62,583 nt of DNA from an uncultured Thermoplasmatales archaeon (GTDB lineage: Archaea; Thermoplasmatota; E2; UBA202; JdFR-43), in assembly GCA_965563795.1 (NCBI GenBank), contig CBEXJS010000001.1:1-62583 (forward strand), read 5' to 3'. The position numbers were made by a program, and so were the translations under genes. Positions 1 to 62,583 of this stretch are shown piece by piece. Under the pieces are notes generated by a model. It ran no database searches. It was given only the letters and a program-made list of their open reading frames with translations, and was not told the origin of the DNA. The stretch's first letter is position 1, and each line of letters opens with the position of its first letter.

Positions 1-325
1 AAAAGGCTACATGACAAGCATGTGCAAGTTCTTTTGAAAGCTCATCATCAACAAATCCAGGATGAACGGCAATATATAATCTATTTTGTAAGTTTTTAAG
101 TGTTGGGAGCATTTCTTTTAAGCCAATTAATCTTCCTACTTTATCAAATCCCCCACTAATCAAAGATCCAATACCATTGTAATTTTTTGCAAATTTTACG
201 AGTTTCTCTCCTTCATCTATTGTTTTCATCTGTTTCAGATATTTTCCCATACAATGCTTGCAATTTAACTTACAAGTTGATATTGCTATAGGAATAAAAT
301 TTGGCTTCGGAAAATAAAAAATCAT
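1..325 (-). CDS. Radical SAM domain protein (partial; C-terminus lies beyond the window edge)
   Basis: Not in the ORF track because it runs off the window. The minus-strand ATG at 325-323 overlaps the guaAA stop (ATGA). It reads MIFYFPKPNFIPIAISTCKLNCKHCMGKY..., which contains a CX3CX2C radical-SAM cluster motif. Confidence 0.6.
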   Translation of the reverse strand, partial: MIFYFPKPNFIPIAISTCKLNCKHCMGKYLKQMKTIDEGEKLVKFAKNYNGIGSLISGGFDKVGRLIGLKEMLPTLKNLQNRLYIAVHPGFVDDELSKELAHACHVAF

Positions 326-879
326 CTTAATCCCAAGAAATTCATGAAAATTTCCTTTCCATATTGAGTATGCTCTACCTCTGGGTGAAATTGTAAGCCA
401 TACAATGGCTTATCTTTATGCTTCATTGCCTGCACTTTACAGTTGGCAGAAGAAGCAAGCAAAATAAAGTTTTCTGGAATCTTTGTCACTTCATCATTAT
501 GACTTTCCCACACTATAAATTTCTTTGGTAGACTTTTAAAAAGCACATTTTCTTCCAACACCTCAATTTCTACTTTCCCATATTCTGGCACTTTTGCAGG
601 TTTTACTTCCCCTCCAAAAAAACGAGCCATATATTGATGACCAGCACATATGCCTAAAATAGGCACTTCAGCATAAGCCAAATATTCATCGCAATTTCCA
701 AGCTTATCTTGCAACCCAATTCTCGGCGCTCCACCAGACAGCACTAATGCATCCGCATCTTTTAATTTTTCTAAAGGGGTTGTGTTTGGGACTATCTCTG
801 CATCAACACCAATATAGCGGAGCATCCTCCATTCTCTATGAGTCCATTGCCCTCCATTATCTATGACATATACTTTCAT
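322..879 (-). CDS. guaAA: GMP synthase (glutamine-hydrolysing) subunit A, glutamine amidotransferase
   Basis: Class-I GATase motifs GICAGHQ and HPE are present. The track ORF starts at a TTG (900) that lies inside a TATA-like box (minus-strand tttttatat, 900-908). The ATG at 879 gives MKVYVIDNGGQW and sits about 21 nt downstream of that box. Confidence 0.85.
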   Translation of the reverse strand: MKVYVIDNGGQWTHREWRMLRYIGVDAEIVPNTTPLEKLKDADALVLSGGAPRIGLQDKLGNCDEYLAYAEVPILGICAGHQYMARFFGGEVKPAKVPEYGKVEIEVLEENVLFKSLPKKFIVWESHNDEVTKIPENFILLASSANCKVQAMKHKDKPLYGLQFHPEVEHTQYGKEIFMNFLGLR

Positions 880-1142
880 TATAAGAAAAACTGCAGACAA
901 TATAAAAATTTCATATTGGAATAGTTAGATGTTACATCCTATTTCATTAATTTTTATTGTTCTCATCGAACAAAATTGTTCATGTGGAGCAAAGTTTTTA
1001 AAGGAATAGGCAATATATTGACGCATGAGAAATTCTACAGAAGAGTGGGAAGAAAAAGGAAGGTTTGCAAATCTTATAATTCTCGGGTGCGGAAATAAGA
1101 GAAGATTGGTAGATAGAAAAGGAAGGCTTATTTTGGAATATA

Positions 1143-1477
1143 TTATGGATTAATTTTTAGATGATCTATTTCAGAGATAAATGATTTTATATCAATTAGA
1201 GGGGTTTTATCAATCACATCTATATTTTCAACAATCCTATTTGATTCGGTCTCCTCAGACTCCTTGTAGCAAATACACTTTTTCCATTGACAAGCAATTC
1301 ATATTCTTTAGACAGATGAAAGTAATAAGAAGTATAATATGCCTTCTCTACACTCTTCAAAAATCTAAACAATTCTTTCTGTATTAGAATAAATTGTTTA
1401 AAAGGGTATGAATTATGGCTATTCGTTTGAAGAACATAAAAAGAGGGAGCGAGGCTTAAAAATTTAAAAATTACCAA
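1143..1477 (-). pseudogene. Decayed TrmO/TsaA-like tRNA methyltransferase remnant (frameshift plus internal deletion, N-terminus missing)
   Basis: One minus-strand frame reads ...KSVFATRSLRRPNQIGLLKI then a stop at 1220. A second frame continues VENIDVIDKTPLIDIKSFISEIDHLKINP to a stop at 1145-1143. FATRSxxRPNxIG and DxxDxTPxxDIK are TrmO (UPF0066) signature motifs and are normally about 20 aa further apart. The upstream part overlaps the 3' end of the next gene. Confidence 0.5.
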
Positions 1478-2099
1478 AAATAATTTTTTTAGCCCATTCT
1501 AACTTTTTTTTCTTTGCCTCTAAATCTTTTCTTTCTTTTTGTTTTGGTTTATCAAAATTGAAACCAATTAGCTTTATTTTTTTTGCATTAAAATGTTTTG
1601 CAATGCAATAAGCTCTATCTCCATCTGTAAATCCTCCAAAATTGTATATTCCATTAAAGGGTTCTGCTTGCGTTGTAAGCATAATTTTTCCTTTAAAGCA
1701 GGAAAGATATTTTTTTAATGCATTAATATTGTCTCCATGTGCATGTATTATAACTATACTTCCTTTTTCATTTGCTTTTATAATATCATTAACATTTCCA
1801 TCTAAATCAGTTGTTATAATATCTGGCAAAATGTTATTGGAAAGTAAAATTGTTGTAGCCTCATCTGCTGCAATAATAATACCTTCTATTTCATTCAATT
1901 CTTTTTCTAAATTTTCTCCAGCTCCACATATGCTAACAACTTTTCCATTCAACATTTTTCCTAAATCCTCTGGCAAAACATTACCTTTTGCAATTTTAAC
2001 AGCTATTCTGGCTGCTTCCTCATCTTTCTTTCTGTCATATCCAAATTCTTGCAATATTTTTTCATAAATAGGCTTCCATTCTTGCCAGTTCATTCCCAT
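1464..2099 (-). CDS. MptE-like 6-hydroxymethyl-7,8-dihydropterin pyrophosphokinase (DUF115 family)
   Basis: The 211-aa ORF resembles archaeal DUF115/MptE proteins ([10 protein letters not shown] ... TTDLDG ... HAHGDN). Its ATG overlaps the guaAB stop. Confidence 0.55.
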
Positions 2100-3034
2100 T
2101 CTATAGTGGCAGGAGGTTTATTAGAAATATCATAAACTACTCTATTCACTTCCTTAATTTCATTTGTTATACGGGTTGCAATTCTTTCCAATAAATCATG
2201 AGGAAGTTTTGAATAGGAGGCTGTCATTGCATCTACGCTATCAACGCATCTTATAGCTATCGTGTATCCATAAACTCTTATATCTCCTCTAACCCCTACA
2301 CTTCTTACTGGCAATAAAACAGCAAAATATTGCCATGGCTTCTCAATGATGCCTTTTTTATATGCTTCTTCAATTTCTTCCTCTACAATTGCACAAGCTT
2401 CTCTAACAATTTCTATCTTTTTCTCATCTACCTCGCCAATAACACGTACTGCTAATCCTGGTCCTGGAAACGGCTGTCTTTCTGCAACTTCCAAACCAAG
2501 ATATCTAGCTACTTGCCTTACTTCATCTTTATATAAATCCCGCAATGGCTCAACAACTTTAAGCTTCATATCTGGCGGTAATCCACCAACATTATGATGT
2601 GTTTTTATTGTATCCCTAAGCCCCCCTCCACTCTCAATCCAGTCTGGAGCTATTGTTCCCTGTATTAAATACTCTGCTTTTTTTCCTTTTGCAATCCTTT
2701 CAAAAACTCTTACAAATTTTTCTCCTATTATTTTTCTTTTCTCCTCTGGATCACTTACCCCTTTCAAAGCATTTAAAAACTCTTCCTTTGCATCAGCATA
2801 TACAAAATCTAAGTCCATTTTTTCAAATAATCTTTTTACAAATTCTCCTTCCCCTTTCCTCATTAAACCAGTATCAACATATACTGCAGTCAAATTCTTT
2901 CCCAAAGCCATGCTTCCCAATTTTGCAGCTACAGTTGAATCTACTCCCCCAGATACAGCAATAATTGCTTTTCCTTTAACTTCCTTTTTTAAATTTTCAA
3001 CAGCTTCCTTAACAAATTTTTCCGCATCAAACAT
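2090..3034 (-). CDS. guaAB: GMP synthase subunit B (ATP pyrophosphatase)
   Basis: The PP-loop SGGVDSTV is present, with a conserved C-terminal dimerisation region ending PPATIEWE. Length is 314 aa. Confidence 0.9.
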
Positions 3035-3464
3035 ATCTTTCCCTCATCTCCTGCCTATATTCTTCCAATTTTTTCTTCAATTCCTCATCTTTCAAAGCCA
3101 AAATTTCTATTGCAAGCAAAGCAGCATTGTCTCCTCTGTCAAGCCCAACAGCAGCCACAGGAATTCCCGGAGGCATCTGAACAATAGAAAGAATTGCATC
3201 TAAATTCAGTTTGCCTGAAACAGGCACACCTATAACTGGCTTTGTTGTATAAGCTGCCAAACTACCTGGCAAAGCTGCAGACAAACCAGCTATTGCAATA
3301 AATACATCTGCATCTTTGCTGGCTATTTCCTTTATTTTCTCTGGTGTTCTGTGGGCAGAGGCATAATAAACTTCATATTCCACACCAAATTTTTCAAAAA
3401 TATCTATGGCTTTTTTGCCTACAGCTTCATCACTTTTTGATGCCATTACAATTATTACTTTCAT
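3027..3464 (-). CDS. purE: N5-carboxyaminoimidazole ribonucleotide mutase / AIR carboxylase
   Basis: The 145-aa ORF reads [12 protein letters not shown] ... SAHRTP ... GLSAALPG, a typical PurE sequence. Confidence 0.9.
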
Positions 3465-3553
3465 GTTTATGAAGTCTCATAATAAATAAAAGCTTGTCGA
3501 TAATGAAATGCTTTTGTTTTGATTTTGCTCACCCACAACCTTACAAGATTTAA

Positions 3554-3691
3554 TCAACCAACACAACTTATCCTAAGTTCTCCTTCATACCCATCGTATA
3601 TCAGAGGATTCTGAGAGAATATTTCTCCATTCATTATATTCATTGTCTTCTCTGCTGCATAGGGAAATGTCCTCTGAAATCCAGCCATCAT
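3554..3691 (-). CDS. Possible small protein (45 aa), unknown function
   Basis: Below the ORF-track length cut-off. Its ATGATG starts 7 nt after the pckA-like stop. It reads MMAGFQRTFPYAAEKTMNIMNGEIFSQNPLIYDGYEGELRISCVG, with non-repetitive composition. I recognise no homolog. Confidence 0.25.
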   Translation of the reverse strand: MMAGFQRTFPYAAEKTMNIMNGEIFSQNPLIYDGYEGELRISCVG

Positions 3692-3698
3692 TGCAAAA

Positions 3699-5423
3699 CT
3701 ATTCATATTCTTCATAAAATTCTATTATTTCTTCTTCTGTTGGTATTTTGCATCTTTGCCATACATTTATTACATCTTTAAGCTCTTTTTCTTTTCTCTG
3801 TCCAGCGAATAAGTTTCTAAGGAATTCTGTCCTTTCTTCAATATCTCTCTTTATAAAGGCGATAATTTCTTCTGGAGAATAATATCTTAATAAATTGAAT
3901 CTCTTGCCAAAATTTTTCATTCCATGCTTTTCTTCAAGCTCTTTAGGATGAGGAATTAAGTAACCAAATGCTGGATGGCGGAGCCATTTCTTTATTTTTC
4001 TCTTCTCCACCAGATATATTAGCTTTTTTGAATCCTCCACCTTTATTTTTTCTCCTTTGCCTGTAGCATTTCCATTTAAATCATGTTCTCCAACGTAGCC
4101 TGTATTTACAACGAAAAACACTAGCTTTCCATCTAAATCTAGCCCTAAATCTTCATATGCTTTAAGCTTCAAAAATGCCTGCTCTGCCTGCTCCCTAGCC
4201 ATAAAATCTGTTGCTGAATATACTCTCACTCTCTGCCCAACTACTCTTCCTTCTATAGCAGAAGTTATTACACTCTCGCAAGCAGAATCTAAAGCAACAG
4301 CCATATTTGCATCTGTTATCCTTATTATTGGTTCTAGAATGTCAAATCTTCTAAAACTCAATCCTTCTGCCTCCAAATATTTTTCTCTTCCCCAGTTTTT
4401 ATTTAAATCACTGAATTTAAAAATAAATCTTCCATTTGTTGTTTTGCTTTCTTCATAACAATTGCATTTTAAGCATCCTACTTTACCAACTGCAACAGGA
4501 ACAATAACATTATATCCTTTTATTCTCTTTTCCACATATTTTACCCCTTCACAATCAATATTTAAAGCCAATACAATTGCTCCTTCCCTGGATTTCATCA
4601 ATCCTTTCCATTCTGGGCTTTTTTCATTTAACCCTTCTGATTTTGCAAAACTCCCTGCTTCAAGTCCTATTAATTTTATTTTTGTTATCTTACCATTCTC
4701 ATAAATTGGCATTCCAACTAAGGCATCGTCTTGCTCTATATTTTCACCTACAGTCAAAGTTGTTTTTCCTGTTCCGCTCAAGCCTTTTAGAATTCTTCCG
4801 TTGCAACAACCAGCATGATATGATATTAAGCCATCTTCCTCAGCTTTATTCCATACCATAGTCAAATTTGGTTTTTTGAAAGCACCTCCAAAGTAGTCAA
4901 TATTTAGATTCAAAACCTTTCTTACATCTTTATCAATTTCTGTAAAATCAAACAGGGTTAATGGCTCATTGTTATAATCCCAAAATTCTTTTACTTCTTG
5001 AATAAATTCTTCTGGCAATCCTTCTGGAATAATATAATTTATGCAAGATATTCTAATATTTTCTGGAGGGAAAATCATCAATTTCCCCATCCATGAAATG
5101 TATGCTGAATGGGGATTTTCAATGCTTGTTATAACTTTTATGCCAACTTTATATCCATTTTCACCTTGCACCCCTTCCTGTATAATTTTGTCTGCTCTCC
5201 TTAAATACTTTTCAGCAATCTCAAATAAGTGTTTTCCAATCTCGACATCAAAATATCTCTGTCCTTTACCAAGTTTATAGTCAGGAGGTACCATATAAAA
5301 AACTCTGTCTGGGCGCCTTCCTTTTTGGCGGGAGGCAAAAAGGTACTGGCCATCTTTAGTTACAACATAATAAGGCTTAAGGAATTCCTTAAAGAATTCA
5401 TCGCTTGGGTTGTAAATTTGCAT
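3699..5423 (-). CDS. pckA: Phosphoenolpyruvate carboxykinase (ATP)-type, divergent
   Basis: Carries the kinase-1a motif GLSGTGKTTL, TTNGRF (cf. TENTR) and VVNTGYVG ... KIKVEDSKKLI (cf. NTGWNG..RISIKDTRAII of ATP-PEPCK). Length is 574 aa. Confidence 0.6.
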   Translation of the reverse strand: MQIYNPSDEFFKEFLKPYYVVTKDGQYLFASRQKGRRPDRVFYMVPPDYKLGKGQRYFDVEIGKHLFEIAEKYLRRADKIIQEGVQGENGYKVGIKVITSIENPHSAYISWMGKLMIFPPENIRISCINYIIPEGLPEEFIQEVKEFWDYNNEPLTLFDFTEIDKDVRKVLNLNIDYFGGAFKKPNLTMVWNKAEEDGLISYHAGCCNGRILKGLSGTGKTTLTVGENIEQDDALVGMPIYENGKITKIKLIGLEAGSFAKSEGLNEKSPEWKGLMKSREGAIVLALNIDCEGVKYVEKRIKGYNVIVPVAVGKVGCLKCNCYEESKTTNGRFIFKFSDLNKNWGREKYLEAEGLSFRRFDILEPIIRITDANMAVALDSACESVITSAIEGRVVGQRVRVYSATDFMAREQAEQAFLKLKAYEDLGLDLDGKLVFFVVNTGYVGEHDLNGNATGKGEKIKVEDSKKLIYLVEKRKIKKWLRHPAFGYLIPHPKELEEKHGMKNFGKRFNLLRYYSPEEIIAFIKRDIEERTEFLRNLFAGQRKEKELKDVINVWQRCKIPTEEEIIEFYEEYE

Positions 5424-5438
5424 AGAGTAATAACTGCA

Positions 5439-6359
5439 CTATATACAATATTTTCCCGGTATTTTTGGGAAGAGAGTTGTATATCTTATGTCTTCAAATC
5501 CACAAATATATCTTATTAGCCTCTCTATACCTATACCAAATCCTGCAGATGGGTAAAATTTTGCTATTCTAGCAATTTGCAAATAAGCATAGAAAGCTTG
5601 CAAATTCATGCTCTTTTCTTCCATTCTCCTAACTATTCTTTCATATTCATATTCTCTCTCGCCTCCAGACAAAGCCTCCCCAAATCCCTCTGGATAAATT
5701 AAATCCATATCAACTAACCATCCTTTTCTATCTTCATATTCCTTATCATAAAATTCTCTCTTCCATTTTGGGAAATCTATAATCCAAAATGGCTCTTTCT
5801 CTTCTTTGGATAGCATCTCCTCATAATCTTTGCCATATTTATTATAAGCTTCTTCGAAACTTATTCTTTTGAATGGCTTTGATGGAATTTTTATTTCTCT
5901 TCCCAAAATCTCAAGCTCTTCTTTGCATTCCTCCCTCAATTTTTTAAATAAATGGATTAACATATCTTCTGCTAACTCCATAACATCTTCTCTACTTGCA
6001 TTTCTTACTTCTAAATCAAGCTGTGTAAATTCTGCTAAATGTCTCCCTGTTTTTTCTAAATCTTTTAGCTCAAGCCTTATGTTGGGAGAAAAGCAAAAAA
6101 TTTTTTCTAATGATAGCAAAGCCAACTGCTTATGAAAAATCATGCTTTTAGTCAGATAATATTTATTTCCATAGTAATTTATCTCTCCATCAAAAACAGG
6201 ATGAGCCAATGGATCTGTTATAGGAGAAATGATAACAGGAGCTATTTCCACAAATCCTCTTTCCAGCAAGAAATCACTTAATATCTTCCTAACTTTGCTT
6301 CCAATTTTTACAGCTATCTTCGCCCTCTCATCAACTTGAAAATATATTTCTTCCAGCAT
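5439..6359 (-). CDS. Class-II aaRS catalytic-core paralog without anticodon-binding domain: archaeal AsnA-type asparagine synthetase (AsnRS/AspRS-like)
   Basis: The 306-aa ORF carries class II motif 2 (GRHLAEFTQLDLE) and motif 3 (GFGIGIERL) but has no N-terminal OB domain. A divergent Lrp/AsnC gene lies next to it. Confidence 0.6.
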   Translation of the reverse strand: MLEEIYFQVDERAKIAVKIGSKVRKILSDFLLERGFVEIAPVIISPITDPLAHPVFDGEINYYGNKYYLTKSMIFHKQLALLSLEKIFCFSPNIRLELKDLEKTGRHLAEFTQLDLEVRNASREDVMELAEDMLIHLFKKLREECKEELEILGREIKIPSKPFKRISFEEAYNKYGKDYEEMLSKEEKEPFWIIDFPKWKREFYDKEYEDRKGWLVDMDLIYPEGFGEALSGGEREYEYERIVRRMEEKSMNLQAFYAYLQIARIAKFYPSAGFGIGIERLIRYICGFEDIRYTTLFPKIPGKYCI

Positions 6360-6431
6360 AATTCTGATTTTATTTGATATATTTATTCATTTTGATGGGA
6401 ATTTTGTAAATTTGTCAAAAAAATAACAAAA

Positions 6432-6458
6432 TTTATATAAAAATTTGTCATTTTGACA
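6432..6458 (+). promoter_or_regulatory. lrp promoter: TATA box (tttatata, 6432-6439) followed by a perfect 13-bp palindrome TGTCA-TTT-TGACA (6446-6458) that abuts the ATG
   Basis: Read directly from the sequence. A further TGTCA half-site lies at 6413-6417. The TATA-to-ATG spacing of about 20 nt implies a leaderless mRNA with the palindrome over the transcription start. Confidence 0.5.
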
Positions 6459-6459
6459 T

Positions 6460-6900
6460 ATGGATGAAAAGGATTTTGCAATTTTAGAAAAACTTATGGA
6501 AAATGCGAGAAAGCCAGTTAAAGAAATTGCAAAAGAAGTTAAGCTTCCAAGAACAACAGTAGCAGAGAGAATTAAAAAGTTAGTTAATAAAGGCATAATT
6601 AGGAAATTTACCACTATCCTAAATTATGAAAAAATTGGAATGCCAATAACAGCTTTTATCCTCGTTTCCTTTATACCCAATCCAGATATATCACAAAGAG
6701 AGTTAGCAAGAGAAATTTCAAAAATAGAAAATGTTAGGGAAGTCTATATCATTGCAGGAGAATGGGATTTATTGCTTAAAGTTAGAGGAAAGGATATGGA
6801 AGAAATAGGAAAACTTGTATTAGATAAACTTAGAGGTATGAAAGGTGTTGGCAAAACAATAACTTGCACTTGCTTTAGTGTCATAAAAGAAGAAATGTGA
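6460..6900 (+). CDS. Lrp/AsnC family transcriptional regulator
   Basis: The 146-aa ORF has an N-terminal HTH (DEKDFAILEKLMENARKPVKEIAKEVKLPRTTVAERIKKL) and a C-terminal RAM/AsnC domain. Confidence 0.9.
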   Translation: MDEKDFAILEKLMENARKPVKEIAKEVKLPRTTVAERIKKLVNKGIIRKFTTILNYEKIGMPITAFILVSFIPNPDISQRELAREISKIENVREVYIIAGEWDLLLKVRGKDMEEIGKLVLDKLRGMKGVGKTITCTCFSVIKEEM

Positions 6901-6986
6901 GATTATTAATGAAAGGAGTGTTGGCAGATTGCTTATAAATAGCCACCATGGAAAAATATGAAAAATAAGGGGTTGATGAAAAATTA

Positions 6987-7164
6987 AAATGAAATGAATG
7001 TTGTTATGGCATATTTTCTCATGTGATAACAGCCAATGGCAATAATTCATTCATTCAACACACCCGGAAAATAATTTGTTATTGGCTTTACATCATAAGA
7101 GAATTATCCTGCAACATCTTATTGCATGGAAGAAATTTACTATGGCAACATTCAATTTCATTTT
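6987..7164. repeat. Inverted pair of the intergenic palindromic repeat family (about 178 bp, MITE/REP-like)
   Basis: The left unit is 6987-7038 (aaaatgaaatgaatgttgttatggcatattttctcatgtgataacagccaatg). The right unit is 7119-7164 (ttattgcatggaagaaatttactatggcaacattcaatttcatttt). The ends are mutually reverse-complementary. A weaker extra unit lies at 6908-6950. Confidence 0.7.
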
Positions 7165-7222
7165 CAACAGTCTCAAATTGGTATTGCAACAAAAAATATA
7201 ATTAGATACTGCTTTTTCTTTC

Positions 7223-9010
7223 ATGAAAAGGATAGTTGTAGCCATACTGGTTTTTGCATTATTACCATCACTTACAGGCTATAATAGCGTAAAAATTTCA
7301 CAAAATGTGGGGGGACAAGAAGAGATAATATATTCCGAGGCTGTCTCTGGCTACTTAATGCAGGCTGGTTATCCAGTTTTGCCATATATAGCAAAAACTT
7401 ATGAATTTCCGCTCGGAACAAAAATAGAAGTAAAAGTAGAAGTTATGGAAATAGAAGAAAAGGAAGTAGATAAAATTAAAATTGCAAATCCTCCGAAAAT
7501 TGATGGACTCGAGGACATAAAACTGAATTTTAAGCCAAAGGAATTTGAAATATATCCTCAGAAATGGTATGAGTATAGCATTGGAATAGGAAGAAGAAAC
7601 GGAAAATTAATGACTATCTTAAATCTATATCTTTATCCAAATAGAGTAAGGAAAGACGGCATTCTTTTGCATGCAAATAAATTTGCTATTAAAATAAATC
7701 ATGACAAAATTTATTCATATAGCTGTAAAGATGAATATGATTTGGTTATAGTTTATCCTCAGAAATGGGAAAATTCTTTAATTCCATTAAAGGAGCATAA
7801 GGAAAAATATGGAATAAGAACTCTTATGATGCCAATTGAAGAAATTTTGTCTAAGTATGAAGGAAGAGATGATGCAGAGAAGTTGAAGTATTTCATTAAA
7901 GATGCTTTGGAGGAATATGGAATAAAATATGTTTTGCTTGTTGGAGGAAGAAAATTTGGATTTAAAGAGGAATGGTATGTGCCAGTTCGCTATAGCCATT
8001 TAAACGATGGCTCAAATTGGGAGGCAAGTTATCTTTGCGACTTATATTTTGCAGACATATATAAATATGAAGATGGAAAACCAGTTTTTGATGACTGGGA
8101 TAGCAATGGAAATGGAGTGTTTGGCGAGTGGAGCTTCAAAGGAAAAGATTATCTAGATTTATATCCAGATGTATATATTGGAAGATTACCATGTAGAAAT
8201 GAAAAAGAAGTAAAGATAATGGTTGATAAAATTATTACATATGAAACCCAACCATTTGAAGAATTTTACAATTTTATTCTTGTTGCTGGAGATTCATACA
8301 ATGATAGCCATGGATTCATTGAGGGGGAGCTTGCAACATGGGAAGCATATAAGCAATTAAGCAATAAGTTTAAAGCCATAAAAGTCTGGGCTTCTGAAGT
8401 TGATTTAAATGCAAAGAATATAGGAAATGCTTTAAATGGTGGAGCTGGCTTTGCTTATTTCTGTGGGCATGGCAATCCAATGAGTTGGAGTACCCATGAG
8501 CCATATAACTTTGATGAGTGGGAAGATGGCTACCAAATATGGGATATGCCTTTCTTAAAAAATGGATATAAGTTACCCATTGTTGTAATAGGAGGTTGTC
8601 ATAACAGCCAATTTAATGTTTCAATTTTCAATTCATTTGACAAAGAAAAAATATGGAAGGGAGAAAATGCCCCAGAATGCTGGAGCTGGTGGCTTACAAG
8701 GAAAATAGGAGGGGGAGCAATAGCAACGATAGGCAATACTGGATTGGGCTATCATGGAAGCGAAGATGAAAATAATGATGGAATAGCAGATTATCTGCAG
8801 GTTTTAGACGGCTGGCTTGAAATAAATTTCTTCAGGCTCTACAATGAAGGCATAGACATGCTTGGAATGCTTCATGGAGAGACGCTGTCAGGATTTATAG
8901 ATACATTTCCTGGAGATGATAAAATGCCCCTCAAAGATACAATAGATATAAAGGTTGTTCAAGAATGGTGTTTGTTAGGAGATCCAAGTTTAAAAATAGG
9001 AGGATATTAA
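7223..9010 (+). CDS. Secreted clan-CD cysteine peptidase, C25 (gingipain)-like
   Basis: Has an N-terminal signal peptide (MKRIVVAILVFALLPSLTG). Candidate His/Cys dyad contexts are FCGHGNP and VIGGCHNSQF. YVLLVGG and GRLP motifs are typical of the C25 family. Confidence 0.55.
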   Translation: MKRIVVAILVFALLPSLTGYNSVKISQNVGGQEEIIYSEAVSGYLMQAGYPVLPYIAKTYEFPLGTKIEVKVEVMEIEEKEVDKIKIANPPKIDGLEDIKLNFKPKEFEIYPQKWYEYSIGIGRRNGKLMTILNLYLYPNRVRKDGILLHANKFAIKINHDKIYSYSCKDEYDLVIVYPQKWENSLIPLKEHKEKYGIRTLMMPIEEILSKYEGRDDAEKLKYFIKDALEEYGIKYVLLVGGRKFGFKEEWYVPVRYSHLNDGSNWEASYLCDLYFADIYKYEDGKPVFDDWDSNGNGVFGEWSFKGKDYLDLYPDVYIGRLPCRNEKEVKIMVDKIITYETQPFEEFYNFILVAGDSYNDSHGFIEGELATWEAYKQLSNKFKAIKVWASEVDLNAKNIGNALNGGAGFAYFCGHGNPMSWSTHEPYNFDEWEDGYQIWDMPFLKNGYKLPIVVIGGCHNSQFNVSIFNSFDKEKIWKGENAPECWSWWLTRKIGGGAIATIGNTGLGYHGSEDENNDGIADYLQVLDGWLEINFFRLYNEGIDMLGMLHGETLSGFIDTFPGDDKMPLKDTIDIKVVQEWCLLGDPSLKIGGY

Positions 9011-10188
9011 GGTAGAATTGAATAAAAAAATGTTGCTATAATTACAACTGCAATTGCTGGAGGGAGAAGGAGCTTATATGCCTGTAAAAATTTTGGCTTA
9101 AAGTAGTCATAGGTTAGAACAACACATGGATGAATAGGAGAAATAAGATATCCCATAAAGGATGATACATAAAGCAAGGCAACCATATTAATGCTATCTA
9201 AAAATGGAAATAAAATTGGATAAAGAATGCCTACCGCCGCTAGATTATGAGCTGTAACTAAACCAATTATGAAAGAAAGCAATGCTATTGTAATAAAGCT
9301 TGGCATATGAATAAGATGTGTTGAAATTATTTGAGGGATACCAGTTTCAAATATGATGTTCTTTAAAAGCATAATACCATATATTGCAATAGCTAAGGTA
9401 ATTGAAATGCCTTTTTTCAACATTGCAAACTCTCTTTTCTTTGCCATTATTAATGCTACAGCTATACCAATTGGCAAAGAAATTAAAAAAGCTGAATATG
9501 TAGAGATGAAAAAAGATAGAGGTGTTGCAATTGAAACTGGAATGATGATGGGCAATAGCCCTTTATATTCTGATTGTACCGCCACCTTTTTTTCTTCTTC
9601 AACAGCCTTTACTTTCCTAACAAAAAAATAACCTACAATAAAAAGGAGAAAAAATATGGGAATTTGCATAACAATAATCATAAATATGTTGTAGCCTGAT
9701 AAATCTGCCAGCAATACTAAGGGAGTAGCTAAAGGAAATATAATGAACCATATGTGGCGGTACCATAAATTTATTGCCATTAACAATTCCTTTTTCACAT
9801 TTGCAACCTTTCCATGTATATCAATGAGAGGAGCAGAAAGCAACGCTCCGCCTGGCACAGGAAGCAATCCAAGTATAGAAGGAATGGCAATAAGCATTCC
9901 TTTATATGATAGCTTTTGCTTCATTGTATTTATAACTCCTTCAAGTAATCCACTTTCTTGCAAAATTACTGCAAGCATTTTTATCATAACAACTATTGCT
10001 ATTAAAGCAAGCACTTTAAAATCTGTTGCAGTTTTTATAACAATATTCAAAAATTTATCTGGGATGGACATTGAAAGTATTATTGAGCCTAGTAAAATTG
10101 CTATTGCAAAATTTTTTCTATTTGCTACCAATGCAATTATTATTCCAAATGAAATTATAAGCAAAGCCAGCAAAAAATAATCATTCAT
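9007..10188 (-). CDS. Polytopic membrane protein, DUF401-like putative transporter
   Basis: The 393-aa ORF has about 10 hydrophobic segments and the motif GLLPVPGGALLSAP. Its start overlaps the taw1 stop. Confidence 0.4.
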   Translation of the reverse strand: MNDYFLLALLIISFGIIIALVANRKNFAIAILLGSIILSMSIPDKFLNIVIKTATDFKVLALIAIVVMIKMLAVILQESGLLEGVINTMKQKLSYKGMLIAIPSILGLLPVPGGALLSAPLIDIHGKVANVKKELLMAINLWYRHIWFIIFPLATPLVLLADLSGYNIFMIIVMQIPIFFLLFIVGYFFVRKVKAVEEEKKVAVQSEYKGLLPIIIPVSIATPLSFFISTYSAFLISLPIGIAVALIMAKKREFAMLKKGISITLAIAIYGIMLLKNIIFETGIPQIISTHLIHMPSFITIALLSFIIGLVTAHNLAAVGILYPILFPFLDSINMVALLYVSSFMGYLISPIHPCVVLTYDYFKPKFLQAYKLLLPPAIAVVIIATFFYSILP

Positions 10189-11117
10189 TTTATTCTCCTC
10201 TGCTTTCCCCTTCCCAACAAAACAACTCTTGAATCTTCTCTTTCAGCTTCAATTTCATAGCCAAGTAGCTCTGCCAGCTTTTCTCCAAATTTTTTTATTT
10301 CTTCATGACTTGGCATATTATCAAGCTTCATTCTCTGGCGAGAATACCCTACAAACATATAACCTTTTGGTTCAATAAACCATGGATTTGCTCTTTCATC
10401 TAACTTTGCATATTCTTTTTCATGTCCCAAGTTCCAATATTTTACCAATGTATGCCTTATCACGGTTCTTGTATCTAAGCTATTTAATAACTCAAGTGTT
10501 TCCATTAATTTTTCCCATCCTTTAGGCACTAAAGGACAACACAATTTCTTATAAATTTCTTCATTTGGCGCAGCAACAGTAACGTAAAGTTGCTTTGGCA
10601 ATACATCCATCTCCTCCAATGCTTTTGGATTTGTTCCATTTGTCACCAAAAACGTAGTCATTCCTCTTTTATGGCATTCTTCAAAAAAATCACTAAGATA
10701 GGGATATAATGTTGGCTCCCCTGTCAATGAACAAGCAACATGCTTTGGTTCCATAGCTTCCTTCCATTTTTCCAAACTAACTCTTTCATCTCCTTTATAT
10801 CCAGTTAGCAATCTTCTCTGCTCTTCTATACTCTTTTCTAAAATAAAAGCAGGGTCATCAGCATCTTCTTTTTTCAACTCTGTTAAAGTGAAAGCTTGGT
10901 ATCGCCAGCAATAAAGGCATTTTTGTGTGCAATGAAATGCAGTTGGAGACATTTGTAAGCAGCGATGGCTTTCAATTCCATAAAACGTATTTTTATAGCA
11001 GGGCTTATTTTCTAACAAAGATTTTCTGAGCCAGTGGCAAAGCTTAACTGCAGAATGCTTGCCAACTATAGCATATCCCTGCTCTTCAAGTATTTTCTTT
11101 ATGTCATCAAATTGCAT
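10185..11117 (-). CDS. taw1: tRNA 4-demethylwyosine synthase (radical SAM, TYW1/Taw1)
   Basis: Has the radical SAM cluster CTQKCLYCWR, an N-terminal extra-cluster Cys region (KLCHWLRKS ... KPCYK) and SLTGEPTLYPYL. Length is 310 aa. Confidence 0.75.
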   Translation of the reverse strand: MQFDDIKKILEEQGYAIVGKHSAVKLCHWLRKSLLENKPCYKNTFYGIESHRCLQMSPTAFHCTQKCLYCWRYQAFTLTELKKEDADDPAFILEKSIEEQRRLLTGYKGDERVSLEKWKEAMEPKHVACSLTGEPTLYPYLSDFFEECHKRGMTTFLVTNGTNPKALEEMDVLPKQLYVTVAAPNEEIYKKLCCPLVPKGWEKLMETLELLNSLDTRTVIRHTLVKYWNLGHEKEYAKLDERANPWFIEPKGYMFVGYSRQRMKLDNMPSHEEIKKFGEKLAELLGYEIEAEREDSRVVLLGRGKQRRIK

Positions 11118-11160
11118 GAGTTGATAAGCAGTATATTAAAAAAATATTGTGCTTGCTATT

Positions 11161-11268
11161 GAAATATAGAAGGGGTTGTTATTGGACTCTCTCATGCAAT
11201 AATATGTTATTTTTTCATTCTCGTAAGGAAATTAAAAGATAACCAATGCAACCATTCTCTTTCATTTA
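11161..11268. repeat. Degenerate copies of the intergenic repeat family
   Basis: The sequences gaaatatagaaggggttgttattggactctctcat and ccaatgcaaccattctctttcattt resemble the family core and arm. The match is weaker than at other loci. Confidence 0.35.
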
Positions 11269-11319
11269 TTTGGCAGCATTAATCACCAAGTTTATTAAAA
11301 ATTAGGGCATTATTCTTTC

Positions 11320-12183
11320 ATGAAAGCAGTAATTCCTGCTGCTGGACTGGGCACAAGATTTCTTCCAATGACAAAAAATACGCCAAAGGAAATGCTCCCT
11401 GTCGTGGATAAGCCAGCTATTCAATATGTTGTGGAGGAAGCAATAAATTCTGGAATTGATGATATAATTATAATTACTGGAAGAGGAAAAGAAGTCATTG
11501 AAAATCATTTTGATGTTGCCTATGAGCTGGAGAAAATATTGGAAGAAAGGGGAGAAAGAGAGAAGCTGGAAGAAATAAGGAGAATTTCGGAGTTAGCAGA
11601 TATTTTTTATGTAAGGCAGAAAAAAGCTTTAGGTTTAGGACACGCAATTTATAAGGCAAAAAAACTCATTGGAGATGAATTTTTTGCTGTATTGCTTGGA
11701 GATGATATTATAGTCGCGAGAAAACCATGCATTTTGCAACTTAAGGAAGTTTATGAAAAATACAACGCAACTGTTATTGCTGTGCAAGAGGTGGAAAAGG
11801 AAAATGTGAGTAAATATGGAATAATTGAAGGAGAGGAAGTAGAAGAAGGAGTATATAAAGTAAAAAGGCTTGTTGAGAAGCCATCATTGGAGGAGGCTCC
11901 ATCAAACATTGCAATAATGGGAAGATATATTTTATCGCCATTTATTTTCGAATGCATTGAAAGAACAAAGCCAGGAAAAAACAATGAAATTCAGCTTACA
12001 GATGCATTAAATCTTTTACTTGAAAAGGAAGATATATACGCAATAAAATTTGATGGAAAAAGATATGATTTGGGAGACAAATTTGACTGGCTTTGCATAA
12101 ACATTGAGATGGCATTGCAAAGGGAGGAATTTAAAGAAAAGCTAATTGATTATTTGAAAAAGCTATTAAATTATGTAGGCTAA
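11320..12183 (+). CDS. galU: UTP--glucose-1-phosphate uridylyltransferase
   Basis: The N-terminus MKAVIPAAGLGTRFLPMTKNTPKEMLPVVDKP is the canonical GalU nucleotide-binding signature, and VEKP is also present. Confidence 0.85.
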   Translation: MKAVIPAAGLGTRFLPMTKNTPKEMLPVVDKPAIQYVVEEAINSGIDDIIIITGRGKEVIENHFDVAYELEKILEERGEREKLEEIRRISELADIFYVRQKKALGLGHAIYKAKKLIGDEFFAVLLGDDIIVARKPCILQLKEVYEKYNATVIAVQEVEKENVSKYGIIEGEEVEEGVYKVKRLVEKPSLEEAPSNIAIMGRYILSPFIFECIERTKPGKNNEIQLTDALNLLLEKEDIYAIKFDGKRYDLGDKFDWLCINIEMALQREEFKEKLIDYLKKLLNYVG

Positions 12184-12681
12184 ATAAATTGCAATGAAAG
12201 AAAAAATTGGAACTGTAAAGTTATCATTTAATGGAGAATATGCTTCCACTATTGCACCCACAAATGCGCCAATTAATGCAATATAAAAATTTTTAATTAA
12301 AATGAAAACTGGAATGAAAGAAAGGAGGAATGCAGAGAATGTACCGATATATGTTTTAGATGAGAGAGGAATTTTCTTCTTTCCAAATTTCATCCCAAAT
12401 AAGGCTGAGAAAACATCTCCATTTGCAGTTATTAACATTGCAGATGCTATAATTTTTGGATGGATAGTTAAATAAAAAGCAGATATGATAGCCACACCTA
12501 AAAAATACCAAAATACTCTTTCAGCATCTTTTATATATTTTGTAAAAATGGCAGATGAAATAATTGCTAAAGCAAAAAATATTGTCATAAATTTTTGATA
12601 AAATAGGAAAAGAATTGCAAATAAATTTCCAAATATAAAATGGATTAATTTTCTCTTGATTATATTTTGCTCTATTTTCAT
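12166..12681 (-). CDS. Small polytopic membrane protein, CTP-dependent polyprenol (dolichol/phytol) kinase-like
   Basis: The 171-aa ORF has an RKxxH N-terminal motif (KRKLIHF), GDVFSALFGMKFGKKKI..SSKTYIGT (CTP_transf_1-like) and several TM helices. It shares a TAATG overlap with trkH. Confidence 0.4.
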   Translation of the reverse strand: MKIEQNIIKRKLIHFIFGNLFAILFLFYQKFMTIFFALAIISSAIFTKYIKDAERVFWYFLGVAIISAFYLTIHPKIIASAMLITANGDVFSALFGMKFGKKKIPLSSKTYIGTFSAFLLSFIPVFILIKNFYIALIGAFVGAIVEAYSPLNDNFTVPIFSFIAIYLAYII

Positions 12682-14129
12682 TAAACTATTTTCCCTCCCT
12701 TTACAATAGCCCTTAATAAAATAAGAATAGGAATAATTTCAAGCCTACCAACCCACATATTCAATATTAGCATGAACTTTGCCATAGGATTCATATTTAT
12801 TGCAGTAATTCCCGCGCTAAGTCCAACGTTGCCTTGGGCTGAGCAGACTTCAAAAACAGCATTGCTTAAATCTGCACCAGTAGAATGCATTACAATGAAA
12901 ATGCCAACAACAAGCAGAATCGCCCATAAAAAGGATACAATCGCAGCCTCGCTAATTTCTTCTATTGCTTCTTCCTTGCCCAATACTTTTCCTCCAAGCT
13001 TATAGGCAAATGTTCCTTTCACAGGCAAAAAGATCCTTCTGACTTTCCATCCTACACCTTTTGCTAGCAAAATAATCCTAAATAATTTTATTCCCCCGGC
13101 TGTTGAACCTGCTGCTCCCCCTGCAATCATAGCCAAAGATAAAAGAAGCTTTGCCTCTTCTCCCCAACTTGCAATATTTACTGTTGAAAATCCCGTGCAT
13201 GTTAAGGCAGAGATATATTGAAATGCAGAATATTTGAAAGAAATTGCAAAAGAAGAATATGAACCATCGTTTATATTTATATAAGTTAATGCTATGGCTC
13301 CTATGAAAAGAAGAAAGAGTAAGGCTTGGGTTTGTACATCCTTAAAGAAATTCTTTATCCTTCCTTTTAAAAGCTCATAGTGGGTGGAGAAAGCAATTGC
13401 CCCAGCAACCATCATAGGCACCAATAAAATTTGAATGAATGTTGGATAGGATGCCATACTATCATCTTTTATTGAAAATCCTCCTGTAGCAATGGCAGTC
13501 ATACAATGGTTTATTGCTTCCCAAGCTGGAATTCCTGCAATAAGCAATGCTATTATGCCAATTACCGTATAAAGCAAATAAATCCACCATATTGTTTTTA
13601 CAGTTGATATGATGCTTGGATGAATTTTTTCTTCTCTTGCCTCACTCCTGTATAAAGTAAATGAGCCTGTTCCAGGGCGAGCTAAAATAACAAGAGTTAA
13701 AACAATTACCCCAACTCCACCAACCCACTGAATAAAACTCCTCCAAAATTGTATGGAGTGCGGCAGTTGGCTTGGATGGCTGAACATTGTTAAGCCCGTT
13801 CCTGTCCATCCAGAAACAGCTTCAAAAAATGATGAAAGAAAATCTATTTTTACTATGAAATAAAATGGAATCGATGAAATAAGAGATATAATAAGCCATG
13901 ATAAGGCGGCAGTTATCATTGCATGTCTTATTTTTGTTTCATGGTCACATTTTCCAGCAAATCTGAATAAAGCACCTATGCCTAAAAAAGTAAGAGAAGT
14001 TAATATATACCATTTTATCGAATCAAATTCTCCATATATGATGCAAACAAAATTAACCAAATTTATTATTATTCCAACTGCAATAAGGACAGCACCAGTA
14101 TCCCTTAAAACGATTTTTAAATTTTTCAT
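12681..14129 (-). CDS. trkH: Trk-type potassium uptake protein, membrane subunit
   Basis: The 482-aa polytopic protein has repeated selectivity-filter-like GxG segments (SGWTGTGL, TGGFS, CTGFS, QGNVGLS). It is overlapped by trkA. Confidence 0.8.
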   Translation of the reverse strand: MKNLKIVLRDTGAVLIAVGIIINLVNFVCIIYGEFDSIKWYILTSLTFLGIGALFRFAGKCDHETKIRHAMITAALSWLIISLISSIPFYFIVKIDFLSSFFEAVSGWTGTGLTMFSHPSQLPHSIQFWRSFIQWVGGVGVIVLTLVILARPGTGSFTLYRSEAREEKIHPSIISTVKTIWWIYLLYTVIGIIALLIAGIPAWEAINHCMTAIATGGFSIKDDSMASYPTFIQILLVPMMVAGAIAFSTHYELLKGRIKNFFKDVQTQALLFLLFIGAIALTYININDGSYSSFAISFKYSAFQYISALTCTGFSTVNIASWGEEAKLLLSLAMIAGGAAGSTAGGIKLFRIILLAKGVGWKVRRIFLPVKGTFAYKLGGKVLGKEEAIEEISEAAIVSFLWAILLVVGIFIVMHSTGADLSNAVFEVCSAQGNVGLSAGITAINMNPMAKFMLILNMWVGRLEIIPILILLRAIVKGGKIV

Positions 14130-14776
14130 TTCTCAAAGAATACTTCCATTGTTTTATCAATTTTATCCTTTCTCGCCAATAAAGTTACCAAATCTCCTGG
14201 CTGAAAGCGAGTATCTTCTGCTGGAATAATAACTTCTGAATCTCTTTCAATAACAATGATGCTTACGCCTCTTGGCAATTTAACATCTCCAACAGCTTTT
14301 CCAGCTACTTTTGCATTAGGAGGGATACTTATTTTGAAAATCTCTGCTCTTTCTCCCAAACTCATAAAATCTTTTACCATTGGGCGGCGAACAGCTCTAT
14401 ACAAATATTCTGCTGTAATTGCTGCTGGATTTCCAACAATATTTACTCCTTTTTCTATAAACATTGGCTTATTTTCCTCATTATTTACAATTGATACCAA
14501 AGAAGGAATGCCAATTGATTTCGCTAATGACATTACGAGCAAGTTAGTTGCATCATCTGCTGTAGTAATCAATGCATCTGCATTGTCTGCGCCTGCATCA
14601 AGCAGTGTTTCTTTGTCAGTAGCATCTGCATTTATGACAACTGCATCATACTTCTTTGAGATTTCCTCGCATTTCTCTTTATTCTTTTCAATGACTACTA
14701 CATCATCTTTGTTTTTTAAGGCGAGAGCAATTAATTTTTCTCCAATTTCGCCAGCCCCAACTATGATGAGATACAT
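14126..14776 (-). CDS. trkA: Trk system NAD-binding subunit
   Basis: Has the Rossmann motif IIVGAGEIG and a C-terminal RCK_C domain. The track ORF starts at GTG 14785; the ATG at 14776 gives the typical MYLIIVGAG start. Confidence 0.85.
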   Translation of the reverse strand: MYLIIVGAGEIGEKLIALALKNKDDVVVIEKNKEKCEEISKKYDAVVINADATDKETLLDAGADNADALITTADDATNLLVMSLAKSIGIPSLVSIVNNEENKPMFIEKGVNIVGNPAAITAEYLYRAVRRPMVKDFMSLGERAEIFKISIPPNAKVAGKAVGDVKLPRGVSIIVIERDSEVIIPAEDTRFQPGDLVTLLARKDKIDKTMEVFFEK

Positions 14777-14824
14777 TTTAACCACGATGGCAAAAGATAA
14801 TTAATCATATTTATTAAATTTTTC

Positions 14825-16015
14825 TCATATGTCATTTTCCACCTCTTTTTCATCCCATGCATATGCATTAGAAGAATAAGCTATCGCTTTTATAACATGC
14901 TTTCCTTGTAAATCAAAATTGAATTTAAAAGGAGGCTCGCTATCTATGAAATATAGCTCCCCATCTACATAAAACTCAACCTTTTCTGCATTCTCAGCAT
15001 ATGCTTCAATTTGATTGCCATTTATTCCTAGCTCAACATAAAGTTCTTCTGCAGGAGGAAGAGGAAGATTACATACATATGCAATACTTCTCCTCAAAAT
15101 CCACCAATTATAGCTATAATTCTTTTGTTCTCCTCCTTTCCAAGCATATACAAAACGAGGAATATTGTATATTGATAAGCCAAAATATTCTACAATGCTT
15201 GCATTAAAGCTAGGTGGAATTTCAGGATGCCCTCCAAATATAATCACTTTTCCCTTTCCATATTTTGCTTCTGCACACGAATAATAGCCTTTTATATCTG
15301 TTCTTATCTTTTTATAAGGAATCCATTTTCCAAGCCAAATCCAGTAATGTAATGGAGCAACATCCATGGGCTCCTCTGTATATACAGCCAGTCCTTTAGC
15401 ATTTTTCATACCATATAAGCCAGGGCCACCTCCATAAGTTATATATCTTTCCTTCATGCCAGCAAAAATTGGGTGATTGGCAACTATTTCATTTTTTATT
15501 GGGATATTTCCTCTTGGTGGCTCATCAGCTACTCCCTCTTTCCATAAATACTGCCATTCCCCACATTGGTCATCATTAATGTATGCATCAACTATTCCTA
15601 ATGCAGATTTTGTTATAATAAAATCTAATGGGTGGCGGGGCTTTTCATAGCCTTTCGACATAATATTTGCTCCTCCGCATATGCCTACGTAACCGCCACC
15701 ATTTGCAATGAATTTTTTCACATTTTCCCTCCATTTTGGATTTAATCCATGAAAATACTGTCTTCCACTTGCCCCTATAACTAAAACATCGTATGAAGAG
15801 AGCCCTTCCATTACTTCCTTATATCCTATTCTCTCTACTTCCATTTCATAATTTTTATCTGCAATCCATCCATAATGACATGCTTTTTCAATTAAATTTA
15901 CAGATGGAGAAATAGAATCATACAATGCAATTCTTATTATTCTTTTATTTTCTTTACCTTCAGAAAATGAGAAACTTAGTAACAAGAGAATAACAATAAA
16001 CAATGCTTTATTCAT
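14825..16015 (-). CDS. Secreted protein with class-I glutamine-amidotransferase-like (BPL_N/ThuA-like) fold and a C-terminal Ig-like domain
   Basis: Has a signal peptide (MNKALFIVILLLLSFSFSEG) and the motif VLVIGASG ... GGGYVGICGGANI. The C-terminus KVEFYVDGELYFIDSEPPFKFNFDLQGKHVIKAIAY matches a bacterial-Ig (Big_7-like) pattern. Confidence 0.35.
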   Translation of the reverse strand: MNKALFIVILLLLSFSFSEGKENKRIIRIALYDSISPSVNLIEKACHYGWIADKNYEMEVERIGYKEVMEGLSSYDVLVIGASGRQYFHGLNPKWRENVKKFIANGGGYVGICGGANIMSKGYEKPRHPLDFIITKSALGIVDAYINDDQCGEWQYLWKEGVADEPPRGNIPIKNEIVANHPIFAGMKERYITYGGGPGLYGMKNAKGLAVYTEEPMDVAPLHYWIWLGKWIPYKKIRTDIKGYYSCAEAKYGKGKVIIFGGHPEIPPSFNASIVEYFGLSIYNIPRFVYAWKGGEQKNYSYNWWILRRSIAYVCNLPLPPAEELYVELGINGNQIEAYAENAEKVEFYVDGELYFIDSEPPFKFNFDLQGKHVIKAIAYSSNAYAWDEKEVENDI

Positions 16016-17016
16016 GGTGTCACTCTCCTCAGCCTAATATACTTTAAATTATTAGCAATACAAAAAATCATTTCCTTTTTAACAGAATGAGCCAGCCTTA
16101 TTGCCCTGCTTATTTCTGCCCATGTTGCTTCATAATTTTCATTTACAACATGTATTAGATATGGAGCATGTGTTTCCTCTGGCATTTTATCATATACTCT
16201 AAAATGGGTTCCAAATTTAAAGCCAGTTTTTGGGAGAAGTTGCAATTTTCTCAAATCCTCATAAACTTTTAGCCTTTCTTCAATATCCGGCTGTATTTTT
16301 TTTGCATATTCCATAAAATCTTCAAAGCTCAGAATAACATCATTTTTCTTTATTTTTGCTCCTCTTTTTGCTAAATAACCAGCTTCCATTAAAGAAAGTT
16401 GCACATATTTGCCAAAATCTCTCCCTATAAAATCTTTTTTAAGTTCATTAGCCAAAAATTTATCAAAAACTATGCATCTATCATTGAGTAAAACTATCTC
16501 TCCTTTATATTCTTTCTCCCCAATTTTTCCTTTCATTTCAAAAAATTTTACCAAATAATAAGTTAAGTCCCCTTCCTCATCTACAATTCCAATAATAAGT
16601 TTATTCTCTGCTTCTTCAATAAATTCTTCAATTTCTTTTATTTTAAATTTCCTTCTTTCTGAAATAGCCTTTACAAGAAAAGCTGGTTTGGCAGGAGGTC
16701 TCTTCCCTCTTTCATAAAGCAAAAAATCCTTTGCAACTCTTACCACATATCCTCTTTCTCTCAAATCTCTATAAACAAGATATTTTATTTCAAAATCTGG
16801 GAGTATATTCAAAGCATGTTCCATAAATTCCTTCAAATCTATTTTCCTTCCATTTGCTTCTATTGATATTCTCCCTTTTTCCAATAAATAGCAAGCCTCT
16901 ATCAAATGTAAATTTAATTTGCCATTAAATGTGCCGAAACAACCCTTATTATAGATTCTATTTCCTTCTTTTGTATCTTTCACAATAACCTTATTTTCTA
17001 CTAATTCAGCTACCAT
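16012..17016 (-). CDS. endA: tRNA-splicing endonuclease, duplicated (two-unit) form
   Basis: The 334-aa ORF has two tandem EndA units. The C-terminal unit carries catalytic contexts FRVYD (Tyr), HAPYLIHVV (His) and SVKKE (Lys). Confidence 0.7.
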   Translation of the reverse strand: MVAELVENKVIVKDTKEGNRIYNKGCFGTFNGKLNLHLIEACYLLEKGRISIEANGRKIDLKEFMEHALNILPDFEIKYLVYRDLRERGYVVRVAKDFLLYERGKRPPAKPAFLVKAISERRKFKIKEIEEFIEEAENKLIIGIVDEEGDLTYYLVKFFEMKGKIGEKEYKGEIVLLNDRCIVFDKFLANELKKDFIGRDFGKYVQLSLMEAGYLAKRGAKIKKNDVILSFEDFMEYAKKIQPDIEERLKVYEDLRKLQLLPKTGFKFGTHFRVYDKMPEETHAPYLIHVVNENYEATWAEISRAIRLAHSVKKEMIFCIANNLKYIRLRRVTP

Positions 17017-17786
17017 TTTCTCTCAATATATTTTAGAATACTTTCAAATATTTCTCTTCCATCGGCTTTTTTCCAATTTAAATTCTGCCATTCATAAAAA
17101 ACTCTCTCTGGATGAGGCATCATCCCCATTACATTTCCTTCTCTATTGCAAATTCCAGCTATATTATATATTGAGCCATTTGGATTCCATGGATATCCCG
17201 CTTCTTTGCCGTTCATATCTACATATCTAAAAACAACTTGTTTTTCATTTACTTCTTGAGCATATTCATCATTTTTAAAAATAATTTTTCCTTCCATATG
17301 AGCAGATGGAATCAAACATATTTTTCCTTTTGGCATACCTTCTGTTAGCTTACAATTCCCTTCATGCCTAATGAAAGTTTGCCTGCATTCAAACCTATTT
17401 GAGTCATTTGTTGCAAGAGAAGCTTCAGGCATCTCGCTAATCCCATTCAATGCTGGAAGCAATCCCAACTCTATTAAAACTTGAAAACCATTGCAAACAC
17501 CAACAATTGCATATCCATCTTCAACAATTCTCACTAAATCCTTCATCAAATTTGCTTTCAAGCGCGCTGCAAATATTGCGCCAGCCCTCACATAGTCTCC
17601 TGCTGAAAATCCTCCTGGAAAGAAAATGCAATGATAGTCATCAAATTTTTTCTTTTTTCTTTCCAATTCTTTCAAATGGACATATTCTGGATTTGCTTCA
17701 AGTTCCTTAAATGCAAGATATGTTTCATATTCGCAATTAGTTCCTTCCATTTGAAGAATTGCTACCTTTATTTCCTCTCTTTTCAC
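17010..17786 (-). CDS. purQ: Phosphoribosylformylglycinamidine synthase I (glutaminase subunit)
   Basis: Has GVCNGFQ (Cys nucleophile) and MMPHPER. Length is 258 aa. Confidence 0.9.
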   Translation of the reverse strand: MKREEIKVAILQMEGTNCEYETYLAFKELEANPEYVHLKELERKKKKFDDYHCIFFPGGFSAGDYVRAGAIFAARLKANLMKDLVRIVEDGYAIVGVCNGFQVLIELGLLPALNGISEMPEASLATNDSNRFECRQTFIRHEGNCKLTEGMPKGKICLIPSAHMEGKIIFKNDEYAQEVNEKQVVFRYVDMNGKEAGYPWNPNGSIYNIAGICNREGNVMGMMPHPERVFYEWQNLNWKKADGREIFESILKYIERKW

Positions 17787-17830
17787 ATTTGTATATATGC
17801 TTTATTATAAAAAAATTGGCAAGTTGTAAT

Positions 17831-19657
17831 TCATTTATTTTCTAAATGCTCCTCAATATATGTCCAATTCACCCTATAAACTCTGCACCATTCTTTTGCA
17901 TTTGGAATGGGCTTATCTAATGCTCCAATAAATGGATATTCATCAACATATTTTCCTTTTTTCAAAGCTTCCATCCATTCATCATCGCTCATAAGTTTTT
18001 TATCTGATTTTGCTTCAAAAATTAATTCAAATGGCTCATGATTGAATTTATTGAAACAACTTGCATCCATTTTATTTTCTGTTCCATTTGGAAATAGTTG
18101 AACTCCGTCTCTTAGCATAACGGAATCGATTACAACATAGCCAATTTTGCTGAAATTTCCACCGCAACCATAGCCATACAATTCTCTTAAGCAACTTTTA
18201 TTTGTCCAATTTGTTGAAAACCATAAGTGGAAAGCATAATGATATGTAGTATTGAAACCATAAGCCCATAGTAATGTGCTTATCCTATGGTCGCTTGCCA
18301 CCGTTAAATTCGGAGAGATTGTTTGTAAATATTCTATTGCCTCATATACTTCATATGGGATTTTCTCTTCAAAATTTGTTGTTCTATCTTCAACTTCATA
18401 AGTTGTTGCTCCTGATATTAAAATTAGGATTACAAATGTGGAATATGCAATTTTTTTAATAGATGCAAATTTTTCTTTTATTATAGCTACAACAGCAACA
18501 GCAGAAAGCAATGAAATTGGATATGCCAAATATTCTATAGATCTTGCTACCAATATGAAATTTTTAATAAGAAGGGAAGAGAAAAAGAAGAAAAGAAGTA
18601 AAATCAACATTCCTCTTATTTCTGCATCATTTTTCATTGTCTTTATTCTGTTCCATCCTATTATTGATAAAGACAATATAATATATGTTGGCAGGAGAAA
18701 TGGAATGGATGATAAATGAAAAGCAAAACCGGTTCCAAAATCTTCAATGCTAAATAGAATTGTAAATGAGAGGAGAAATATAAATATGGCAAAAAGCAAT
18801 TTTATTTCTCTCTTGCTATCAAAAGGTTTTGGACTATATTTTATTTTTAAAAAGCAAATAAGCATTAAAGCAAGAATGGCTGAAGAATAAAATAGAATGA
18901 AAAATATTAGAGGAGGAATAAAAATTATTGGAGAAATGAGGTTGTATACTACAGGTGTTGCAAATAATGCCCAGTAAAGAAAAGTAAATAGGGTAATGAA
19001 TGAAAAATAAGCTATATCTGCCAAATCTATTTTATTTTCTTTTAGAGCTCTAAATAAGATAATGCCAAAAATTATTGTTATATATATGGCGGTTGATAAA
19101 TGGTGAGATAATACAAGCAGAATAGAAGAAATGATTAGAAATGGATATGCTACTTTTTTTCTTCCCTTTAAAAGAAAAAGTAGAAGAGATATAGTTAAAA
19201 ATAAATGCCCAACAGTTAAAGGGGCTGCGTGAGAAGTTTGATATGCGTGGAATGGATTTCCTGCAAGGGTAGCAGCTGTTACTATAGCTATTTTTTTATC
19301 AGTTAGTTCTTTTGCAATAAAATAAAAAACAATAACTGTTAAAGCTCCAATAATTGGAGCAATTATTTTAAGCAAAAAAGCAAGATTAATTTTAGTTGGC
19401 AAGTAGATTGCTAAAGTAATCAAATATAACATTGGAAAATAGTTGTAGCTGGCGCCCCAGCCATCGTATGGTGGAAAAATTGTTTTATATTCTAAGATTC
19501 TGAGGCACAAGCCATAATAAATTCCAAAATCATTTCCCCATCCCCAATATAGCCAAGATGGTATTGCTCTTATTACATAAGCAAATAAAAAAATGCTCAG
19601 CAAGAGATGCCACTCCCTAAATTTCACGAGACTATAACATTCAAAATATATAAGCAT
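17831..19657 (-). CDS. GT-C fold membrane glycosyltransferase (ArnT/PMT-like) with a C-terminal extracytoplasmic domain
   Basis: About 12 TM helices precede a soluble tail of about 190 aa. The first loop reads WGWGNDFGIYYG ... DGWGASYNYFP. The track ORF starts at TTG 19663; the first ATG is at 19657. Confidence 0.4.
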   Translation of the reverse strand: MLIYFECYSLVKFREWHLLLSIFLFAYVIRAIPSWLYWGWGNDFGIYYGLCLRILEYKTIFPPYDGWGASYNYFPMLYLITLAIYLPTKINLAFLLKIIAPIIGALTVIVFYFIAKELTDKKIAIVTAATLAGNPFHAYQTSHAAPLTVGHLFLTISLLLFLLKGRKKVAYPFLIISSILLVLSHHLSTAIYITIIFGIILFRALKENKIDLADIAYFSFITLFTFLYWALFATPVVYNLISPIIFIPPLIFFILFYSSAILALMLICFLKIKYSPKPFDSKREIKLLFAIFIFLLSFTILFSIEDFGTGFAFHLSSIPFLLPTYIILSLSIIGWNRIKTMKNDAEIRGMLILLLFFFFSSLLIKNFILVARSIEYLAYPISLLSAVAVVAIIKEKFASIKKIAYSTFVILILISGATTYEVEDRTTNFEEKIPYEVYEAIEYLQTISPNLTVASDHRISTLLWAYGFNTTYHYAFHLWFSTNWTNKSCLRELYGYGCGGNFSKIGYVVIDSVMLRDGVQLFPNGTENKMDASCFNKFNHEPFELIFEAKSDKKLMSDDEWMEALKKGKYVDEYPFIGALDKPIPNAKEWCRVYRVNWTYIEEHLENK

Positions 19658-19671
19658 AACCAATTAATATC

Positions 19672-20460
19672 ATGCAATTTATTGAAAAGGCATTGCAAAA
19701 GATGAAAACTGAGCCTGCATTTTTAAAATTAAAGGGAAAAATTATGGTAGCAGGTGACACCCATGGAGATGTTGTTATTTCAAAGGAGATAGTAAAGAAA
19801 TTTTTTGAGGAAAATTATGATTATCTTGTTTTTCTCGGAGATTATATAGATAGAGCTCCTCCAGATGTTGGAAGCTCCGCATATAATATTAATTTTTTAT
19901 TAGAAATGAAAGCAAATTATCCTGATAAAATTTATCTCCTTAAAGGAAATCATGAAGCAAATTATGCAATTCCGTGCTATCCACATGAATTTAAAGATGA
20001 AGTTGGAGAAGAGTATGAGAAATATATAGCTATTTTCAAGGAAATGCCTCTTGCAGGTATGCTCAATAATGTATTTGTAGCTCATGGAGGCATATTTAAA
20101 GGGGATTTAGAAAATATGGATAAAAATGATATGGAAGCAATAGAAGCTTTGACATGGAGTGATCCAGCAATTGCAAATTTGTATAGGGGAGCGGGAATAC
20201 CTTTCAACTATGAAGATTTGGAAGAATTTTTGGCAAAGTTAGATGCCAAAGCGTTCATAAGAGGGCATGATTATAATTTGAACGGAATAATCGTTTATGA
20301 AAAATGTTTAACTATTTTTTCCTCAAGATTATACAAGGATATGGGAAATAAGGGTATTCTAATAGCAAAAATTAATGGCAAAATCAATAGTATTGATGAT
20401 ATAATTGTGGAAGATTTTTCTGATGGAAAATGGAAGAATTACATTCCAAAGAAACTTTAG
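19672..20460 (+). CDS. PPP-family metallophosphoesterase (Ser/Thr phosphatase-like)
   Basis: Carries GDTHGD, GDYIDRA and GNHE, the three PPP/calcineurin-like motifs. Confidence 0.65.
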   Translation: MQFIEKALQKMKTEPAFLKLKGKIMVAGDTHGDVVISKEIVKKFFEENYDYLVFLGDYIDRAPPDVGSSAYNINFLLEMKANYPDKIYLLKGNHEANYAIPCYPHEFKDEVGEEYEKYIAIFKEMPLAGMLNNVFVAHGGIFKGDLENMDKNDMEAIEALTWSDPAIANLYRGAGIPFNYEDLEEFLAKLDAKAFIRGHDYNLNGIIVYEKCLTIFSSRLYKDMGNKGILIAKINGKINSIDDIIVEDFSDGKWKNYIPKKL

Positions 20461-21629
20461 TCATCAAATGTTGCAAGTAAAATTGCTGAAATTAAGGAAA
20501 GCACTGCTCCATATATAAAAGTTAATTCTGGCAATAAATCCCATAGCTTTCCAGCTATTATTCCTGCTGGTATAGATGCAAAGCCAATGGAAGCTTGGAA
20601 AATTCCTTGTGCCGTTCCTCTGCTTTTGCTTAAATCGGATACAAATGCTCTCTGATTTCCTTCTATGAATGCATACACAGCCCCATATAGAAGGAAAAGA
20701 GCTATGGATAATGGAATGAAATATTGGGATGGAAAATATGGAATGAATATAAAGCCAACACATACAAATGTAAATGTAATGTATCCTAAGGATATGACAA
20801 ATTTTCTTCCAATTTTGTCAGATAATTTTCCAAAATATCTTGCAAGCATTGCATATGAAATGTTAAATAAGGCATATAGGAATATAGCATAAAATATATT
20901 TTCCATCCCTATTCTTAGTAAAAAGAAGGCATAGCTAAAATTACCAAAGTAAAAAATTGTTGCAATTAAAATAAATTTTTTAAGTTTCCATGATATTTTC
21001 TCTTTTTCTTCTTTCTCCTTGCTAATTATTTCTCTCACCAAAAAAATAGGAGGAATTGCTAAAAATGCGATTAAGCTTGCTATAATCAAAATGATTTTTA
21101 ACATTTCTTTGACTTCTTCATTTCCAACAAGTTCTTTTAAAGGCAGATTGGCAGGAAATCCAAAAAACCATAAGAGAGATAAAACCAATATGCTTCCAAC
21201 AACAGCTCCAGCTGTATCTAAAGCCCTATGTATTCCATACGCTTCTCCCCTCTTTTCCTTAACTAAATCACCAATTAAAGCATCTCTCGGTGGCCCTCTT
21301 ATTCCTTTCCCTATTCTTTCTATGCCTCTCAAAAACAAAATGTGCCACCAGTGGGTTGAGAATGGAAAGAAGAGTTTTGAAACAGCAGATGAACCATAGC
21401 CAGCTACCATAAATATCTTTCTTTTTCCTATTCTATCTGAAATTTTTCCTGAAAAGATTTTTGCAAAATTGGCAATGGCGTCGCCAAACCCCATTATTAA
21501 ACCAACAGCCAAACCAGTTCCTCCTAATGAATATATGAAGAAGGGCAGAATAGGCATAATCATCTCACTACTTACATCAGCAAAAAAACTGATTATGCCA
21601 AGGAGCAGTATATCTCTAAATTCTTTCAT
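20457..21629 (-). CDS. MFS transporter
   Basis: The 390-aa ORF has 12 predicted TM helices and the loop 2-3 motif GKISDRIGKRK. Confidence 0.7.
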   Translation of the reverse strand: MKEFRDILLLGIISFFADVSSEMIMPILPFFIYSLGGTGLAVGLIMGFGDAIANFAKIFSGKISDRIGKRKIFMVAGYGSSAVSKLFFPFSTHWWHILFLRGIERIGKGIRGPPRDALIGDLVKEKRGEAYGIHRALDTAGAVVGSILVLSLLWFFGFPANLPLKELVGNEEVKEMLKIILIIASLIAFLAIPPIFLVREIISKEKEEKEKISWKLKKFILIATIFYFGNFSYAFFLLRIGMENIFYAIFLYALFNISYAMLARYFGKLSDKIGRKFVISLGYITFTFVCVGFIFIPYFPSQYFIPLSIALFLLYGAVYAFIEGNQRAFVSDLSKSRGTAQGIFQASIGFASIPAGIIAGKLWDLLPELTFIYGAVLSLISAILLATFDD

Positions 21630-21676
21630 TGGGAATAAAAGATAGCTATAAATTATTTTTTTCTGTGAAAAAATTA

Positions 21677-21800
21677 AAATGAAATGGGGTTGCTATAGCT
21701 TTTTCATAACAATAGCCATATGATATTGGTTTAAATAATTTAAATAAAATAATGAAAGGAGATGTTGCTATAGCAATTCCTTATACAATAATAGCCAATG
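21677..21800. repeat. Two direct copies of the short subtype of the intergenic repeat family
   Basis: Copy one is 21677-21719 (aaaatgaaatggggttgctatagctttttcataacaatagcca). Copy two is 21750-21800 (aataatgaaaggagatgttgctatagcaattccttatacaataatagccaatg) and includes the perfect 12-bp palindrome TTGCTATAGCAA. Confidence 0.7.
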
Positions 21801-21931
21801 TCATTTAAATTTACCAGACTTTCACGGTTAAAACCAGCCCAGTAAAGAATACTCTTATCCATTCTTCATTGTTTTTATTCTTCTTTTTCCTATAATGAAA
21901 AGTTTAAATGATGTTATGGAATAAGTAAAAG

Positions 21932-23608
21932 ATGGATATAGAAAAGATAGCGAGAAAATATGCTTTGCTTAATGCTATTAAATATAGAGGGAAAGCAAAT
22001 TTTAAAGCAGTTATTGGCAAGGTAATGGGAGAGATAAAAAAAGATGCAAAAGAAGTTATTCCAATTGTTAAAAAAGTGGTTGAAGAAATAAATAGCTTAT
22101 CTTTAGAGGAACAAGAAAAAGAAATTGAGAAGCTCGGAATAAGAATTGAAGAAAAGAAGAAAGAGAGGAGGAAGTTACCTCCTTTGCCTCATGCCAAAAA
22201 AGGAGAAGTTGTTACTAGATTCCCTCCAGAGCCAAATGGTTATTTGCATATAGGGCATGCTAAAGCTGCTTTTATTGACTATGAATATGCTCGCATATAC
22301 GATGGAATTTTTATTCTTCGCTTTGATGATACGAATCCTGTTAATGAAAGAAAGGAATTTTATGATGCTCAAAAAGAAGATTTAAAATGGCTTGGAATAG
22401 ATTGGGATAAAGAATATCGCACATCAGATAATCTTCCAAAACATTACGAGTTTGCTAAACAATTGCTAGAAGAGGGAAACGCATATATATGCACATGTAG
22501 TGAGGAAGAAATAAGGAAAAATAGAAGAGAAATGAAGGAGTGTAAATGCAGAAATGAAAGCCCTTATGAATGGGATGATTTTATAAAAATGAAGGAAGGA
22601 CAGGCTGTTATGCGTTTAAAAGGAGATATGTCTTCGCCAAACACCGCAATGCGGGACCCAGTGCTTTTTAGGATAATAGAACATCCTCATCCAATACATG
22701 GAACTCGCTTCCGCGTATGGCCTACATATGATTTTTATGGAGCTGTAGAAGATTCTATATCGGGCGTAACCCATCCTTTTAGGAGTAAAGAATATGAGTT
22801 AAGGGATGAAGTCTATTTTTATTTACTTGATTTACTAGGCTTAAGGAAGCCTCATTTAATGGAGTTTTCTCGCTTGGAAATAAGGGGAATGCCTGTATCA
22901 AAAAGAAAAATTAAGCCATTAATTGAAGAAGGAAAAGTAATGGGATGGGATGACCCAAGGCTTCCTACTTTAAGAGGACTTAGAAGGAGGGGAATAACAG
23001 CAGAAGCCATAAAAGAATTTGTTCTTGCCCAAGGCATTTCGAAATCAGAAAGCATAGTAGCTTTTGAAAACTTGGAGGCTATAAATAGGAAAATTTTGGA
23101 TGCCAAAGCAAAAAGATATTTCTTTGTTCCTGAACCAGTAAAAGTTACTGTAAAAAATGCTATTGAAAAAGAAATTGAGCTAAAATGCCATCCTTCCATT
23201 GATATGGGAAAAAGAAAGTTAAGAGTAGGGAAAATATTTTACATTCCTAGGGAAGATGCAATTAAGCTAAAAGAGGGACAAACATTTAGACTCAAGGATT
23301 TGTATAATGTGAAGGTTTTAGAAAAAAAGGGCAATGAGATTTTTGGCGAATTTGCTGGAGAGAAATTAATAGCAGGTGTAGAAAAAATTCAATGGGTTGG
23401 CCTAGATTATATTGAAATGGAGATTATGGTTCCTTCTCTACCTTTTAAAAATGGAGAGTTCGATGAAAACAGTTTGAAAATAATAAAAGGATATGCTGAA
23501 AAAAATATTGAAGAAGTTAAGCATGGAGAGGTAATACAGTTTGAAAGATTTGGTTTTGTAAGAATTGAAAAAGGGAAAGATATTATAGGTATTTTAGCGC
23601 ATCGTTAG
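21932..23608 (+). CDS. gltX: Glutamyl-tRNA synthetase (archaeal type)
   Basis: Has the HIGH motif NGYLHIGHAKAA and the KMSKS-equivalent VSKRK. Length is 558 aa. Confidence 0.85.
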   Translation: MDIEKIARKYALLNAIKYRGKANFKAVIGKVMGEIKKDAKEVIPIVKKVVEEINSLSLEEQEKEIEKLGIRIEEKKKERRKLPPLPHAKKGEVVTRFPPEPNGYLHIGHAKAAFIDYEYARIYDGIFILRFDDTNPVNERKEFYDAQKEDLKWLGIDWDKEYRTSDNLPKHYEFAKQLLEEGNAYICTCSEEEIRKNRREMKECKCRNESPYEWDDFIKMKEGQAVMRLKGDMSSPNTAMRDPVLFRIIEHPHPIHGTRFRVWPTYDFYGAVEDSISGVTHPFRSKEYELRDEVYFYLLDLLGLRKPHLMEFSRLEIRGMPVSKRKIKPLIEEGKVMGWDDPRLPTLRGLRRRGITAEAIKEFVLAQGISKSESIVAFENLEAINRKILDAKAKRYFFVPEPVKVTVKNAIEKEIELKCHPSIDMGKRKLRVGKIFYIPREDAIKLKEGQTFRLKDLYNVKVLEKKGNEIFGEFAGEKLIAGVEKIQWVGLDYIEMEIMVPSLPFKNGEFDENSLKIIKGYAEKNIEEVKHGEVIQFERFGFVRIEKGKDIIGILAHR

Positions 23609-24405
23609 TAAAAAGCTAAACTACCTTCTTTCATTGCCTTTTCCAGTCCTTTTCTTAATGAATATATACCTAAAATTACAAAAATCGAAGAAATGAGAAT
23701 TAGGATAACTAAGTATTGAATAGATTCTGAAGGAGAAACTATAGAAATTCTCATCCCTTCTATTGAATAGTAAAAGGGTACAAATTTTGCTACTCCTTGC
23801 AAATATTTTGGCAATATGCTAACCGGAAAGTATACACCGGAAAAAAACATGCTTATGTTTTGTATCAAGGGTATGGTTTGACCAATATTTTTAATCCATA
23901 TAGTTAATCCACTGAAAATCATTCCCAGCCCAGCCATCATTATAATGGAAACGAGGAATATGAGAAGGGTATACATGTTAGCCATGAAATATGCGTGGTA
24001 TATGAAATAGCCTACGCTTAGAAAAATAACTGTTGATATTAGCCCCATAAAGCATCCAAAAATGGTATAGGCAATAACTATTGTTAACAAGCTTGTTGAA
24101 GATAAAAGAATTGATTCTAAAGTACCAATCATCATTTCATTTCTTAGTGCTATGGAGGAGGAACTCATTACAGTCCATAAAAAGCTCCATCCTATACTTC
24201 CTATTAATAAATAAGTAACAAAATCCTGCTTGTATGGAATTAAAGCATCTGGTGTAGTTTCTTTAAACATACTTCCAAAAAGTATGAAATAAAAGAGGTT
24301 GAAAATCATATTTAAAAACATGGCTGAAAATGCCAATCTATATGTCATAAGTATTTTGAAATCTCTTTTTATGATTATTCCGATTTTTTTAATTTCTCTT
24401 ATCAT
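23605..24405 (-). CDS. ABC-2 type transporter permease
   Basis: The 266-aa ORF has 6 TM helices and overlaps the ATPase gene upstream. Confidence 0.7.
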   Translation of the reverse strand: MIREIKKIGIIIKRDFKILMTYRLAFSAMFLNMIFNLFYFILFGSMFKETTPDALIPYKQDFVTYLLIGSIGWSFLWTVMSSSSIALRNEMMIGTLESILLSSTSLLTIVIAYTIFGCFMGLISTVIFLSVGYFIYHAYFMANMYTLLIFLVSIIMMAGLGMIFSGLTIWIKNIGQTIPLIQNISMFFSGVYFPVSILPKYLQGVAKFVPFYYSIEGMRISIVSPSESIQYLVILILISSIFVILGIYSLRKGLEKAMKEGSLAFY

Positions 24406-25300
24406 TTTTAACCACAGCCATAAATATATCTTCTAAACTCGGCTCTACAGTTTTAATGCTATTTATTTTTATATCTTCATTTTCCATCATTTCTGCCAAT
24501 TTTTTAATTATTTCCTCCACATTTTTTGTTTTTATCTCCACCATATTCCCTTCTATTTTTTCTGCTATCCCTGCCAATTTTTCTGGATTTTCACAGTCTA
24601 CAATGATTTTTTTATATTCCCAATATTTTTTCTTTAATTCATTTACCTTTCCTTCAACAATTTTTTTTCCTTTATTTAGTAAAAGTATTCTGTGGCACAT
24701 TTCTTCAATTTCATAAAGATTGTGAGAGGTCCATATTATGGTTTTGTCTTTAAATTCTCTTCTTATTAGTTCCTTTATTTCGTAGGCAGTAAGAGGGTCT
24801 ATTCCAGTTAATGGTTCATCTAAAAATAGGATTGGAGGGTCATGAAGCAAAGCAACAGCTAAAGCTAACTTATGCTTCATTCCCGTTGAATATCTCATTA
24901 AAAGCTCATTTTCATAATCTTTTAAATTAAATAACTCTAGCAAATAATCTATTCTTTCATTTATATTTCTTAGCCCTCTCATTTTAGCAAAAAACTCAAG
25001 ATTTCCTCTTCCAGTCAAACGCCAGTATAAAGCCCTTGTAAATTCTCCTGCCACCACACCAATAATTTTTTTTACCCTATCTGCGTCTTTCACAACGTCA
25101 TATCCATTTATATATGCATTCCCTTCATCTGGAAGGATTAGCGTAGATAAGATTTTTACAGTTGTTGTTTTTCCAGCCCCAGTTGGACCAATTATTCCGA
25201 ATATTTCTCCCTTTCTGACATTAAAAGAGAGTTTATCTATTGCTTTTAATTCTTTTTTCTTTCTCCTATATATTTTTGTTAAATTTTTTGCTTCTATCAC
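24389..25300 (-). CDS. ABC transporter ATP-binding protein
   Basis: Has Walker A GPTGAGKTT, the signature YSTGMKHKL and Walker B ILFLDEP. Confidence 0.9.
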   Translation of the reverse strand: MIEAKNLTKIYRRKKKELKAIDKLSFNVRKGEIFGIIGPTGAGKTTTVKILSTLILPDEGNAYINGYDVVKDADRVKKIIGVVAGEFTRALYWRLTGRGNLEFFAKMRGLRNINERIDYLLELFNLKDYENELLMRYSTGMKHKLALAVALLHDPPILFLDEPLTGIDPLTAYEIKELIRREFKDKTIIWTSHNLYEIEEMCHRILLLNKGKKIVEGKVNELKKKYWEYKKIIVDCENPEKLAGIAEKIEGNMVEIKTKNVEEIIKKLAEMMENEDIKINSIKTVEPSLEDIFMAVVKNDKRN

Positions 25301-25389
25301 TCTATTTGCATCTTTCTAACTATAAAAAATTTTACTTATTTCTGGGCCGAATATAATGAAGGAGATAGTTTGTCATTTGCTTGTTGCAT

Positions 25390-25640
25390 AAAAATTTGCT
25401 ATAACGACTTTACAATTCATTTTAATTTTGGGATTTTCTCTGTATTTAACTGGAAGAAGCAATTGCATTGGCTATTTATTGCATATGAGGGATTTACTAT
25501 GGCAACCTCTCTTTTCACTTTTTGATTGCATTAGTTATATCACATGATGAAGAATTAAGCCACAACAAATGAATTCTTTTTCGAGATTGATTAAAAATTA
25601 ATGAATTGGATGTTGCCATAGTAAATTCCTTGCAAGCCAA
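25390..25640. repeat. Cluster of three units of the intergenic repeat family
   Basis: The units are 25390-25424 (aaaatttgctataacgactttacaattcatttt), 25466-25518 (cattggctatttattgcatatgagggatttactatggcaacctctcttttcac) and, inverted, 25601-25640 (atgaattggatgttgccatagtaaattccttgcaagcc). Confidence 0.7.
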
Positions 25641-25716
25641 ACAGCTTTATCTTTCATTCATTCGGTAAATGAATTCTTTTTCATTAAATTTATAAATGCT
25701 TTTTTGATAAAACTTC

Positions 25717-25932
25717 ATGATAAAAGAATTTAAATCATCTTCGGGAGATATTGTAATCAAAATTGATTATGATAAATGCACCGGCGCAGCAAAATGCGTT
25801 GAAGTTTGCCCTGTTGATATATATGAAATTGAAAATGGAAAGGCAGTTGCAAAGAATGTAGATGATTGCATTGAATGCTGTGCTTGCGTTGAATCTTGTC
25901 CAAATAATGCTATAGAGCATAGCTCTTGCTAA
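25717..25932 (+). CDS. 2x[4Fe-4S] ferredoxin
   Basis: Two cluster motifs are present, CTGAAKCVEVCP and CIECCACVESCP. Length is 71 aa. Confidence 0.85.
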   Translation: MIKEFKSSSGDIVIKIDYDKCTGAAKCVEVCPVDIYEIENGKAVAKNVDDCIECCACVESCPNNAIEHSSC

Positions 25933-26612
25933 TCTATAAATTTAACGAGAGATTTATTCAAGCTGAGTTTGTCAGAAGATTAAACAAATTCTTAGTTGAG
26001 GTTAGAATTGGAAATAAAATAACTAAAGCTCATTTACATGACCCTGGAAGATTGAGGGAAATTTTAACTGAGGGAAGAAAATTACCTTTAATTGAAAAAG
26101 GAGGGGGGAGGAAAACAAATTATGATGTAATTCTTGCTTCAATGGAAAATTGGGTTCTCATTCATTCTGGCTATCATTCAATGCTTGCTGAAAAAATTTT
26201 GAGAAAAAAGCTCATTGAAGAATTAGCAAAATATGAAATTGAAAAAAGAGAGTTTAAATATGGAAAAAGTAGAATAGATTTTTTACTGACAAACAAAAAT
26301 AAATGTTTGTTGGAAGTAAAAGGCTGTACTTTATTGAAAAATAATACTGCTCTTTTTCCAGATGCTCCAACAGAAAGAGGAAGAAGACATATTTTAGAGT
26401 TAATAAAAGCTAAAAACGATGGATATGATGTAGCTATTCTCTTTTTAGTAATGAGAGATGCTAGAAAATTCACGCCTAATTGGCAAATTGATGAAAAATT
26501 TTCAATGGCTTTAAAGGAGGCATATGGAAAAGGAGTAAAAATTATTGCTTGCAAAATAAAATACAAAGATAAGGCTCTTTATTATGATGGAAAAATAAAA
26601 GTTGTTATATAG
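25926..26612 (+). CDS. sfsA: SfsA-family nuclease/DNA-binding protein (sugar fermentation stimulation protein homolog)
   Basis: The N-terminus (F..RLNKFLVEV) and the C-terminal PD-(D/E)xK-like region (SRIDFLL ... LEVKGCT) resemble SfsA. The only in-frame start near the N-terminus is TTG at 25926. Confidence 0.7.
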   Translation: MLIYKFNERFIQAEFVRRLNKFLVEVRIGNKITKAHLHDPGRLREILTEGRKLPLIEKGGGRKTNYDVILASMENWVLIHSGYHSMLAEKILRKKLIEELAKYEIEKREFKYGKSRIDFLLTNKNKCLLEVKGCTLLKNNTALFPDAPTERGRRHILELIKAKNDGYDVAILFLVMRDARKFTPNWQIDEKFSMALKEAYGKGVKIIACKIKYKDKALYYDGKIKVVI

Positions 26613-26613
26613 C

Positions 26614-27243
26614 TTATTTTCTTCTTTTCTCACCCCATAAAAGTTTGTGAAGTTGTATTGATAAACGGGCATCAATTTCATCTTTTAGAATCCAATCAGC
26701 AAGCTTACTTGCTGGCATCTCTTTCCAAACAGGTTGCATTATTATTTGGCAATTTGGCTTATATTCTTCTATTAATTTTTTTGCATATTCATAATCTTCT
26801 CTATCCCATATTATAAATTTAAGTTCATCTATTGGTCGCAATAGCCCAATATTTTCCATCCTCATTTTTTCATGCATTTGAGATGATGGCAATTTTATAT
26901 CCATTTTCACCACTACTTTTTTATTTACCAATTCTTCAATGCTCAGTGAGCCATTTGTTTCAATGCTTACCTCATAATTTTTTTTCATAAGCAAATCAAT
27001 TAATTTGCTTATATCTTGGAGTAATGGCTCTCCCCCCGTAATGCAAACTCTTTTACATTTCCATCTCGAAATTTTTCCAATTATTTCCTCTTCTTCCATT
27101 TCTTCTCCTTCATAAAATGCATATTCTGTATCGCAATATTTACACCTTAAATTACAACCTGTTAAACGAATAAAAATTGTTGGCAAACCAACATCTGCCC
27201 CTTCGCCTTGCAAGGAATAAAAGATTTCATTAATTTTTAGCAT
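26614..27243 (-). CDS. queE: 7-carboxy-7-deazaguanine synthase (radical SAM)
   Basis: The sequence INEIFYSLQGEGADVGLPTIFIRLTGCNLRCKYCDT is the canonical QueE N-terminus. Confidence 0.85.
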   Translation of the reverse strand: MLKINEIFYSLQGEGADVGLPTIFIRLTGCNLRCKYCDTEYAFYEGEEMEEEEIIGKISRWKCKRVCITGGEPLLQDISKLIDLLMKKNYEVSIETNGSLSIEELVNKKVVVKMDIKLPSSQMHEKMRMENIGLLRPIDELKFIIWDREDYEYAKKLIEEYKPNCQIIMQPVWKEMPASKLADWILKDEIDARLSIQLHKLLWGEKRRK

Positions 27244-27246
27244 AAA

Positions 27247-28665
27247 TCAATATTCTTTATAGATATAAGTAATCATTCCATTTTCTCCATTTATCTTTCC
27301 ATCAAAACTTATAAATGGTGCTTCATAAGCACCAACAAGGCGGTAACCAAATGCCCAACCTTTAACCAATTTGGAAAAACCTTCTATGCTACATGCCTTT
27401 TTTGCTTCTGAAAAAATACTAATTTCTTTCTCCTTATCATTTCCCTCCCATATGTCAAAAAGCGTGTCAGGATAGTAAATTTCTATGAAAGACAACTTAA
27501 ATGTGAAATTTTCGAAGTTATAATCTATAAATTTCTTGAAAATTTTCTCTGCATCTCCTATATCCATGATTTGATTTGGCAGACCTTCTATATTTTTTGG
27601 CAATTCCTCATAAGGAAAATACGGATTTATTTCTTCTGTTACAACAGGCATAGTTCCTTCTGTTACATTTAAAACAAACTCCTTTTTCAACCCTTTTTTA
27701 CCAAAATATAAAATCCATCCATAACCTTCTTTACTTTCCCAATATTCTGCATAAATGAGGTAAGAACCAGGATTATTCCTTAAAAAATTTTTCAAGCTTT
27801 GCTGTTTATAAGCAATGGCAATAGCTTCTCTTAAACTCATTTTCATCTGGCTTTCTCCTTGAGCTGGTCCTAAATCCTTCCATTCAGAAGAATTAAAGTT
27901 TCTTGATGAAGTGTAGTTCACGATTCCAAGCTTTAATTCTTTTCCTTTTCCTCTCTTGAAACTTTTCAAAACAAACGAATATGAATTCTTTCGATTTCCA
28001 TAATCTGTTTCAAATGTTATTTGATATGGAAATGAATAGCCATTTTTTATCCAGACATAAAGTCTGGAGGTATTAAATGGCACAACAATTTCCAATGCTT
28101 TTTGATTTTTATCATAGCTTGCTGTCCAGTTAAAAATTCTTCCTTCATAAACAAATGAGCCATTTGTATTTGGTTTAAATTCTTTCTGCAAAAAATTATC
28201 TAAAAAATCGTTTATTGGCATTGTATTAATCAAAATCTGTCTATCTCTATTAACAGCATGGTGGATGGTATTGCTTTTTATTATTCCTCCTAAAACATTA
28301 TTATCATAAATCCTATAAATGTGTTTTTCCAAGTTTATTGGCAATTCTTCAATTTCTCCTTCAGGAGTATAATTATAAGGTGTTTCTGATAAACTCATGT
28401 AAAATTCAATAGCTTTTATTTTTTTCCCAAAACCATCTTCAATTTGTGCATCTTTTATTTCTATTTTTGCCTCTCCCCTACTAACATAGATAAAAAAGCC
28501 TTCTTCTGTTTGCATGGTAGCTTTTCCAAAAAGCTCATAAGTGGCTTTGTCTCCTATTCTAAAAGCATCTGTTTCAAAAACATCTGGTATTTTCTCCTCT
28601 CCTCCTTTCTCAATGCATCCTGCAAGAAGTATTAGCACTATTAACAATACTATTTTATTCTTCAT
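27247..28665 (-). CDS. Lipoprotein of unknown function embedded in the que operon
   Basis: The track ORF extends to 28791 but overlaps queC. The internal ATG at 28665 gives MKNKIVLLIVLILLAGC, a signal peptide plus lipobox-like LAGC. The protein is 472 aa and I recognise no domain. Confidence 0.5.
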   Translation of the reverse strand: MKNKIVLLIVLILLAGCIEKGGEEKIPDVFETDAFRIGDKATYELFGKATMQTEEGFFIYVSRGEAKIEIKDAQIEDGFGKKIKAIEFYMSLSETPYNYTPEGEIEELPINLEKHIYRIYDNNVLGGIIKSNTIHHAVNRDRQILINTMPINDFLDNFLQKEFKPNTNGSFVYEGRIFNWTASYDKNQKALEIVVPFNTSRLYVWIKNGYSFPYQITFETDYGNRKNSYSFVLKSFKRGKGKELKLGIVNYTSSRNFNSSEWKDLGPAQGESQMKMSLREAIAIAYKQQSLKNFLRNNPGSYLIYAEYWESKEGYGWILYFGKKGLKKEFVLNVTEGTMPVVTEEINPYFPYEELPKNIEGLPNQIMDIGDAEKIFKKFIDYNFENFTFKLSFIEIYYPDTLFDIWEGNDKEKEISIFSEAKKACSIEGFSKLVKGWAFGYRLVGAYEAPFISFDGKINGENGMITYIYKEY

Positions 28666-29311
28666 ATTCAGTCGGATCCTCCACATTTGCCTCTTTAAAT
28701 GCTTTCTTCCTAAGCTTACAAGATGGGCATCTTCCACAATGTTTTTCTCCTTCCCTATAACAACTCCATGTTTTTTCAAATGGAACTCCAAGCTCTATCC
28801 CTTTCTTTACAATTTCTGCTTTTGAAAGATAAAGGAGAGGTGCTTTTATTTTTATTGGTCTTCCTTCTACGCTTCTTTTTAAAGCTAAATCTGCCATTTT
28901 TTGAAATGCCTCCAAATATTCTGGTCTACAATCTGGATAGCCTGAATAATCTATTGCATTTACTCCAATATAGATATAATCTGCATCAATAACTTCAGCA
29001 TAAGCTAAAGCAAATGATAAAAAGATGGTATTTCTTGCTGGAACGTAAGTTATAGGGATGCCATAAGTTTCTTCAGGCACCTCTATATTATCTGTTAAAG
29101 CGGAGCCACCTATTTGGCGGAGATTTACCTCCAAAATTTTATGTTTTGCATTAAGCCATTTTGCAATTTCTTTAGCTGACTCCATTTCTTTCTTGTTTCT
29201 TTGCCCATAGTTGAATGTGATGGCATAAATTTCATATCCTTCATTTTTTGCAATAGCTGCTGAAACGGCACTATCCATTCCTCCAGAAATCAAGCAGACT
29301 GCTTTTTCCAT
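28655..29311 (-). CDS. queC: 7-cyano-7-deazaguanine (preQ0) synthase
   Basis: Has the PP-loop SGGMDSAV and C-terminal zinc cysteines CGRCPSC. The track ORF starts at GTG 29320; the ATG at 29311 gives MEKAVCLISGG. Confidence 0.9.
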   Translation of the reverse strand: MEKAVCLISGGMDSAVSAAIAKNEGYEIYAITFNYGQRNKKEMESAKEIAKWLNAKHKILEVNLRQIGGSALTDNIEVPEETYGIPITYVPARNTIFLSFALAYAEVIDADYIYIGVNAIDYSGYPDCRPEYLEAFQKMADLALKRSVEGRPIKIKAPLLYLSKAEIVKKGIELGVPFEKTWSCYREGEKHCGRCPSCKLRKKAFKEANVEDPTEYEE

Positions 29312-29760
29312 TCCGCCCACGCTCCTTGGCCGTAGCCTTCATCTATTCCAAGCCTAATAGCAGATATATTTTCTAAATCAATTTTCTCTAAAAATTTTTT
29401 TAGGATATAGTTAGCTAAATTTTCTGCGGAAGATGAATAAATGGGCAGGAAAATGCAATCTTCTTTTGGAAATACATATCTCTTACCAGCATATTTTACT
29501 TCTACTTCTTCTCCTTTTTTAATTTCAAGCTTTCCATTCATTGGTATAATTACTTTGTGGTCTAACTCTTCTATTATTTCTTTTAAAGCTTTTTTAACAA
29601 CCCTAAAATCAATAATTATTCCTTCTTTTATCTCGCCTTTCAGAATAACATGGACAGCATATGTATGCCCATGAAGCCTAGAGCATTTTGAATAATCTGG
29701 AAGAAAATGCGAAGCATCAAATGTTAGCTTGCTTCTCCACCCATCAATCCTTATTTCCAT
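29290..29760 (-). CDS. queD: 6-carboxy-5,6,7,8-tetrahydropterin synthase
   Basis: Has FDASHFLP and CSRLHGHTY, the PTPS/QueD zinc and catalytic motifs. Length is 156 aa. Confidence 0.85.
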   Translation of the reverse strand: MEIRIDGWRSKLTFDASHFLPDYSKCSRLHGHTYAVHVILKGEIKEGIIIDFRVVKKALKEIIEELDHKVIIPMNGKLEIKKGEEVEVKYAGKRYVFPKEDCIFLPIYSSSAENLANYILKKFLEKIDLENISAIRLGIDEGYGQGAWAEWKKQSA

Positions 29761-29814
29761 GCATATCTTATTGGCATATAATATAAAAAAGTTATATATA
29801 AGAGGAATCGAGGA

Positions 29815-29882
29815 ATGAAAAAGAATGTTACTATTGCTATCATCGCATAGAAAGAATTACTCAACAATATTCCTTTTCATTT
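29815..29882. repeat. Compact inverted pair of the intergenic repeat family
   Basis: The sequence aatgaaaaagaatgttactattgctatcatcgcatagaaagaattactcaacaatattccttttcattt has ATGAAA/TTTCAT arms at both ends. Confidence 0.5.
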
Positions 29883-29959
29883 GCTTTTGATGGTTAAGGA
29901 AATTGTATTTTCCTTTCTTCCTTCCCATACTTTTTTATAACATTCGCTTTTCTTTAAAC

Positions 29960-30367
29960 ATGTTTAAAATTATTGAGCATACTGCAGATGTTGGCATAGA
30001 AGCATATGGAGAGACATTGGAAAAAGCTTTTGAAAACGCTGCCAAAGGAATGTTTGCAATCATAACAAATAATGGGAAAATTGAGAGCAAGATAGAAAGA
30101 AAAGTTGAAATTCCATATGAAGGAGATGATGAGCTTCTGCTTGTTGACTGGCTTTCTGAATTGCTTTACATTCATGATGTTGAAAATTTAGTTTTTGGAG
30201 ATTTTAAGGTAAAAATAAATGATAAGCTTGTTGGCTATGCATATGGAGAAAAATATGACAGACAAAAACACGGCTATGGAATGCAAATTAAGGCAGTAAC
30301 ATATCATATGCTTGAGATAAAAAGAAATAAAAAAGGAGTTACCATTAAAGTATTATTTGATATATAG
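29960..30367 (+). CDS. Archease (RtcB activator)
   Basis: MFKIIEHTADVGIEAYG is the canonical archease N-terminus. The 19-codon upstream extension in the track has no support. Confidence 0.85.
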   Translation: MFKIIEHTADVGIEAYGETLEKAFENAAKGMFAIITNNGKIESKIERKVEIPYEGDDELLLVDWLSELLYIHDVENLVFGDFKVKINDKLVGYAYGEKYDRQKHGYGMQIKAVTYHMLEIKRNKKGVTIKVLFDI

Positions 30368-30376
30368 GTGAGAAAA

Positions 30377-31836
<1,460 letters not shown>

Positions 31837-31840
<4 letters not shown>

Positions 31841-32550
31841 TAGACTTAGTAATAAAAGCTGTAATCTGCATAGCATTTGCCATTCTAGCAATAAAATTTA
31901 GAATATTAGACCATGGAGGAACGATATCTGCAGTGATAATAGGAGGCATCATTTTGTTTAGCCAAGGAATAAGATGGTTTTTATTGCTTCTTATCTTTTT
32001 AATTTTAGGAGTAATAGCAACAAAATATAAGGAAAATATGAAAAGGAAAAGGTTAAGGGAAAGGGCTTCAAGAAAAGCCGGGAATGTGATTGCAAATGGT
32101 CTAATTCCTGCTTTTCTGGCAGCATTATCAATAAAATATGATTTTTCTGCTCTTTTTGTGGCATCAATAGCGGTTGCTTTAGCAGATACTTTTGCTTCTG
32201 AGCTTGGGGTTCTTTCTGATAATGCATATCTCATAATAAATTTAAAAAAGGTTGAACCAGGCACAAATGGAGCAATTTCTTTGTTAGGCGAGTCTGTTGC
32301 TCTTCTTGGAGCATTTATAATTTCTTTTCTTGGCTTTTTCCTTTTAAATTTAACCATATACGAATCTATTCTATGCATTCTTCTTGGCTTGTTTGGCTGT
32401 CATATTGATTCATTACTCGGAGCTACTTTTCAAGGAAGATATAAAGGAAATATAAGAGGGGAAGATAGCATTTTAACAAACAATGACGTAAATTTAATTT
32501 CTATAGCTATAACAACATTAGTAGCATTCATTATAATTGAAGCAATATAA
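31837..32550 (+). CDS. DUF92/TIGR00297-family membrane protein (VTE6-like putative polyprenyl-phosphate kinase family)
   Basis: The 237-aa polytopic ORF shares an ATGA overlap with the rtcB stop. The [11 protein letters not shown] and ADTFASELG motifs are typical of DUF92. Confidence 0.55.
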
Positions 32551-32603
32551 CTTCACTGCTAAACAATTCATTATCATTTTAATTTTGCAATCTAAAAACT
32601 ATG

Positions 32604-33209
32604 CTATTTTCTTTTTCCATAAAGCATAACAACGTCATAGTATGCAACTCTCTTTTCATGAAATGGCAGGGATGCCTTTATTGGAAATTTGTACTCTTTT
32701 TCCATAAGTATTTCCCATTCATTTTTTTCAACCATCTTTTTTATAAAATCAACACTCTCTTTTAAATGCAAAGAATAAAATGCTTTGCTTATTTCCATTG
32801 CTTTCATAACAAATTTTCTATCTGATTTTCTATTTGCATATTGGGCTCCAAAAGGAGGATTCATTATGACAACATCTCCTTTTTCATTAAACTCCTCTAC
32901 ATCCATAACATAAAAATCTATATTTATTCCGAATTTCTCCACCTCTTTTTTTGCAATAGCAACAAGCTTTTCATCTATATCTACAGCTATAACCTTCTTT
33001 GCTTTTAATAAAGCGGAACCAATAGCAAAAATTCCTGTTCCACATCCCAAATCAATAACAATCTTATTTTCAATATCTCCATTATAATAAGCAGTCCATA
33101 AAATATCTGCTGCTATGCTCGCAGGCGTTGTATATTGTTCAAGCTCTGCTTTTATTTCTTTTGGCTTTTCTATGCTCTCCAGCAATATTTCTAAATCTTT
33201 CTTTTTCAC
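32604..33209 (-). CDS. Class I SAM-dependent methyltransferase with NPPF motif (METTL5-like)
   Basis: Has the SAM motif I DLGCGTGIFAIG and the catalytic NPPFG. Length is 201 aa. Confidence 0.55.
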   Translation of the reverse strand: MKKKDLEILLESIEKPKEIKAELEQYTTPASIAADILWTAYYNGDIENKIVIDLGCGTGIFAIGSALLKAKKVIAVDIDEKLVAIAKKEVEKFGINIDFYVMDVEEFNEKGDVVIMNPPFGAQYANRKSDRKFVMKAMEISKAFYSLHLKESVDFIKKMVEKNEWEILMEKEYKFPIKASLPFHEKRVAYYDVVMLYGKRK

Positions 33210-33252
33210 ATCTTTAATTGCTTAAACATAAATAAGTTGTTGCGATGGTTTA

Positions 33253-33320
33253 ATGAAAAATGGTGCTGTTGATGACAAATATAAGGTAAGGGAATTGCTA
33301 TAGCAGCATCTCCTTTCATT
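33253..33320. repeat. Compact inverted pair of the intergenic repeat family
   Basis: The sequence is atgaaaaatggtgctgttgatgacaaatataaggtaagggaattgctatagcagcatctcctttcatt. Confidence 0.55.
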
Positions 33321-33541
33321 ATAGGCAAAATATCATGGAATATCTCTCTTTTTCGACTGTGGTTATAACCACGTGGGTTTGGTTGAGGAAGCTTCTTAGC
33401 TATGGATGAAGTAGTCATAATGTGGCTTCGCCACGAATAGGTGTATATCATAAAGGAATAAAAATTGAAATTGCATATAAAAAGAGAGGCGGGCTTTACA
33501 TAGGTGTTGAAAAAATGAAAGAGAAGGTTTCATTAGCTTCT

Positions 33542-33585
33542 TTGCATGGAATGAAATTTACTATGACAGCACTCCCATTTCGTTT
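33542..33585 (+). repeat. Solo unit of the intergenic repeat family
   Basis: The sequence ttgcatggaatgaaatttactatgacagcactcccatttcgttt closely matches the units at 7119-7164 and 52169-52210. Confidence 0.65.
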
Positions 33586-33623
33586 ATTTTTCATCAACCT
33601 CCATTTTCATGAATCAAATTTGG

Positions 33624-34151
33624 TTAACTAACGTATCCAAGCTCTGTTAACTTACTCAAAACTTTTTCAACGCTTTCTTCAACGCTTTCTTTATCTGTTT
33701 CAACAACGATCTCTGGATTTTCTGGTTCTTCATATGGGTCATCTATGCCTGTAAATCCTTTTATTTCTCCATTTAAAGCTTTTTTATACATTCCCTTAAC
33801 ATCTCTTTGAATGCATGTATCTAATGATGCTTTAACATAAACTTCAATGAAATTCTTGCAAATGGAGCGAGCAAAATCTCTATTCTCTCTATACGGACTA
33901 ACAAAGCTACATAGCACTATTACACCACGCTCCGCCAACAACTTTGCCATTAAAGCAATATATCTCAAATGTTTGTTTCTTCCTTCTTTTGAAAAATCTT
34001 TGTTCCTAATATAGTCTCTAACTGTGTCTCCGTCAAGTAATTCAACGTCCTTGCCTTTTTCTTGCAATATTTCCATTAGTTTTTTTGCAATGGTTGTTTT
34101 GCCAGAGCAGGGCAAACCAGTAAACCAAACTACACATCCTCCTCCTTTCAT
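33624..34151 (-). CDS. cysC: Adenylylsulfate (APS) kinase
   Basis: Has the P-loop GLPCSGKTT and the typical LDGD motif. Length is 175 aa. Confidence 0.85.
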   Translation of the reverse strand: MKGGGCVVWFTGLPCSGKTTIAKKLMEILQEKGKDVELLDGDTVRDYIRNKDFSKEGRNKHLRYIALMAKLLAERGVIVLCSFVSPYRENRDFARSICKNFIEVYVKASLDTCIQRDVKGMYKKALNGEIKGFTGIDDPYEEPENPEIVVETDKESVEESVEKVLSKLTELGYVS

Positions 34152-35509
34152 TTTATCACCTTTCCTTCCATATGCAATGGGGCTTTAATTCCCAATTGAC
34201 TAAGCAATGTAGGAGCAAAATCATAAATGCTTACACCATCTAATTTTCCATTTCCTGGATACATTACAAAAACTCCAAATTTATCGTGAACAGCATCATC
34301 TGGTCCTGTATCATTTTTTTCTAGATGCACTTTTCCATGCCCAATTGTACCTGCAGAACGCCAGTATAAATCATCAAAATAAACCATAATATCTGGTGGG
34401 TTTCCTCTGCACTCTGGGTAAATTTCTTCGGGGGTAAAAACTTTATTAGCCATTTTATTTCCTCTATCATCCTTTGCATTCATCAACTCTTCCATTAATT
34501 CCTTTCGCACCTTCTCAAATTCTTCTCTGCTTATAATCCCATTTTCCTCTCTTCCTTTAACATTCAAAAACACCCTCGCATAGTATCCGCCCCATCCCCA
34601 AGCCTTTGTTTTACTCCAATCAATATTTGCTTTGTCCAAGCTGATAATATTTTTTGGTTCTTCTTTCAAAACGAGCCACCTCTTTTTTATAAGCCATTCA
34701 TTTATACAAAATGCTCCCTTCATTCTTTTCGCTCCATGATCAGATACAATAAAAATTTTTGTGTCTTCATCAACTATCTTGAGTAGCTCTCCCAGATTCT
34801 TATCTAAGAGTTTATAATAATCTCTTATAACATTTTTATATGGTGAGTTTGGCTCATATAGATGATGTTCTTTATCAAAATATCTCCAAAACGCATGCTG
34901 AACTCTATCTAATCCTATTTCAACAAACCAGAATAAATCCCATTCTTTATTTTCCATTAGATATTTAATGACTTCATGCCTTCTCTCTGTCATTTCCCAT
35001 AAATTTTTTACCAATGCATCTTTTTCATCTGTTCTGAATTCAACATCAAAAATATACTCTCCAACCAATCTTTCAATTTCCTTTTTTAGCTCTGGAGGAT
35101 AAGTATATTGTTTTTCTGCATCTGGTGTTATAAAACAAGATATCATACAGCCTTTCAAAGGCAAAGGAGGATATGATGGTGGTAAACCAATAATGCAACT
35201 TTTCTTCCCATATTTGGCTAAGATATCCCAAACTTTCGGATATTTTTTGAATTTTGTTGAATCTGCAATCCATATATCATTGTAACTATTTCCTTTTCTA
35301 TGCCTAAAACCATATATTCCATGTCTTCCTGGATTTACACTCGTTGCCATTACCATCCATGCTGGAATTGTTATAGGGGGATCACAACTTTCCATTGGAG
35401 CATATGTAGAGTTTTTTAGCAGTCTCTTAAAATTTGGCAAATCATCCAAAAATCTATTGAAAAGCAAATCTGGCACTGCACAATCCCATCCGATAACTAA
35501 TGCTCTCAT
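34148..35509 (-). CDS. Alkaline-phosphatase-superfamily enzyme (type I phosphodiesterase/nucleotide pyrophosphatase-like), substrate unknown
   Basis: Has an N-terminal metal-ligand context (VIGWDCAVPD), a nucleophile context (DPPITIPAW) and VSDHG. It overlaps both neighbours in the sat-cysC operon. Confidence 0.55.
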   Translation of the reverse strand: MRALVIGWDCAVPDLLFNRFLDDLPNFKRLLKNSTYAPMESCDPPITIPAWMVMATSVNPGRHGIYGFRHRKGNSYNDIWIADSTKFKKYPKVWDILAKYGKKSCIIGLPPSYPPLPLKGCMISCFITPDAEKQYTYPPELKKEIERLVGEYIFDVEFRTDEKDALVKNLWEMTERRHEVIKYLMENKEWDLFWFVEIGLDRVQHAFWRYFDKEHHLYEPNSPYKNVIRDYYKLLDKNLGELLKIVDEDTKIFIVSDHGAKRMKGAFCINEWLIKKRWLVLKEEPKNIISLDKANIDWSKTKAWGWGGYYARVFLNVKGREENGIISREEFEKVRKELMEELMNAKDDRGNKMANKVFTPEEIYPECRGNPPDIMVYFDDLYWRSAGTIGHGKVHLEKNDTGPDDAVHDKFGVFVMYPGNGKLDGVSIYDFAPTLLSQLGIKAPLHMEGKVIK

Positions 35510-36462
35510 TTTATCTTCTCCAATATTATTTCAACAAATTCTTCACATTCTTCCTTTGGCACAATTGCACCAACAACATTTTTCTTTCCACCAGCAACAT
35601 AACCTTTACTTTTAGCTAAATCTATTAAATGATAAACATCTTTACCTCTCACATATACCTGGCTATCTTTTTCAAAAAATTTATCATTTATGACAATAAC
35701 ATAATCATTTTTCTTCCATAACTCTCTTGCTACCGTCGATATTATATTGCATTTACTTTTGATTCTTTTTATTAAAATTCCATTTACTATTTCTTCTTCT
35801 GCTTCCAAAGCTTTCTTTATCTCTTCTTCAATTTTCTTCTTATTTTCATTCCATTTTTTATTGCTTATAATAAATTCTTTTTTATTTTCTGCATTTGCAA
35901 GAAGTTTGGGGGCGTTCTCTACTTCTTTTTTATCCCCTACTTTATAATTAGCATCAATTAACTTTACCATATCATGCATTTCCTCAAAGCTCAATCCGTT
36001 TTCTTCCATAAATTTTTCAAGTTTGCTATAAAATTTCGTATTCTTTATTCTCTCTTCCCAATCACCAACAACTCCAAGAAATGCAAGAAGGTTTTTTTGG
36101 CTTAAATAGTTTCCAACAACCCAGGAAGCAGATGGAAAATCTTCCTCACTTTTTCCTTCTATTATTGGATTTATGTATTCTACTCCACTTAATTTTTTTG
36201 TTAAATGGTGATCAAAAACTTTAATTTTTGCAATTTCTGTTAATCTTTTTAAGCTATTTTCATGCAATGCTAGGTCAACAATGTATATTTCCTCATATCC
36301 TTTCTTTTCTATTTGCTCAATTTCATCATCTGTCAAAAAATAATTTCCAATTGTTGGAGTCATTAAATCTATTCCATCTTTATAAAGTAATGATGCAGAA
36401 CAAATTCCATCTGTGTCCCAGTGATGCAAGATTAACATTTTACTCAACAAAAGGGTTTTCAT
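35506..36462 (-). CDS. DHH-family phosphoesterase (candidate pAp phosphatase / nanoRNase)
   Basis: Has motif I (HHWDTDG), motif II (DLA) and the DHH motif (VFDHH). An alternative ATG lies at 36438. Confidence 0.6.
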   Translation of the reverse strand: MKTLLLSKMLILHHWDTDGICSASLLYKDGIDLMTPTIGNYFLTDDEIEQIEKKGYEEIYIVDLALHENSLKRLTEIAKIKVFDHHLTKKLSGVEYINPIIEGKSEEDFPSASWVVGNYLSQKNLLAFLGVVGDWEERIKNTKFYSKLEKFMEENGLSFEEMHDMVKLIDANYKVGDKKEVENAPKLLANAENKKEFIISNKKWNENKKKIEEEIKKALEAEEEIVNGILIKRIKSKCNIISTVARELWKKNDYVIVINDKFFEKDSQVYVRGKDVYHLIDLAKSKGYVAGGKKNVVGAIVPKEECEEFVEIILEKIK

Positions 36463-37555
36463 AGCTCATGACAATCTCCGCCACTTCTTTCCTCATCATT
36501 GTTTCTGGCGGTATCTCTCCATTCTGGATCATCTTTCTTATTGCCGTCCCACTGTAATAAATGTGATGTTCCTTATCATGAGGACATATTTTTTCATTTA
36601 CTACACCCCCACATTTCTTACAATAGAAAAATGATTTGAAGAAAATTGGTGTAATACCTAAATCTGGAAATTCTCTAAATATTTCTTGAGCTTCATATGG
36701 TCCATAATAATTGCCTACTCCTGCATGGTCTCTGCCGACAATGAAATGAGTGCATCCAAAATTCTTTCTTACAATTGCATGAAATATTGCCTCTCTTGGC
36801 CCAGCATATCTCATTTCTGTTCTTAAAATTGCTAAGACGGCTCTATCCTTCAAATAGTAATGTTGAATTAAAGCATCATATGCTTTTAATATGACCTCAT
36901 CCTTAAAATCTCCTTTTTTCTTTTTACCTATAATTGGATTTATGAAAATTCCATCTACAAAAGTCAATGCTGTCTTCTGAACATATTCGTGTCCAAGATG
37001 AGGAACATTTCTTGTTTGAAATGCAACAATTTCTCTCCATCCTTTTTCTTTAAATAAAATTCTTGTCTCATAGGGCTTTAAGTAGTATTTCTCAAAGTTT
37101 TCTCTTCCTTCTTTAACTAATTCTATTTTTCCTCCCGCAAGTTTATTTTTCATATCCATTACTTTTTTAACTCCTGGATGCTGTATATCTGTTGTTTTAA
37201 ATACTTTTTCAGCATATTCTTTCTTATTATAATCATAGATTTCTTCTATAGCAAATGTTGCAAGCATTCCATTTTCTGCTTTAAGCAATACTTCATCTCC
37301 TTCTTTGAATTCATTTCCTTCTAAATCGAAGACAATTGGAATTGTCCATGGTAAATCATTTTGGAGGCGCATATGGTGCAAAACGTGCTCAAAGTCTTCT
37401 CTGCATAAAAATCCTTCTAATGGTGAAAAAACTCCGAAAGCAATGTTTTCTATATCATGGGCTAACTCTTTGCTTATTTCTATGCTATCCATGTCATCAA
37501 TGTCTTTGTTTCTATTTACTCTATATATGAGTTTTCCGCCGTGTGGAGCTGGCAT
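36440..37555 (-). CDS. sat: Sulfate adenylyltransferase (ATP sulfurylase)
   Basis: Has QTRNVPHLGHEY and VGRDHAG, plus a C-terminal zinc-ribbon-like CKKCGG...CPH. Length is 371 aa. Confidence 0.85.
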   Translation of the reverse strand: MPAPHGGKLIYRVNRNKDIDDMDSIEISKELAHDIENIAFGVFSPLEGFLCREDFEHVLHHMRLQNDLPWTIPIVFDLEGNEFKEGDEVLLKAENGMLATFAIEEIYDYNKKEYAEKVFKTTDIQHPGVKKVMDMKNKLAGGKIELVKEGRENFEKYYLKPYETRILFKEKGWREIVAFQTRNVPHLGHEYVQKTALTFVDGIFINPIIGKKKKGDFKDEVILKAYDALIQHYYLKDRAVLAILRTEMRYAGPREAIFHAIVRKNFGCTHFIVGRDHAGVGNYYGPYEAQEIFREFPDLGITPIFFKSFFYCKKCGGVVNEKICPHDKEHHIYYSGTAIRKMIQNGEIPPETMMRKEVAEIVMSYENPFVE

Positions 37556-37556
37556 T

Positions 37557-37796
37557 TTAATCTAAATAACCCAATGCCCTCAATCTTTCCTTTATTTTTT
37601 CCTCGTCTTCTTTGCTAAACACTTCTTCTTTCTCTTCCTCTTCCATGCTTGCTAAAAGCTCTCTCAACACATAAGTAACATAGCTGGATATTGAATTAAA
37701 TCCAGTTCCTTCTATCCTCTTCTTTATTTTCTCTGCTAAAGGAGTTGGTATAGAAACTGTCGTATATTTTCCTTTTTCTTCTTTTTCCTCTGCCAT
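37557..37796 (-). CDS. Ribbon-helix-helix (CopG family) DNA-binding protein
   Basis: The internal ATG at 37796 gives MAEEKEEKGKYTTVSIPTPLAEKIKK..., a beta-strand plus two helices. An acidic tail follows. Its stop lies 1 nt before the sat start. Confidence 0.55.
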   Translation of the reverse strand: MAEEKEEKGKYTTVSIPTPLAEKIKKRIEGTGFNSISSYVTYVLRELLASMEEEEKEEVFSKEDEEKIKERLRALGYLD

Positions 37797-37891
37797 GTTC
37801 CTGTAATTAAATATTATTATAAAAAGTTTTGTAAGATATGTTAGCAACTGTCAAAAATCATGAGAAGAAATATAAATATAAGAATTTTTAA

Positions 37892-38932
37892 ATGATTATG
37901 AAATGGTTGTCTATTGCCATTTCATTTTTCATGCTAAATACTCCAATCTGGTTTGTTGGAGAGAATTGGAATTACGATGTAGAAATAGGCATGGAAAAAA
38001 ATAACTCTAAAGGATTTTTTGAAATAAGAGATTTATTAATGGAGGTTATAGGGGAAAATGAGCAAACTTATCAAGTAAATATTAGTGGAAATGTAAATGG
38101 GCAGTTCATAATACATCGTTTTATAGATATTTTAGTCAGAGTCAGTGGGTCTCTGAAAGCTACTTTTTTCTTCAATAAAACAGATTTTTCTATAGTAAAT
38201 GGCTCAGTTATCACACAAGGTTCTATGACGATTATGGAAAGAAAAAAGAGTTATTACTTTGTGTTAAATATTTCCTTCAATCCACCATATAAAACGATAG
38301 ATTTTCCTTTAGAAATAAGAAAGAAATGGGTTTCAAAAACAAATATTTCTATGGAAGGAGAAATTTATGTAGAAGGCCTTGTTTCTCCTCCTGAAAAAAT
38401 AAATTATTCTAATTCTGCAACAACTGAATTTGAATGTGTCGGCTTAGAAAAAATAGAAATAAAAGCTGGAGAGTATGAAGCATATCATATTATAAGCAAA
38501 AATGCAGAGTTATGGTATGTTGAAGAAGTAAAAAACATGGCAAAACTAATCCTGCAAAATATTAAAATCAAGGAAACAAAATTTAATATCGAGATGGAGC
38601 TAACTAACTATCATTTAAAGAAAATAAATCCACCAAAAATAAAAATAATAAGACCAAAAAGAAACTACCTATATATTTTTGATAGAGAAATAATGGAAAT
38701 AAAAAATACAATTGTAATTGGCGATATCACTGTTAAGGCAGAAGGAAACGAAAATGTAACTAAAGTTGAATTTTATTTTAACAATAAATCATGCTTTGTT
38801 GACTATGAAATGCCTTATGAATGGAAATGCATGGAACCTGGCTTTGGATGGAGAGAAATAAAATGCATAGCATATGATATATATGGAAATGAAGCAGAAG
38901 ATACCTTAAAGGTAATTTATATAAATGAGTAA
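37892..38932 (+). CDS. Secreted/anchored protein of unknown function with a C-terminal Ig-like (Big_7-like) domain
   Basis: Has an N-terminal hydrophobic segment (MIMKWLSIAISFFMLNTPIW). The C-terminus reads VTKVEFYFNNKSCFVDYEMPYEW...REIKCIAYDIYGNEAEDTLKV. Confidence 0.4.
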   Translation: MIMKWLSIAISFFMLNTPIWFVGENWNYDVEIGMEKNNSKGFFEIRDLLMEVIGENEQTYQVNISGNVNGQFIIHRFIDILVRVSGSLKATFFFNKTDFSIVNGSVITQGSMTIMERKKSYYFVLNISFNPPYKTIDFPLEIRKKWVSKTNISMEGEIYVEGLVSPPEKINYSNSATTEFECVGLEKIEIKAGEYEAYHIISKNAELWYVEEVKNMAKLILQNIKIKETKFNIEMELTNYHLKKINPPKIKIIRPKRNYLYIFDREIMEIKNTIVIGDITVKAEGNENVTKVEFYFNNKSCFVDYEMPYEWKCMEPGFGWREIKCIAYDIYGNEAEDTLKVIYINE

Positions 38933-39368
38933 GACCAATGGATTAGGCAGAGGGTATTGAGGAAGCTAATTAAATAATATGTTGCAGTTTTAGAAATCTT
39001 ACAACATAAGCTAATAAAACTTTAAACAGCTCCTTTAAGGATTTCTGCGCTTCATGAATTTCTTGAACTATCATGGAGGATACACCCTGCTAAAGCATAG
39101 ATTGCGAATAAAATAACCCCAAAAATAAACCCATACATCTCTTTCATCTCTTTAAGGAATTTTTCGATTCTAACAGGATCTTATCTTTTTTCATTTTTTA
39201 ATCTGTATGAATATGAAAGATTCTATCCCCAATACCTCTCTCTATATAAATATAATAGAGACATAATAGCTATTGTCAAAGAATAAGCCCACTGTTTCTC
39301 CTATATCTACCACAGTTTCTAAAATTTAAAATAAAGACTCAAAACTCCTCCTGGCCCATAACAATAAA

Positions 39369-39443
39369 TGGGCCCGCGGAGATTTGAACTCCGGACCTCT
39401 CGGTTATCAGCCGAGCGCTCCAACCTGGCTAAGCTACGGGCCC
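39369..39443 (-). tRNA. tRNA-Ile (anticodon GAU)
   Basis: I folded the cloverleaf by hand. The acceptor is GGGCCCG/CGGGCCC, the anticodon stem CUCGG/CCGAG with loop CUGAUAA, and the T arm CGGAG-UUCAAAU-CUCCG. The discriminator is A and no CCA is encoded. A TATA-like tttaatata lies about 25-30 nt upstream. Confidence 0.9.
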
Positions 39444-39529
39444 TCAAAATTGTATGAATTGGAAATATATTAAATTTTCAGGTCTAATGAAATTCGCTGA
39501 TTAAATGGAAGAATTAGTTGTCACTGGCA

Positions 39530-40894
39530 TTATTGCACGAAAAAATTGCATGGCATTGAATACCAATCATTTTCATTCGTATCCCTTATTTTTTGGATAT
39601 CAACATCTATAAAGAATGGCTTTAAATAGAATTCTATGGTTAAAACGGTGTTTAGTAAGTAAGATATAAAAATGATTTGCAATCCATTTTGTAACGGATT
39701 CAATTTAAATAGCAAATATTCAAAAATGCTTATTTGCCTCTCTATTTCAATTTCACAATGTCCTTCTAAATCTATTTTTTTATCATTAATAAAATAACCT
39801 TCTATTTCTCCTGGACATTCATATAAAATGAGTTTATCCCAATAAAAGGAATCCAAATAATCTTTGTATAAATGGGGATTTTTATTCATTTTCATTATCA
39901 AAACAAGTTTTCCATTTCCTTCTGCAACCAATTTTATTTTTGTTGGAATGTATGTTCCCTCACAAAAAACACCATCCAAATATTCATAGTGTATTTTTCC
40001 AAGCTCTACAATTTCTTTTCCATCATATAAATAAACAATTCCAAATTTTATTTCTTCTAACCAAAAAGGAATTGCTCCATAGAAAAGAGACCATCCATTG
40101 TCAAAAGATGCCCAGCACCAATCATATCCAAATGGATTATTGGATGCTAAAGTTATGGAATTTATACTTATATTTTTGTTTTTAATCCACCAATCGAATA
40201 GGCAGAGATAATGCGAGATTGTTTTTCCTTTTAATGGCTTGTTATAGCTCCAATTTCCCCATACATGTTCAAAATATCCTGTTCCTTCTACTTTTTCAAA
40301 AGTTCTATTAATTTTTATCCATCCTTTTACTCTGCATTTTGGAATGAATGAATATTTGTAATATCCAAATCCCATTGGCAAAATGCCCCCTTCATCTTCT
40401 AAAACAAATTTTGGTTTTGATTCCGCTTTTAGCTCCAACTCAACAATAACACCTTTATTCTCTAAGTGAACCAAATATTTTGGATACCTTCCTTTCATCC
40501 ATGAACTTTTGTATGAAATATTTACCTCATATTTACTGTTGCATTTAATAGTAGAGACATCATCTTCATATGAGCCCAAATCATATGTTTTATTTTCATC
40601 CCAATCAAAAAGAGTAAAGAATAAATTTGCAGCAGGCGTCTCTTTTTCATACTCAAAAGATGCTGTAATACTGTAATTTTTTTCTCCTCTTACAAAAGCA
40701 TCAACATTCCACCACTCTCTAATGCAATCATGCCATCCATCATTTCTCATATTCCATCCTTTTTCTTTATCTATAGCATAACTATATGGCATCATCAGAA
40801 TTATTGAAATAATTAGGCAAAATCTTTTCACAACCTTATAAAGTATTGAATTAAAAAATGTGTTGGTAAAATATGCTTTGTCTTTATTGTTCAA
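39530..40894 (-). CDS. Hypothetical secreted protein (possible AttH/CrtC-like lipocalin fold)
   Basis: The 454-aa ORF has an N-terminal signal-anchor and the Trp-rich segment EWWNVDAF. The assignment is weak. Confidence 0.3.
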   Translation of the reverse strand: MNNKDKAYFTNTFFNSILYKVVKRFCLIISIILMMPYSYAIDKEKGWNMRNDGWHDCIREWWNVDAFVRGEKNYSITASFEYEKETPAANLFFTLFDWDENKTYDLGSYEDDVSTIKCNSKYEVNISYKSSWMKGRYPKYLVHLENKGVIVELELKAESKPKFVLEDEGGILPMGFGYYKYSFIPKCRVKGWIKINRTFEKVEGTGYFEHVWGNWSYNKPLKGKTISHYLCLFDWWIKNKNISINSITLASNNPFGYDWCWASFDNGWSLFYGAIPFWLEEIKFGIVYLYDGKEIVELGKIHYEYLDGVFCEGTYIPTKIKLVAEGNGKLVLIMKMNKNPHLYKDYLDSFYWDKLILYECPGEIEGYFINDKKIDLEGHCEIEIERQISIFEYLLFKLNPLQNGLQIIFISYLLNTVLTIEFYLKPFFIDVDIQKIRDTNENDWYSMPCNFFVQ

Positions 40895-40971
40895 ATTATT
40901 GCAGGATTTATAACAACATTCTAAAAACCTAAGGCAAAAAAAGTTAAAAATTATGTTGCCTTTAGAATTAA

Positions 40972-41042
40972 GGGCGGGTCACCTAGAGGTCGGGTGGCGG
41001 ACTGCAGATCCGCATACGCGGGTTCAAATCCCGCCCCGCCCT
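40972..41042 (+). tRNA. tRNA-Cys (anticodon GCA)
   Basis: The acceptor is GGGCGGG/CCCGCCC, the anticodon stem GCGGA/UCCGC with loop CUGCAGA, and the T arm GCGGG-UUCAAAU-CCCGC. The discriminator is U and no CCA is encoded. Confidence 0.9.
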
Positions 41043-41049
41043 CTTTAAA

Positions 41050-41517
41050 ATGATTTATGTATTAGATACATCAGCTATCTTATCTGGAAAGTTTTTTGGT
41101 GGTAAAATAGTTACATCTCCAAAGATTTTGAAAGAAATAAAACCAAAAGGACATTCATGGAGATTGTTTGAATATATGAAGAGCATAGGGCTTGAATTAA
41201 TTTCTCCTCCTCTGGTGGATGTTAAAAAGGTAGTGGAAGCTTCAAAAAAGACAGGTGACTACCATAATTTATCGGATGTTGATATTGATATATTGGCGTT
41301 AGCATATCATCTGAAAGGTATTTTATTAACTGATGATTATTCAATGCAAAATGTTGCTAAGGAACTGGGAATAAAATATATGGGCATAGTTGAAGAAGGG
41401 ATAAAAGAAAAGTGGAAATGGATTTATAGATGTAAATCTTGTGGAAAATATTATAAAGAATATCATAAAGAATGTCCTGTCTGTGGAGGAGATTTAAAAA
41501 GAGTGAGAAAAAGATAG
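41050..41517 (+). CDS. nob1: PIN-domain endonuclease with C-terminal zinc ribbon (archaeal Nob1-like, 16S rRNA 3'-end maturation)
   Basis: Has the PIN acidic residues (VLDTSAIL ... DVDIDILALA ... TDDYSMQN) followed by CKSCGKYY...CPVCGG. Confidence 0.65.
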   Translation: MIYVLDTSAILSGKFFGGKIVTSPKILKEIKPKGHSWRLFEYMKSIGLELISPPLVDVKKVVEASKKTGDYHNLSDVDIDILALAYHLKGILLTDDYSMQNVAKELGIKYMGIVEEGIKEKWKWIYRCKSCGKYYKEYHKECPVCGGDLKRVRKR

Positions 41518-41521
41518 ACAC

Positions 41522-41569
41522 ACCCCTTTATTTCCACTGGAAAATTTATATGCTATGATGAGTTTAAAA
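41522..41569 (+). promoter_or_regulatory. 48-bp promoter-like element, copy 1: palindrome TTTCCACTGGAAA (41531-41543) plus TATA tttatat (41545-41551), ending 2 nt before the hflX GTG
   Basis: It is the perfect reverse complement of 45933-45980, compared base by base. Confidence 0.7.
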
Positions 41570-41571
41570 TT

Positions 41572-42816
41572 GTGAAAGGGATAATATTATCAGCAAAAGA
41601 AGATACAAAAGAAATCAAGCAATTGGCAGAATCCTTAGGATATAAAATTGTAAGAGAGTTTGTGCAGAAAAGGGATAAAACCACACCTTACTATCTTGGA
41701 AAAGGAAAGATAGAAGAGGTTAAAAATTTTATTGAAGAAAATGTTGTAGATGTCATCATAGTAAATGATTCTCTTCGCCCCTCTCAATGGTACAACTTAG
41801 AAAAATTGCTTAGCACCCCTGTTTATGATAGAATCAGAATTATACTAGAGATTTTTGCAGATAGGGCTAAGAAAAAGGAGGCGAAACTTCAAGTTAAATT
41901 GGCAAAACTAAGATATGAGAAACCTTTTGTAAGGGAGTTATTTCACAAAGTTAAGAAAGGTGAAAAGGCAGGTTTCCTTGGAGGAGGAGAATATGTGGTT
42001 GCAGATTATTATGAAATGATAAAGAGGCAGATGAGAAAAATAAAAGAAGAATTAAAGAAAATTGCTAAAGAAAGAGATATTAAAAGAGCAGAAAGGAAAG
42101 AAAGAGGATTTTATATTGTTTCAATTGCAGGATATACAAATGCTGGAAAAAGTTGCTTATTAAATTATTTAACAGGAGAGAAGGTAGTGGTAGAAGAAAG
42201 GGTCTTCTCAACTCTCTCCCCAAAAGTAAGCAGATATAAGAAGAAAGGAGTCGTTCCTCTTTTATTCACAGATACGGTTGGATTTATAAAGGACTTGCCT
42301 CACTGGCTCATAGATGCTTTTCATTCTACTCTGGAAGAGATTGCATTAGCAGATTTAGTTATTGTATTAATTGATGCAAGTGATAGTATAGAAGAAATGA
42401 AAGAGAAAGCACTAACATCTATTAAAGAAATAAAGAGTTTAAAAGAAAATTCTCGTATTATTGTTGCATTAAATAAAATAGATTTGGTGGCAGAGGAAGA
42501 ATTAAAGAAGAAATTAAAAATAATGGAGGATTTTTTGGAAAGAAAATGCATTCCAATATCAGCAAAAACAGGCAAAAATATTGATTTGTTGCTGGAGGAG
42601 ATTTATAATAATCTGCCAAAGCCTGCAAGCTTAGAAATTACTTTGCCAAATTATGAAGATTCTTTTATTTCATGGCTTCATGAAAATGCTGAAATTTCTC
42701 ATTACCATTTCAATGGAGTAGTAAAAATAAGATTAAAGTGTAGTGAGAGAGTAAGAGATAGAATAATTGGAAAATGTAGGAAATTAGGAGGAGAGGTGAA
42801 AATATATGGAGATTGA
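41572..42816 (+). CDS. hflX: GTPase HflX
   Basis: Has G1 GYTNAGKS, G3 DTVGF and G4 NKID, with an N-terminal HflX domain. It starts at GTG; nearby ATGs are out of frame. Confidence 0.85.
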   Translation: MKGIILSAKEDTKEIKQLAESLGYKIVREFVQKRDKTTPYYLGKGKIEEVKNFIEENVVDVIIVNDSLRPSQWYNLEKLLSTPVYDRIRIILEIFADRAKKKEAKLQVKLAKLRYEKPFVRELFHKVKKGEKAGFLGGGEYVVADYYEMIKRQMRKIKEELKKIAKERDIKRAERKERGFYIVSIAGYTNAGKSCLLNYLTGEKVVVEERVFSTLSPKVSRYKKKGVVPLLFTDTVGFIKDLPHWLIDAFHSTLEEIALADLVIVLIDASDSIEEMKEKALTSIKEIKSLKENSRIIVALNKIDLVAEEELKKKLKIMEDFLERKCIPISAKTGKNIDLLLEEIYNNLPKPASLEITLPNYEDSFISWLHENAEISHYHFNGVVKIRLKCSERVRDRIIGKCRKLGGEVKIYGD

Positions 42817-43024
42817 AGAAAGAATTAAAAAAGATTTACAGAAATTTGAGGAAAACATTAAAGAAGTAAAAGATAAAAAAATAATAGATATGGCAAAAAG
42901 ATATTATGAAGATGCAAAATATTATTTTGCTAAGAAAGATTATTTCACCGCATTTGGCTGCATTAATTATGCTCATGGACTAATAGATGCTGTTAGAATG
43001 AAAATAGATAAGGAAAACTTTTAA
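42806..43024 (+). CDS. DUF357-family small protein
   Basis: The 72-aa ORF carries YYEDAKYYFAKKDYFTAFGCINYAHGLIDA and overlaps the hflX end. Confidence 0.4.
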   Translation: MEIEERIKKDLQKFEENIKEVKDKKIIDMAKRYYEDAKYYFAKKDYFTAFGCINYAHGLIDAVRMKIDKENF

Positions 43025-43043
43025 GCACTATTTGTTTTTGCAA

Positions 43044-43688
43044 ATGATGCATAAAATTGATTTACAAGTTGGCAAGGACATTTATAAAATAAACAAGGAG
43101 ATTGCAAATAAGATTAGAGAGTTATTAGATGAAAAAGGAGTGAAAGCTATAGATTTTATGGGTTCTATTGGCTCGGGAAAGACTCTAATAATTGAAAGAT
43201 TGATAGAATTGCTTAAAAATGAAAAAAAGATTGGTGTGATAGTTGGTGACGTAACCGGTGATGATGACTATAAAAGAATAAAGAAATATGGAGTTCAAGT
43301 AGTTAATATAAATACAGGAAAGGAGTGTCATTTAGATGCTCATTTAATTGAACATGCAATAGAGAATTTGAAACTGGATGAGATAGACTTATTATTTATA
43401 GAAAATATTGGTAATTTAGTTTGCCCAGCAGATTTTGAGTTAGGAAGTCATAAAAGAGGGGTTGTTATTTCAATAACTGAGGGAGATGATATGGTAAGAA
43501 AGCATCCTTTAATTTTTCAAATATCAGATTTTATTGTAATAAATAAAATAGATTTAGCGCCTTATATGGATGTAAACATAGATACAATTTTGAAAGATAT
43601 TGAACGAATCGCACCGAAGAAGGTATTCTTAACAGATGCAAAAAGTGGGAAAGGAATTAGAGAATTAGCAGAATGGCTTATAAATTAA
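43044..43688 (+). CDS. hypB: Hydrogenase nickel-incorporation GTPase HypB
   Basis: Has the P-loop GSIGSGKT, ENIGNLVCPA and NKIDL. The track ORF starts at TTG 43032; the first ATG is at 43044. Confidence 0.85.
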   Translation: MMHKIDLQVGKDIYKINKEIANKIRELLDEKGVKAIDFMGSIGSGKTLIIERLIELLKNEKKIGVIVGDVTGDDDYKRIKKYGVQVVNINTGKECHLDAHLIEHAIENLKLDEIDLLFIENIGNLVCPADFELGSHKRGVVISITEGDDMVRKHPLIFQISDFIVINKIDLAPYMDVNIDTILKDIERIAPKKVFLTDAKSGKGIRELAEWLIN

Positions 43689-44329
43689 TTTTAGTGGGAG
43701 TAGGACATGTTTTCAGGTTGGAAGACAAAATAAGAGAAATTATAGAAGAAGAGAAGCCAAATGCTATTGCTTTAGAGTTAGATGAAGAAAGAGCCATGGC
43801 TTTGGAAAAGAGAAAAGGATTTGCCAAAGGGAATTTTGTATATTCTTTACTTTCAAAAGTACAACAAATAGTGGCTTCAAAATATGGTGTGGTGGCTGGA
43901 AATGAGATGCTTTCTGCTCTAAAAATAGCTAAGGAAAACAACATCCCTATCTTATACATTGATATGAATGCTTATTTTGTAGTGCAGGAATTATGGAGAA
44001 AAATATCTATAAGGAGAAAGCTGAGTATATTTATTTCTGCAATATTAACAATGTTTATGAGTAAAGAGAGGATTGAAAAAGAGGTAAAAAAATTTGAGGA
44101 GGAACCAGAGAAATTTGAGGAGAGGATGAGAAAGATATTCCCAGAATTTGTAGAGATATTGATTGATAAAAGAAATAAGTATATGGTAAATAATCTCCTT
44201 TCATATCTTCCTATTTATAAAAAAATATTAGCTATTGTAGGAGAAGGACACATTAAAGGAATGGAAAAACTATTGGAAGATGAAGATATTGAACTTAAAA
44301 TAATACATTTAAGCCAATTAATTGAATGA
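43673..44329 (+). CDS. TraB/PrgY-family protein
   Basis: LILVGVGHVF (cf. GTAHVS) and the C-terminal VGEGHIKGM are TraB family hallmarks. It overlaps the hypB end. Confidence 0.55.
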   Translation: MAYKLILVGVGHVFRLEDKIREIIEEEKPNAIALELDEERAMALEKRKGFAKGNFVYSLLSKVQQIVASKYGVVAGNEMLSALKIAKENNIPILYIDMNAYFVVQELWRKISIRRKLSIFISAILTMFMSKERIEKEVKKFEEEPEKFEERMRKIFPEFVEILIDKRNKYMVNNLLSYLPIYKKILAIVGEGHIKGMEKLLEDEDIELKIIHLSQLIE

Positions 44330-45928
44330 TATAAATTCGGATATATCTTTTCCTATTAGATTTATTAATTCTTCAACATTATTTATTGGTCTATTTCTAA
44401 TAATTTTAACTGCTAATTTTTCTCCTATCCCTGGTATATTTTTTATTGCTGAAAATGGTGCATTATTTATTTTGAGAGGATATTCAATAGCAGTTACACT
44501 TCTATAAGAATGATCAATAATTTTTACATTTACAAACTTATTTATGTCTAATTTATATGGAATACAAACTAAGATTGGATAGCTTCCTATTTGTCTGCCA
44601 AAAGTGTTATTTCCAATATTTATTTCTAAATAAACATCTTTTAAAATAGTTCCTTTAGGTAGAATTTTTCTTAGCATTGGTTTATTTATTCCTTCATTTA
44701 CTTTTCTTTTAAATTTCTTAAATTTTTCTTTATCAATCTTTATTTTCTCTCCTTTTAAATAGACGACTTGTCTTATATTTATTCTCCTTAGCAAAAACCC
44801 TCTGTCTAAAACATCTTTTAAAAATTTAAAATTCTTTGAATATGTTTCAGCTCTCTCACCTTTTAAGCCGATGAGTATATTTATTCCTGGCAAAAAGCGA
44901 GGCATGCCATTTTTTCCTCTTTCCCCGCCAATCTCATTTATAATTTCTATTGCTTTCATTACCTGTTCTGGCGTGGCATTTAGATTATTCTCTTTAATTA
45001 CTTTTTCATCTGCACTTTCCATGCCAAATGCTGCTGTGTTTCCCGGGGAGCAATATTTAACTATTAACTCTGCTATTTTAATACTCTCTTCTTCCCACTC
45101 TGCAACTACAGCCGGATTTACATTGTCTATATGAAGTACATTTGGTTTTAGTTTATATATGCCTTCCAATAATCTTTTTATTACATTTACATTTGGTTTG
45201 GGCAATTCATCTTTACCTAATCTATGAGCTTTATAAGAGAAAAAACAGGATTGACAACCTAAACGAAAATTCACAACTCCATGTTTTCTAAGTTCCTTTA
45301 CTTCTTTGATAATGTCTTTTTCCTCCCTTACTTGAGGCATTCCAAAAGAAGGTTCCATGCAAAAATTGCACCCTCCTGTGAACCATCTTGTGCACCCTCT
45401 ATATGTTTCTATTTCAGCAATTAAAGGAATAGGATAGTCTGGATGCTGTTTAACAACTTCTACACCTAATACACTCCATCTTTTCCATTCTTCTTTTTTT
45501 CTAATTCTATGATTTATTTCACCATTTAAAAAATCATAAATAAAAGCATCAGCATCTCCTAAAGCAACATAATCAACAAATTTATCTCCTTTAACTAATT
45601 TCTTCCCTCCTCCTCTGCCAAACCCAAATTTTGCAGAGGCGCCAACCAATATTTTTATTCCCTTAAAATTTTTACAAATTCTAACAAATTCTTTATATGA
45701 GATTGGCATTCCGCGCAAATATCTTCCAGGTACTATTGCACCAGCTAAAATAACGAGTATATCTCCTTTTATCCTTCTTCCTTTCCTCCAATCTTCAATA
45801 GTAAAATATTCATATTCTTCTCCGGCATCTTTTATTGCACCTGCAATATATCTGGCATATGGAGAAATAAAGGGAGGAACTCCCAAACAAGCTGGTTCAT
45901 CGACAAAGCCATCTAATATTGTTATCAT
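44318..45928 (-). CDS. Radical SAM protein (COG1031/MJ_1487-like) with C-terminal helix-hairpin-helix
   Basis: The 536-aa ORF has a cluster region (YRGCTRWFTGGCNFC) and the C-terminal HhH IPGIGEKLAVKIIRNRP. Confidence 0.5.
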   Translation of the reverse strand: MITILDGFVDEPACLGVPPFISPYARYIAGAIKDAGEEYEYFTIEDWRKGRRIKGDILVILAGAIVPGRYLRGMPISYKEFVRICKNFKGIKILVGASAKFGFGRGGGKKLVKGDKFVDYVALGDADAFIYDFLNGEINHRIRKKEEWKRWSVLGVEVVKQHPDYPIPLIAEIETYRGCTRWFTGGCNFCMEPSFGMPQVREEKDIIKEVKELRKHGVVNFRLGCQSCFFSYKAHRLGKDELPKPNVNVIKRLLEGIYKLKPNVLHIDNVNPAVVAEWEEESIKIAELIVKYCSPGNTAAFGMESADEKVIKENNLNATPEQVMKAIEIINEIGGERGKNGMPRFLPGINILIGLKGERAETYSKNFKFLKDVLDRGFLLRRINIRQVVYLKGEKIKIDKEKFKKFKRKVNEGINKPMLRKILPKGTILKDVYLEINIGNNTFGRQIGSYPILVCIPYKLDINKFVNVKIIDHSYRSVTAIEYPLKINNAPFSAIKNIPGIGEKLAVKIIRNRPINNVEELINLIGKDISEFISFN

Positions 45929-45932
45929 TTTG

Positions 45933-45980
45933 TTTTAAACTCATCATAGCATATAAATTTTCCAGTGGAAATAAAGGGGT
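45933..45980 (-). promoter_or_regulatory. 48-bp promoter-like element, copy 2 (inverted), ending 4 nt before the radical SAM ATG
   Basis: It is the perfect reverse complement of 41522-41569. It lies between the DP1 stop (45988) and the radical SAM start (45928). Confidence 0.7.
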
Positions 45981-45987
45981 CTCTCCT

Positions 45988-47433
45988 TCAAAAAGCTACA
46001 ATGCTTGGCATAAAATTCTTTAAATTTACAACCACTGCCTTGCCAGGATCAGGCATAAAATTCATCATTCTTTGATAATCAGTTTGTGACTGCCATGCAG
46101 ACGCATTTATCATCAATACTCCTCTATAACTATCTACAGCTGTTACATGCACATGTCCTGTTACAAATATATCTGGTATATAATCAATAATTAGGTAATC
46201 TTTCCTTTCAGGTGCTAAAGAGGAAATCCCTCCATAAATAGGGGCGAGATGGCGTCGCCTTAGCATTTCCTTCATTATTTTTGTTGGCTCATTTTGATTC
46301 ATCCCAGGCACGCATGAAGCGAAATCTTGTATGGATTGTCCATGATATGCTAAAATAGTAATACCATTTATTTTCATATAACAAGGATTTCCAATGAACT
46401 CAATATTGCTTGAGGTAAAGAATTCTCTAAGCTCTTTTTCAAAAGCTGGCTGTGGTAAAGCAGGGCGGACAGCATCATGATTGCCTGGCTGTAAGATAAT
46501 TTTAATTCTTTCAGGAATTTGGGATAACTTGTCAGCCAACTCTTCATATTGTTTATAAATATCTTCTATATCCAAATCCTTTTCCTGCCCAGGATAGATT
46601 CCGACGCCTTCTACGTCATCTCCACAAATAATTAAATATTCTATCTTTTCTGCAACTTTTCTCTGTCTCTCACTCCCACTCTTTCCATTAATCCATTTTA
46701 TGAATTTTTCCCATTTATCTTCTAAAAAACTTTTACTCCCTACATGTAAATCAGAAATAAAGGCAATGTATTTCTCCTCATTTGTTAGCTTTTTTTCCTT
46801 TTCCACAGGCAATTCAGGTCTAACAATACTTTTCGCAATGAGCAAATCCCCTTTTCTTTTTCCTACAACACCAATAACCTCATCATTAACAATTGCAGAA
46901 TCAATTTCTCTTGAAACATAAACTGAAATCATATCTTCTTCATCCTCAATTTCAACAATGAGTCCATTTTTTGCATTTCTAACATCTTTGACCAATCCTA
47001 TGGTAGCAATTTCATCATCGCTCCTCCATACTTTTTTAATTGGAACCGCATTTCTCATCTCTTGTCTTTTCCTAAGCATTTTACTTAACTTTTCAAATCT
47101 ATCCTTAAATAACAATACAAAATCTTCCAATCGTCCTTCACAAGTGCTATTTCCTGTTATATCTCTCAATATCTCAAACCCATCCTCATCTATTTTTACA
47201 ACAGGAGCAACTTTTCTTTCAATAGGTTTTATTTTCTCCTCAACTTTTTCCTCTTTAACAAACCTCTTCAAAAAATCAACAGACACAATAAGAGGTTTTG
47301 TATCAAGCTCTTTAATAAATTTTTTACAAAATTCCATACCATTCCCTCTACTAATTAAAAATTCAACTGCATCAGGCTGAATAAGCATGCCTTCCTTTTG
47401 AAATAAATTCACAATTTCCCGCTTCAGATCCAT
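45988..47433 (-). CDS. DNA polymerase II (PolD) small subunit DP1
   Basis: Has calcineurin-like phosphoesterase motifs (SDLHVGS, CGDDVEG, GNHD, GHVH) and an OB-fold region. Length is 481 aa. Confidence 0.8.
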   Translation of the reverse strand: MDLKREIVNLFQKEGMLIQPDAVEFLISRGNGMEFCKKFIKELDTKPLIVSVDFLKRFVKEEKVEEKIKPIERKVAPVVKIDEDGFEILRDITGNSTCEGRLEDFVLLFKDRFEKLSKMLRKRQEMRNAVPIKKVWRSDDEIATIGLVKDVRNAKNGLIVEIEDEEDMISVYVSREIDSAIVNDEVIGVVGKRKGDLLIAKSIVRPELPVEKEKKLTNEEKYIAFISDLHVGSKSFLEDKWEKFIKWINGKSGSERQRKVAEKIEYLIICGDDVEGVGIYPGQEKDLDIEDIYKQYEELADKLSQIPERIKIILQPGNHDAVRPALPQPAFEKELREFFTSSNIEFIGNPCYMKINGITILAYHGQSIQDFASCVPGMNQNEPTKIMKEMLRRRHLAPIYGGISSLAPERKDYLIIDYIPDIFVTGHVHVTAVDSYRGVLMINASAWQSQTDYQRMMNFMPDPGKAVVVNLKNFMPSIVAF

Positions 47434-47440
47434 TTTTTAG

Positions 47441-47766
47441 CCGGCACAGACACGCCACCAAGTGGGCACACGCCACCAAGCATGATTGCCCCAGTACCCT
47501 TCTCAATCCCGCTACCCTCTGAGCACCGGTAGTTTCCGGCTGGGCTGCTCCCTTCCGGGCCTAACCCGTTGGCCGGAATAAAGGCAAAGGAGCAAACCCT
47601 CCAGTTTGCTCCTTTGCCACCTCCAGCCCCAGAGGACGAGATTTCATCGGCAGATACTGGATCATGCTTGGCGACGTATGCCGCCTCGGCAGCTTCGGCT
47701 CCGGCTAAAGACGATTTCCGGTAACAGGGGACGCCTAACCCCCCAGCCTAGTCTGTGCCATTGGCC
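47441..47766 (-). ncRNA. Signal recognition particle RNA (archaeal 7S/SRP RNA)
   Basis: This island of about 326 nt is GC-rich in an AT-rich background. The minus strand contains GGCCCGGAAGGGAGCAGCC, the helix-8 GNAR tetraloop and symmetric loop (cf. E. coli 4.5S GGUCCGGAAGGAAGCAGCC). The 5' GGCACAGAC pairs with the 3' GUCUGUGCC. A TATA-like aaatttatt lies about 25 nt upstream. The ends are approximate. Confidence 0.85.
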
Positions 47767-47795
47767 AAATTAAAAATTTGGTGGAATTAATAAAT

Positions 47796-48053
47796 TTATG
47801 GCTTTTTGAGGAGGAGGAATTGACATCTGAATAGGCGGTAAAATATCCAAGCTAAGGATGCTGTTTGAAATGCAACATCTCTTGCAAATCTCCACATGTA
47901 TTTTTCATATTCTGTTGCATTTCCCCAGTTGTAGCCAGCCATATAAATGTCCTTTGCCATGTATACTGTGGCTATGACAAATATTGCGATGACAATAATG
48001 TCTATGTAGAAAAGTGTTCTGCGCCAACCTTTTTCCATGCAAGAATATGGCAA
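47796..48053 (-). CDS. Small membrane protein (2 TM), hypothetical
   Basis: The 85-aa ORF has two hydrophobic helices. It is mutually exclusive with the 5' extension of track ORF 47865..48443. Confidence 0.35.
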   Translation of the reverse strand: MPYSCMEKGWRRTLFYIDIIVIAIFVIATVYMAKDIYMAGYNWGNATEYEKYMWRFARDVAFQTASLAWIFYRLFRCQFLLLKKP

Positions 48054-48077
48054 ATTGATATAAAAGCTTATACATTT

Positions 48078-48443
48078 TTGAATGTGGATGTTACTGCTGC
48101 AATAATTGAAAAAGATGGCAAAATTCTTATTGCTAAGAGAAAAGAAGGAAAATGGGAATTTCCAGGAGGAAAAGTTGAAAAAGGGGAAAATATAGAAGAA
48201 TGCTTGAAAAGGGAGTTAAAAGAAGAGTTAGGCATAGATGTTAAAGTAAAGAAAAAATTTTGTGTTGTTGAGCATAAATATGATTTTGGCAAAATAAGAT
48301 TGCATGTTTTTGTTGCAGAATGTAATGAAGAGCCAGTTGCAAAGGAGCATTTAGATATAAAATGGGTTAATATGAAAGAATTGCAAAAATATGATTTTAT
48401 GGATGCAGATAAAAAAGTTATAAATATTCTTAAAAACAAATAA
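48078..48443 (+). CDS. NUDIX hydrolase (MutT-like)
   Basis: Carries the Nudix box GGKVEKGENIEECLKRELKEELGI. The homologous part starts near an in-frame TTG at 48078 or GTG at 48084. The upstream 70 codons of the track ORF look non-coding. Confidence 0.65.
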   Translation: MNVDVTAAIIEKDGKILIAKRKEGKWEFPGGKVEKGENIEECLKRELKEELGIDVKVKKKFCVVEHKYDFGKIRLHVFVAECNEEPVAKEHLDIKWVNMKELQKYDFMDADKKVINILKNK

Positions 48444-48508
48444 TGAAAAAATAGCCATTAGAAATTGCATTAACATATTCTGTCCCAATCATTCTATATT
48501 ATTTGGTG

Positions 48509-48573
48509 ATGAAAAAATATTTGCAATGCCATAATGCATGGAAGGGAATTTAATAACAGCACTTCTTTCATTT
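48509..48573 (+). repeat. Unit of the intergenic repeat family in a convergent (3'-3') spacer
   Basis: The sequence is atgaaaaaatatttgcaatgccataatgcatggaagggaatttaataacagcacttctttcattt. Confidence 0.6.
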
Positions 48574-48764
48574 ATTTTTTAATCATTAAATTCTAATCAT
48601 AATACAGCCCATAGAAAACAGTATAGAAGAGAATGGTTAGAAACATAAATAAAACTAAAAAATATTCAATTGGGAACATTACACCATAAATTATGAAAGT
48701 TGTGTATATTGCGAGAGATGTTAGGAAAGATAAGATTATGGGGGCAAATTTTTTCATCAATATT

Positions 48765-49058
48765 TTAGCTGATTGGATATTTCTCCCTATTCTTATTTAT
48801 TTTTTTAATGATTGTTTCTTCGGGTTTTACACCCATATAATAGAAGAAAAGCAAACAATAAATCATAATGTCTGCAATCTCTTCTGCAATCTCCTCCTTC
48901 CCTTTAATCTCATCAAAATTTGGCATTTTCCACTGAAAATGCTCCAACAATTCAGCAGATTCAATTGCTATTGAAATTGCCAAATCTTTTGGATTATGAT
49001 ATTTCTTCCAATCTCTTTCCTCAACAAACTTTAATATTTCTTCCATTAATCTATTCAT
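48765..49058 (-). CDS. MazG-like nucleotide pyrophosphohydrolase (small all-alpha NTP-PPase)
   Basis: The 97-aa ORF has the FVEERDWKKYHNPKDLAISIAIESAELLEHFQW pattern and an EExAD motif (EEIADI). Confidence 0.65.
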   Translation of the reverse strand: MNRLMEEILKFVEERDWKKYHNPKDLAISIAIESAELLEHFQWKMPNFDEIKGKEEIAEEIADIMIYCLLFFYYMGVKPEETIIKKINKNREKYPIS

Positions 49059-49288
49059 AATCTATAATACATCTCAATTTTTAGATTGTTATGCAACAAA
49101 AATAGAATATAATAATAGATAATAGAATTATTAATAATAAATTTTTTATGCTAATGAGTATTGCAACTATTACTTAACTAACTCTACTTAACATCTCCAG
49201 TTCTCATTTCTGTCTCTGCCTAACAAAATCTTGTTTCAAGTATTCATGTTATGCAAAACTTTAATTATTCTTTGCATGATTATATCTG

Positions 49289-50014
49289 ATGATTGGAGAA
49301 TTGGCGAGAAAAGATTTTAAGTTGGTTGATAAAAATGATGAAATAAGTAAAGTTTTTGGCTATTTTTATGGAGAATCAGATTTTCCAATTGTTATGGATG
49401 GAAAAAAACCGTGGGGAATAATTGATGAAAGAAGACTAATAAAAACAAAATTGAGCAAGAAAGAAAAAATTAAAGATTTTGTTGTTGGTGTGCCTAAATT
49501 AGATGCAACATATTCCATTGAAAAAGCAAAACAAAAAATGGTAAAAAGCGGAATCGATACCATTATTGTAACTTCAGAGAAAGATATTTTGGGTTATGTA
49601 AATGCAATAGATTTGATAAAAAAGATTGGTGTGGAGGGTAAAGCAGAAACTTTTATGAGATATATTGAGCCCATTGATGAAAATGAAAGTATTGGAAATG
49701 CAATTAATCAGATGAAAAAAGCAAATGAAAGAATACTCCCCATTTTAACTGGTAAAAAATTTTATGGAATCCTCGGCATAGAGAATATCCTCAGAATAAT
49801 AACAACCCACAAAAAAACAACAGATTATCATCAAGAAAGAACAACCTTGCTTGATGCTCCTGTAAAAGGATATGCAGAGCCTGCAGTTACAAACAATCCA
49901 AATGATGATTTAAAAGATATAATTGATGTTTTAGAGGAGCAAGGTTTTGCTGTTATCTGCAAAAATAAGGAATATCTGGGAATCATAGAACCAATGGATT
50001 TGTTGGCTAGATAA
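49289..50014 (+). CDS. CBS-domain protein (two CBS pairs)
   Basis: The repeated pattern of hydrophobic residues followed by P(V/I) ... G(I/Y)(I/V) is typical of CBS modules. Length is 241 aa. Confidence 0.55.
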   Translation: MIGELARKDFKLVDKNDEISKVFGYFYGESDFPIVMDGKKPWGIIDERRLIKTKLSKKEKIKDFVVGVPKLDATYSIEKAKQKMVKSGIDTIIVTSEKDILGYVNAIDLIKKIGVEGKAETFMRYIEPIDENESIGNAINQMKKANERILPILTGKKFYGILGIENILRIITTHKKTTDYHQERTTLLDAPVKGYAEPAVTNNPNDDLKDIIDVLEEQGFAVICKNKEYLGIIEPMDLLAR

Positions 50015-50015
50015 G

Positions 50016-50327
50016 CTATGCATACATTATATTATCGCTTTTTTCATCATCTACTTTTTTAATTTTTCCTTTCTTTTTCTTTATAAACTTATATTGCTTC
50101 CTTTTCCCAACAAATCTTATATCAAATCTAATTAGCCTAACAAAAGTTTTATCTGGCAATGGCTCTAAAACTAAAATCCCTCTATTTTGCAACTTTAACA
50201 ATTCAGTTTTTGTTCTTTCCTTGCTTATACCCAATTTTTTACTCATTTCTTCCAAAGTAATAGGATATTGACTCTGTAAAATTTTAATGATTCTTTCTTC
50301 CAAAGTCCCTATTTTTATTTCAATCAT
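50016..50327 (-). CDS. Winged-helix DNA-binding protein with a basic tail
   Basis: Has EERIIKILQSQYPITLEEMSKKLGISKERTKTELLKLQNRGIL and a Lys-rich C-terminus. It overlaps the hypD stop by 8 nt. Confidence 0.45.
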   Translation of the reverse strand: MIEIKIGTLEERIIKILQSQYPITLEEMSKKLGISKERTKTELLKLQNRGILVLEPLPDKTFVRLIRFDIRFVGKRKQYKFIKKKKGKIKKVDDEKSDNIMYA

Positions 50328-51381
50328 TTTTATATCTGTACTCTATATTACAAGCTCCTTCTGCAGAAACCATGCAAGGACCAACTGGATTGGAAGGATT
50401 GCAAATTCTACCAAATAAAGGGCAGTCCTGAGGACATATTAATCCTCTAAGCACTTCTCCACACCTACATCCCTTAGGTTCTGGTGGCACTTCCATGTCT
50501 TCTATTAAATCTTCATATATTTTATCTGCGTCAAAATCTTCAAATTTATCCTTTATTTTCATTTTTGATTGTTTTATTACAGGAAAACCCCTCCATTTTG
50601 CATCTGCTGGCTCAAAAACTTCCTTTAAAACCTCTTTTGCCTTTAAATTTCCCTCTTTCTTTACACATCTTATATATTCATTCTCCACCTCATATCTTCC
50701 TTCTTCGATTTGCTTTACAATCATATATACTGCCATTAATACATCCAAGGGCTCGAAACCAGCTATTACATGCGGAATTTTATATTTTTTAGCAATAGGC
50801 TCATATGGCATCATGCCTATAATTGTAGAGACATGCCCAGGACAAATTATCCCATCAATTTTTACTTCTCCCATTCCAAGCAATGCATCTAAAGCAGGAG
50901 GGATATATCGATGGAAGCTAAGCACCGAAAAATTTTTAGGCTCTTTAAGCAAACTTACTGCAGTTGATGGAGCAGTTGTTTCAAAACCAACACCAAGAAA
51001 GATTATTTCCTTTTCCTTAGCCATTTTTATTGCATCATCTATGCTGTAAACAATTTTAACATCTGCTCCATCAGCTCTTACTTTTTCAAGCGATTTTTTT
51101 CCTGCAGGCACTTTTATCATATCTCCAAAAGTAGCAATCGTCTTTCCTTTCTCTGCTAAAAGAATAGCTTTGCTTATTTCCTCAGAAGTAGTAACACATA
51201 CTGGACAACCTGGTCCTTGAATTAACTCAATGCCAATTTTCCTTAATAAGTTATCTAATCCATATTTTACAATAGTATCTTGATGTGTTCCACATACATG
51301 CATTATTTTCAATTTTAAGTTTGCTTTCTTTATTTTTTCCAATAATTTTTCGGCAATATTTCTATCTCTTAATTGTAGCAT
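50320..51381 (-). CDS. hypD: Hydrogenase maturation protein HypD
   Basis: Carries GPGCPVCV, GFETTAP, CPGHVST and the C-terminal Cys cluster. The ATG at 51381 gives MLQLRDRNIAEKL; the track start is GTG 51402. Confidence 0.85.
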   Translation of the reverse strand: MLQLRDRNIAEKLLEKIKKANLKLKIMHVCGTHQDTIVKYGLDNLLRKIGIELIQGPGCPVCVTTSEEISKAILLAEKGKTIATFGDMIKVPAGKKSLEKVRADGADVKIVYSIDDAIKMAKEKEIIFLGVGFETTAPSTAVSLLKEPKNFSVLSFHRYIPPALDALLGMGEVKIDGIICPGHVSTIIGMMPYEPIAKKYKIPHVIAGFEPLDVLMAVYMIVKQIEEGRYEVENEYIRCVKKEGNLKAKEVLKEVFEPADAKWRGFPVIKQSKMKIKDKFEDFDADKIYEDLIEDMEVPPEPKGCRCGEVLRGLICPQDCPLFGRICNPSNPVGPCMVSAEGACNIEYRYKND

Positions 51382-51754
51382 CTTCAATCTCCATCTCAAC
51401 ACTTTTTATATTACATTCTCTCCCTTTTACAATCTCAACATTTTTTCCACAATTTGGGCATTTTAATATAGGAAAATATATATGAAATTCATCTTTAAGT
51501 CCATATTCAACCCCACCTTCATAACCACAATAATTACATTTAATTTTAGCCTTTACATCCTCTATAACAAGCTCAGCTTTTTCCATAATAGTTCCTTCCT
51601 TTAATATATCAAATGCAAATTTTAATTGCTCCTTGCCCAAAAATGTAAGTTCTCCAATCTGTAAAATAACTTTACTTATCTCCTTTGCATTATGCTTTTT
51701 TGCTTCTTCTAGAACTGCATTTACAATTGATTGCATGGTTGAAAACTCATGCAT
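51362..51754 (-). CDS. hypA: Hydrogenase nickel-insertion protein HypA
   Basis: Has the N-terminal MHE nickel site and the zinc site CNYCG ... CPNCG. Length is 130 aa. Confidence 0.85.
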   Translation of the reverse strand: MHEFSTMQSIVNAVLEEAKKHNAKEISKVILQIGELTFLGKEQLKFAFDILKEGTIMEKAELVIEDVKAKIKCNYCGYEGGVEYGLKDEFHIYFPILKCPNCGKNVEIVKGRECNIKSVEMEIEDATIKR

Positions 51755-51962
51755 TTTCTAACAACTCTTCAAAAATTCTTAAAGTTTCCTTAGCATCTTT
51801 TTCATTTAATACTTGTATGGCAAAACCAGCATGAACTATCACATAATCCCCCGGCTTTACATTAACTAAGGAAATATCCACATCTCTTATTATTCCTCCA
51901 TAATCTACCTTTGCCTTATTCTCTTTTATTTCAATAACTTTTGCTGGCACTGCAAGACACAC
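51747..51962 (-). CDS. hypC: Hydrogenase assembly chaperone HypC
   Basis: HypC requires an N-terminal Met-Cys. The GTG at 51962 is followed by TGT CTT GCA, giving (M)CLAVPAKVIEI. The 7-codon upstream extension in the track would bury the essential Cys. Confidence 0.8.
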   Translation of the reverse strand: MCLAVPAKVIEIKENKAKVDYGGIIRDVDISLVNVKPGDYVIVHAGFAIQVLNEKDAKETLRIFEELLENA

Positions 51963-52025
51963 GCTTAGAAAAAACTCTTTCATATATATTGTTTGCTATT
52001 GTTAATGTGAAATTATAAGAAATCA

Positions 52026-52210
52026 AAATGAAATGGATTGTTGTTATAGCTTTTTCATTAACAATAGCAATGCATATTATTCTTTTTCCTGCAATTAGCA
52101 TCTTATATTTATTCAGGAATTTATGGGTTTGTTGAACAAATAGAAGAATTGGCTATCATTGGTTATTATTGCATGGAAGAGAATTTACTATGACACATCC
52201 TATTTCATTT
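52026..52210. repeat. Inverted pair of the intergenic repeat family (about 185 bp, MITE/REP-like)
   Basis: The left unit is 52026-52073 (aaaatgaaatggattgttgttatagctttttcattaacaatagcaatg). The right unit is 52148-52210 (attggctatcattggttattattgcatggaagagaatttactatgacacatcctatttcattt). Confidence 0.7.
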
Positions 52211-52440
52211 AATTTTCGACAGACCCGGAATTTATCAATAGTGACTTGTATATTATTAAGAAATCCCCCTCCTTCAATTTGTAAATTGGCTACAATGCGT
52301 ATAATAAGTCACAATGCAATTATATAAAGGGAATTTACAACATCATTAACAGTTAGGGTTATACAAATAACAAATTTGTTCATTACACAACCTAAATGTT
52401 GCATTTTCAAAAAATTTTTAAGAATTTTTAATATAATCCC

Positions 52441-55400
52441 ATGAAAAAGTTGTTACTTATAATTGGGGTTTTGTTTCTAGTTGCCGTTACAATTCCACTT
52501 GGTTTAGAAGCAGAGCCAGCGCAAAATGCATCAGTTACAATAACATGGACAGATGGCAAGCATAACTATGAAAAAAATACTCTTACAGGTATAAATGGGT
52601 ATTATGAGTTTTCTTTGCCAGTGGGAAATGCAAATATATCTGCAGAATATAGTAAACAAAGAGGAAACGAATATATTACTGTAAGTAATTCAACAGGATA
52701 TTTTGTTGTAGATGGCACAGAATGGAAAAATATTACTCTGCCTGCTTCTCCAGAAGACACAGTTTTAATAAAAGGGCATGTATATGATAATAAAACTGGC
52801 ATGCCTATAGCAAATGCAAATGTGAGTGCTACATTTCATAATGATTTCTTCTATGGGTTTAATTTCACTTTTAGCGATGAAAATGGCTATTATGAATTAT
52901 GGGTTCCGGCATCAAATATAACTATTGGAGCAGTTGCAGGCGGATACTATTATGATGTAAAAATGCTAGGAACTGTTGGAGCTGGTGAAACAAGAAATGT
53001 TGATTTGTGTTTGGAACCATTGGTAGGCATTGTTAAGGGATATATTAAAGATAAGGACACTGCCTTGCCAATAAAAAATGCATATGTTATGATTTTTGGA
53101 AGAAATACATCTTTTGGAAATGTTACATTCAGCAATGATTCAGGCTATTATGAGTTTAGAGTAATTGAAGGAAATATGTCAGTAATGGTTGAAGCAAGTG
53201 ATTATTTTGATGCGATAATACCTCCATTTTATGTTGGGGTTGGAGAAACAAAATGGGTCAATATTACAATGACGCATTTTGTTGATGACAATGCGTGGGT
53301 GGTAGGGCGTGTTTTAGATAAGAATAACCAACCGATATCAAATGCAAACGTTAGTGTTGTTGGTTCTATCACTCTATTTGGAAAAATAGGTGATTTTGTA
53401 AGAGAAGGTAAAACAGATGCAATAGGTCATTACAACATTTCTGTTCCAGCATATGCATTGCCATATGGTATGACAACCATTTATTCTGTTGTAGCAGAAA
53501 AAGAAGGATATTTTGCAAATAGCACCTCAGGCACTATTCAAATCTTTCCAGGAGAAACAAAGTATATGGATGATATTTATCTTGAGCAGAAGCCACCAGA
53601 AAACTGCGTTGTTAAAGGATATGTTTATATAAAGTCAGTGCCAACTAAAAAAATACATTATGTTGGTGGTACTGGATCAGGAAACTACACAACTATACAA
53701 GAAGCAATAAATGCTGCAAGTGATGGCGACATAATAAAAGTTTATCCTGGCACGTACGATGGACCAATTGTTATAAACAAGGAAATAAAGCTTATCGGAG
53801 ACCCTGTCATAGATGGACATGGTGATTATGGAATAAAAATCGAAGCTAATAATACGCTTGTAGAGAATTTCACCGTGTTTAATTGTTCATATGGAATATA
53901 TGCTCGAAATCTCTCCTTCACATTGCATAACATTACCATAAGAAATTGTACAGTTTATGATTGTGAAAATTATGGCATTTGGATGCATTATGCCAACGAT
54001 GTATTTGTTGAAAATAACACCATATACAATGTTTCAATGGCAGGCATAGTCATATGGTATGCAAATGGTGGAGGTATTAAGAATAATGAGATATTTGACA
54101 GTGGAAATGCTTTGCCAATTTCAGGATGTAGCAATTTGGTAATTTCAGGCAATAAAATACATGATAATAGCGGTGATGGAATAAAGATAACTGGTAACTC
54201 AATACACAACAAAATAATAGCAAACCATGTTTATAACAATACAGGATATTATGGCGGAATTTATGTATACACAAGCCATTACAATGAAATAACTGATAAT
54301 CACATCTATAACAATACAAAATATGGAATATATATTGATGGCTCACATGACAATACAATCTCTCACAATTATGTATATAAGAATGGTTACGATGGCATCT
54401 ATCTAACGCAGGATGGCAATAATAACTCCATTTCCTCAAACCCAGTTTATAATAATTCACGGTACGGCATTATTGTATACGGTTCCAATAATACGATCAA
54501 TAATAATAGTATTCATCACAATCAAAACGGCATAGTCATTAAAGATACAGCAACGAATAATAACATAACGCTAAACAAAATGGAGAATAACAGCATATGC
54601 GGAATATATCTTATAGGAGATAGTAATACCGTAAAATCAAATTCTATGATATACAACGGTTATGGCATCCATATATTGGGAAGCAATAATACAATACTCT
54701 CCAATGAAATTGCAAATTGTAATCGTGGCGTATATGTTGGAGAGACAGCAAAAAACAATGAAATAAAAGATAATAACATACAAGATTCATCATCATATGA
54801 AATGCGTATTTATGGTCAAAACAATATATTCACAAATAATACAATCAATTCAACAAAGTTTTCATTTACCTATGGAGGCAATTTAACCATTAAAGATGCT
54901 TCTATGCCAGCATTGCCACCTCCTCACTGGCAGAGCATTGGCAAATTCTTGAAAATAGAAAAGTTGGATAGCAAGCCAGCATGGATGAACATAAGAATTT
55001 ATTATGATGATAGCGATGTTGTTGGCTTATATGAATTTACTCTTAAAATATGGAAATATGCCGGAAGTTGGCAAGAAGATGGATGGAATGGAACCCGTTA
55101 TCTGGATATGATAAACAACATTGTTGGTGTGAATATAACTTCATTCAGCATTTTTGCCCCTCTTGCCATGACACCAAATCATTTGCCTTATGCAACAAAT
55201 CCAAATCCTGTAAATGGAAGCACTGATGTTTCAACAAATCCAACTTTGAGCGTAGTTGTTCATGATGAAGATGGCGATACTTTAAATGTTTCATTCTATG
55301 ATGCTTCCAGTGATACTTTAATTGGCTATGTTGATGGTGTTTTGCCAGGAAATACAGCAAGCATAGTATGGAGTGGTTTGTCGCAAGGAACAACATATTA

Positions 55401-58400
55401 CTGGTATGTTATACTAAATGACAGTTATGAAGAAAATAAAAGCGATGTATGGCATTTCACAACAACACTTCCGAAGCCTACCGTCGTGTATGTAGATGAT
55501 GATTATGATAGCAGCACCTCAGGATGGGGATATGACCACTTTGCTAACATAACAGATGGAATAAATGGTGTGGCGAGTGGAGGTATAGTGTATGTTTATG
55601 AAGGAGTTTATGAAGAAAGTATAGGGATAAATAAGAAAGTGAGTATAATTTCATTGAATGGAACGGCAAATACAATAATAAAGGCAAGTGGGCAGAATGC
55701 GGTGACTATGAATTATCCATGCTTATTGGATGGCTTTACCATAAGAGATGCTCATGCAGATTATGACAATGTGAGAGGAATATGGGTTAAGGCAGATGGA
55801 TGTATAATAAAAAATGTAACCATAACAAATATTACTGCTATTCAAAATGAAAGCAAAGTCATATACACATATGGAATAATGATTAACTATGCTGACAACT
55901 GCATCATTGAAAATGTAACAATATACGACATAGAAGGAAATGACTCAACAGCATATGGAATATATGTGCATGAGTCAGACAATGATTCATTCAAGAACAT
56001 AACAATATTCAACATTACCTCTGTAAGCACTGCCTATGGAATGTATATTTCATATGGCGAAAACAGCGAGCTTGTTGGTATAAATATAGACAATGTAGAT
56101 GGAAGTAGCTCATATGGAATTCGCACTGGCTATGCAGACAATAATATCTTAAGATGGATAAATGTAATGGAGAGTAAGTATGGAATAGCCCTTGATTCTT
56201 ATAGTGATTACAACATCATTGAAAATTGTGTTGTTGCTAATAACACGCTCTATGGAATAATAATTGGCAGAGCTACATACAATATAATTAAAAATAATAA
56301 CGTGCATGACAACAGATATGGCATAACCTTATGGATAGATTGTTATAACAACACGATAGAAAATAATACCATTTTCAGTAATGATTATTATGGGGTATAT
56401 TTCTATTCAGAAAATATGCTCAATATAATAAAAGGGAATGTCATTTACAATAATCAATATGGCATTTATCTTAACGAGTTAGCAGGAAACAATACAATCT
56501 TTTCTAACTACATATATAATAATGCAGTTGATGGTATGAGGATTTATTCCGGTTACAACAATATCTCATTTAATCACGTTTACAATAATTCCAAATATGG
56601 CATCCTTATTTCCTCAGGTGAAAGCAACACAGTATATGCAAATTATATTCATGACAATGGAGAGGATGGTATAAGGATATCCAGTTATTCCTCAAATAAT
56701 ACAATCATTTCCAACAACATCTACAACAATTCAGATGATGGAATAAAGTTATATTATTATACAGACGGTAACATCATAAAGAACAATTATATCTACAACA
56801 ATTCAGATGGAATAGAAATAAGTTATAAGAATCATACAAACAATGTTATCCGTGGCAATTTCATCTATAACAACAGATATAATGGCATATTCTCTGATGC
56901 TATTGCCATAAATAACACCATCATGGACAATGAAATTTACGATAATGGAAACAATGGAATTTATATCAAAAGTGGTGGCAAATTTAATAGCATCCTAAAT
57001 TGCGACATTTATTCAAATGGATATTACGGTATAAGATTAGAAAACAGCATTAATAATACCATTTCAGACTGCAATATTTATTTAAATGGAGATGATGGCA
57101 TATTGATTTACAGCAATAGCAATAATAACAGCATTTCCAACTGCAATATCTATTCGAATAATGATTTTGGCATTTGGATTTCCACTTCAAGCAATTACAA
57201 TAATATCTCTGGTTGTAACATTCATTCAAACAAAAATACAGGCGTGGGCATGGGATTTTCTAGCATTCATAATGTAATCTACGATTGTAATATTTATGAC
57301 AACGGAGGAGATGGCGTTTATATCAGTTCATCAAATAATGTAATATCTGGTTGTAACATTTCAAATAACTATAGAGGAATAAATATACAGGCATCAAGCA
57401 ACGAAATCAAATCAAATTATATAACTGGAAATCAATACGGCATTTATATAGGCAGTGTGAATAACAACATCATTTACAACAACTACTTCAACAACACAAT
57501 AAACGCCTATGATGAAGGAAACAACATATGGAATATAAGCAAGACAGCTGGAACAAACATCATAGGCGGTGCATGGCTCGGCGGCAACTACTGGCATGAT
57601 TATGCTGGTAATGATACAGATGGAGATGATTTGGGCGATACAATGCTTCCATACAATTGCTCAGGCAATATTGCAAATGGTGGAGACTGGCATCCGTTGC
57701 TTGTGCCAACAAATCATCCGCCTGCTGTGCCATATAATCCAACACCTTCAGATGGAGCTACAGATGTTGAATTGGATGTAACATTGCAATGGCAATGCTA
57801 TGATCCAGATGGAGATGCTTTGAGTTATGACATATATTTTGGTTTGTCATCGTCTTCGCTGGAAAAGAAAGCAGGCAACATAACATCTGCTTCATACCCC
57901 ATAAGCAATCTTCAATATTCAACAACTTATTACTGGCGTGTAGTTGCATGGGATGAATATGGAGCTAAAAGCATTGGGCCGGTATGGAGCTTTACAACAA
58001 AAGAAGATACACCACCTGCAGTAAGCAATCCGCACCCTGCAAATGGAAGCACTGGCATAGCCATAAATCCGATACTTGCTGTTGATGTTGATGATGCTGA
58101 TGGAGATATGTTGACTGTAACATTTTATGATGCCTCTGATGACAGCGTTATAGGAATGGTAGAGAATGCTTCTCCTGGAAGTACAGTTAGCATAGTATGG
58201 CAAGGCTTACAGTATTCAACAACCTATTCATGGTATGTTATTGTAAGTGATGGTATTAAAAGTACAAAATCCCCAACATGGACTTTCACAACAAAAGCAA
58301 AGCCACAATACACTCTTACAGTTTCAGTAAATCCTGAAGGAGCGGGAATCATTTCAATGAATCCTGCTGGTGGAGTATATGAAGAAGGCACTATAGTTAC

Positions 58401-59202
58401 ATTGACTGCAATAGCAAATGAAGGATATGTTTTTGCTTACTGGAGTGGAGATGCTTCTGGAACAAATCCAACAATTCAAATTATAATGAATAGCAATAAG
58501 AATATTATAGCAAATTTCCAGTTGCCGAACACTCCGCCACAAATAGAAATTACAGAGCCAGAAAATGGAACAGTTGTTTCTGGCGTTTTAATGATACAGG
58601 GAAAAGCATGGGATATGGATGGAAATGATACTTTGCAAAAAGTAGAAATAAGAATAGATGGAGGAGAGTGGAAGGAGGCAGAGGGAACAACATTATGGAG
58701 TTATTCATGGGATACAACAAAAGTTGCAAATGGATGGCATACCATTGAAGCAAGAGCTTATGATGGAATAGATTATAGCAATATAGCAAAAATAACAGTA
58801 AATGTGCAAAATGTTGAAAATAATCCTCCAGAAATAGAAATTACAGAACCAATGAATGGAAGCGTTGTTAAAGGAAGCATTGTTGTTAAAGGAAAAGCAT
58901 GGGATAAAGATGGAAATGAAAGCTTAGTCAAAGTAGAAATAAGAATAGATGGAGGAGAATGGAAAGAAGCAACGGGAACAATAAATTGGGCTTATACATT
59001 GGATACAACTAAATTAAGCAATGGATGGCACACTATAGAAATAAGAGCCTATGATGGCATAGATTATAGCAATATAGCAACTACAAAGATAAATGTGCAA
59101 AATGAAAAAGAAGAAAAAGGCATGCCTTGGTTAATTATTGGGGTGGTAATAGTTATTATAGCAATAGTAGCAATAGCTGTGCTATATCTAAGGAAGAAGT
59201 AA
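52441..59202 (+). CDS. Giant (2253 aa) cell-surface protein built from CarboxypepD_reg-like, beta-helix, FN3-like, InlB B-repeat-like and Ig-like modules, with a C-terminal TM anchor
   Basis: Has a signal peptide (MKKLLLIIGVLFLVAVTIPLGLEA). From the N-terminus it carries CarboxypepD_reg-like repeats (G.V.D..TG.PI.NANVS...D.NGYYE), then two right-handed parallel beta-helix blocks. The beta-helix blocks show a 22-23 aa periodicity (N.I..N...GI.I..S..N.I). Three FN3-like modules, an InlB B-repeat-like module (YTLTVSVNPEGAG...GYVFAYWSGDASG) and two Ig-like modules follow. The C-terminus is MPWLIIGVVIVIIAIVAIAVLYLRKK. There are very many N-x-S/T sequons. Confidence 0.75.
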   Translation: MKKLLLIIGVLFLVAVTIPLGLEAEPAQNASVTITWTDGKHNYEKNTLTGINGYYEFSLPVGNANISAEYSKQRGNEYITVSNSTGYFVVDGTEWKNITLPASPEDTVLIKGHVYDNKTGMPIANANVSATFHNDFFYGFNFTFSDENGYYELWVPASNITIGAVAGGYYYDVKMLGTVGAGETRNVDLCLEPLVGIVKGYIKDKDTALPIKNAYVMIFGRNTSFGNVTFSNDSGYYEFRVIEGNMSVMVEASDYFDAIIPPFYVGVGETKWVNITMTHFVDDNAWVVGRVLDKNNQPISNANVSVVGSITLFGKIGDFVREGKTDAIGHYNISVPAYALPYGMTTIYSVVAEKEGYFANSTSGTIQIFPGETKYMDDIYLEQKPPENCVVKGYVYIKSVPTKKIHYVGGTGSGNYTTIQEAINAASDGDIIKVYPGTYDGPIVINKEIKLIGDPVIDGHGDYGIKIEANNTLVENFTVFNCSYGIYARNLSFTLHNITIRNCTVYDCENYGIWMHYANDVFVENNTIYNVSMAGIVIWYANGGGIKNNEIFDSGNALPISGCSNLVISGNKIHDNSGDGIKITGNSIHNKIIANHVYNNTGYYGGIYVYTSHYNEITDNHIYNNTKYGIYIDGSHDNTISHNYVYKNGYDGIYLTQDGNNNSISSNPVYNNSRYGIIVYGSNNTINNNSIHHNQNGIVIKDTATNNNITLNKMENNSICGIYLIGDSNTVKSNSMIYNGYGIHILGSNNTILSNEIANCNRGVYVGETAKNNEIKDNNIQDSSSYEMRIYGQNNIFTNNTINSTKFSFTYGGNLTIKDASMPALPPPHWQSIGKFLKIEKLDSKPAWMNIRIYYDDSDVVGLYEFTLKIWKYAGSWQEDGWNGTRYLDMINNIVGVNITSFSIFAPLAMTPNHLPYATNPNPVNGSTDVSTNPTLSVVVHDEDGDTLNVSFYDASSDTLIGYVDGVLPGNTASIVWSGLSQGTTYYWYVILNDSYEENKSDVWHFTTTLPKPTVVYVDDDYDSSTSGWGYDHFANITDGINGVASGGIVYVYEGVYEESIGINKKVSIISLNGTANTIIKASGQNAVTMNYPCLLDGFTIRDAHADYDNVRGIWVKADGCIIKNVTITNITAIQNESKVIYTYGIMINYADNCIIENVTIYDIEGNDSTAYGIYVHESDNDSFKNITIFNITSVSTAYGMYISYGENSELVGINIDNVDGSSSYGIRTGYADNNILRWINVMESKYGIALDSYSDYNIIENCVVANNTLYGIIIGRATYNIIKNNNVHDNRYGITLWIDCYNNTIENNTIFSNDYYGVYFYSENMLNIIKGNVIYNNQYGIYLNELAGNNTIFSNYIYNNAVDGMRIYSGYNNISFNHVYNNSKYGILISSGESNTVYANYIHDNGEDGIRISSYSSNNTIISNNIYNNSDDGIKLYYYTDGNIIKNNYIYNNSDGIEISYKNHTNNVIRGNFIYNNRYNGIFSDAIAINNTIMDNEIYDNGNNGIYIKSGGKFNSILNCDIYSNGYYGIRLENSINNTISDCNIYLNGDDGILIYSNSNNNSISNCNIYSNNDFGIWISTSSNYNNISGCNIHSNKNTGVGMGFSSIHNVIYDCNIYDNGGDGVYISSSNNVISGCNISNNYRGINIQASSNEIKSNYITGNQYGIYIGSVNNNIIYNNYFNNTINAYDEGNNIWNISKTAGTNIIGGAWLGGNYWHDYAGNDTDGDDLGDTMLPYNCSGNIANGGDWHPLLVPTNHPPAVPYNPTPSDGATDVELDVTLQWQCYDPDGDALSYDIYFGLSSSSLEKKAGNITSASYPISNLQYSTTYYWRVVAWDEYGAKSIGPVWSFTTKEDTPPAVSNPHPANGSTGIAINPILAVDVDDADGDMLTVTFYDASDDSVIGMVENASPGSTVSIVWQGLQYSTTYSWYVIVSDGIKSTKSPTWTFTTKAKPQYTLTVSVNPEGAGIISMNPAGGVYEEGTIVTLTAIANEGYVFAYWSGDASGTNPTIQIIMNSNKNIIANFQLPNTPPQIEITEPENGTVVSGVLMIQGKAWDMDGNDTLQKVEIRIDGGEWKEAEGTTLWSYSWDTTKVANGWHTIEARAYDGIDYSNIAKITVNVQNVENNPPEIEITEPMNGSVVKGSIVVKGKAWDKDGNESLVKVEIRIDGGEWKEATGTINWAYTLDTTKLSNGWHTIEIRAYDGIDYSNIATTKINVQNEKEEKGMPWLIIGVVIVIIAIVAIAVLYLRKK
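58534..59103 (+). repeat. Tandem duplication (2 x about 291 bp) inside the giant CDS, encoding two Ig-like modules
   Basis: Segment 58534-58824 and segment 58825-59103 align base by base with high identity (ccacaaatagaaattacagagcc... versus ccagaaatagaaattacagaacc...). Both end in aatgtgcaaaatg. Confidence 0.8.
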
Positions 59203-59291
59203 TTAATGGGGATAGAAAATAACTATAAAGCCAGACAAAATCATAAATAGAATCACAAGGATAGCAATTAGCTTGATGAATAAATCTCTCC

Positions 59292-61901
59292 TCATTCTAT
59301 CAAAATGAAAATATCATTAGCCTTTATTAGATTTTCCGGTGGCTCCTCAATAATCTCCACCATTGATTCATCTAGTTTAACTTCTTCCCCATTAATTTTT
59401 ACCAAATAATAGCCCTTAGTAGCTATTTTTTCTGCTATTTCTTCTGCATTTCTATTTATTTCTTCAATAACAATCTTACTTTTTTCCTTAAATGCGGGTC
59501 CAATTTTGCTGAAAACTGGTTTTGCAATTTTCTTAACCGCTGGTTTTTCTTCAGAAATTTCTATGTTTTTTATTTTCAATGTACCAGCAATTATATCCAA
59601 AGCATCAACATTTCCATATATGGTTACTTTTTCAATGGGAGCATTCAATGGCATTCCTTGCTTACTCTTCCATTCTCTTATCCTTGCAATAACAATCTTT
59701 ACTTTCTCTCCTTCTTTTTCTGCTTCCTCATCAACAAGCAATGGAGATGGCCATTTTGAAACATGAATGCTTTCATCTTCTTCAAATTTTCTATAAAAAT
59801 TATGATAAATTTCTTCGGCAATAAATGGGAGGAACGGGGCAAATAATTTTGCTATTCCAAGTCCAATTGTATAAAGAGTGTATAAAGCTGAATCATCTTT
59901 CTTTTCATATACCCTATGCTTTACCATTTCTATATAATGGTCTGCAAATTCATGCCATAAGAAATATTCAATTTCTTTCATTGCATTTGAATATTCAAAT
60001 CTCTCCATGTATTCTGTAACTCTTTTAACAAGTTTGCTATATAGGCTGAGAATCCATTTATCAATCAAATGCAATTTTACTTCATTTGGCTTTTCTTTGA
60101 CTATGCTTCCAATGAACTTTTCAACATTCCATAGTTTATTCATTAATCTTATTCCTCTTACTAAATCTTTATAACGGAAAGGATTATCCTCACCTAGCTT
60201 GCATGTTGCTGCATAATAGCGCAATGCATCGCTTCCATATTCTTCTATTATTTCTAATGGATCAACAACATTGCCTAATGATGTATGCATTGGTTTGCCA
60301 TCTGGAGCAAGAATAAAGCCATCAATCATTACTTCTTCAAATGGTTTTTCATCAGTAAGCAAAAAGCATCTTAAGATAGTATAAAATGCCCATGTTCTTA
60401 TTATATCATGAGCTTGTGGACGGAGAGACATTGGATATAGTTTTTTGAAAAGTTTTTCATCTCTTTGCCAAAAAGTATTATATAACGGAGTTATTGAAGA
60501 ATCCATCCAAGTATCAAAGACATCTTCACAACCTTTTAGCTTGCCACCACATTTTGGACATTTCTCTACTGGAGGAGAATCTATAGTTGGATCAACATAG
60601 CATTGCTCTTCTTTTGCCAAAACAACTTCTTTGCAATTCTCACATTCCCATACTGGTATAGGTGTAGCAAAATAACGTTGCCTCGAAATAACCCAATCCC
60701 ATTTTAACGAATTAACCCATTCTTCAAGTCTTTTAAACATGTACTCCGGGTACCACTTCATCTGCTTAGCTACTTCCAAAATTTTTTCTTTAAATGGAAG
60801 TATTTTCAAAAACCATTGTTCAGCTTCAATGAATTCTATGGGGGTTTTACATCGCCAGCACACGCCTACGCTTTGCTCAATTTCCTCCTGCTTTACGAGG
60901 TAGCCTTGATTTTTTAAATCTTCTATGATGGCTTTTCTTGCTTCCTCAACTTTCATTCCTCTATACTTGCCAGCTAATTCGTTAAGAGTTCCATCTTCAT
61001 TTATACAAATTTCAATTGACAAATCATATTTCATAGCCCATTCTAAATCTTCCTTATCTCCAATTGTACATACCATTACTATGCCAGTTCCAAAGTTAGG
61101 ATCAACATTTTCATCTTCTACAATTTTTACTTTCTTTCCATAAATTGGAACAATAACTTCCCTTCCCACCAAATAAGGAGCTCTTTCATCATTTGGATTT
61201 ATTGCTACTATTTGGCATGTACAAAGCAATTCAGGACGGGTTGTGGCTATTTCAATATAGCTCCCTTTTTCATCCTTTTTTATTCCATTTCCTTCTCCAC
61301 CATTTGCCAGATAAAATTTAATTGTATTTAGCAAGGTTTTTCTTTCAACATGCTCTATTTCTGCATCCGCCATCGCTGTCATGCAACGAGGACACCAATT
61401 TACTGGAAACTTTCCTTTATAAATATATCCTTTTTTGTAAAGTCTAATAAAAGAAATTTGGGTGAGACGGCGATAATATTCTGCATCTGTCCTATAATAA
61501 ATGCTGTCATCCATTGATTCACCAAGCACAATAAATTGACGAATCATCTCATCTATATTATCATCTGCAAATTTTTTGCAGAGCTTTATGAATTCATGCC
61601 TATCTATATCCTTCCTTGTTATTCCATATTTTCTTTCTACCCTTTCTTCAATTGGAATCCCATTTACATCAAAGCATAATGGAAAGAAAACATTGTAGCC
61701 ACGCATTCTTTTATAACGGGCTATAAAATCAATATGGGTGTAATGGACTGCATGCCCTATATGCAATGCTCCGGATGCATAGCGAGGCGGATTATCTATT
61801 GAATATACTGGCTCTTTGTTTGGATCAAATCTATAAATTTTCATTTCCTGCCATTTTTCCTGCCATTTCTTTTCAACTTCTTTTGCGTTATAGCTACTCA
61901 T
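59292..61901 (-). CDS. valS: Valyl-tRNA synthetase
   Basis: Strong archaeal ValRS pattern: PPRYASGALHIGHAVHYTHIDFIARYKRMRGYNV, ATTRPE, DPNFGTG, WVISRQR and DTWMDSS. The true start is the ATG at 61901 (MSSYNAKEVEKKWQ). The 67-codon upstream extension in the track runs through an intergenic repeat. Confidence 0.85.
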   Translation of the reverse strand: MSSYNAKEVEKKWQEKWQEMKIYRFDPNKEPVYSIDNPPRYASGALHIGHAVHYTHIDFIARYKRMRGYNVFFPLCFDVNGIPIEERVERKYGITRKDIDRHEFIKLCKKFADDNIDEMIRQFIVLGESMDDSIYYRTDAEYYRRLTQISFIRLYKKGYIYKGKFPVNWCPRCMTAMADAEIEHVERKTLLNTIKFYLANGGEGNGIKKDEKGSYIEIATTRPELLCTCQIVAINPNDERAPYLVGREVIVPIYGKKVKIVEDENVDPNFGTGIVMVCTIGDKEDLEWAMKYDLSIEICINEDGTLNELAGKYRGMKVEEARKAIIEDLKNQGYLVKQEEIEQSVGVCWRCKTPIEFIEAEQWFLKILPFKEKILEVAKQMKWYPEYMFKRLEEWVNSLKWDWVISRQRYFATPIPVWECENCKEVVLAKEEQCYVDPTIDSPPVEKCPKCGGKLKGCEDVFDTWMDSSITPLYNTFWQRDEKLFKKLYPMSLRPQAHDIIRTWAFYTILRCFLLTDEKPFEEVMIDGFILAPDGKPMHTSLGNVVDPLEIIEEYGSDALRYYAATCKLGEDNPFRYKDLVRGIRLMNKLWNVEKFIGSIVKEKPNEVKLHLIDKWILSLYSKLVKRVTEYMERFEYSNAMKEIEYFLWHEFADHYIEMVKHRVYEKKDDSALYTLYTIGLGIAKLFAPFLPFIAEEIYHNFYRKFEEDESIHVSKWPSPLLVDEEAEKEGEKVKIVIARIREWKSKQGMPLNAPIEKVTIYGNVDALDIIAGTLKIKNIEISEEKPAVKKIAKPVFSKIGPAFKEKSKIVIEEINRNAEEIAEKIATKGYYLVKINGEEVKLDESMVEIIEEPPENLIKANDIFILIE

Positions 61902-61962
61902 TTTCTTCTGAAGTAAATTTGTGCTTATAAATTTGTTGGAAATGCTTATGCTGGGGAAATGA

Positions 61963-62038
61963 ATGAAAAATAGGATTGTTATTGACTCACTGCTATTGTA
62001 TGGAAGAAATTTATTTATGACAACACCAACTTCATTTT
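61963..62038. repeat. Compact pair of the intergenic repeat family
   Basis: The sequence is atgaaaaataggattgttattgactcactgctattgtatggaagaaatttatttatgacaacaccaacttcatttt. Confidence 0.65.
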
Positions 62039-62077
62039 CAATGACCTGGAAATGCTTTATGACCAAAAGATGAGGGC

Positions 62078-62314
62078 ATGATTGTGTATCTTTCTTGGGC
62101 AATCTTTGCTTATGGTGGCTGGTTTTTTGTTGAGCTGTATTATATGATGAAAAGATTTGGAAAAAGAAAAATTGGTAAGATAATTAATACATTGGTCGCT
62201 TCCGCAATTTTTCTCTTGGCTCTTTTTCTATTAGGACAAAATATGATTATTTTTTCCTTTCCTCTCTTTCTCTTTGCTCTTTTCATTTTAATAAAGACGG
62301 TGATTTTTGTTTAG
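62078..62314 (+). CDS. Small hydrophobic protein (about 3 TM), hypothetical
   Basis: The 78-aa ORF has strongly hydrophobic segments. I recognise no homolog. Confidence 0.3.
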   Translation: MIVYLSWAIFAYGGWFFVELYYMMKRFGKRKIGKIINTLVASAIFLLALFLLGQNMIIFSFPLFLFALFILIKTVIFV

Positions 62315-62583
62315 AATCATGGCAAAACATATCTCCATAATGGAAAACAATATCTGGTGGAACTTTCTTCCTTAATCCCGAGCCCTCCAGCATATTAATT
62401 TTGATTGTCCACTCTCCTTTTGTACATCTATCGTTAGTATAATTATTCTTCCTTTAAAAATTGAAAAGGAAGTGGCTTGACAGCATACCATCAGAAATAG
62501 TGGAAAGCATAACTAAAGATAATGCAAGTTTATTTAACTAAAGAATATTACGAACATCATAATGGCTATGCCATTTCTTGTTA

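Follow-up and report, generated by a model that had tools for sequence, protein, structure and literature searches.

Repeats of one family occupy the spacers of the DNA analysed here (the window, 62,583 nucleotides). The family is probably, at a probability of about 0.8, a MITE, i.e., a non-autonomous DNA transposon of about 100–105 nt, residing in an uncultured Thermoplasmata archaeon. This reading is based on target duplications, on one filled/empty site and on subfamilies of 90–94% identity that lie in different flanks. MITEs are defined as small elements (50–800 bp) with inverted ends of at least 10–15 bp, duplications of 2–10 bp and a transposase acting in trans (PMC11602168). The present elements are 95–107 nt long, contain frame-breaking indels and no consistent coding sequence, and end in arms of about 40 nt. 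Target-site duplications were detected together with one clean case of presence/absence polymorphism, and 15 copies are dispersed over 62.6 kb, mainly in intergenic DNA. The first-pass annotation had described the repeats as REP/MITE-like and not simply a promoter. The MITE part of this description is supported; the REP part is not, given the length of about 100 nt, the duplications of 8–11 bp and the lack of covariation.

Host and genomic setting

The archaeal origin of the window follows from an archaeal SRP RNA and two tRNAs scoring above threshold in Rfam. Its G+C content is about 32%. The GluRS encoded in the window shares 99% identity with a protein from an ENA metagenome assembly and 74–92% identity with proteins of MAGs labelled 'Thermoplasmata/Thermoplasmatales archaeon'. 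Because of these GluRS homologues the host is placed, on sequence grounds, in an uncultured Thermoplasmata lineage, and it is taken not to be a methanogen; Methanocaldococcus, which the AT-rich archaeal context had suggested, was thereby rejected. The nearest public sequences are short metagenome contigs, namely L064 (99.5% identity) and L003 (98.2%). According to family scans, the window genes are ordinary housekeeping genes. Intergenic DNA makes up 10% of the window.

Copies in the window

The core motif TTGYYATAGYAA, with up to one mismatch, matches the window 33 times against 5.6 expected, and none of 100 shuffles gave as many matches. This six-fold enrichment, together with significant profile matches, confirms that the repeat family is real and beyond chance. 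A profile made from the units listed earlier recovered 13 of them at E values of 1e-7 to 1e-13. The full-length profile of 105 positions, mostly built from copies outside the window, found 15 window copies at E<1e-3, in line with the ten or more loci claimed; one of them (39492–39579) was absent from the earlier list. Among the copies previously listed as weak, 11161–11268 is weakly supported (E 0.0025 and 0.048), while 917–947 (E 0.43) and 6908–6950 (E 0.24) are not significant. A left-arm profile match at 32852–32894 (E 1e-4) is regarded as a look-alike; it is part of a methyltransferase gene, in which it codes for the catalytic motif DVVIMNPPF. The copies are as follows (E values refer to the full-length profile unless indicated).

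6972..7066, + strand: full-length, short subfamily; E 2.4e-17, model positions 3–104; RNA fold z −2.55
7118..7163, − strand: left arm and centre of a second element; E 1.3e-9, positions 17–63
11170..11276, + strand: probable, strongly decayed copy; two pieces, E 0.048 and 0.0025
21671..21718, + strand: short, internally deleted; E 6.6e-4 (full-length profile), E 6e-8 (unit profile)
21746..21803, + strand: left arm, centre and start of the right arm; E 2.2e-10; perfect palindrome TTGCTATAGCAA at 21765–21776
25346..25428, − strand: diverged, near-full-length; E 3.5e-8, positions 11–97
25448..25522, − strand: long subfamily; E 8.4e-11, positions 15–90
25587..25668, + strand: near-full-length; E 5.5e-12
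29812..29888, − strand: compact full element with both arms; E 2.4e-8
33247..33322, − strand: compact full element; E 4.7e-6, positions 16–94
33503..33599, − strand: full-length, decayed; E 6.4e-18, positions 3–100; RNA fold z −0.66
39492..39579, − strand: newly found copy; E 1.1e-9, positions 16–101
48509..48581, − strand: compact full element; E 9.8e-6, positions 9–88
52020..52071, + strand: short, internally deleted; E 3.8e-4 (full-length profile), E 7e-8 (unit profile)
52125..52225, − strand: best-scoring full-length element of the window; E 7.4e-24, positions 2–103
61953..62037, − strand: compact full element, preceding the point at which a class I tRNA synthetase gene truly starts; E 5.2e-7

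All 15 significant copies are intergenic, as claimed earlier, with 39492–39579 overlapping the last ~16 codons of an ORF; the chance of such placement is about 1e-15. The copies cover 1136 of the 6329 intergenic bases of the window (18%). The convergent spacers reported earlier to carry copies could not be found in the new gene map, where the convergent window genes abut or overlap.

Structure of the element

When copies were aligned with their flanks, conservation ran well past the 50–60 nt first ascribed to the unit. The real element is about 100–105 nt, and the shorter unit corresponds to its left arm and centre. Full elements are 95–107 nt long, and an alignment of 37 copies gave a consensus of 105 nt, GnGTTnGTCnAAAAATAAATGAAATGGGATGTTGTCATAGTAAATTnnCTTnCATGCAATAATAGCCAATGACAACCATTTCTTTCATTTATTCAACAAACCC. 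As a whole it is an imperfect palindrome, whose two ends are inverted repeats of about 40 nt (CGGGTTCGTCGAAAAATAAATGAAA..TGTTGCCAT ... ATRRCAACC..TTTCATTTATTCGACAAACCCG). The left arm reads CGGGTTCGTCGAAAAATAAATGAAA-N4-6-TGTTGYCAT and the right arm is roughly its reverse complement; left arms do align with reverse-complemented right arms. The outer arm is CGGGTTYGTCGAAAAWTAAATGAAA, and the centre is an asymmetric segment of about 25 nt, AGTAAATTCTCTTCCATGCAACA. Of the motifs described previously, 'AAAATGAAAT...TGTTGCCATAG' corresponds to the left arm; 'ATAGCCAATG' and 'TTTCAT' both belong to the right arm, the former at its inner end. The proposed pairing of the ATAGCCAA tail with the core holds as geometry: it is the inner terminal inverted repeat, which is 89.6% paired. 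This pairing reflects the symmetry of the arms; a conserved RNA switch is not indicated.

The perfect 12-bp palindrome at 21765–21776, earlier regarded as the centre of the unit, exists, but it is peculiar to that copy and is not the dyad axis. The family consensus at this site is TTGYCATAGTAA, and no more than one or two copies have a palindromic core. The latter bears on the suggestion that the repeats are operators, with TTGCTATAGCAA as the putative site of a palindrome-recognising DNA-binding protein that would regulate many genes. Besides the palindrome itself, the enrichment of the core motif (33 matches against 5.6), the position of most copies upstream of genes and an Lrp/AsnC-type regulator gene adjoining one cluster speak for such a role. 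However, conservation extends over about 100 nt with indels, far beyond the needs of an operator, the neighbouring genes are functionally unrelated, and target duplications with an empty site indicate insertion. The operator explanation is thus given very little credence.

Three arrangements had been distinguished: solo units, compact inverted pairs and inverted pairs of about 180 bp. The 'compact inverted pairs' of 65–80 bp are actually single full-length elements with both terminal arms visible. The '180-bp pairs' (6972–7163 and 52020–52225) do contain two neighbouring elements in opposite orientation, which are adjacent or nested. Window copies have lost internal segments or parts of their arms, and some were inserted next to or within one another. 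Decay and nesting explain the three forms. Several subfamilies have amplified, and most of the window copies are old and decaying. For instance, the copy at 7118–7163 continues as a degenerate remainder to about 7075 (7075–7127, E 0.034). The internally deleted copy at 21671–21718 is also found in the same-species contigs L003 and L064. The copy at 25587–25668 is orthologous to L004 1878–1975; the flanks of the two are 89% identical, but the element is far more diverged and has indels. Its divergence beyond that of the flanks argues against constraint on the element sequence.

The elements are non-coding: their lengths spread evenly over the three residues modulo 3 (12, 11 and 14 copies), and stop codons occur in every frame. 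The opposite suggestion, that they are short coding repeats or remnants of gene 5' ends in which ATGAAA and the hydrophobic-looking codons after it would specify small peptides, can draw on short ORFs in some copies (e.g., MKGDVAIAIPYTIIANVI and a stop at 21750), on at least one stop-free frame in 20 of 37 copies and on the copy that supplies the last ~16 codons of an ORF. The palindromic elements of Methanocaldococcus have likewise been proposed to be 'with coding potential'. Against this, indels ignore the frame, a stop comes straight after ATG in many copies (ATG AAA TGA at 6987, ATG AAA TAG at 52211), and any one frame is open in at most 10 of the 37 copies. A coding origin is therefore considered extremely unlikely.

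Distribution beyond the window

A strict 21-base pattern, which matches the window three times, was searched against one genome per prokaryotic species. It gave one true further copy, in the Thermoplasmatales MAG L002, and one chance match. A looser pattern was used for metagenome contigs, in which the full-length profile finds copies in at least 29 stretches (120 matches listed). Among the matches listed, all copy-bearing metagenome stretches have 31–36% G+C and most come from two sister samples; the 11 viral stretches among these matches contain no copy. Comparison of the consensus with plasmid and phage collections by blastn gave no match. At the available search sensitivity, the elements are neither viral nor plasmid-borne.

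The wider count takes in the window, L002, the metagenome stretches listed, and L003 and L004, which were reached via the GluRS gene. Profile searches gave at least 75 matches and at least 58 distinct copies in the window and related contigs, and the merged full-length matches number at least 80 in 35 sources, the window included. At least about 68 further copies lie outside the window, in 34 related MAG, assembly and metagenome contigs. The host range is narrow: among the sequences searched, copies occur solely in contigs of close relatives with 31–36% GC. In two relatives, whose GluRS identities are 83% and 82%, the 21 kb searched per relative is free of copies, and the orthologous spacers are short in both.

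Evidence for transposition

The search for target-site duplications was positive. Exact direct repeats of 8 bp or more flank 12 of 34 copies, whereas 0.99 such copies are expected from mismatched left/right flank pairs (maximum 4 in 1000 permutations). Repeats of at least 9 bp occur in 9 of these 34 copies (0.30 expected). The duplications are AT-rich and 8–11 bp long. The element at 52125–52225 is bounded by a perfect 9-bp direct repeat, ATAAATTCC, and further examples are TTAAAAATC, AATAAATTC, GATTAATATG and TATAAAAACGA. Near-identical 9-bp repeats flank 6972–7066 (GAAAAATAA on the left, GGAAAATAA on the right), and this element appears to have been inserted beside or into a neighbouring copy. 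A clean duplication is seen in only about a third of the copies, and in a few (L108 3653, window 25587) the termini are not sharply defined because the repeated flank continues into the end of the element. Apparent duplications of 15–21 bp around L002 3140 and L122 3316 were rejected as arms of adjacent elements.

Presence/absence polymorphism was confirmed in the pair L083 and L033. The filled site in L083 has a 95-nt element between two copies of TATCCCAG (8 bp). The empty site in L033 has one TATCCCAG, no element and the same flanks. With the element and one TATCCCAG removed, L083 is colinear with L033 across the junction (184/208, 88.5% identity). This is the only clean filled/empty pair found, and its two contigs are about 88% identical and do not represent strains.

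Subfamilies of 90–94% identity, compared with a family median of 61%, are found in unrelated flanks with different duplications. Examples are the copies of L004, L110, L109 and L106, and the window element 52125–52225 with those of L079, L086 and L044. Such subfamilies represent recent amplification.

These data also bear on the reading of the repeats as REP/BIME-type or IS200/IS605-related sequences, in which a Y1/RAYT-type tyrosine transposase recognises a hairpin of single-stranded DNA. The elements are indeed palindromic, intergenic and abundant, some form adjacent inverted pairs, and no transposase gene lies nearby. However, Y1 transposition is not known to make a target duplication, and here flanking repeats of 8–11 bp and a filled/empty site with an 8-bp duplication were observed. 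In addition, the element has about 100 nt with 40-nt arms and is not a hairpin of 20–40 nt, changes in its stem are uncompensated, and the Y1 transposase domain was not found in scans of the window. A REP or IS200/IS605 origin is accordingly rated as very improbable, and the MITE interpretation is preferred.

Hairpin structure

Each unit had been predicted to form a hairpin. RNA folding bears this out for intact copies, which form one long hairpin (z −4.7, −5.1, −2.9 and −2.6), but not for two full-length window copies (z 0.23 and −0.66). Over 37 copies, 71.6% of 1069 cells of the whole-element hairpin pair, against 30–49% with slid partners, and two inner helices pair at 84.5% and 89.6%. Compensatory changes were sought in the same copies, and the hairpin proved to be without covariation. 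RNAalifold gave 0 consensus pairs for the 37 copies. Shuffling the 3' letters between copies gives 72.9%, so that the pairing of 71.6% is no excess; for the covariation score, the observed value is 0.127 and the mean of the shuffles 0.144, with 490 of 500 shuffles at least as high. In an alignment-free duplex permutation, arms of the same copy paired no better than arms of different copies (p about 0.2–0.7). No wobble excess was seen on the modelled strand (78 G.T versus 110 A.C).

A small inner stem noticed by eye, between the N4-6 segment and the segment after the core, was likewise rejected, showing no excess over shuffled or between-copy controls; the pairing seen by eye is due to ATGG/CCAT-type complementarity in the consensus. 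In Rfam, no family matches the element, the above-threshold matches of the window being limited to the SRP RNA and the two tRNAs. Sensitive Rfam scans of two element clusters returned only generic hairpins at 17–21 bits against thresholds of 45–83.

In an alternative view the fold itself is maintained, the elements being either non-coding RNAs with a defined structure or hairpins that act in cis, for example as terminators, processing sites or stability elements. This would agree with intact copies folding far below shuffled controls (z −4.7 and −5.1), with the T-runs that often border the element and with the complementarity, apparent by eye, of the variable segment after AATGAAA and a segment downstream of the core. 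It is opposed by the absence of RNAalifold pairs, by pairing and covariation no better than in shuffles, by the decayed state of window copies (z 0.23 and −0.66), by the occurrence of both orientations relative to neighbouring genes and by the lack of an Rfam match. Such a function is considered very improbable, and selected RNA structure is not supported. The palindrome is a property of the ancestral sequence, and changes in it are uncompensated, which fits decaying transposon ends and not a selected RNA or DNA hairpin.

Mobilisation of the element

By analogy with DDE transposases and their MITEs, a transposase encoded elsewhere would bind both arms and excise or copy the element. The latter would be inserted at a staggered cut 8–11 bp wide in AT-rich intergenic DNA, and repair of the stagger would leave the flanking direct repeats. 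Duplications of 8–11 bp are typical of the staggered cuts made by DDE transposases. The mobilising enzyme and its type are putative, as would be any effect on neighbouring genes.

The earlier statement that the window contains no transposase is borne out by scans of all likely genes against Pfam or NCBIfam, a set that leaves out the 2253-aa ORF 52441–59202 and a few short ORFs. In about 208 kb of contigs that carry elements, an arm-only profile detected no arm pairs 0.6–3.5 kb apart with a transposase between them. Metagenome assemblies tend to break at insertion sequences, which would therefore be under-represented in such contigs.

Integron attC sites were also considered as a source of palindromes with variable gene content. 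These sites have the form RYYYAAC/GTTRRRY and stand in same-orientation cassette arrays. The element arms do not read RYYYAAC/GTTRRRY, no same-orientation cassette arrays were seen and no integrase domain was detected in the window scans, so this candidate was rejected on anatomical grounds.

Comparison with known systems

Archaeal MITEs have been described in Sulfolobus (SM1–SM4 of S. solfataricus), Halobacterium, Haloquadratum and others (PMC10969869). Like prokaryotic MITEs in general, the present elements are small, non-coding, multicopy and mostly intergenic, have terminal inverted repeats and target duplications, lack their own transposase and are restricted to a taxon (PMC11602168, PMC10969869). 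Thermoplasmatota carry all 27 annotated IS families (PMC13343696). The present family differs from Sulfolobus and haloarchaeal MITEs in sequence and host, and its arms are unusually long (about 40 of 105 nt), making nearly the whole element a palindrome. In Sulfolobus, SM elements were reportedly tied by Redder et al. in 2001 to the ends of known IS; for the present family, by contrast, neither the window nor about 208 kb of contigs yielded a partner insertion sequence.

The closest likeness in appearance is to MJRE1–3 of Methanocaldococcus jannaschii, which are, as far as the sources describe them, also archaeal, AT-rich, palindromic and extragenic, with a length of about 100 nt (PMC2229807, PMC2996958). 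Low identity between copies and occasional overlap with coding sequence (here the ORF end at 39492–39579) are shared by description as well. The two families differ in host phylum, and they are likened by appearance, not by sequence. MJRE reportedly amount to 141 elements and 14.3 kb in the count made by Suyama, Lathe and Bork in 2005. The strict core-pattern scan of one genome per species, a weak test of homology with MJRE, gave no Methanocaldococcus match.

REPs are hairpins of 20–40 nt that produce no target duplications and are linked to a Y1 (RAYT) transposase (PMC2817692). REP/BIME sequences share with the present elements the abundance of intergenic palindromes, sometimes in alternating orientation (PMC2817692), but the latter have about 100 nt, duplications of 8–11 bp and no Y1 gene in the window scans. 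The Correia elements of Neisseria, ERIC and the Rickettsia palindromic elements are similar MITE-like, near-palindromic repeats of 100–150 nt, which can be transcribed together with adjacent genes and at times provide part of a coding sequence (PMC2229807). Promoters, IHF sites and RNase III sites have been shown in them (PMC2229807). They have no sequence relation to the present family.

The family appears to be an undescribed sequence family within the well-known MITEs, a commonplace type of selfish DNA. No report of a MITE in Thermoplasmata was found in the literature searched. Although no new kind of mechanism is opened, an active or recently active DNA transposon system is documented in an uncultured Thermoplasmata lineage. 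Filled/empty sites make the family a strain-level marker, and the arm sequence is a handle for locating the mobilising transposase in complete genomes.

Consequences for annotation

Constituting nearly a fifth of the intergenic DNA of the window, the family matters for annotation. Such DNA could be mistaken for small RNAs, operators or short ORFs, or could give rise to spurious 5'/3' extensions of genes, as exemplified by 61953–62037 and 39492–39579. In the former case, ORF 59292–62102 (− strand, 936 aa) is a class I tRNA synthetase whose domain begins at residue 79; the 5' stretch of the ORF that runs through the element is therefore spurious. In the latter, ORF 39530–40894 (− strand, 454 aa) has no family match, and its last ~16 codons and stop lie inside the element. 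In this ORF, the element may have lengthened the original C-terminus or taken its place.

Variable spacers and neighbouring genes

Several spacers differ in content between related genomes. Downstream of AAAAAAGTTATA.. (window 29800–29907; junction 29803), three related genomes have three contents: the repeat element 29812..29888 in the window, an ORF with CxxC pairs in L064 (99.5% identical; 10954–11480), and a 1.5-kb cassette of three genes (RNase H-like, HhH and unassigned) in L004 (89% identical; 6107–7651). Between gltX and a small ferredoxin gene, the window (23605–25300), L003 and L064 have an ABC-2 transporter gene pair that L004 lacks; in L004 the gltX–ferredoxin spacer is 180 nt with one element (1845–2026). 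In the window, this pair adjoins the cluster of three elements. The ORF at 25740–25925 (about 60 aa), shorter than the minimum length applied in ORF calling, has two CxxCxxCxxxCP-type motifs and is ferredoxin-like, with a Fer4 call in the orthologous L004.

In L078 (194–2049), two inverted elements bracket a 1.7-kb segment with two genes, one for a secreted and one for a membrane protein. The arrangement is composite-transposon-like, and more copies flank the neighbouring FBPase gene. A 1.08-kb segment of L033 (7368–8448) is absent from the otherwise 97–99% identical L098. Its product, 345 aa long and membrane-anchored, is repetitive in the N-terminal half, and a copy of the element is located about 170 nt away from the segment. 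The segment was considered in the search for an autonomous partner of the family; judged by sequence, its product would be a membrane protein and is not transposase-like.

The above suggests that spacers bearing elements are also places of strain-variable gene content. That the elements mark, or perhaps cause, intergenic sites of gene-cassette exchange between strains is a rather unlikely extension of this. Exchange would proceed either through homologous recombination between copies or through mobilisation, in the manner of a composite transposon, by the putative transposase, which, given the 40-nt arms, might be unusual.

A separate inverted repeat of 53 nt (41517–41569 and 45933–45985) has arms that are 96% complementary and 4.36 kb apart. 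Both arms include TCCAGTGGAAATAAAGGGGT, found twice where 0.06 matches are expected; this sequence presumably resembles the consensus of the archaeal origin recognition box (ORB). Genes for HflX, HypB, TraB-like and radical-SAM proteins stand between the arms, which adjoin the gene for the small subunit of DNA polymerase II (45988–47433); no Orc1/Cdc6 gene was found in the window. The 41517–45985 inverted repeat could be a replication origin or a part of one. The ORF at 52441–59202 contains internal repeats with periods of 66–72 nt (and multiples) and 291–297 nt, and it probably encodes a large surface protein.

Follow-up and report, generated by a model that had tools for sequence, protein, structure and literature searches.

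The five-gene cluster discussed in this work is not new and was reportedly published by Lee in 2009. The same five genes have been described in Pyrococcus yayanosii and Thermococcus onnurineus (Jin 2021, PMC8268124). One of their products, TON_1705 of T. onnurineus, was characterised as a slow inorganic pyrophosphatase (PMC4463584; PMC9653972, Table 1), with a Km of 18.8 uM, a kcat of 2.1 s-1 and a kcat/Km of about 1e5 M-1 s-1 on PPi (PMC9653972, Table 1) and a pH optimum of 9.5. This reading was later carried over to PYCH_17550, the counterpart of TON_1705 by synteny in P. yayanosii (Jin 2021, PMC8268124).

Layout of the operon and enzymes of PAPS synthesis and recycling

We found the cluster in a window of 62,583 nucleotides (the whole stretch of DNA analysed) from an uncultured Thermoplasmatales archaeon. 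According to the ORF list of the window, five co-directional genes are packed there with overlaps or a 1-nt gap:

33624-34151, minus strand: CysC, APS kinase, 175 aa (APS + ATP -> PAPS + ADP)
34148-35509, minus strand: AP/NPP-like enzyme (AP), 453 aa
35506-36462, minus strand: DHH PAP (pAp) phosphatase, predicted, 318 aa (PAP -> AMP + Pi)
36440-37555, minus strand: Sat, ATP sulfurylase, 371 aa (sulfate + ATP -> APS + PPi)
37557-37796, minus strand: small RHH-like protein, first gene of the operon, 79 aa from ATG
37814-37825, minus strand: TATA-box-like element TTTTTATAATAA, read directly from the sequence

The CysC and AP genes overlap by 4 nt, as do the AP and DHH genes, and a single nucleotide separates the RHH-like gene from Sat. 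The 23-nt overlap between Sat and DHH becomes a 1-nt gap if the DHH protein starts at Met9 (coordinate 36438; 310 aa), as in MtPAPP. A TTG at 37847 would extend the small RHH-like product to 96 aa; we favour the ATG because homologue alignments support it. The TATA-like element lies about 24 nt upstream of this ATG, at 37796, within a 95-bp divergent intergenic region. Since such spacing matches the usual geometry of archaeal promoters, the element is likely the operon promoter, with a predicted leaderless or short-leader transcript. Gene order is identical in six relatives from two genera, and the module is found again at 80 loci spread over many phyla of archaea and bacteria, which places the arrangement far beyond chance. 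The ORF list and the family assignments given below confirm the packed sulfate-activation operon recognised in the first-pass annotation.

Sat is encoded by a single-copy gene and matches the ATP-sulfurylase (PF01747, 1.2e-95) and PUA_2 (1.2e-43) Pfam families as well as NF003166 (534 bits, cut-off 387); its translation shows the HxxH (HLGH) and GRD (VGRDHAG) motifs. CysC, with the P-loop GLPCSGKTT, matches APS_kinase (PF01583, 5e-58) and TIGR00455 (210.7 bits, cut-off 138.7), and no other APS kinase match in the genome is both full-length and high-scoring. These assignments support the proposal that the two enzymes together produce PAPS. The DHH protein, first taken as a pAp phosphatase by analogy, matches PF01368 (6.9e-07) and is a full-length homologue of the PAP phosphatase structure 8A8K (phmmer E = 2.7e-39, residues 7-313). 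Its residues H14, D16, D18, D63, H85, H86 and D134 correspond to the Mn ligands H6, D8, D10, D57, H76, H77 and D127 of the characterised Methanothermococcus thermolithotrophicus enzyme (PMC10322725). This strong homology, with all metal ligands kept, goes beyond analogy and argues for a PAP phosphatase of the MtPAPP/PyapApase type.

The small protein starts with a beta-strand and two helices (TVSIPTPLAEKIKKRIEGTGFNSISSYVTYVLRELL); an acidic linker then leads to the invariant motif ...RLRALGYLD at the C-terminus (L72, L75, G76 and Y77 invariant). Its gene is found upstream of the module in 58 of the 80 loci, bacteria included, at 40-94% identity, and the P. yayanosii counterpart carries the annotation of putative CopG factor (PMC8268124). 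From the earlier designation "RHH regulator", the conserved RHH-like protein stands, but the RHH label comes from sub-threshold matches only (RHH_1, E = 0.047; NikR RHH domain, E about 0.4), with no significant family match. The protein is a constant companion of the module and would most simply act as its transcriptional regulator.

The NPP-type enzyme and its published counterpart

AP matches Phosphodiest (PF01663, 6e-50), and its AF2 model (pLDDT 94.2) has ENPP1/3/5/6, Xac NPP and PhnA as best Foldseek matches (TMq 0.54-0.60, 12-16% identity). All 51 orthologues compared keep the Thr-nucleophile context PPITIPAW (T47) and the DHG motif (D257-H258-G259) unchanged, and in the alignment with Xanthomonas NPP T47 and D257-H258 fall on its Thr90 and Asp257-His258. 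Also invariant among these orthologues are D9, D201, H205 and H408 and the motifs GxYGFRxR (64-71) and WGWGGYYAR (304-312). Family, alignment and model thus confirm the NPP-like features noticed at first and, judged by its sequence, AP is a cytoplasmic NPP-type enzyme of the alkaline phosphatase superfamily, with no signal peptide.

The first-pass annotation had regarded AP as the unexplained member of the operon. This part did not stand, given the published role of TON_1705, whereas the idea of a transferase gained the comparative support described below. AP shares 56% identity with PYCH_17550 along its whole length, and it may likewise be an inorganic pyrophosphatase that clears the PPi released by Sat and thereby draws the unfavourable sulfate activation forward. 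With DHH removing PAP, the operon would then be confined to making PAPS and clearing by-products, PAPS being spent elsewhere, here by a canonical 372-aa sulfotransferase (contig C3). The bimetal site and the Thr nucleophile are intact, the extra invariant arginines could bind a second phosphate, and the 50-63% identity kept across two domains suits an enzyme acting on a small, universal substrate better than a transferase that must recognise a particular acceptor. Moreover, Sat lies beside AP in 53 of the 80 loci, and a genome search revealed neither family I nor family II soluble pyrophosphatase. PPi hydrolysis by TON_1705 is also the sole biochemistry on the family, and its efficiency is respectable. 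Nevertheless, enzymes of this superfamily are notoriously promiscuous, and the kcat of Ton1914, the housekeeping pyrophosphatase of T. onnurineus, is about 1e4 times that of TON_1705. Sister genomes have a Sat-DHH-CysC operon in the same order with neither AP nor a soluble pyrophosphatase, presumably served by a membrane H+-PPase, which is also encoded in the present genome; because such operons exist and T. onnurineus has Ton1914, a dedicated pyrophosphatase does not seem to be required. We consider this explanation a serious rival, although a less probable one in view of the genomic data that follow.

A sulfotransferase in the place of AP

In relatives without an AP orthologue, the operon is composed of RHH, Sat, DHH, a Sulfotransfer_1/3 protein of 184-187 aa and CysC. 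This mini-sulfotransferase (about 185 aa) is a minimal canonical enzyme, with 5'-PSB-like ERSGTS and 3'-PB-like RNxDExxDS motifs, and its gene adjoins CysC, DHH or Sat in 28 of 30 loci while being absent from all 80 AP loci. The swap, reported here for the first time, occurs even inside one genus (g3), with AP in three genomes (G012, G020 and G022) and the mini-sulfotransferase in two others (G005 and G017). Among 301 genomes of the phylum, an AP orthologue is present in 19 and the mini-sulfotransferase in 65, and the two never occur together, when chance alone would give about four genomes with both (hypergeometric P about 0.008, without correction for kinship). Few independent events lie behind this mutual exclusivity, and their small number weakens the case for AP as a consumer of PAPS; even so, a pyrophosphatase would have no reason to exclude a sulfotransferase from the operon.

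The conservation of AP beside sat/cysC, important for the initial proposal, holds across hundreds of species in our co-occurrence survey. AP adjoins CysC in 63 of the 80 loci, and the two are joined in a single protein of 646 aa in a Nitrosopumilaceae MAG and of 777 aa in Desulfotomaculum copahuensis, although fusion to CysC and adjacency to Sat would also fit the removal of both products of ATP sulfurylase. The loci examined in Archaeoglobaceae and A. sulfaticallidus are organized as RHH-DHH-AP-CysC, without Sat, and other loci as RHH-AP-epimerase-UDP-glucose dehydrogenase, with neither Sat nor CysC nearby. Such persistence with CysC and DHH, or with UDP-sugar genes, is hard to reconcile with a pyrophosphatase serving Sat. 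When CysC is not local to AP, it is encoded elsewhere in 12 of 13 such genomes.

Tight linkage and fusion to CysC would also suit a sulfonucleotide hydrolase, that is, an NPP-type PAPS/APS sulfohydrolase (the 5'-phosphate being attacked and sulfate leaving) or a 3'-phosphatase, buffering a toxic PAPS/APS/PAP pool. NPPs hydrolyse nucleotide phosphoanhydrides, including sulfonucleotides, AP has the fold and catalytic set of this group, and 62 of the 80 AP loci have no DHH PAP phosphatase in the operon. We find this role improbable, given that it is difficult to see why a futile hydrolase would be fixed, in two domains of life, within an operon for synthesis, that DHH, where present, already covers PAP removal, and that the swap with a sulfotransferase would be left unexplained.

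The fate of PAPS

No APS/PAPS reductase or sulfite reductase is encoded in the window, and a search of the whole genome (95% complete) returned no NIR_SIR-type sulfite reductase. Together with the canonical sulfotransferase on contig C3, this result makes sulfation a likelier fate than assimilation, as first suggested from the window. Assimilatory reduction as in M. thermolithotrophicus would demand that a PAPS_reduct-domain protein reduce PAPS and an unrecognised reductase reduce sulfite. Two PUA-PAPS_reduct-ferredoxin proteins are indeed encoded (contigs C28 and C3), a sulfite reductase gene could lie in the unassembled 5%, and by analogy the thioredoxin-dependent PAPS and APS reductases of M. 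jannaschii, for which PMC10322725 cites a reported activity on PAPS/APS, may be a precedent. Yet the PUA-fused protein occurs in 39 of 41 relatives whether or not CysC is present, including genus g2, where neither a high-scoring APS kinase match nor a sulfotransferase is encoded. The PUA domain of this protein also hints at a function on RNA. Sulfation is habitual in the lineage, which is rich in sulfotransferases (a canonical one in 37 of the 41 relatives, with APS kinase at E <= 1e-33 in 34). NIR_SIR turned up in no more than 15 of 50 AP-bearing genomes, and the module is retained even in sulfate-reducing Archaeoglobi, which produce sulfide in any case. Assimilation is thus highly improbable. 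In 20 of the 50 AP-bearing genomes we found neither PF13469/PF00685 nor NIR_SIR, a count that covers these two sulfotransferase Pfam families and is weakened by MAG incompleteness; six of the 20 have an in-operon PAP phosphatase.

As for the acceptor, sequon densities of 26 per 1000 aa (37892-38932) and 35 per 1000 aa (79 sequons; 52441-59202) in two putative surface proteins, against 0-5 in the cytoplasmic proteins of the window, agree with the sequon-rich surface proteins noted earlier. The suggestion of glycan sulfation fared unevenly: no glycan genes flank the operon in the window, but in P. yayanosii and Methanocaldococcus bathoardescens the module lies amid a TauE permease, a flippase, GT2 glycosyltransferases, a DegT aminotransferase and an AP paralogue.

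We tentatively propose, with a rough probability of 45%, that AP would be the module's own PAPS-spending step. The proposal draws on the swap with the mini-sulfotransferase, the linkage to CysC and DHH, the AP-CysC fusions, the 20 genomes without another evident consumer, the glycan context and the precedent of Agl30 and Agl31. We know of no demonstrated sulfotransferase that combines the NPP fold with a Thr nucleophile, and the canonical enzyme encoded elsewhere could consume all PAPS, so that AP, in the first-pass annotation a candidate transferase or hydrolase, need not be the transferase, even if the swap supports this role. Agl30 and Agl31 of Halobacterium, also of the AP superfamily, act as N-glycan sulfotransferases (PMC11980604), but they are sulfatase-like (PF00884) whereas AP is NPP-like, and the precedent covers the transfer to the glycan rather than the choice of donor.

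In the proposed mechanism, Sat forms APS and PPi and CysC converts APS into PAPS, two steps backed by strong homology. The Zn-activated Thr47 of AP would then act as nucleophile on the PAPS sulfuryl group and displace PAP, to which the invariant Arg69/Arg71 and the bimetal site would bind. Next, the sulfuryl group would be handed on to a conserved hydroxyl acceptor, probably on a sugar or on a sugar linked to a lipid or a nucleotide. The pyrophosphatase activity of TON_1705 would then be a side or auxiliary activity, and the canonical sulfotransferase could share the PAPS pool. With DHH turning the inhibitory PAP into AMP and Pi, as its strong homology suggests, a single operon would make PAPS, use it in sulfation and recycle the by-product, rather than serve sulfate assimilation.

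The sulfate-activation operon and its published relatives

The window carries five minus-strand genes for sulfate activation that the first-pass annotation had read as one operon, a reading borne out by the ORF coordinates, by the short overlaps and gap between the genes and by the Pfam/NCBIfam assignments of four of them.

Genes of the operon in the window
33624-34151, minus strand: CysC, APS kinase
34148-35509, minus strand: AP, alkaline-phosphatase-superfamily protein of 453 aa
35506-36462, minus strand: DHH protein, PAP phosphatase family
36440-37555, minus strand: Sat, ATP sulfurylase
37557-37796, minus strand: small 79-aa ORF, RHH-like

From CysC to the small ORF, the junctions are overlaps of 4, 4 and 23 nt followed by a 1-nt gap; with the DHH protein starting at Met9, as in its characterised homologue, the 23-nt overlap turns into a 1-nt gap. 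A TATA-like element read from the sequence, TTTTTATAATAA, lies about 24 nt upstream of the ATG of the small ORF. Pfam and NCBIfam searches returned APS kinase, PF01663 (type I phosphodiesterase/NPP), DHH and ATP sulfurylase with PUA_2, and no significant family for the small ORF. Sat (PF01747, 1.2e-95; PF14306, 1.2e-43; NF003166, 534 bits against a cut-off of 387) shows in translation the HLGH (HxxH) and VGRDHAG (GRD) motifs of a homo-oligomeric-type ATP sulfurylase, and CysC (PF01583, 5e-58; TIGR00455, 210.7 bits against a cut-off of 138.7) the P-loop GLPCSGKTT.

Over its whole length, the DHH protein is homologous to MtPAPP, the PAP phosphatase of Methanothermococcus thermolithotrophicus (PDB 8A8K; E = 2.7e-39, residues 7-313). 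Its residues H14, D16, D18, D63, H85, H86 and D134 align with His6, Asp8, Asp10, Asp57, His76, His77 and Asp127, the Mn ligands of MtPAPP named by Jespersen and Wagner (2023, PMC10322725). Because of this full-length homology and the retention of every Mn ligand, we place it in the characterised PAP phosphatase family, as had been thought plausible for pAp, and predict a Mn-dependent PAP 3'-phosphatase of the MtPAPP/PyapApase type.

The operon is flanked by housekeeping genes and by genes for sequon-rich putative surface proteins, which are likely to be heavily N-glycosylated:

52441-59202, plus strand: 2253-aa protein with 79 N-x-S/T sequons (35 per 1000 aa)
37892-38932, plus strand: 346-aa divergent neighbour of the operon (26 sequons per 1000 aa), which has a hydrophobic segment at its N-terminus and matches the Ig-like family Big_7
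27247-28791, minus strand: gene grouped with the sequon-rich surface-protein genes

Most of this is not new, since the cluster, its PAP phosphatase and its annotated "pyrophosphatase" are already known. Jin et al. (2021, PMC8268124) described a five-gene cluster in Pyrococcus yayanosii (pych_17520-17560) made up of a copG-like gene, ATP sulfurylase, DHH pApase, type I phosphodiesterase/nucleotide pyrophosphatase and APS kinase, listed it also in Thermococcus onnurineus, Ferroglobus, Aciduliprofundum, Aeropyrum and Ignicoccus, and could recognise neither a sulfite reductase nor a sulfotransferase in P. yayanosii. The T. onnurineus order is TON_1707 (ATPS), TON_1706 (PAP phosphatase), TON_1705 ("pyrophosphatase") and TON_1704 (APS kinase) (PMC4463584); these genes were originally described by Lee et al. 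(2009, J Bacteriol 191:3415), as papers citing that work relate. The window operon shares the five genes and their order with the Thermococcales cluster. AP shares 56% identity with PYCH_17550 along the full length, and the gene order in CP002779.1 is the same, with both genes lying between those for DHH and APS kinase, so that AP is its orthologue; TON_1705 is equated with it by gene order. The point of interest is the true function of the NPP-fold enzyme, the window operon itself belonging to a known cluster type.

A divergent NPP-type enzyme

Homologues of AP number in the thousands, among which a tight orthologue group at 50-63% identity spans archaeal phyla and several bacterial groups.

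Distribution of the AP orthologue group
Archaea: Asgard lineages, Bathyarchaeia, Nitrososphaeria, Hydrothermarchaeota, Archaeoglobi, Thermococci, Methanocaldococcus, DHVE2
Bacteria: Aminicenantes, Anaerolineae, Desulfotomaculum, Paenibacillus

In 51 orthologues, D9, T47, D201, H205, D257, H258 and H408 are invariant, as are the motifs GxYGFRxR and WGWGGYYAR. PF01663 (171 bits) is the single Pfam family matched. A single-sequence AF2 model (pLDDT 35) was set aside in favour of an alignment-based AlphaFold model (pLDDT 94.2), for which the closest Foldseek matches were ENPP1/3/5/6, the Xanthomonas NPP and phosphonoacetate hydrolase (PhnA), with probability 1.0, TMq of 0.54-0.60 and identities of 12-16%. 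The NPP-like Thr-nucleophile context and the DHG motif proposed earlier are present in AP and conserved throughout the 51 orthologues. Against PDB chains, a sequence search gave no match and a profile search weak NPP and PhnA matches only. When AP is aligned by profile with Xac NPP, T47 coincides with the nucleophile and the DHG motif with Asp257-His258, and F68/R69 of the invariant GFRHR motif occupy the position of the phosphoryl-binding Asn (Asn111 of Xac NPP). AP has no signal peptide and begins directly at the first metal-ligand strand.

Judged by these features, AP shares with the NPP clade (Xanthomonas NPP, ENPP1/3/5/6) the fold, the Thr nucleophile and the two-metal site with its six Zn ligands. 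It differs in about 70 extra residues, in low identity (12-16%), in lacking a counterpart of Asn111, in a cytoplasmic rather than secreted or ecto location and in its fixation in PAPS operons. The invariant catalytic residues, the modelled fold and the absence of a signal peptide together mark AP as a catalytically intact, cytoplasmic, divergent NPP-type enzyme.

The genome also encodes a 471-aa AP paralogue (contig C38, 10754-12169, minus strand; locus L144, 6755-8170), with 27-30% identity and a PF01663 match of 3.6e-29. Its neighbours, a BNR-repeat protein, a thrombospondin-repeat protein and a PAS histidine kinase, are uninformative. Paralogues of 470-545 aa are common in the family and adjoin GT2 genes in P. 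yayanosii and Methanocaldococcus.

Sulfuryl transfer on an alkaline-phosphatase-superfamily fold has a precedent in archaea. Agl30 (VNG1056C) and Agl31 (VNG1057C) of Halobacterium salinarum belong to this superfamily and add sulfate to N-glycan sugars, according to deletion and heterologous expression; one of them is cytosolic and, as far as the paper states, they have no Sat/CysC operon linkage (PMC11980604). For Haloferax Agl7 (HVO_2046), a role in the sulfation of DolP-hexose has been confirmed in papers. Agl30/31 are sulfatase-like, with sulfatases as best structural matches, whereas AP is NPP-like. PF00884 was matched neither by AP nor anywhere in the genome, which places AP outside the Agl30/31 type, and some AP orthologues carry a precomputed PF00884 match. 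A literature search for an archaeal alkaline-phosphatase-superfamily PAPS sulfotransferase found no paper.

Module conservation and apparent exchange with a mini-sulfotransferase

The arrangement around AP recurs well beyond the window. A tblastn survey of 80 AP loci with the five window proteins recovered colinear, same-strand modules with CysC at 63/80, the RHH-like gene at 58/80, Sat at 53/80 and DHH at 18/80 loci. Where CysC was not local, it was present elsewhere in 12 of 13 genomes. Archaeoglobaceae loci, as well as Archaeoglobus sulfaticallidus, have RHH-DHH-AP-CysC without Sat, and several bacterial MAGs have RHH-AP-epimerase-UDP-glucose dehydrogenase with both Sat and CysC non-local. 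In A. sulfaticallidus (CP005290.1; L146, 4656-6062), an IS605 OrfB (TnpB-like) is inserted between the RHH-like and DHH genes.

The module of P. yayanosii and that of Methanocaldococcus bathoardescens are each part of a syntenic glycan island (TauE, flippase, AP paralogue, GT2, DegT), whereas the window operon lies among housekeeping genes; TauE was not found in this genome. The island synteny spans Thermococcales and Methanococcales (L143, P. yayanosii CP002779.1; L145, M. bathoardescens CP009149.1), and the AP proteins of the islands share 84-92% identity with the copy of a Thermococcus MAG. Together, these observations point to a recent lateral transfer of a putative sulfated-glycan island.

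Among 41 relatives, an AP orthologue was found only in genus g1 and part of genus g3. The remaining relatives have RHH-Sat-DHH-X-CysC or DHH-CysC-X, in which X is a protein of 184-187 aa scoring above the Pfam thresholds for Sulfotransfer_1 and Sulfotransfer_3, with the motifs ERSGTS (5'-PSB-like) and RNxDExxDS (3'-PB-like). Genus g3 is split, with AP in three genomes and X in two. Of 301 genomes sampled evenly across the phylum, 19 had the AP orthologue only, 65 had X only and none had both, compared with about four expected by chance (hypergeometric P ~0.008, uncorrected for kinship). In 28 of 30 loci, X has CysC, DHH or Sat as a direct neighbour, and one further locus, RHH-X, mirrors RHH-AP. 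X was found at none of the 80 AP loci, nor in this genome. Examples of X are L124, 6068-6631 (minus strand), and L128, 5379-5933 (plus strand); the family, of 184-200 aa across the phylum, is single-copy, nearly always within the Sat-DHH-CysC operon, and unusually small for a sulfotransferase.

This pattern resembles non-orthologous displacement, as if one PAPS consumer had taken the place of another. A minimal member of the canonical PAPS sulfotransferases (Sulfotransfer_1/3) fills exactly the AP slot in sister genomes, whereas AP differs in fold and has neither the 5'-PSB nor the 3'-PB motif; it is not assigned to PF00685 or PF13469 and would be sulfotransferase-like in action only. The displacement is new evidence and adds weight to the transferase side. 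That AP would instead be a hydrolase of sulfonucleotides appears improbable to us.

The small protein itself recurs at 58 of the loci L040-L119 with 70-80 aa and 40-94% identity overall, reaching 82-94% across archaeal phyla and about 50-65% in bacteria, and ends in an invariant L-x-x-LGY after an acidic linker. Its match to RHH_1 is sub-threshold (E = 0.047; 14.1 bits against a cut-off of 20.5), as is a profile match to the NikR RHH domain (E ~0.4-0.5). Four of 24 family members match RHH_1 (best E = 0.0066), and the sequence pattern fits RHH. A regulator would be the simplest reading. Since conservation is too high for an ordinary lineage-specific repressor and RHH-AP and RHH-X pairs recur, it may also contact a protein partner.

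Fate of PAPS and the role of AP

The genome (1.46 Mb, 81 contigs, 95% complete) has no detected MCR, so the organism is not a methanogen, and no match to NIR_SIR sulfite reductase was found in it. Two proteins of the PRK13795 class combine PAPS_reduct with a 2x[4Fe-4S] ferredoxin domain, and a canonical sulfotransferase is also encoded:

contig C28, 10191-11912, minus strand: PAPS_reduct protein with an N-terminal PUA domain
contig C3, 15467-17050, plus strand: PAPS_reduct protein, no PUA domain detected
contig C3, 7256-8374, plus strand (L122, 7256-8374): canonical 372-aa Sulfotransfer_3 protein

The longer PAPS_reduct protein, that of C28, occurs in 39 of 41 relatives, including genus g2, in which neither a high-scoring APS kinase match nor a sulfotransferase is found. 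A role as assimilatory reductase was ruled out by this distribution independent of CysC; the PAPS_reduct proteins seem unrelated to sulfate activation, and the C28 protein is probably an RNA-modification enzyme. The 372-aa protein, which neighbours a GH92 alpha-mannosidase-family gene and two AMP-binding (phenylacetate-CoA-ligase-like) genes, is a possible second PAPS consumer, and nearly the whole order has APS kinase and canonical sulfotransferases. M. thermolithotrophicus, in which a DHH-family PAP phosphatase is likewise encoded near stand-alone ATPS and APSK, grows on sulfate and also has a PAPS reductase (APSR-like) and a sulfite reductase that depends on F420 (PMC10322725); neither of these reductases is evident here. 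The preference of the first-pass annotation for sulfation over assimilation agrees with what the 95%-complete genome shows: PAPS is evidently used for sulfation, the features of an assimilatory reduction pathway appear to be missing, and an assimilatory role of the operon is highly improbable.

Across 50 AP-bearing genomes of many phyla, a PF13469/PF00685 sulfotransferase was found in 19, NIR_SIR in 15 and neither in 20, a count that covers these two sulfotransferase families only and is tempered by MAG incompleteness. Six of the 20 have the PAP phosphatase in the operon; a PAP phosphatase without another consumer implies a PAP-releasing reaction, for which AP would be the sole recognised candidate enzyme.

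The published label of AP is that of a pyrophosphatase, the sole reading with biochemistry behind it: TON_1705 is tabulated with a kcat of 2.1 s-1 and a Km of 18.8 uM, against a kcat of about 3e4 s-1 for the housekeeping PPase Ton1914 (PMC9653972). Its kcat/Km of 1e5 is respectable, and the very high conservation of AP suits a small universal substrate. Fusions of AP to CysC (646 aa in a Nitrosopumilaceae MAG, L052, 5260-7200, plus strand; 777 aa with a low-complexity linker in Desulfotomaculum copahuensis, L074, 7992-10325, plus strand) suit a logic of removing both ATPS products. As evidence against a pyrophosphatase, the fusions were given little weight, since they suit both readings. Open frames of 550-670 aa also occur at several AP matches of the phylum (G120, G259, G287).

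Soluble family I and family II pyrophosphatases were not detected in this genome, nor was a family I enzyme in 38 of 41 relatives. AP as a substitute for the missing enzyme was considered and dropped, because PF00719 is absent from nearly the whole order with or without AP, which makes the test non-discriminating. As the soluble enzyme is missing regardless of AP and a membrane H+/Na+-translocating pyrophosphatase is present (contig C8, 32150-34063, plus strand), AP would not be needed to run Sat in the order. Genus g2 is the sole genus with a soluble pyrophosphatase and the sole one without PAPS genes. The comparative data argue against PPi hydrolysis as the main role of AP, and on these grounds we question the published assignment, which we hold to be the less likely reading but still a serious rival.

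We favour a PAPS-spending transferase, at a probability of roughly 45%. This reading draws on the slot swap and mutual exclusivity with X, on loci without Sat in which AP is still found beside CysC and DHH or beside UDP-sugar genes, on the genomes without another consumer, on the glycan context and on the Agl30/31 precedent (2025). It also draws on the suggestion by Jespersen and Wagner of a "non-canonical sulfo-transferase" for methanogens that keep ATPS, APSK and PAPP without growing on sulfate (PMC10322725); the module is found in Methanocaldococcus, and AP is a candidate for that enzyme. In such a reaction, Thr47 would attack the sulfur of PAPS, PAP would depart and a sulfo-Thr intermediate would form, so that catalysis would proceed through a covalent Thr intermediate or by metal catalysis, not by in-line transfer as in canonical sulfotransferases.

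A little more tentatively, AP may found a new structural and mechanistic class of PAPS-dependent sulfotransferase, metal-assisted and with a Thr-sulfuryl intermediate, fixed in PAPS operons across hundreds of species of archaea and bacteria and evolutionarily interchangeable with a minimal canonical sulfotransferase. This would make it the enzyme that has been postulated, as a non-canonical sulfotransferase, for methanogens and Thermococcales; the pyrophosphatase label would reflect a promiscuous side activity. The swap between AP and the 185-aa mini-sulfotransferase offers a clean complementation design.

To our knowledge, PAPS-dependent sulfation in archaea is chemically documented (sulfated N-glycans, glycolipids) and enzymatically almost blank. 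Many archaea have retained the synthesis of PAPS without a known consumer, among them Asgard lineages, Bathyarchaeia, Thermococcales, Methanocaldococcus and Archaeoglobi. If AP were only a pyrophosphatase, the operon would be ordinary and the PAPS consumer would lie elsewhere. If AP is the consumer, the gap in archaeal PAPS use would be closed, a widespread annotation would be corrected and the alkaline-phosphatase superfamily would gain a new catalytic solution for sulfuryl transfer.

Follow-up and report, generated by a model that had tools for sequence, protein, structure and literature searches.

Candidate origin recognition boxes joined to promoters face each other across a five-gene cassette next to dp1 in Thermoplasmatota

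We analyzed a 62,583-base stretch of DNA from an uncultured Thermoplasmatales archaeon (the window), in which five genes are enclosed by the two arms of an inverted repeat. Four of these genes form a unit on the + strand: hflX, encoding a GTPase and beginning with GTG (41572..42816; Pfam GTP-bdg_N, GTP-bdg_M and MMR_HSR1), a DUF357 protein gene (42806..43024; PF04010), a gene for a HypB-like G3E GTPase (cobW/HypB/UreG; 43032..43688; PF02492) and a gene for a TraB/PrgY/GumN family protein (TraB_PrgY_gumN; 43673..44329; PF01963). Convergent with the hflX unit, on the − strand, is the gene for a radical SAM enzyme with a C-terminal helix-hairpin-helix (44318..45928; Radical_SAM and HHH_3). The block is flanked on the left by a nob1-like gene with a PIN domain and a zinc ribbon (41050..41517, + strand; PIN_6) and on the right by the gene for DP1, the small subunit of PolD (45988..47433, − strand; DNA_pol_E_B and Metallophos, together with synteny). 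All gene labels of the initial annotation are backed by Pfam. A PolB gene and a NUDIX gene also lie near the locus.

As first annotated, the repeat is perfect over 48 nt, and the sequence at 41522-41569 on the + strand is the exact reverse complement of 45933-45980. The match widens to 53 nt at 96% (left arm 41517..41569, + strand; right arm 45933..45985, − strand), and it occurs exactly twice in the 62,583 bases, where 100 shuffles lead one to expect no copies. Each arm contains a 13-nt dyad, TTTCCA-C-TGGAAA (41531-41543 and 45959-45971), and a TATA box, TTTATAT, located at 41545..41551 on the + strand in the hflX promoter and, as its mirror image, at 45951..45957 on the − strand in the radical SAM promoter. 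The distance from TATA box to start codon is 20 nt for the hflX GTG (41572) and 22 nt for the radical SAM ATG (45928), in agreement with the roughly 20 nt proposed earlier. The arms also occupy the short spacers after the upstream genes, as had been described; the left arm begins 4 nt past the nob1-like stop codon and the right arm 7 nt past that of DP1. Coding sequence fills the 4,363 bp between the arms, and the only non-coding DNA consists of the 20-22 nt that separate each TATA box from its start codon.

Among the cis elements of archaeal replication, origin recognition boxes (ORBs) are the best defined. To our knowledge, descriptions almost always place them in clusters that surround a short unwinding element next to orc1/cdc6. 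Both arms have the layout of an ORB, which consists of a G-string, a 4-nt linker and a TTCCA-N-TGGAA dyad. The left ORB (41522..41543, − strand) reads TTTCCAGTGGAAATAAAGGGGT as the reverse complement, with its dyad at 41531-41543 and its G-string at 41522-41526 (ACCCC on the + strand). The right ORB (45959..45980) reads TTTCCAGTGGAAATAAAGGGGT on the + strand, with its dyad at 45959-45971 and its G-string at 45976-45980. This element matches a published Thermoplasmata ORB, the M. luminyensis ORB2 (GTTCCAGTGGAAATAAAGGGGT), at 21/22 positions, and it fits both the archaeal consensus CTTCCAGTGGAAACGAAAGGGGT and the euryarchaeal consensus. The dyad core TTCCA-N-TGGAA(A) is present in both arms as TTTCCAGTGGAAA, identical to the published ORB core, and the G-string has the consensus spacing (GGAAA-TAAA-GGGGT in the window and in M. 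luminyensis, compared to GGAAAC-GAAA-GGGGT in the consensus). A 13-mer within the element, ATTTCCACTGGAA, is also part of the P. furiosus probes (ORB1-3 and mini-ORB) that were used in Cdc6/Orc1 gel shifts and were bound in vitro. By this comparison, each arm is a canonical archaeal ORB and a candidate Orc1/Cdc6 binding site. The initial annotation had recorded an anonymous palindrome or operator; the dyad is real, but its identity as an ORB dyad accompanied by a G-string had been missed. Because the dyad belongs to a canonical ORB with its G-string, the shared regulator to be expected is the replication initiator Orc1/Cdc6. Beyond chance matches, the window contains no other ORB or mini-ORB sites.

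We next compared the conservation of the repeat among relatives. In 24 species with 44 copies altogether, conservation is 0.85 for the G-string and linker, neither of which belonged to the search pattern used to find relatives, compared to 0.40 farther out, and in relatives the G-string extends to GGGGGGTGGGT. In a GC-rich outgroup (L188), the ORB is the sole part common to the two spacers. Judged by this pattern of conservation, the ORB is under selection.

Each ORB is joined to a putative core promoter. The inner half of the dyad, GGAAAA, directly precedes the TATA box, at the BRE position, and the first T of the TATA box lies 27 nt upstream of the hflX GTG (−27) and 29 nt upstream of the radical SAM ATG (−29). 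Four other genes in the window (6460, 17010, 21932 and 29290) have strict TATA boxes between −25 and −29, and the BRE/TATA geometry of both arms is the same as theirs. The proposal that both arms look like leaderless promoters is borne out by this shared spacing. A single nucleotide separates dyad and TATA box in every clade member and, in the GC-rich outgroup, at the radical SAM copy; this conservation argues for a function of the fusion itself. At one metagenome locus (L056), a fusion of ORB dyad and TATA box is located about 90 bp upstream of orc1.

The arms are most likely Orc1/Cdc6-controlled promoters that descended from a dp1-linked origin neighborhood. According to this model, Orc1/Cdc6 would bind both ORBs and, because its footprint would overlap BRE/TATA, it would compete with TFB/TBP; the expression of both units would thereby be coupled to the occupancy of the initiator. 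The sign of the regulation is most likely repression, which we infer purely from the footprint overlap. The ORB sites would descend from an ancestral dp1-linked oriC neighborhood, and linkage between oriC, cdc6 and dp1, with ORBs inside dp1, has been documented.

An ordinary transcription factor, other than Orc1/Cdc6, could instead use the dyad as its operator on two leaderless promoters that are identical through recent duplication. In favor of this, archaeal operators typically show dyad symmetry beside a TATA box, and the spacing is that of a leaderless promoter. However, the dyad together with its correctly spaced G-string makes up the 21/22 match to published ORBs, the asymmetric G-string is conserved like the dyad though a simple dimeric operator would not need it, and the pair is ancient rather than recent. 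We therefore consider an ordinary operator very unlikely. It is also quite unlikely that the ORBs are initiator-titration or insulator sites outside any origin, with an incidental overlap with promoters. Such sites have precedents, as an ORB-rich control region negatively regulates oriC2 in Haloarcula, an origin under the negative control of a separate ORB cluster, and orphan ORBs exist in Methanomassiliicoccales. Here, there are two sites and no cluster, and the conserved 1-nt gap between dyad and TATA box argues for a functional fusion.

The ORB-TATA pair surrounds the cassette of hflX, DUF357, hypB-like and traB genes and the gene for the radical SAM-HhH protein in about 25 Thermoplasmatota species, including outgroups, whose clade genomes span 31% to 55% GC. 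The cassette adjoins dp1 in every case, and the DP1 gene adjoins one ORB in every species examined. Outside the distal ORB, the flank differs among species: the nob1-like gene lies there in this species alone, and LeuRS, a 379-aa protein and a tRNA gene were seen elsewhere. Most relatives were found with the core 20-mer of the ORB-TATA element as the search pattern, so that the perfect conservation of the 20-mer is partly a matter of ascertainment; only L187, L188, L132 and L135 were found independently of it. The pair is present even in lineages with a DP1 that is only 49% identical, which counts against the recent duplication suggested in the initial annotation and, on comparative grounds, makes the pair ancient. 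Distant orthologues of the radical SAM gene (L059 and L061) and a distant DP1 (L189) are accompanied by neither an ORB nor the cassette, and the arrangement is therefore limited to the clade.

We also considered whether the ORB-TATA 20-mer is a dispersed repeat or marks a regulon. Its matches within the clade are confined to the two cassette borders, so it is not dispersed there, and a genome-wide regulon of the 48-mer finds no support, as clade genomes carry just these two copies of the ORB-TATA core. The bacterial matches to the 20-mer do not have a G-string and look like chance.

Perfect identity between the two copies within a genome extends over 22-77 nt, depending on the genome, while the non-ORB parts of the repeat vary between genomes. 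The 16 nt that follow the core are identical in 9 of 20 within-genome pairs, compared to 1 of 760 between-genome comparisons. This combination of identity within genomes and divergence between them indicates concerted evolution of the two copies by gene conversion, one of the sources of identity that had been suggested at the outset.

The cassette itself has two orientations, with 14 species in state A and 9 in state B, and the DP1 tree requires at least six switches between them. These calls come from short-read MAG assemblies, several of which break at the repeat; the repeat is shorter than the reads in most genomes, and sister species and independent assemblies are concordant in orientation. 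When a state A genome (L001) is compared to a state B genome (JdFR-43), the outer flanks are common and the inner flanks are swapped. As reconstructed from these comparisons, the cassette has been inverted repeatedly by crossover inside the repeat, and the window has the derived, flipped state relative to outgroups. The suggestion that the repeats allow inversion of the 4.4-kb block is thus matched by its opposite orientation in many relatives. Because each set of genes retains an identical promoter either way round, the inversions would be neutral, arising as a by-product when two repeats under functional constraint undergo homologous recombination. A one-off inverted duplication, created by staggered breaks during a single inversion, was rejected because relatives of both orientations already have the pair.

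A programmed switch, similar to an inverton, would likewise produce a segment between inverted repeats that is found both ways among species, with a site-specific recombinase acting on the palindrome as its core site. Invertons show both orientations within one population and have a dedicated recombinase. Instead, this species shows orientation B in each of four independent assemblies (the window, L183, L185 and L190), which indicates that the cassette is not an active switch, and several assemblies of other species also show one orientation each. No recombinase gene lies beside the cassette, and the sole integrase (in L183) is part of a strain-specific insertion. The length of identity varies from genome to genome as expected for homologous recombination, and flipping a segment between identical promoters alters little. 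A programmed switch is, in our view, extremely unlikely. Finally, the arms could be the terminal inverted repeats of a mobile element, or the differences between states A and B could be assembly artefacts, as many contigs do end at the repeat. We find either notion hardly credible. The outer flanks (GACAC and CTCTC) show no target-site duplication, there is no transposase, and the two copies per genome are invariably beside dp1, unlike a transposon or MITE; an artefact is countered by the concordant sister species and independent assemblies and by the short length of the repeat relative to most reads. Composite ORB-promoter modules, controlled by the initiator and flipped by homologous recombination, are on the whole the probable explanation of the locus.

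The same features raise the question of a replication origin. Two ORBs are inverted and face each other, with their dyads inward and their G-strings outward, as in an oriC. An AT-rich duplex unwinding element (DUE) is found neither between nor next to them. An adjacent orc1/cdc6, which is typical of an oriC though not universal, is absent from the 62.5-kb window (Pfam scans of all 360-396 aa ORFs and others; tblastn with the Orc1 of L091), and in no relative does tblastn with the same query find one closer than 10 kb to the cassette. GC skew across the window tracks gene strand only. We regard it as possible, though doubtful, that the pair is a working chromosomal origin or part of one, a split oriC with inward ORBs 4.4 kb apart. 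The AT-rich promoter regions beside the ORBs would then be the unwinding elements, possibly aided by transcription, and this role would be compatible with initiator-controlled promoters. In its favor, the ORBs are full-length and canonical and have the polarity of an origin, they are kept even where their flanks are not, and dp1, a conserved neighbor of origins, is immediately adjacent, with PolB and the NUDIX gene near; ORB clusters around the whole cdc6 gene are known in Pyrococcus and Methanomassiliicoccales and seen in L091. In contrast, 3.5-4.9 kb of coding DNA without an AT-rich DUE separates the ORBs, no extra mini-ORBs or nearby orc1/cdc6 accompany them, and the skew carries no signal beyond gene strand. 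A bolder version is unlikely: the two modules together would be the clade's functional chromosomal origin, split and without an adjacent initiator gene, where promoter melting at the leaderless TATA boxes would provide the unwinding site for helicase loading, and origin-associated recombination would homogenize the half-origins and flip the genes between them.

Known systems share some, but not all, of these characteristics. The oriC1-type ORBs of Sulfolobus, Pyrococcus, Haloferax/Haloarcula and Methanomassiliicoccales have the same dyad, 4-nt linker and G-string, the same inward inverted pair and the same linkage to dp1. There, the ORBs enclose a 40-500 bp AT-rich unwinding element; here, they enclose 4.4 kb with five genes, no orc1/cdc6 is adjacent, and a TATA box, 20-22 nt ahead of a start codon, is joined to each ORB. 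In Thermococcales, ORB clusters flank cdc6 and lie inside dp1, and the Pyrococcus sites bind Cdc6 in vivo (Matsunaga et al. 2007, PMC1904270); in 'Ca. Methanomethylophilus alvus', pairs of ORBs are found on both sides of orc1/cdc6.1 (Borrel et al. 2014, PMC4153887). Their ORBs are similarly kilobases apart around a gene, beside or within dp1. However, the enclosed gene is the initiator gene, with a DUE-containing origin on one side, whereas here hflX, DUF357, hypB-like, traB and radical SAM genes are enclosed and no DUE is evident. Promoter-proximal sites for a protein of the initiator family, which we predict here, are found in orc1-promoter ORBs and with Orc1-2, a DNA-damage regulator in Sulfolobales (PMC6061795). 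Orc1-2 has a motif of another kind (ANTTTC), which does not constitute an ORB; the sites here are full-length ORBs, duplicated, at genes other than orc1. Inversions between rRNA operons or IS copies around bacterial origins also combine flipping by homologous recombination with homogenization by gene conversion, but the repeats here are about 50 bp long, regulatory or initiator-binding by prediction, and kept across the whole clade.

A full-length ORB joined to a core promoter, and duplicated in origin-like polarity around five genes by dp1, provides a test bed for three questions: whether a replication initiator also serves as a transcription factor at genes outside replication (here the operon of a ribosome-associated GTPase and the gene of a DNA-binding radical SAM enzyme), how distant inverted ORBs can be and still serve as an origin, and whether gene conversion and rearrangement concentrate at initiator binding sites. 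ORB-based origin predictors that require an adjacent cdc6 would miss this locus, and many MAG and Logan contigs are interrupted precisely at its repeat of about 50 bp.

In further support of the ORB identity, the G-string-plus-dyad pattern matched at least 120 metagenome contigs, 18 of which encode an Orc1 homologue. An early reading of the matches in Methanosarcina and Woesearchaeota as chance was dropped; both share the G-string. The Woesearchaeota element is inside an ORF, and the Methanosarcinales element is 1.6-2 kb from cdc6, with no Rfam family downstream of its ORB-TATA element. On 12 of the 18 Orc1 contigs, Orc1 lies within about 420 bp of the ORB, and on the others it is 1.3-10 kb away. 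Close inverted pairs were seen in L080, L095 and L091, the one in L091 flanking orc1, and their dyads point inward, as in the window.

The two arms, 41522-41569 and 45933-45980, are exact reverse complements of one another; at 96% identity, the match reaches 53 nt. A search of the window with up to three mismatches returned these two copies only, whereas none is expected by chance. The perfect 48-bp inverted repeat of the initial annotation was therefore borne out, and ORF calling with Pfam confirmed all of its gene labels. On the + strand, a nob1-like PIN gene precedes the left arm, which is followed by hflX, DUF357, a HypB-like G3E GTPase and traB. On the - strand, the radical SAM gene with a helix-hairpin-helix (HhH) motif converges on this unit, and DNA polymerase D small subunit (DP1) lies beyond the right arm. 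An archaeal SRP RNA (47444-47758, - strand; Rfam RF01857, 253 bits) and two tRNA genes lie near the cassette, and homologues assign the organism to the Thermoplasmata/Thermoplasmatota, among MAGs from hydrothermal settings. At 53% GC, the SRP RNA gene directly downstream of DP1 stands out as an island from a genome of 31% GC. A few kb from the cassette's hypB-like gene are a 2,253-aa ORF (52441-59202, +), whose homologue in the same-species locus L183 has NosD/beta-helix repeats, HypD (50320-51402, -) and a further ORF (51362-51754, -); hypC-hypA-hypD occupy the corresponding position in L183. LeuRS lies 13 kb from the cassette in the window and abuts it in the relative's locus L001.

We now turn to the identity of the palindrome. 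Read on the opposite strand, each arm contains TTTCCAGTGGAAATAAAGGGGT. The published origin recognition boxes (ORBs), which are binding sites of Orc1/Cdc6, include ORB2 of Methanomassiliicoccus luminyensis, GTTCCAGTGGAAATAAAGGGGT, and the archaeal consensus, CTTCCAGTGGAAACGAAAGGGGT (Borrel et al., PMC4153887, Table 2), as well as the euryarchaeal consensus, GTTCCAGTGGAAAC-AAA----GGGGG (Norais et al.). The P. furiosus gel-shift probes bound by Cdc6/Orc1 contain ...CCCCCC-AGAGTTTC-ATTTCCACTGGAAC... (PMC1904270). The window's element agrees with the Thermoplasmata ORB at 21 of 22 positions, with dyad, linker length and G-string all in place, and its agreement with the published ORB2, the consensus sequences and the Cdc6/Orc1-bound probes identifies it as an ORB match. 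The initial annotation, whose promoter, gene conversion and inversion readings hold, had missed this key identity.

A search pattern of G-string and dyad, with no TATA box required, matched at least 120 metagenome contigs from very diverse archaea. Using the Orc1/Cdc6 gene between the two ORBs of one such contig (L091) as a probe, we found Orc1 encoded in 18 of the matched contigs listed, which are mostly short. In 12 of these 18 contigs, no more than about 420 bp separate the gene from the ORB, and in the remainder the distance is 1.3-10 kb, indicating that the pattern picks out real origins. Close inverted ORB pairs among the matches listed have their dyads inward and their G-strings outward, with a spacing of about 470 bp (L080), about 140 bp (L095) or 1.7 kb around orc1 (L091). 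The window's pair has the same polarity.

A TATA box directly follows the dyad in only about 10 of the 120 ORB matches listed. In the window's arms, the dyad is followed by 1 nt and TTTATAT, with the start codons 20 and 22 nt beyond. At four other genes in the window, a strict TATA box has its first T between -25 and -29; the same spacing makes the arms' geometry this genome's normal one for leaderless promoters, as the initial annotation had proposed. The inner half of the dyad, GGAAAA, occupies the position where, in archaeal promoter architecture, the BRE would lie. ORB-TATA fusions also exist at the initiator's own promoter: in L056, a contig from an uncultured archaeon, an ORB dyad with a TATA box (3103-3122) lies about 90 bp upstream of orc1 (1849-3012, - strand), and looks like an autoregulatory ORB-promoter fusion. 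We found no published description of the paired ORB-promoter arrangement in the searchable literature.

A search for the dyad-TATA 20-mer in GTDB, with each species represented by a single genome, yielded 53 loci. The carriers are about 25 species of Thermoplasmata MAGs, nearly always with a +/- pair 3.5-4.9 kb apart; the bacterial matches lack the G-string. In the clade's MAGs, one copy always lies directly past the DP1 stop codon and the two copies always precede hflX and the radical SAM gene, with no occurrence in any other context among these genomes. Two outgroup loci found via DP1 rather than via the motif, L187 (DP1 58% identical) and L188 (DP1 49% identical; 55% GC), have the cassette with an ORB at both borders, and in L188 little besides the ORB is common to the two spacers. 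Among 44 copies, drawn from 24 species, conservation is 0.85 in the G-string and linker, a region outside the 20-mer search pattern; it is 0.40 farther upstream and about 0.55 past the TATA box. The ORB is under clade-wide selection. Cassette and ORB are both absent from the more distant radical SAM or DP1 loci L059, L061 and L189. The DP1-ORB spacer of L187 (11435-11480) contains four tandem AT-rich TTATCA..CTTTT repeats.

Perfect identity between the two copies of a genome spans 22-77 nt, with 48 nt for the window's pair. The identical tract extends through the GTG start codon in several genomes, and in AUK247 and L025 it takes in the final 13 nt of DP1, which the distal copy also carries. 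The 16 nt past the core are identical in 9 of 20 within-genome pairs versus 1 of 760 between-genome comparisons, with mean identities of 0.79 and 0.46, respectively. In the window's closest relative (L032/L037; about 90% protein identity), the copies differ from each other at two positions where the window's copies are uniform. Because the ends of the identical tract vary, gene conversion accounts for these data better than a discrete mobile unit does.

The cassette occurs in both orientations. Fourteen species, including both outgroups, have the order DP1>ORB>hflX (state A), and nine, including the window's, have DP1>ORB>radical SAM (state B); consequently, the window is in the derived, flipped state. 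On a neighbour-joining DP1 tree there are at least six changes of state, and the state is concordant among sister taxa and among independent assemblies. Between L001 (A) and JdFR-43 (B), the outer flanks are the same and the inner flanks are exchanged, which places the crossover inside the common ORB-TATA segment. The inversion suggested by the initial annotation thus holds between species. Four independent same-species assemblies (the window, L183, L185 and L190) share state B and the same 48-mer, so that the inversion is an evolutionary event and not a visible population-level switch. Contigs of Logan (k=31) and several contigs of MAGs terminate at the repeat, and many of them (L184, L186, L008, L020, L023, L035, L042, L049 and L053) end in or right at this roughly 50-bp sequence; the inverted repeat systematically fragments short-read assemblies of the clade. 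In L187, the distal ORB (surroundings 15985-16060) begins, by eye, at the putative 3' end of a tRNA gene, apparently likewise in L135, judging from a common flank. Its outer flank is otherwise highly variable among species (LeuRS, nob1 or a 379-aa protein), which suggests a rearrangement hotspot. The genes beyond the nob1-like gene differ in L183 (16568-21385), with a phage-type integrase and several small ORFs among them, where the window and L185 encode 454-aa and 346-aa proteins; these strain-specific genes of L183 are probably an integrated element near tRNA-Cys or tRNA-Ile genes.

The arms combine ORB sequence, origin-like polarity, promoter geometry and dp1 linkage. Thermococcales, Halobacteriales and Methanosarcinales have kept oriC, cdc6 and dp1 linked; ORB clusters are known within dp1 and on either side of cdc6, and non-origin clusters can regulate origins. 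That the pair also fires as an origin would fit the polarity and full length of its ORBs and their location beside dp1, but is less likely than not: a DUE is missing, the ORBs are 4.4 kb apart and the initiator gene is absent (no orc1/cdc6 in the window, nor in relatives up to 10 kb from the cassette). We propose a regulatory role, in which Orc1/Cdc6 would bind both arms. Its predicted footprint would cover the BRE position and abut the TATA box, and it would therefore compete with TFB/TBP, so that how the hflX unit and the radical SAM-HhH gene are transcribed would depend on initiator occupancy. The radical SAM gene has distant orthologues (52-55% identical; L059 10001-19815, L061 9034-12707) that are convergent with herA-nurA-rad50-mre11 or lie between an xerA-like integrase and ftsZ, contexts that hint at a DNA-related role for this uncharacterised COG1031-type enzyme.

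Related elements occur elsewhere. In Methanosarcinales, the ORB-TATA element CCCC-TTTA-TTTCCACTGGAAAGTTTATATAAC is conserved, as is the GC-rich stretch after it, ACCC..GGACCCCATGGTTTC (L044 7745-7764; L055 1717-1736; L085; L108 4822-4841; L109 733-714). In L044, L108 and L109 this element is 1.6-2 kb away from cdc6, and in L055 it adjoins a TnpB-like gene. It matches no Rfam family and could represent a small RNA, as yet unannotated, that is expressed from an ORB-linked promoter. In Woesearchaeota contigs (L006 2513-2532; L038 2411-2430; L127; L165), a conserved ORB-like sequence with G-string, CCCCATYATTTCCACTGGAA, preceded by TGATGATTG repeats, lies within a 212-aa ORF and may be an ORB embedded in coding sequence, similar to that reported in the dp1 coding sequence of Pyrococcus.
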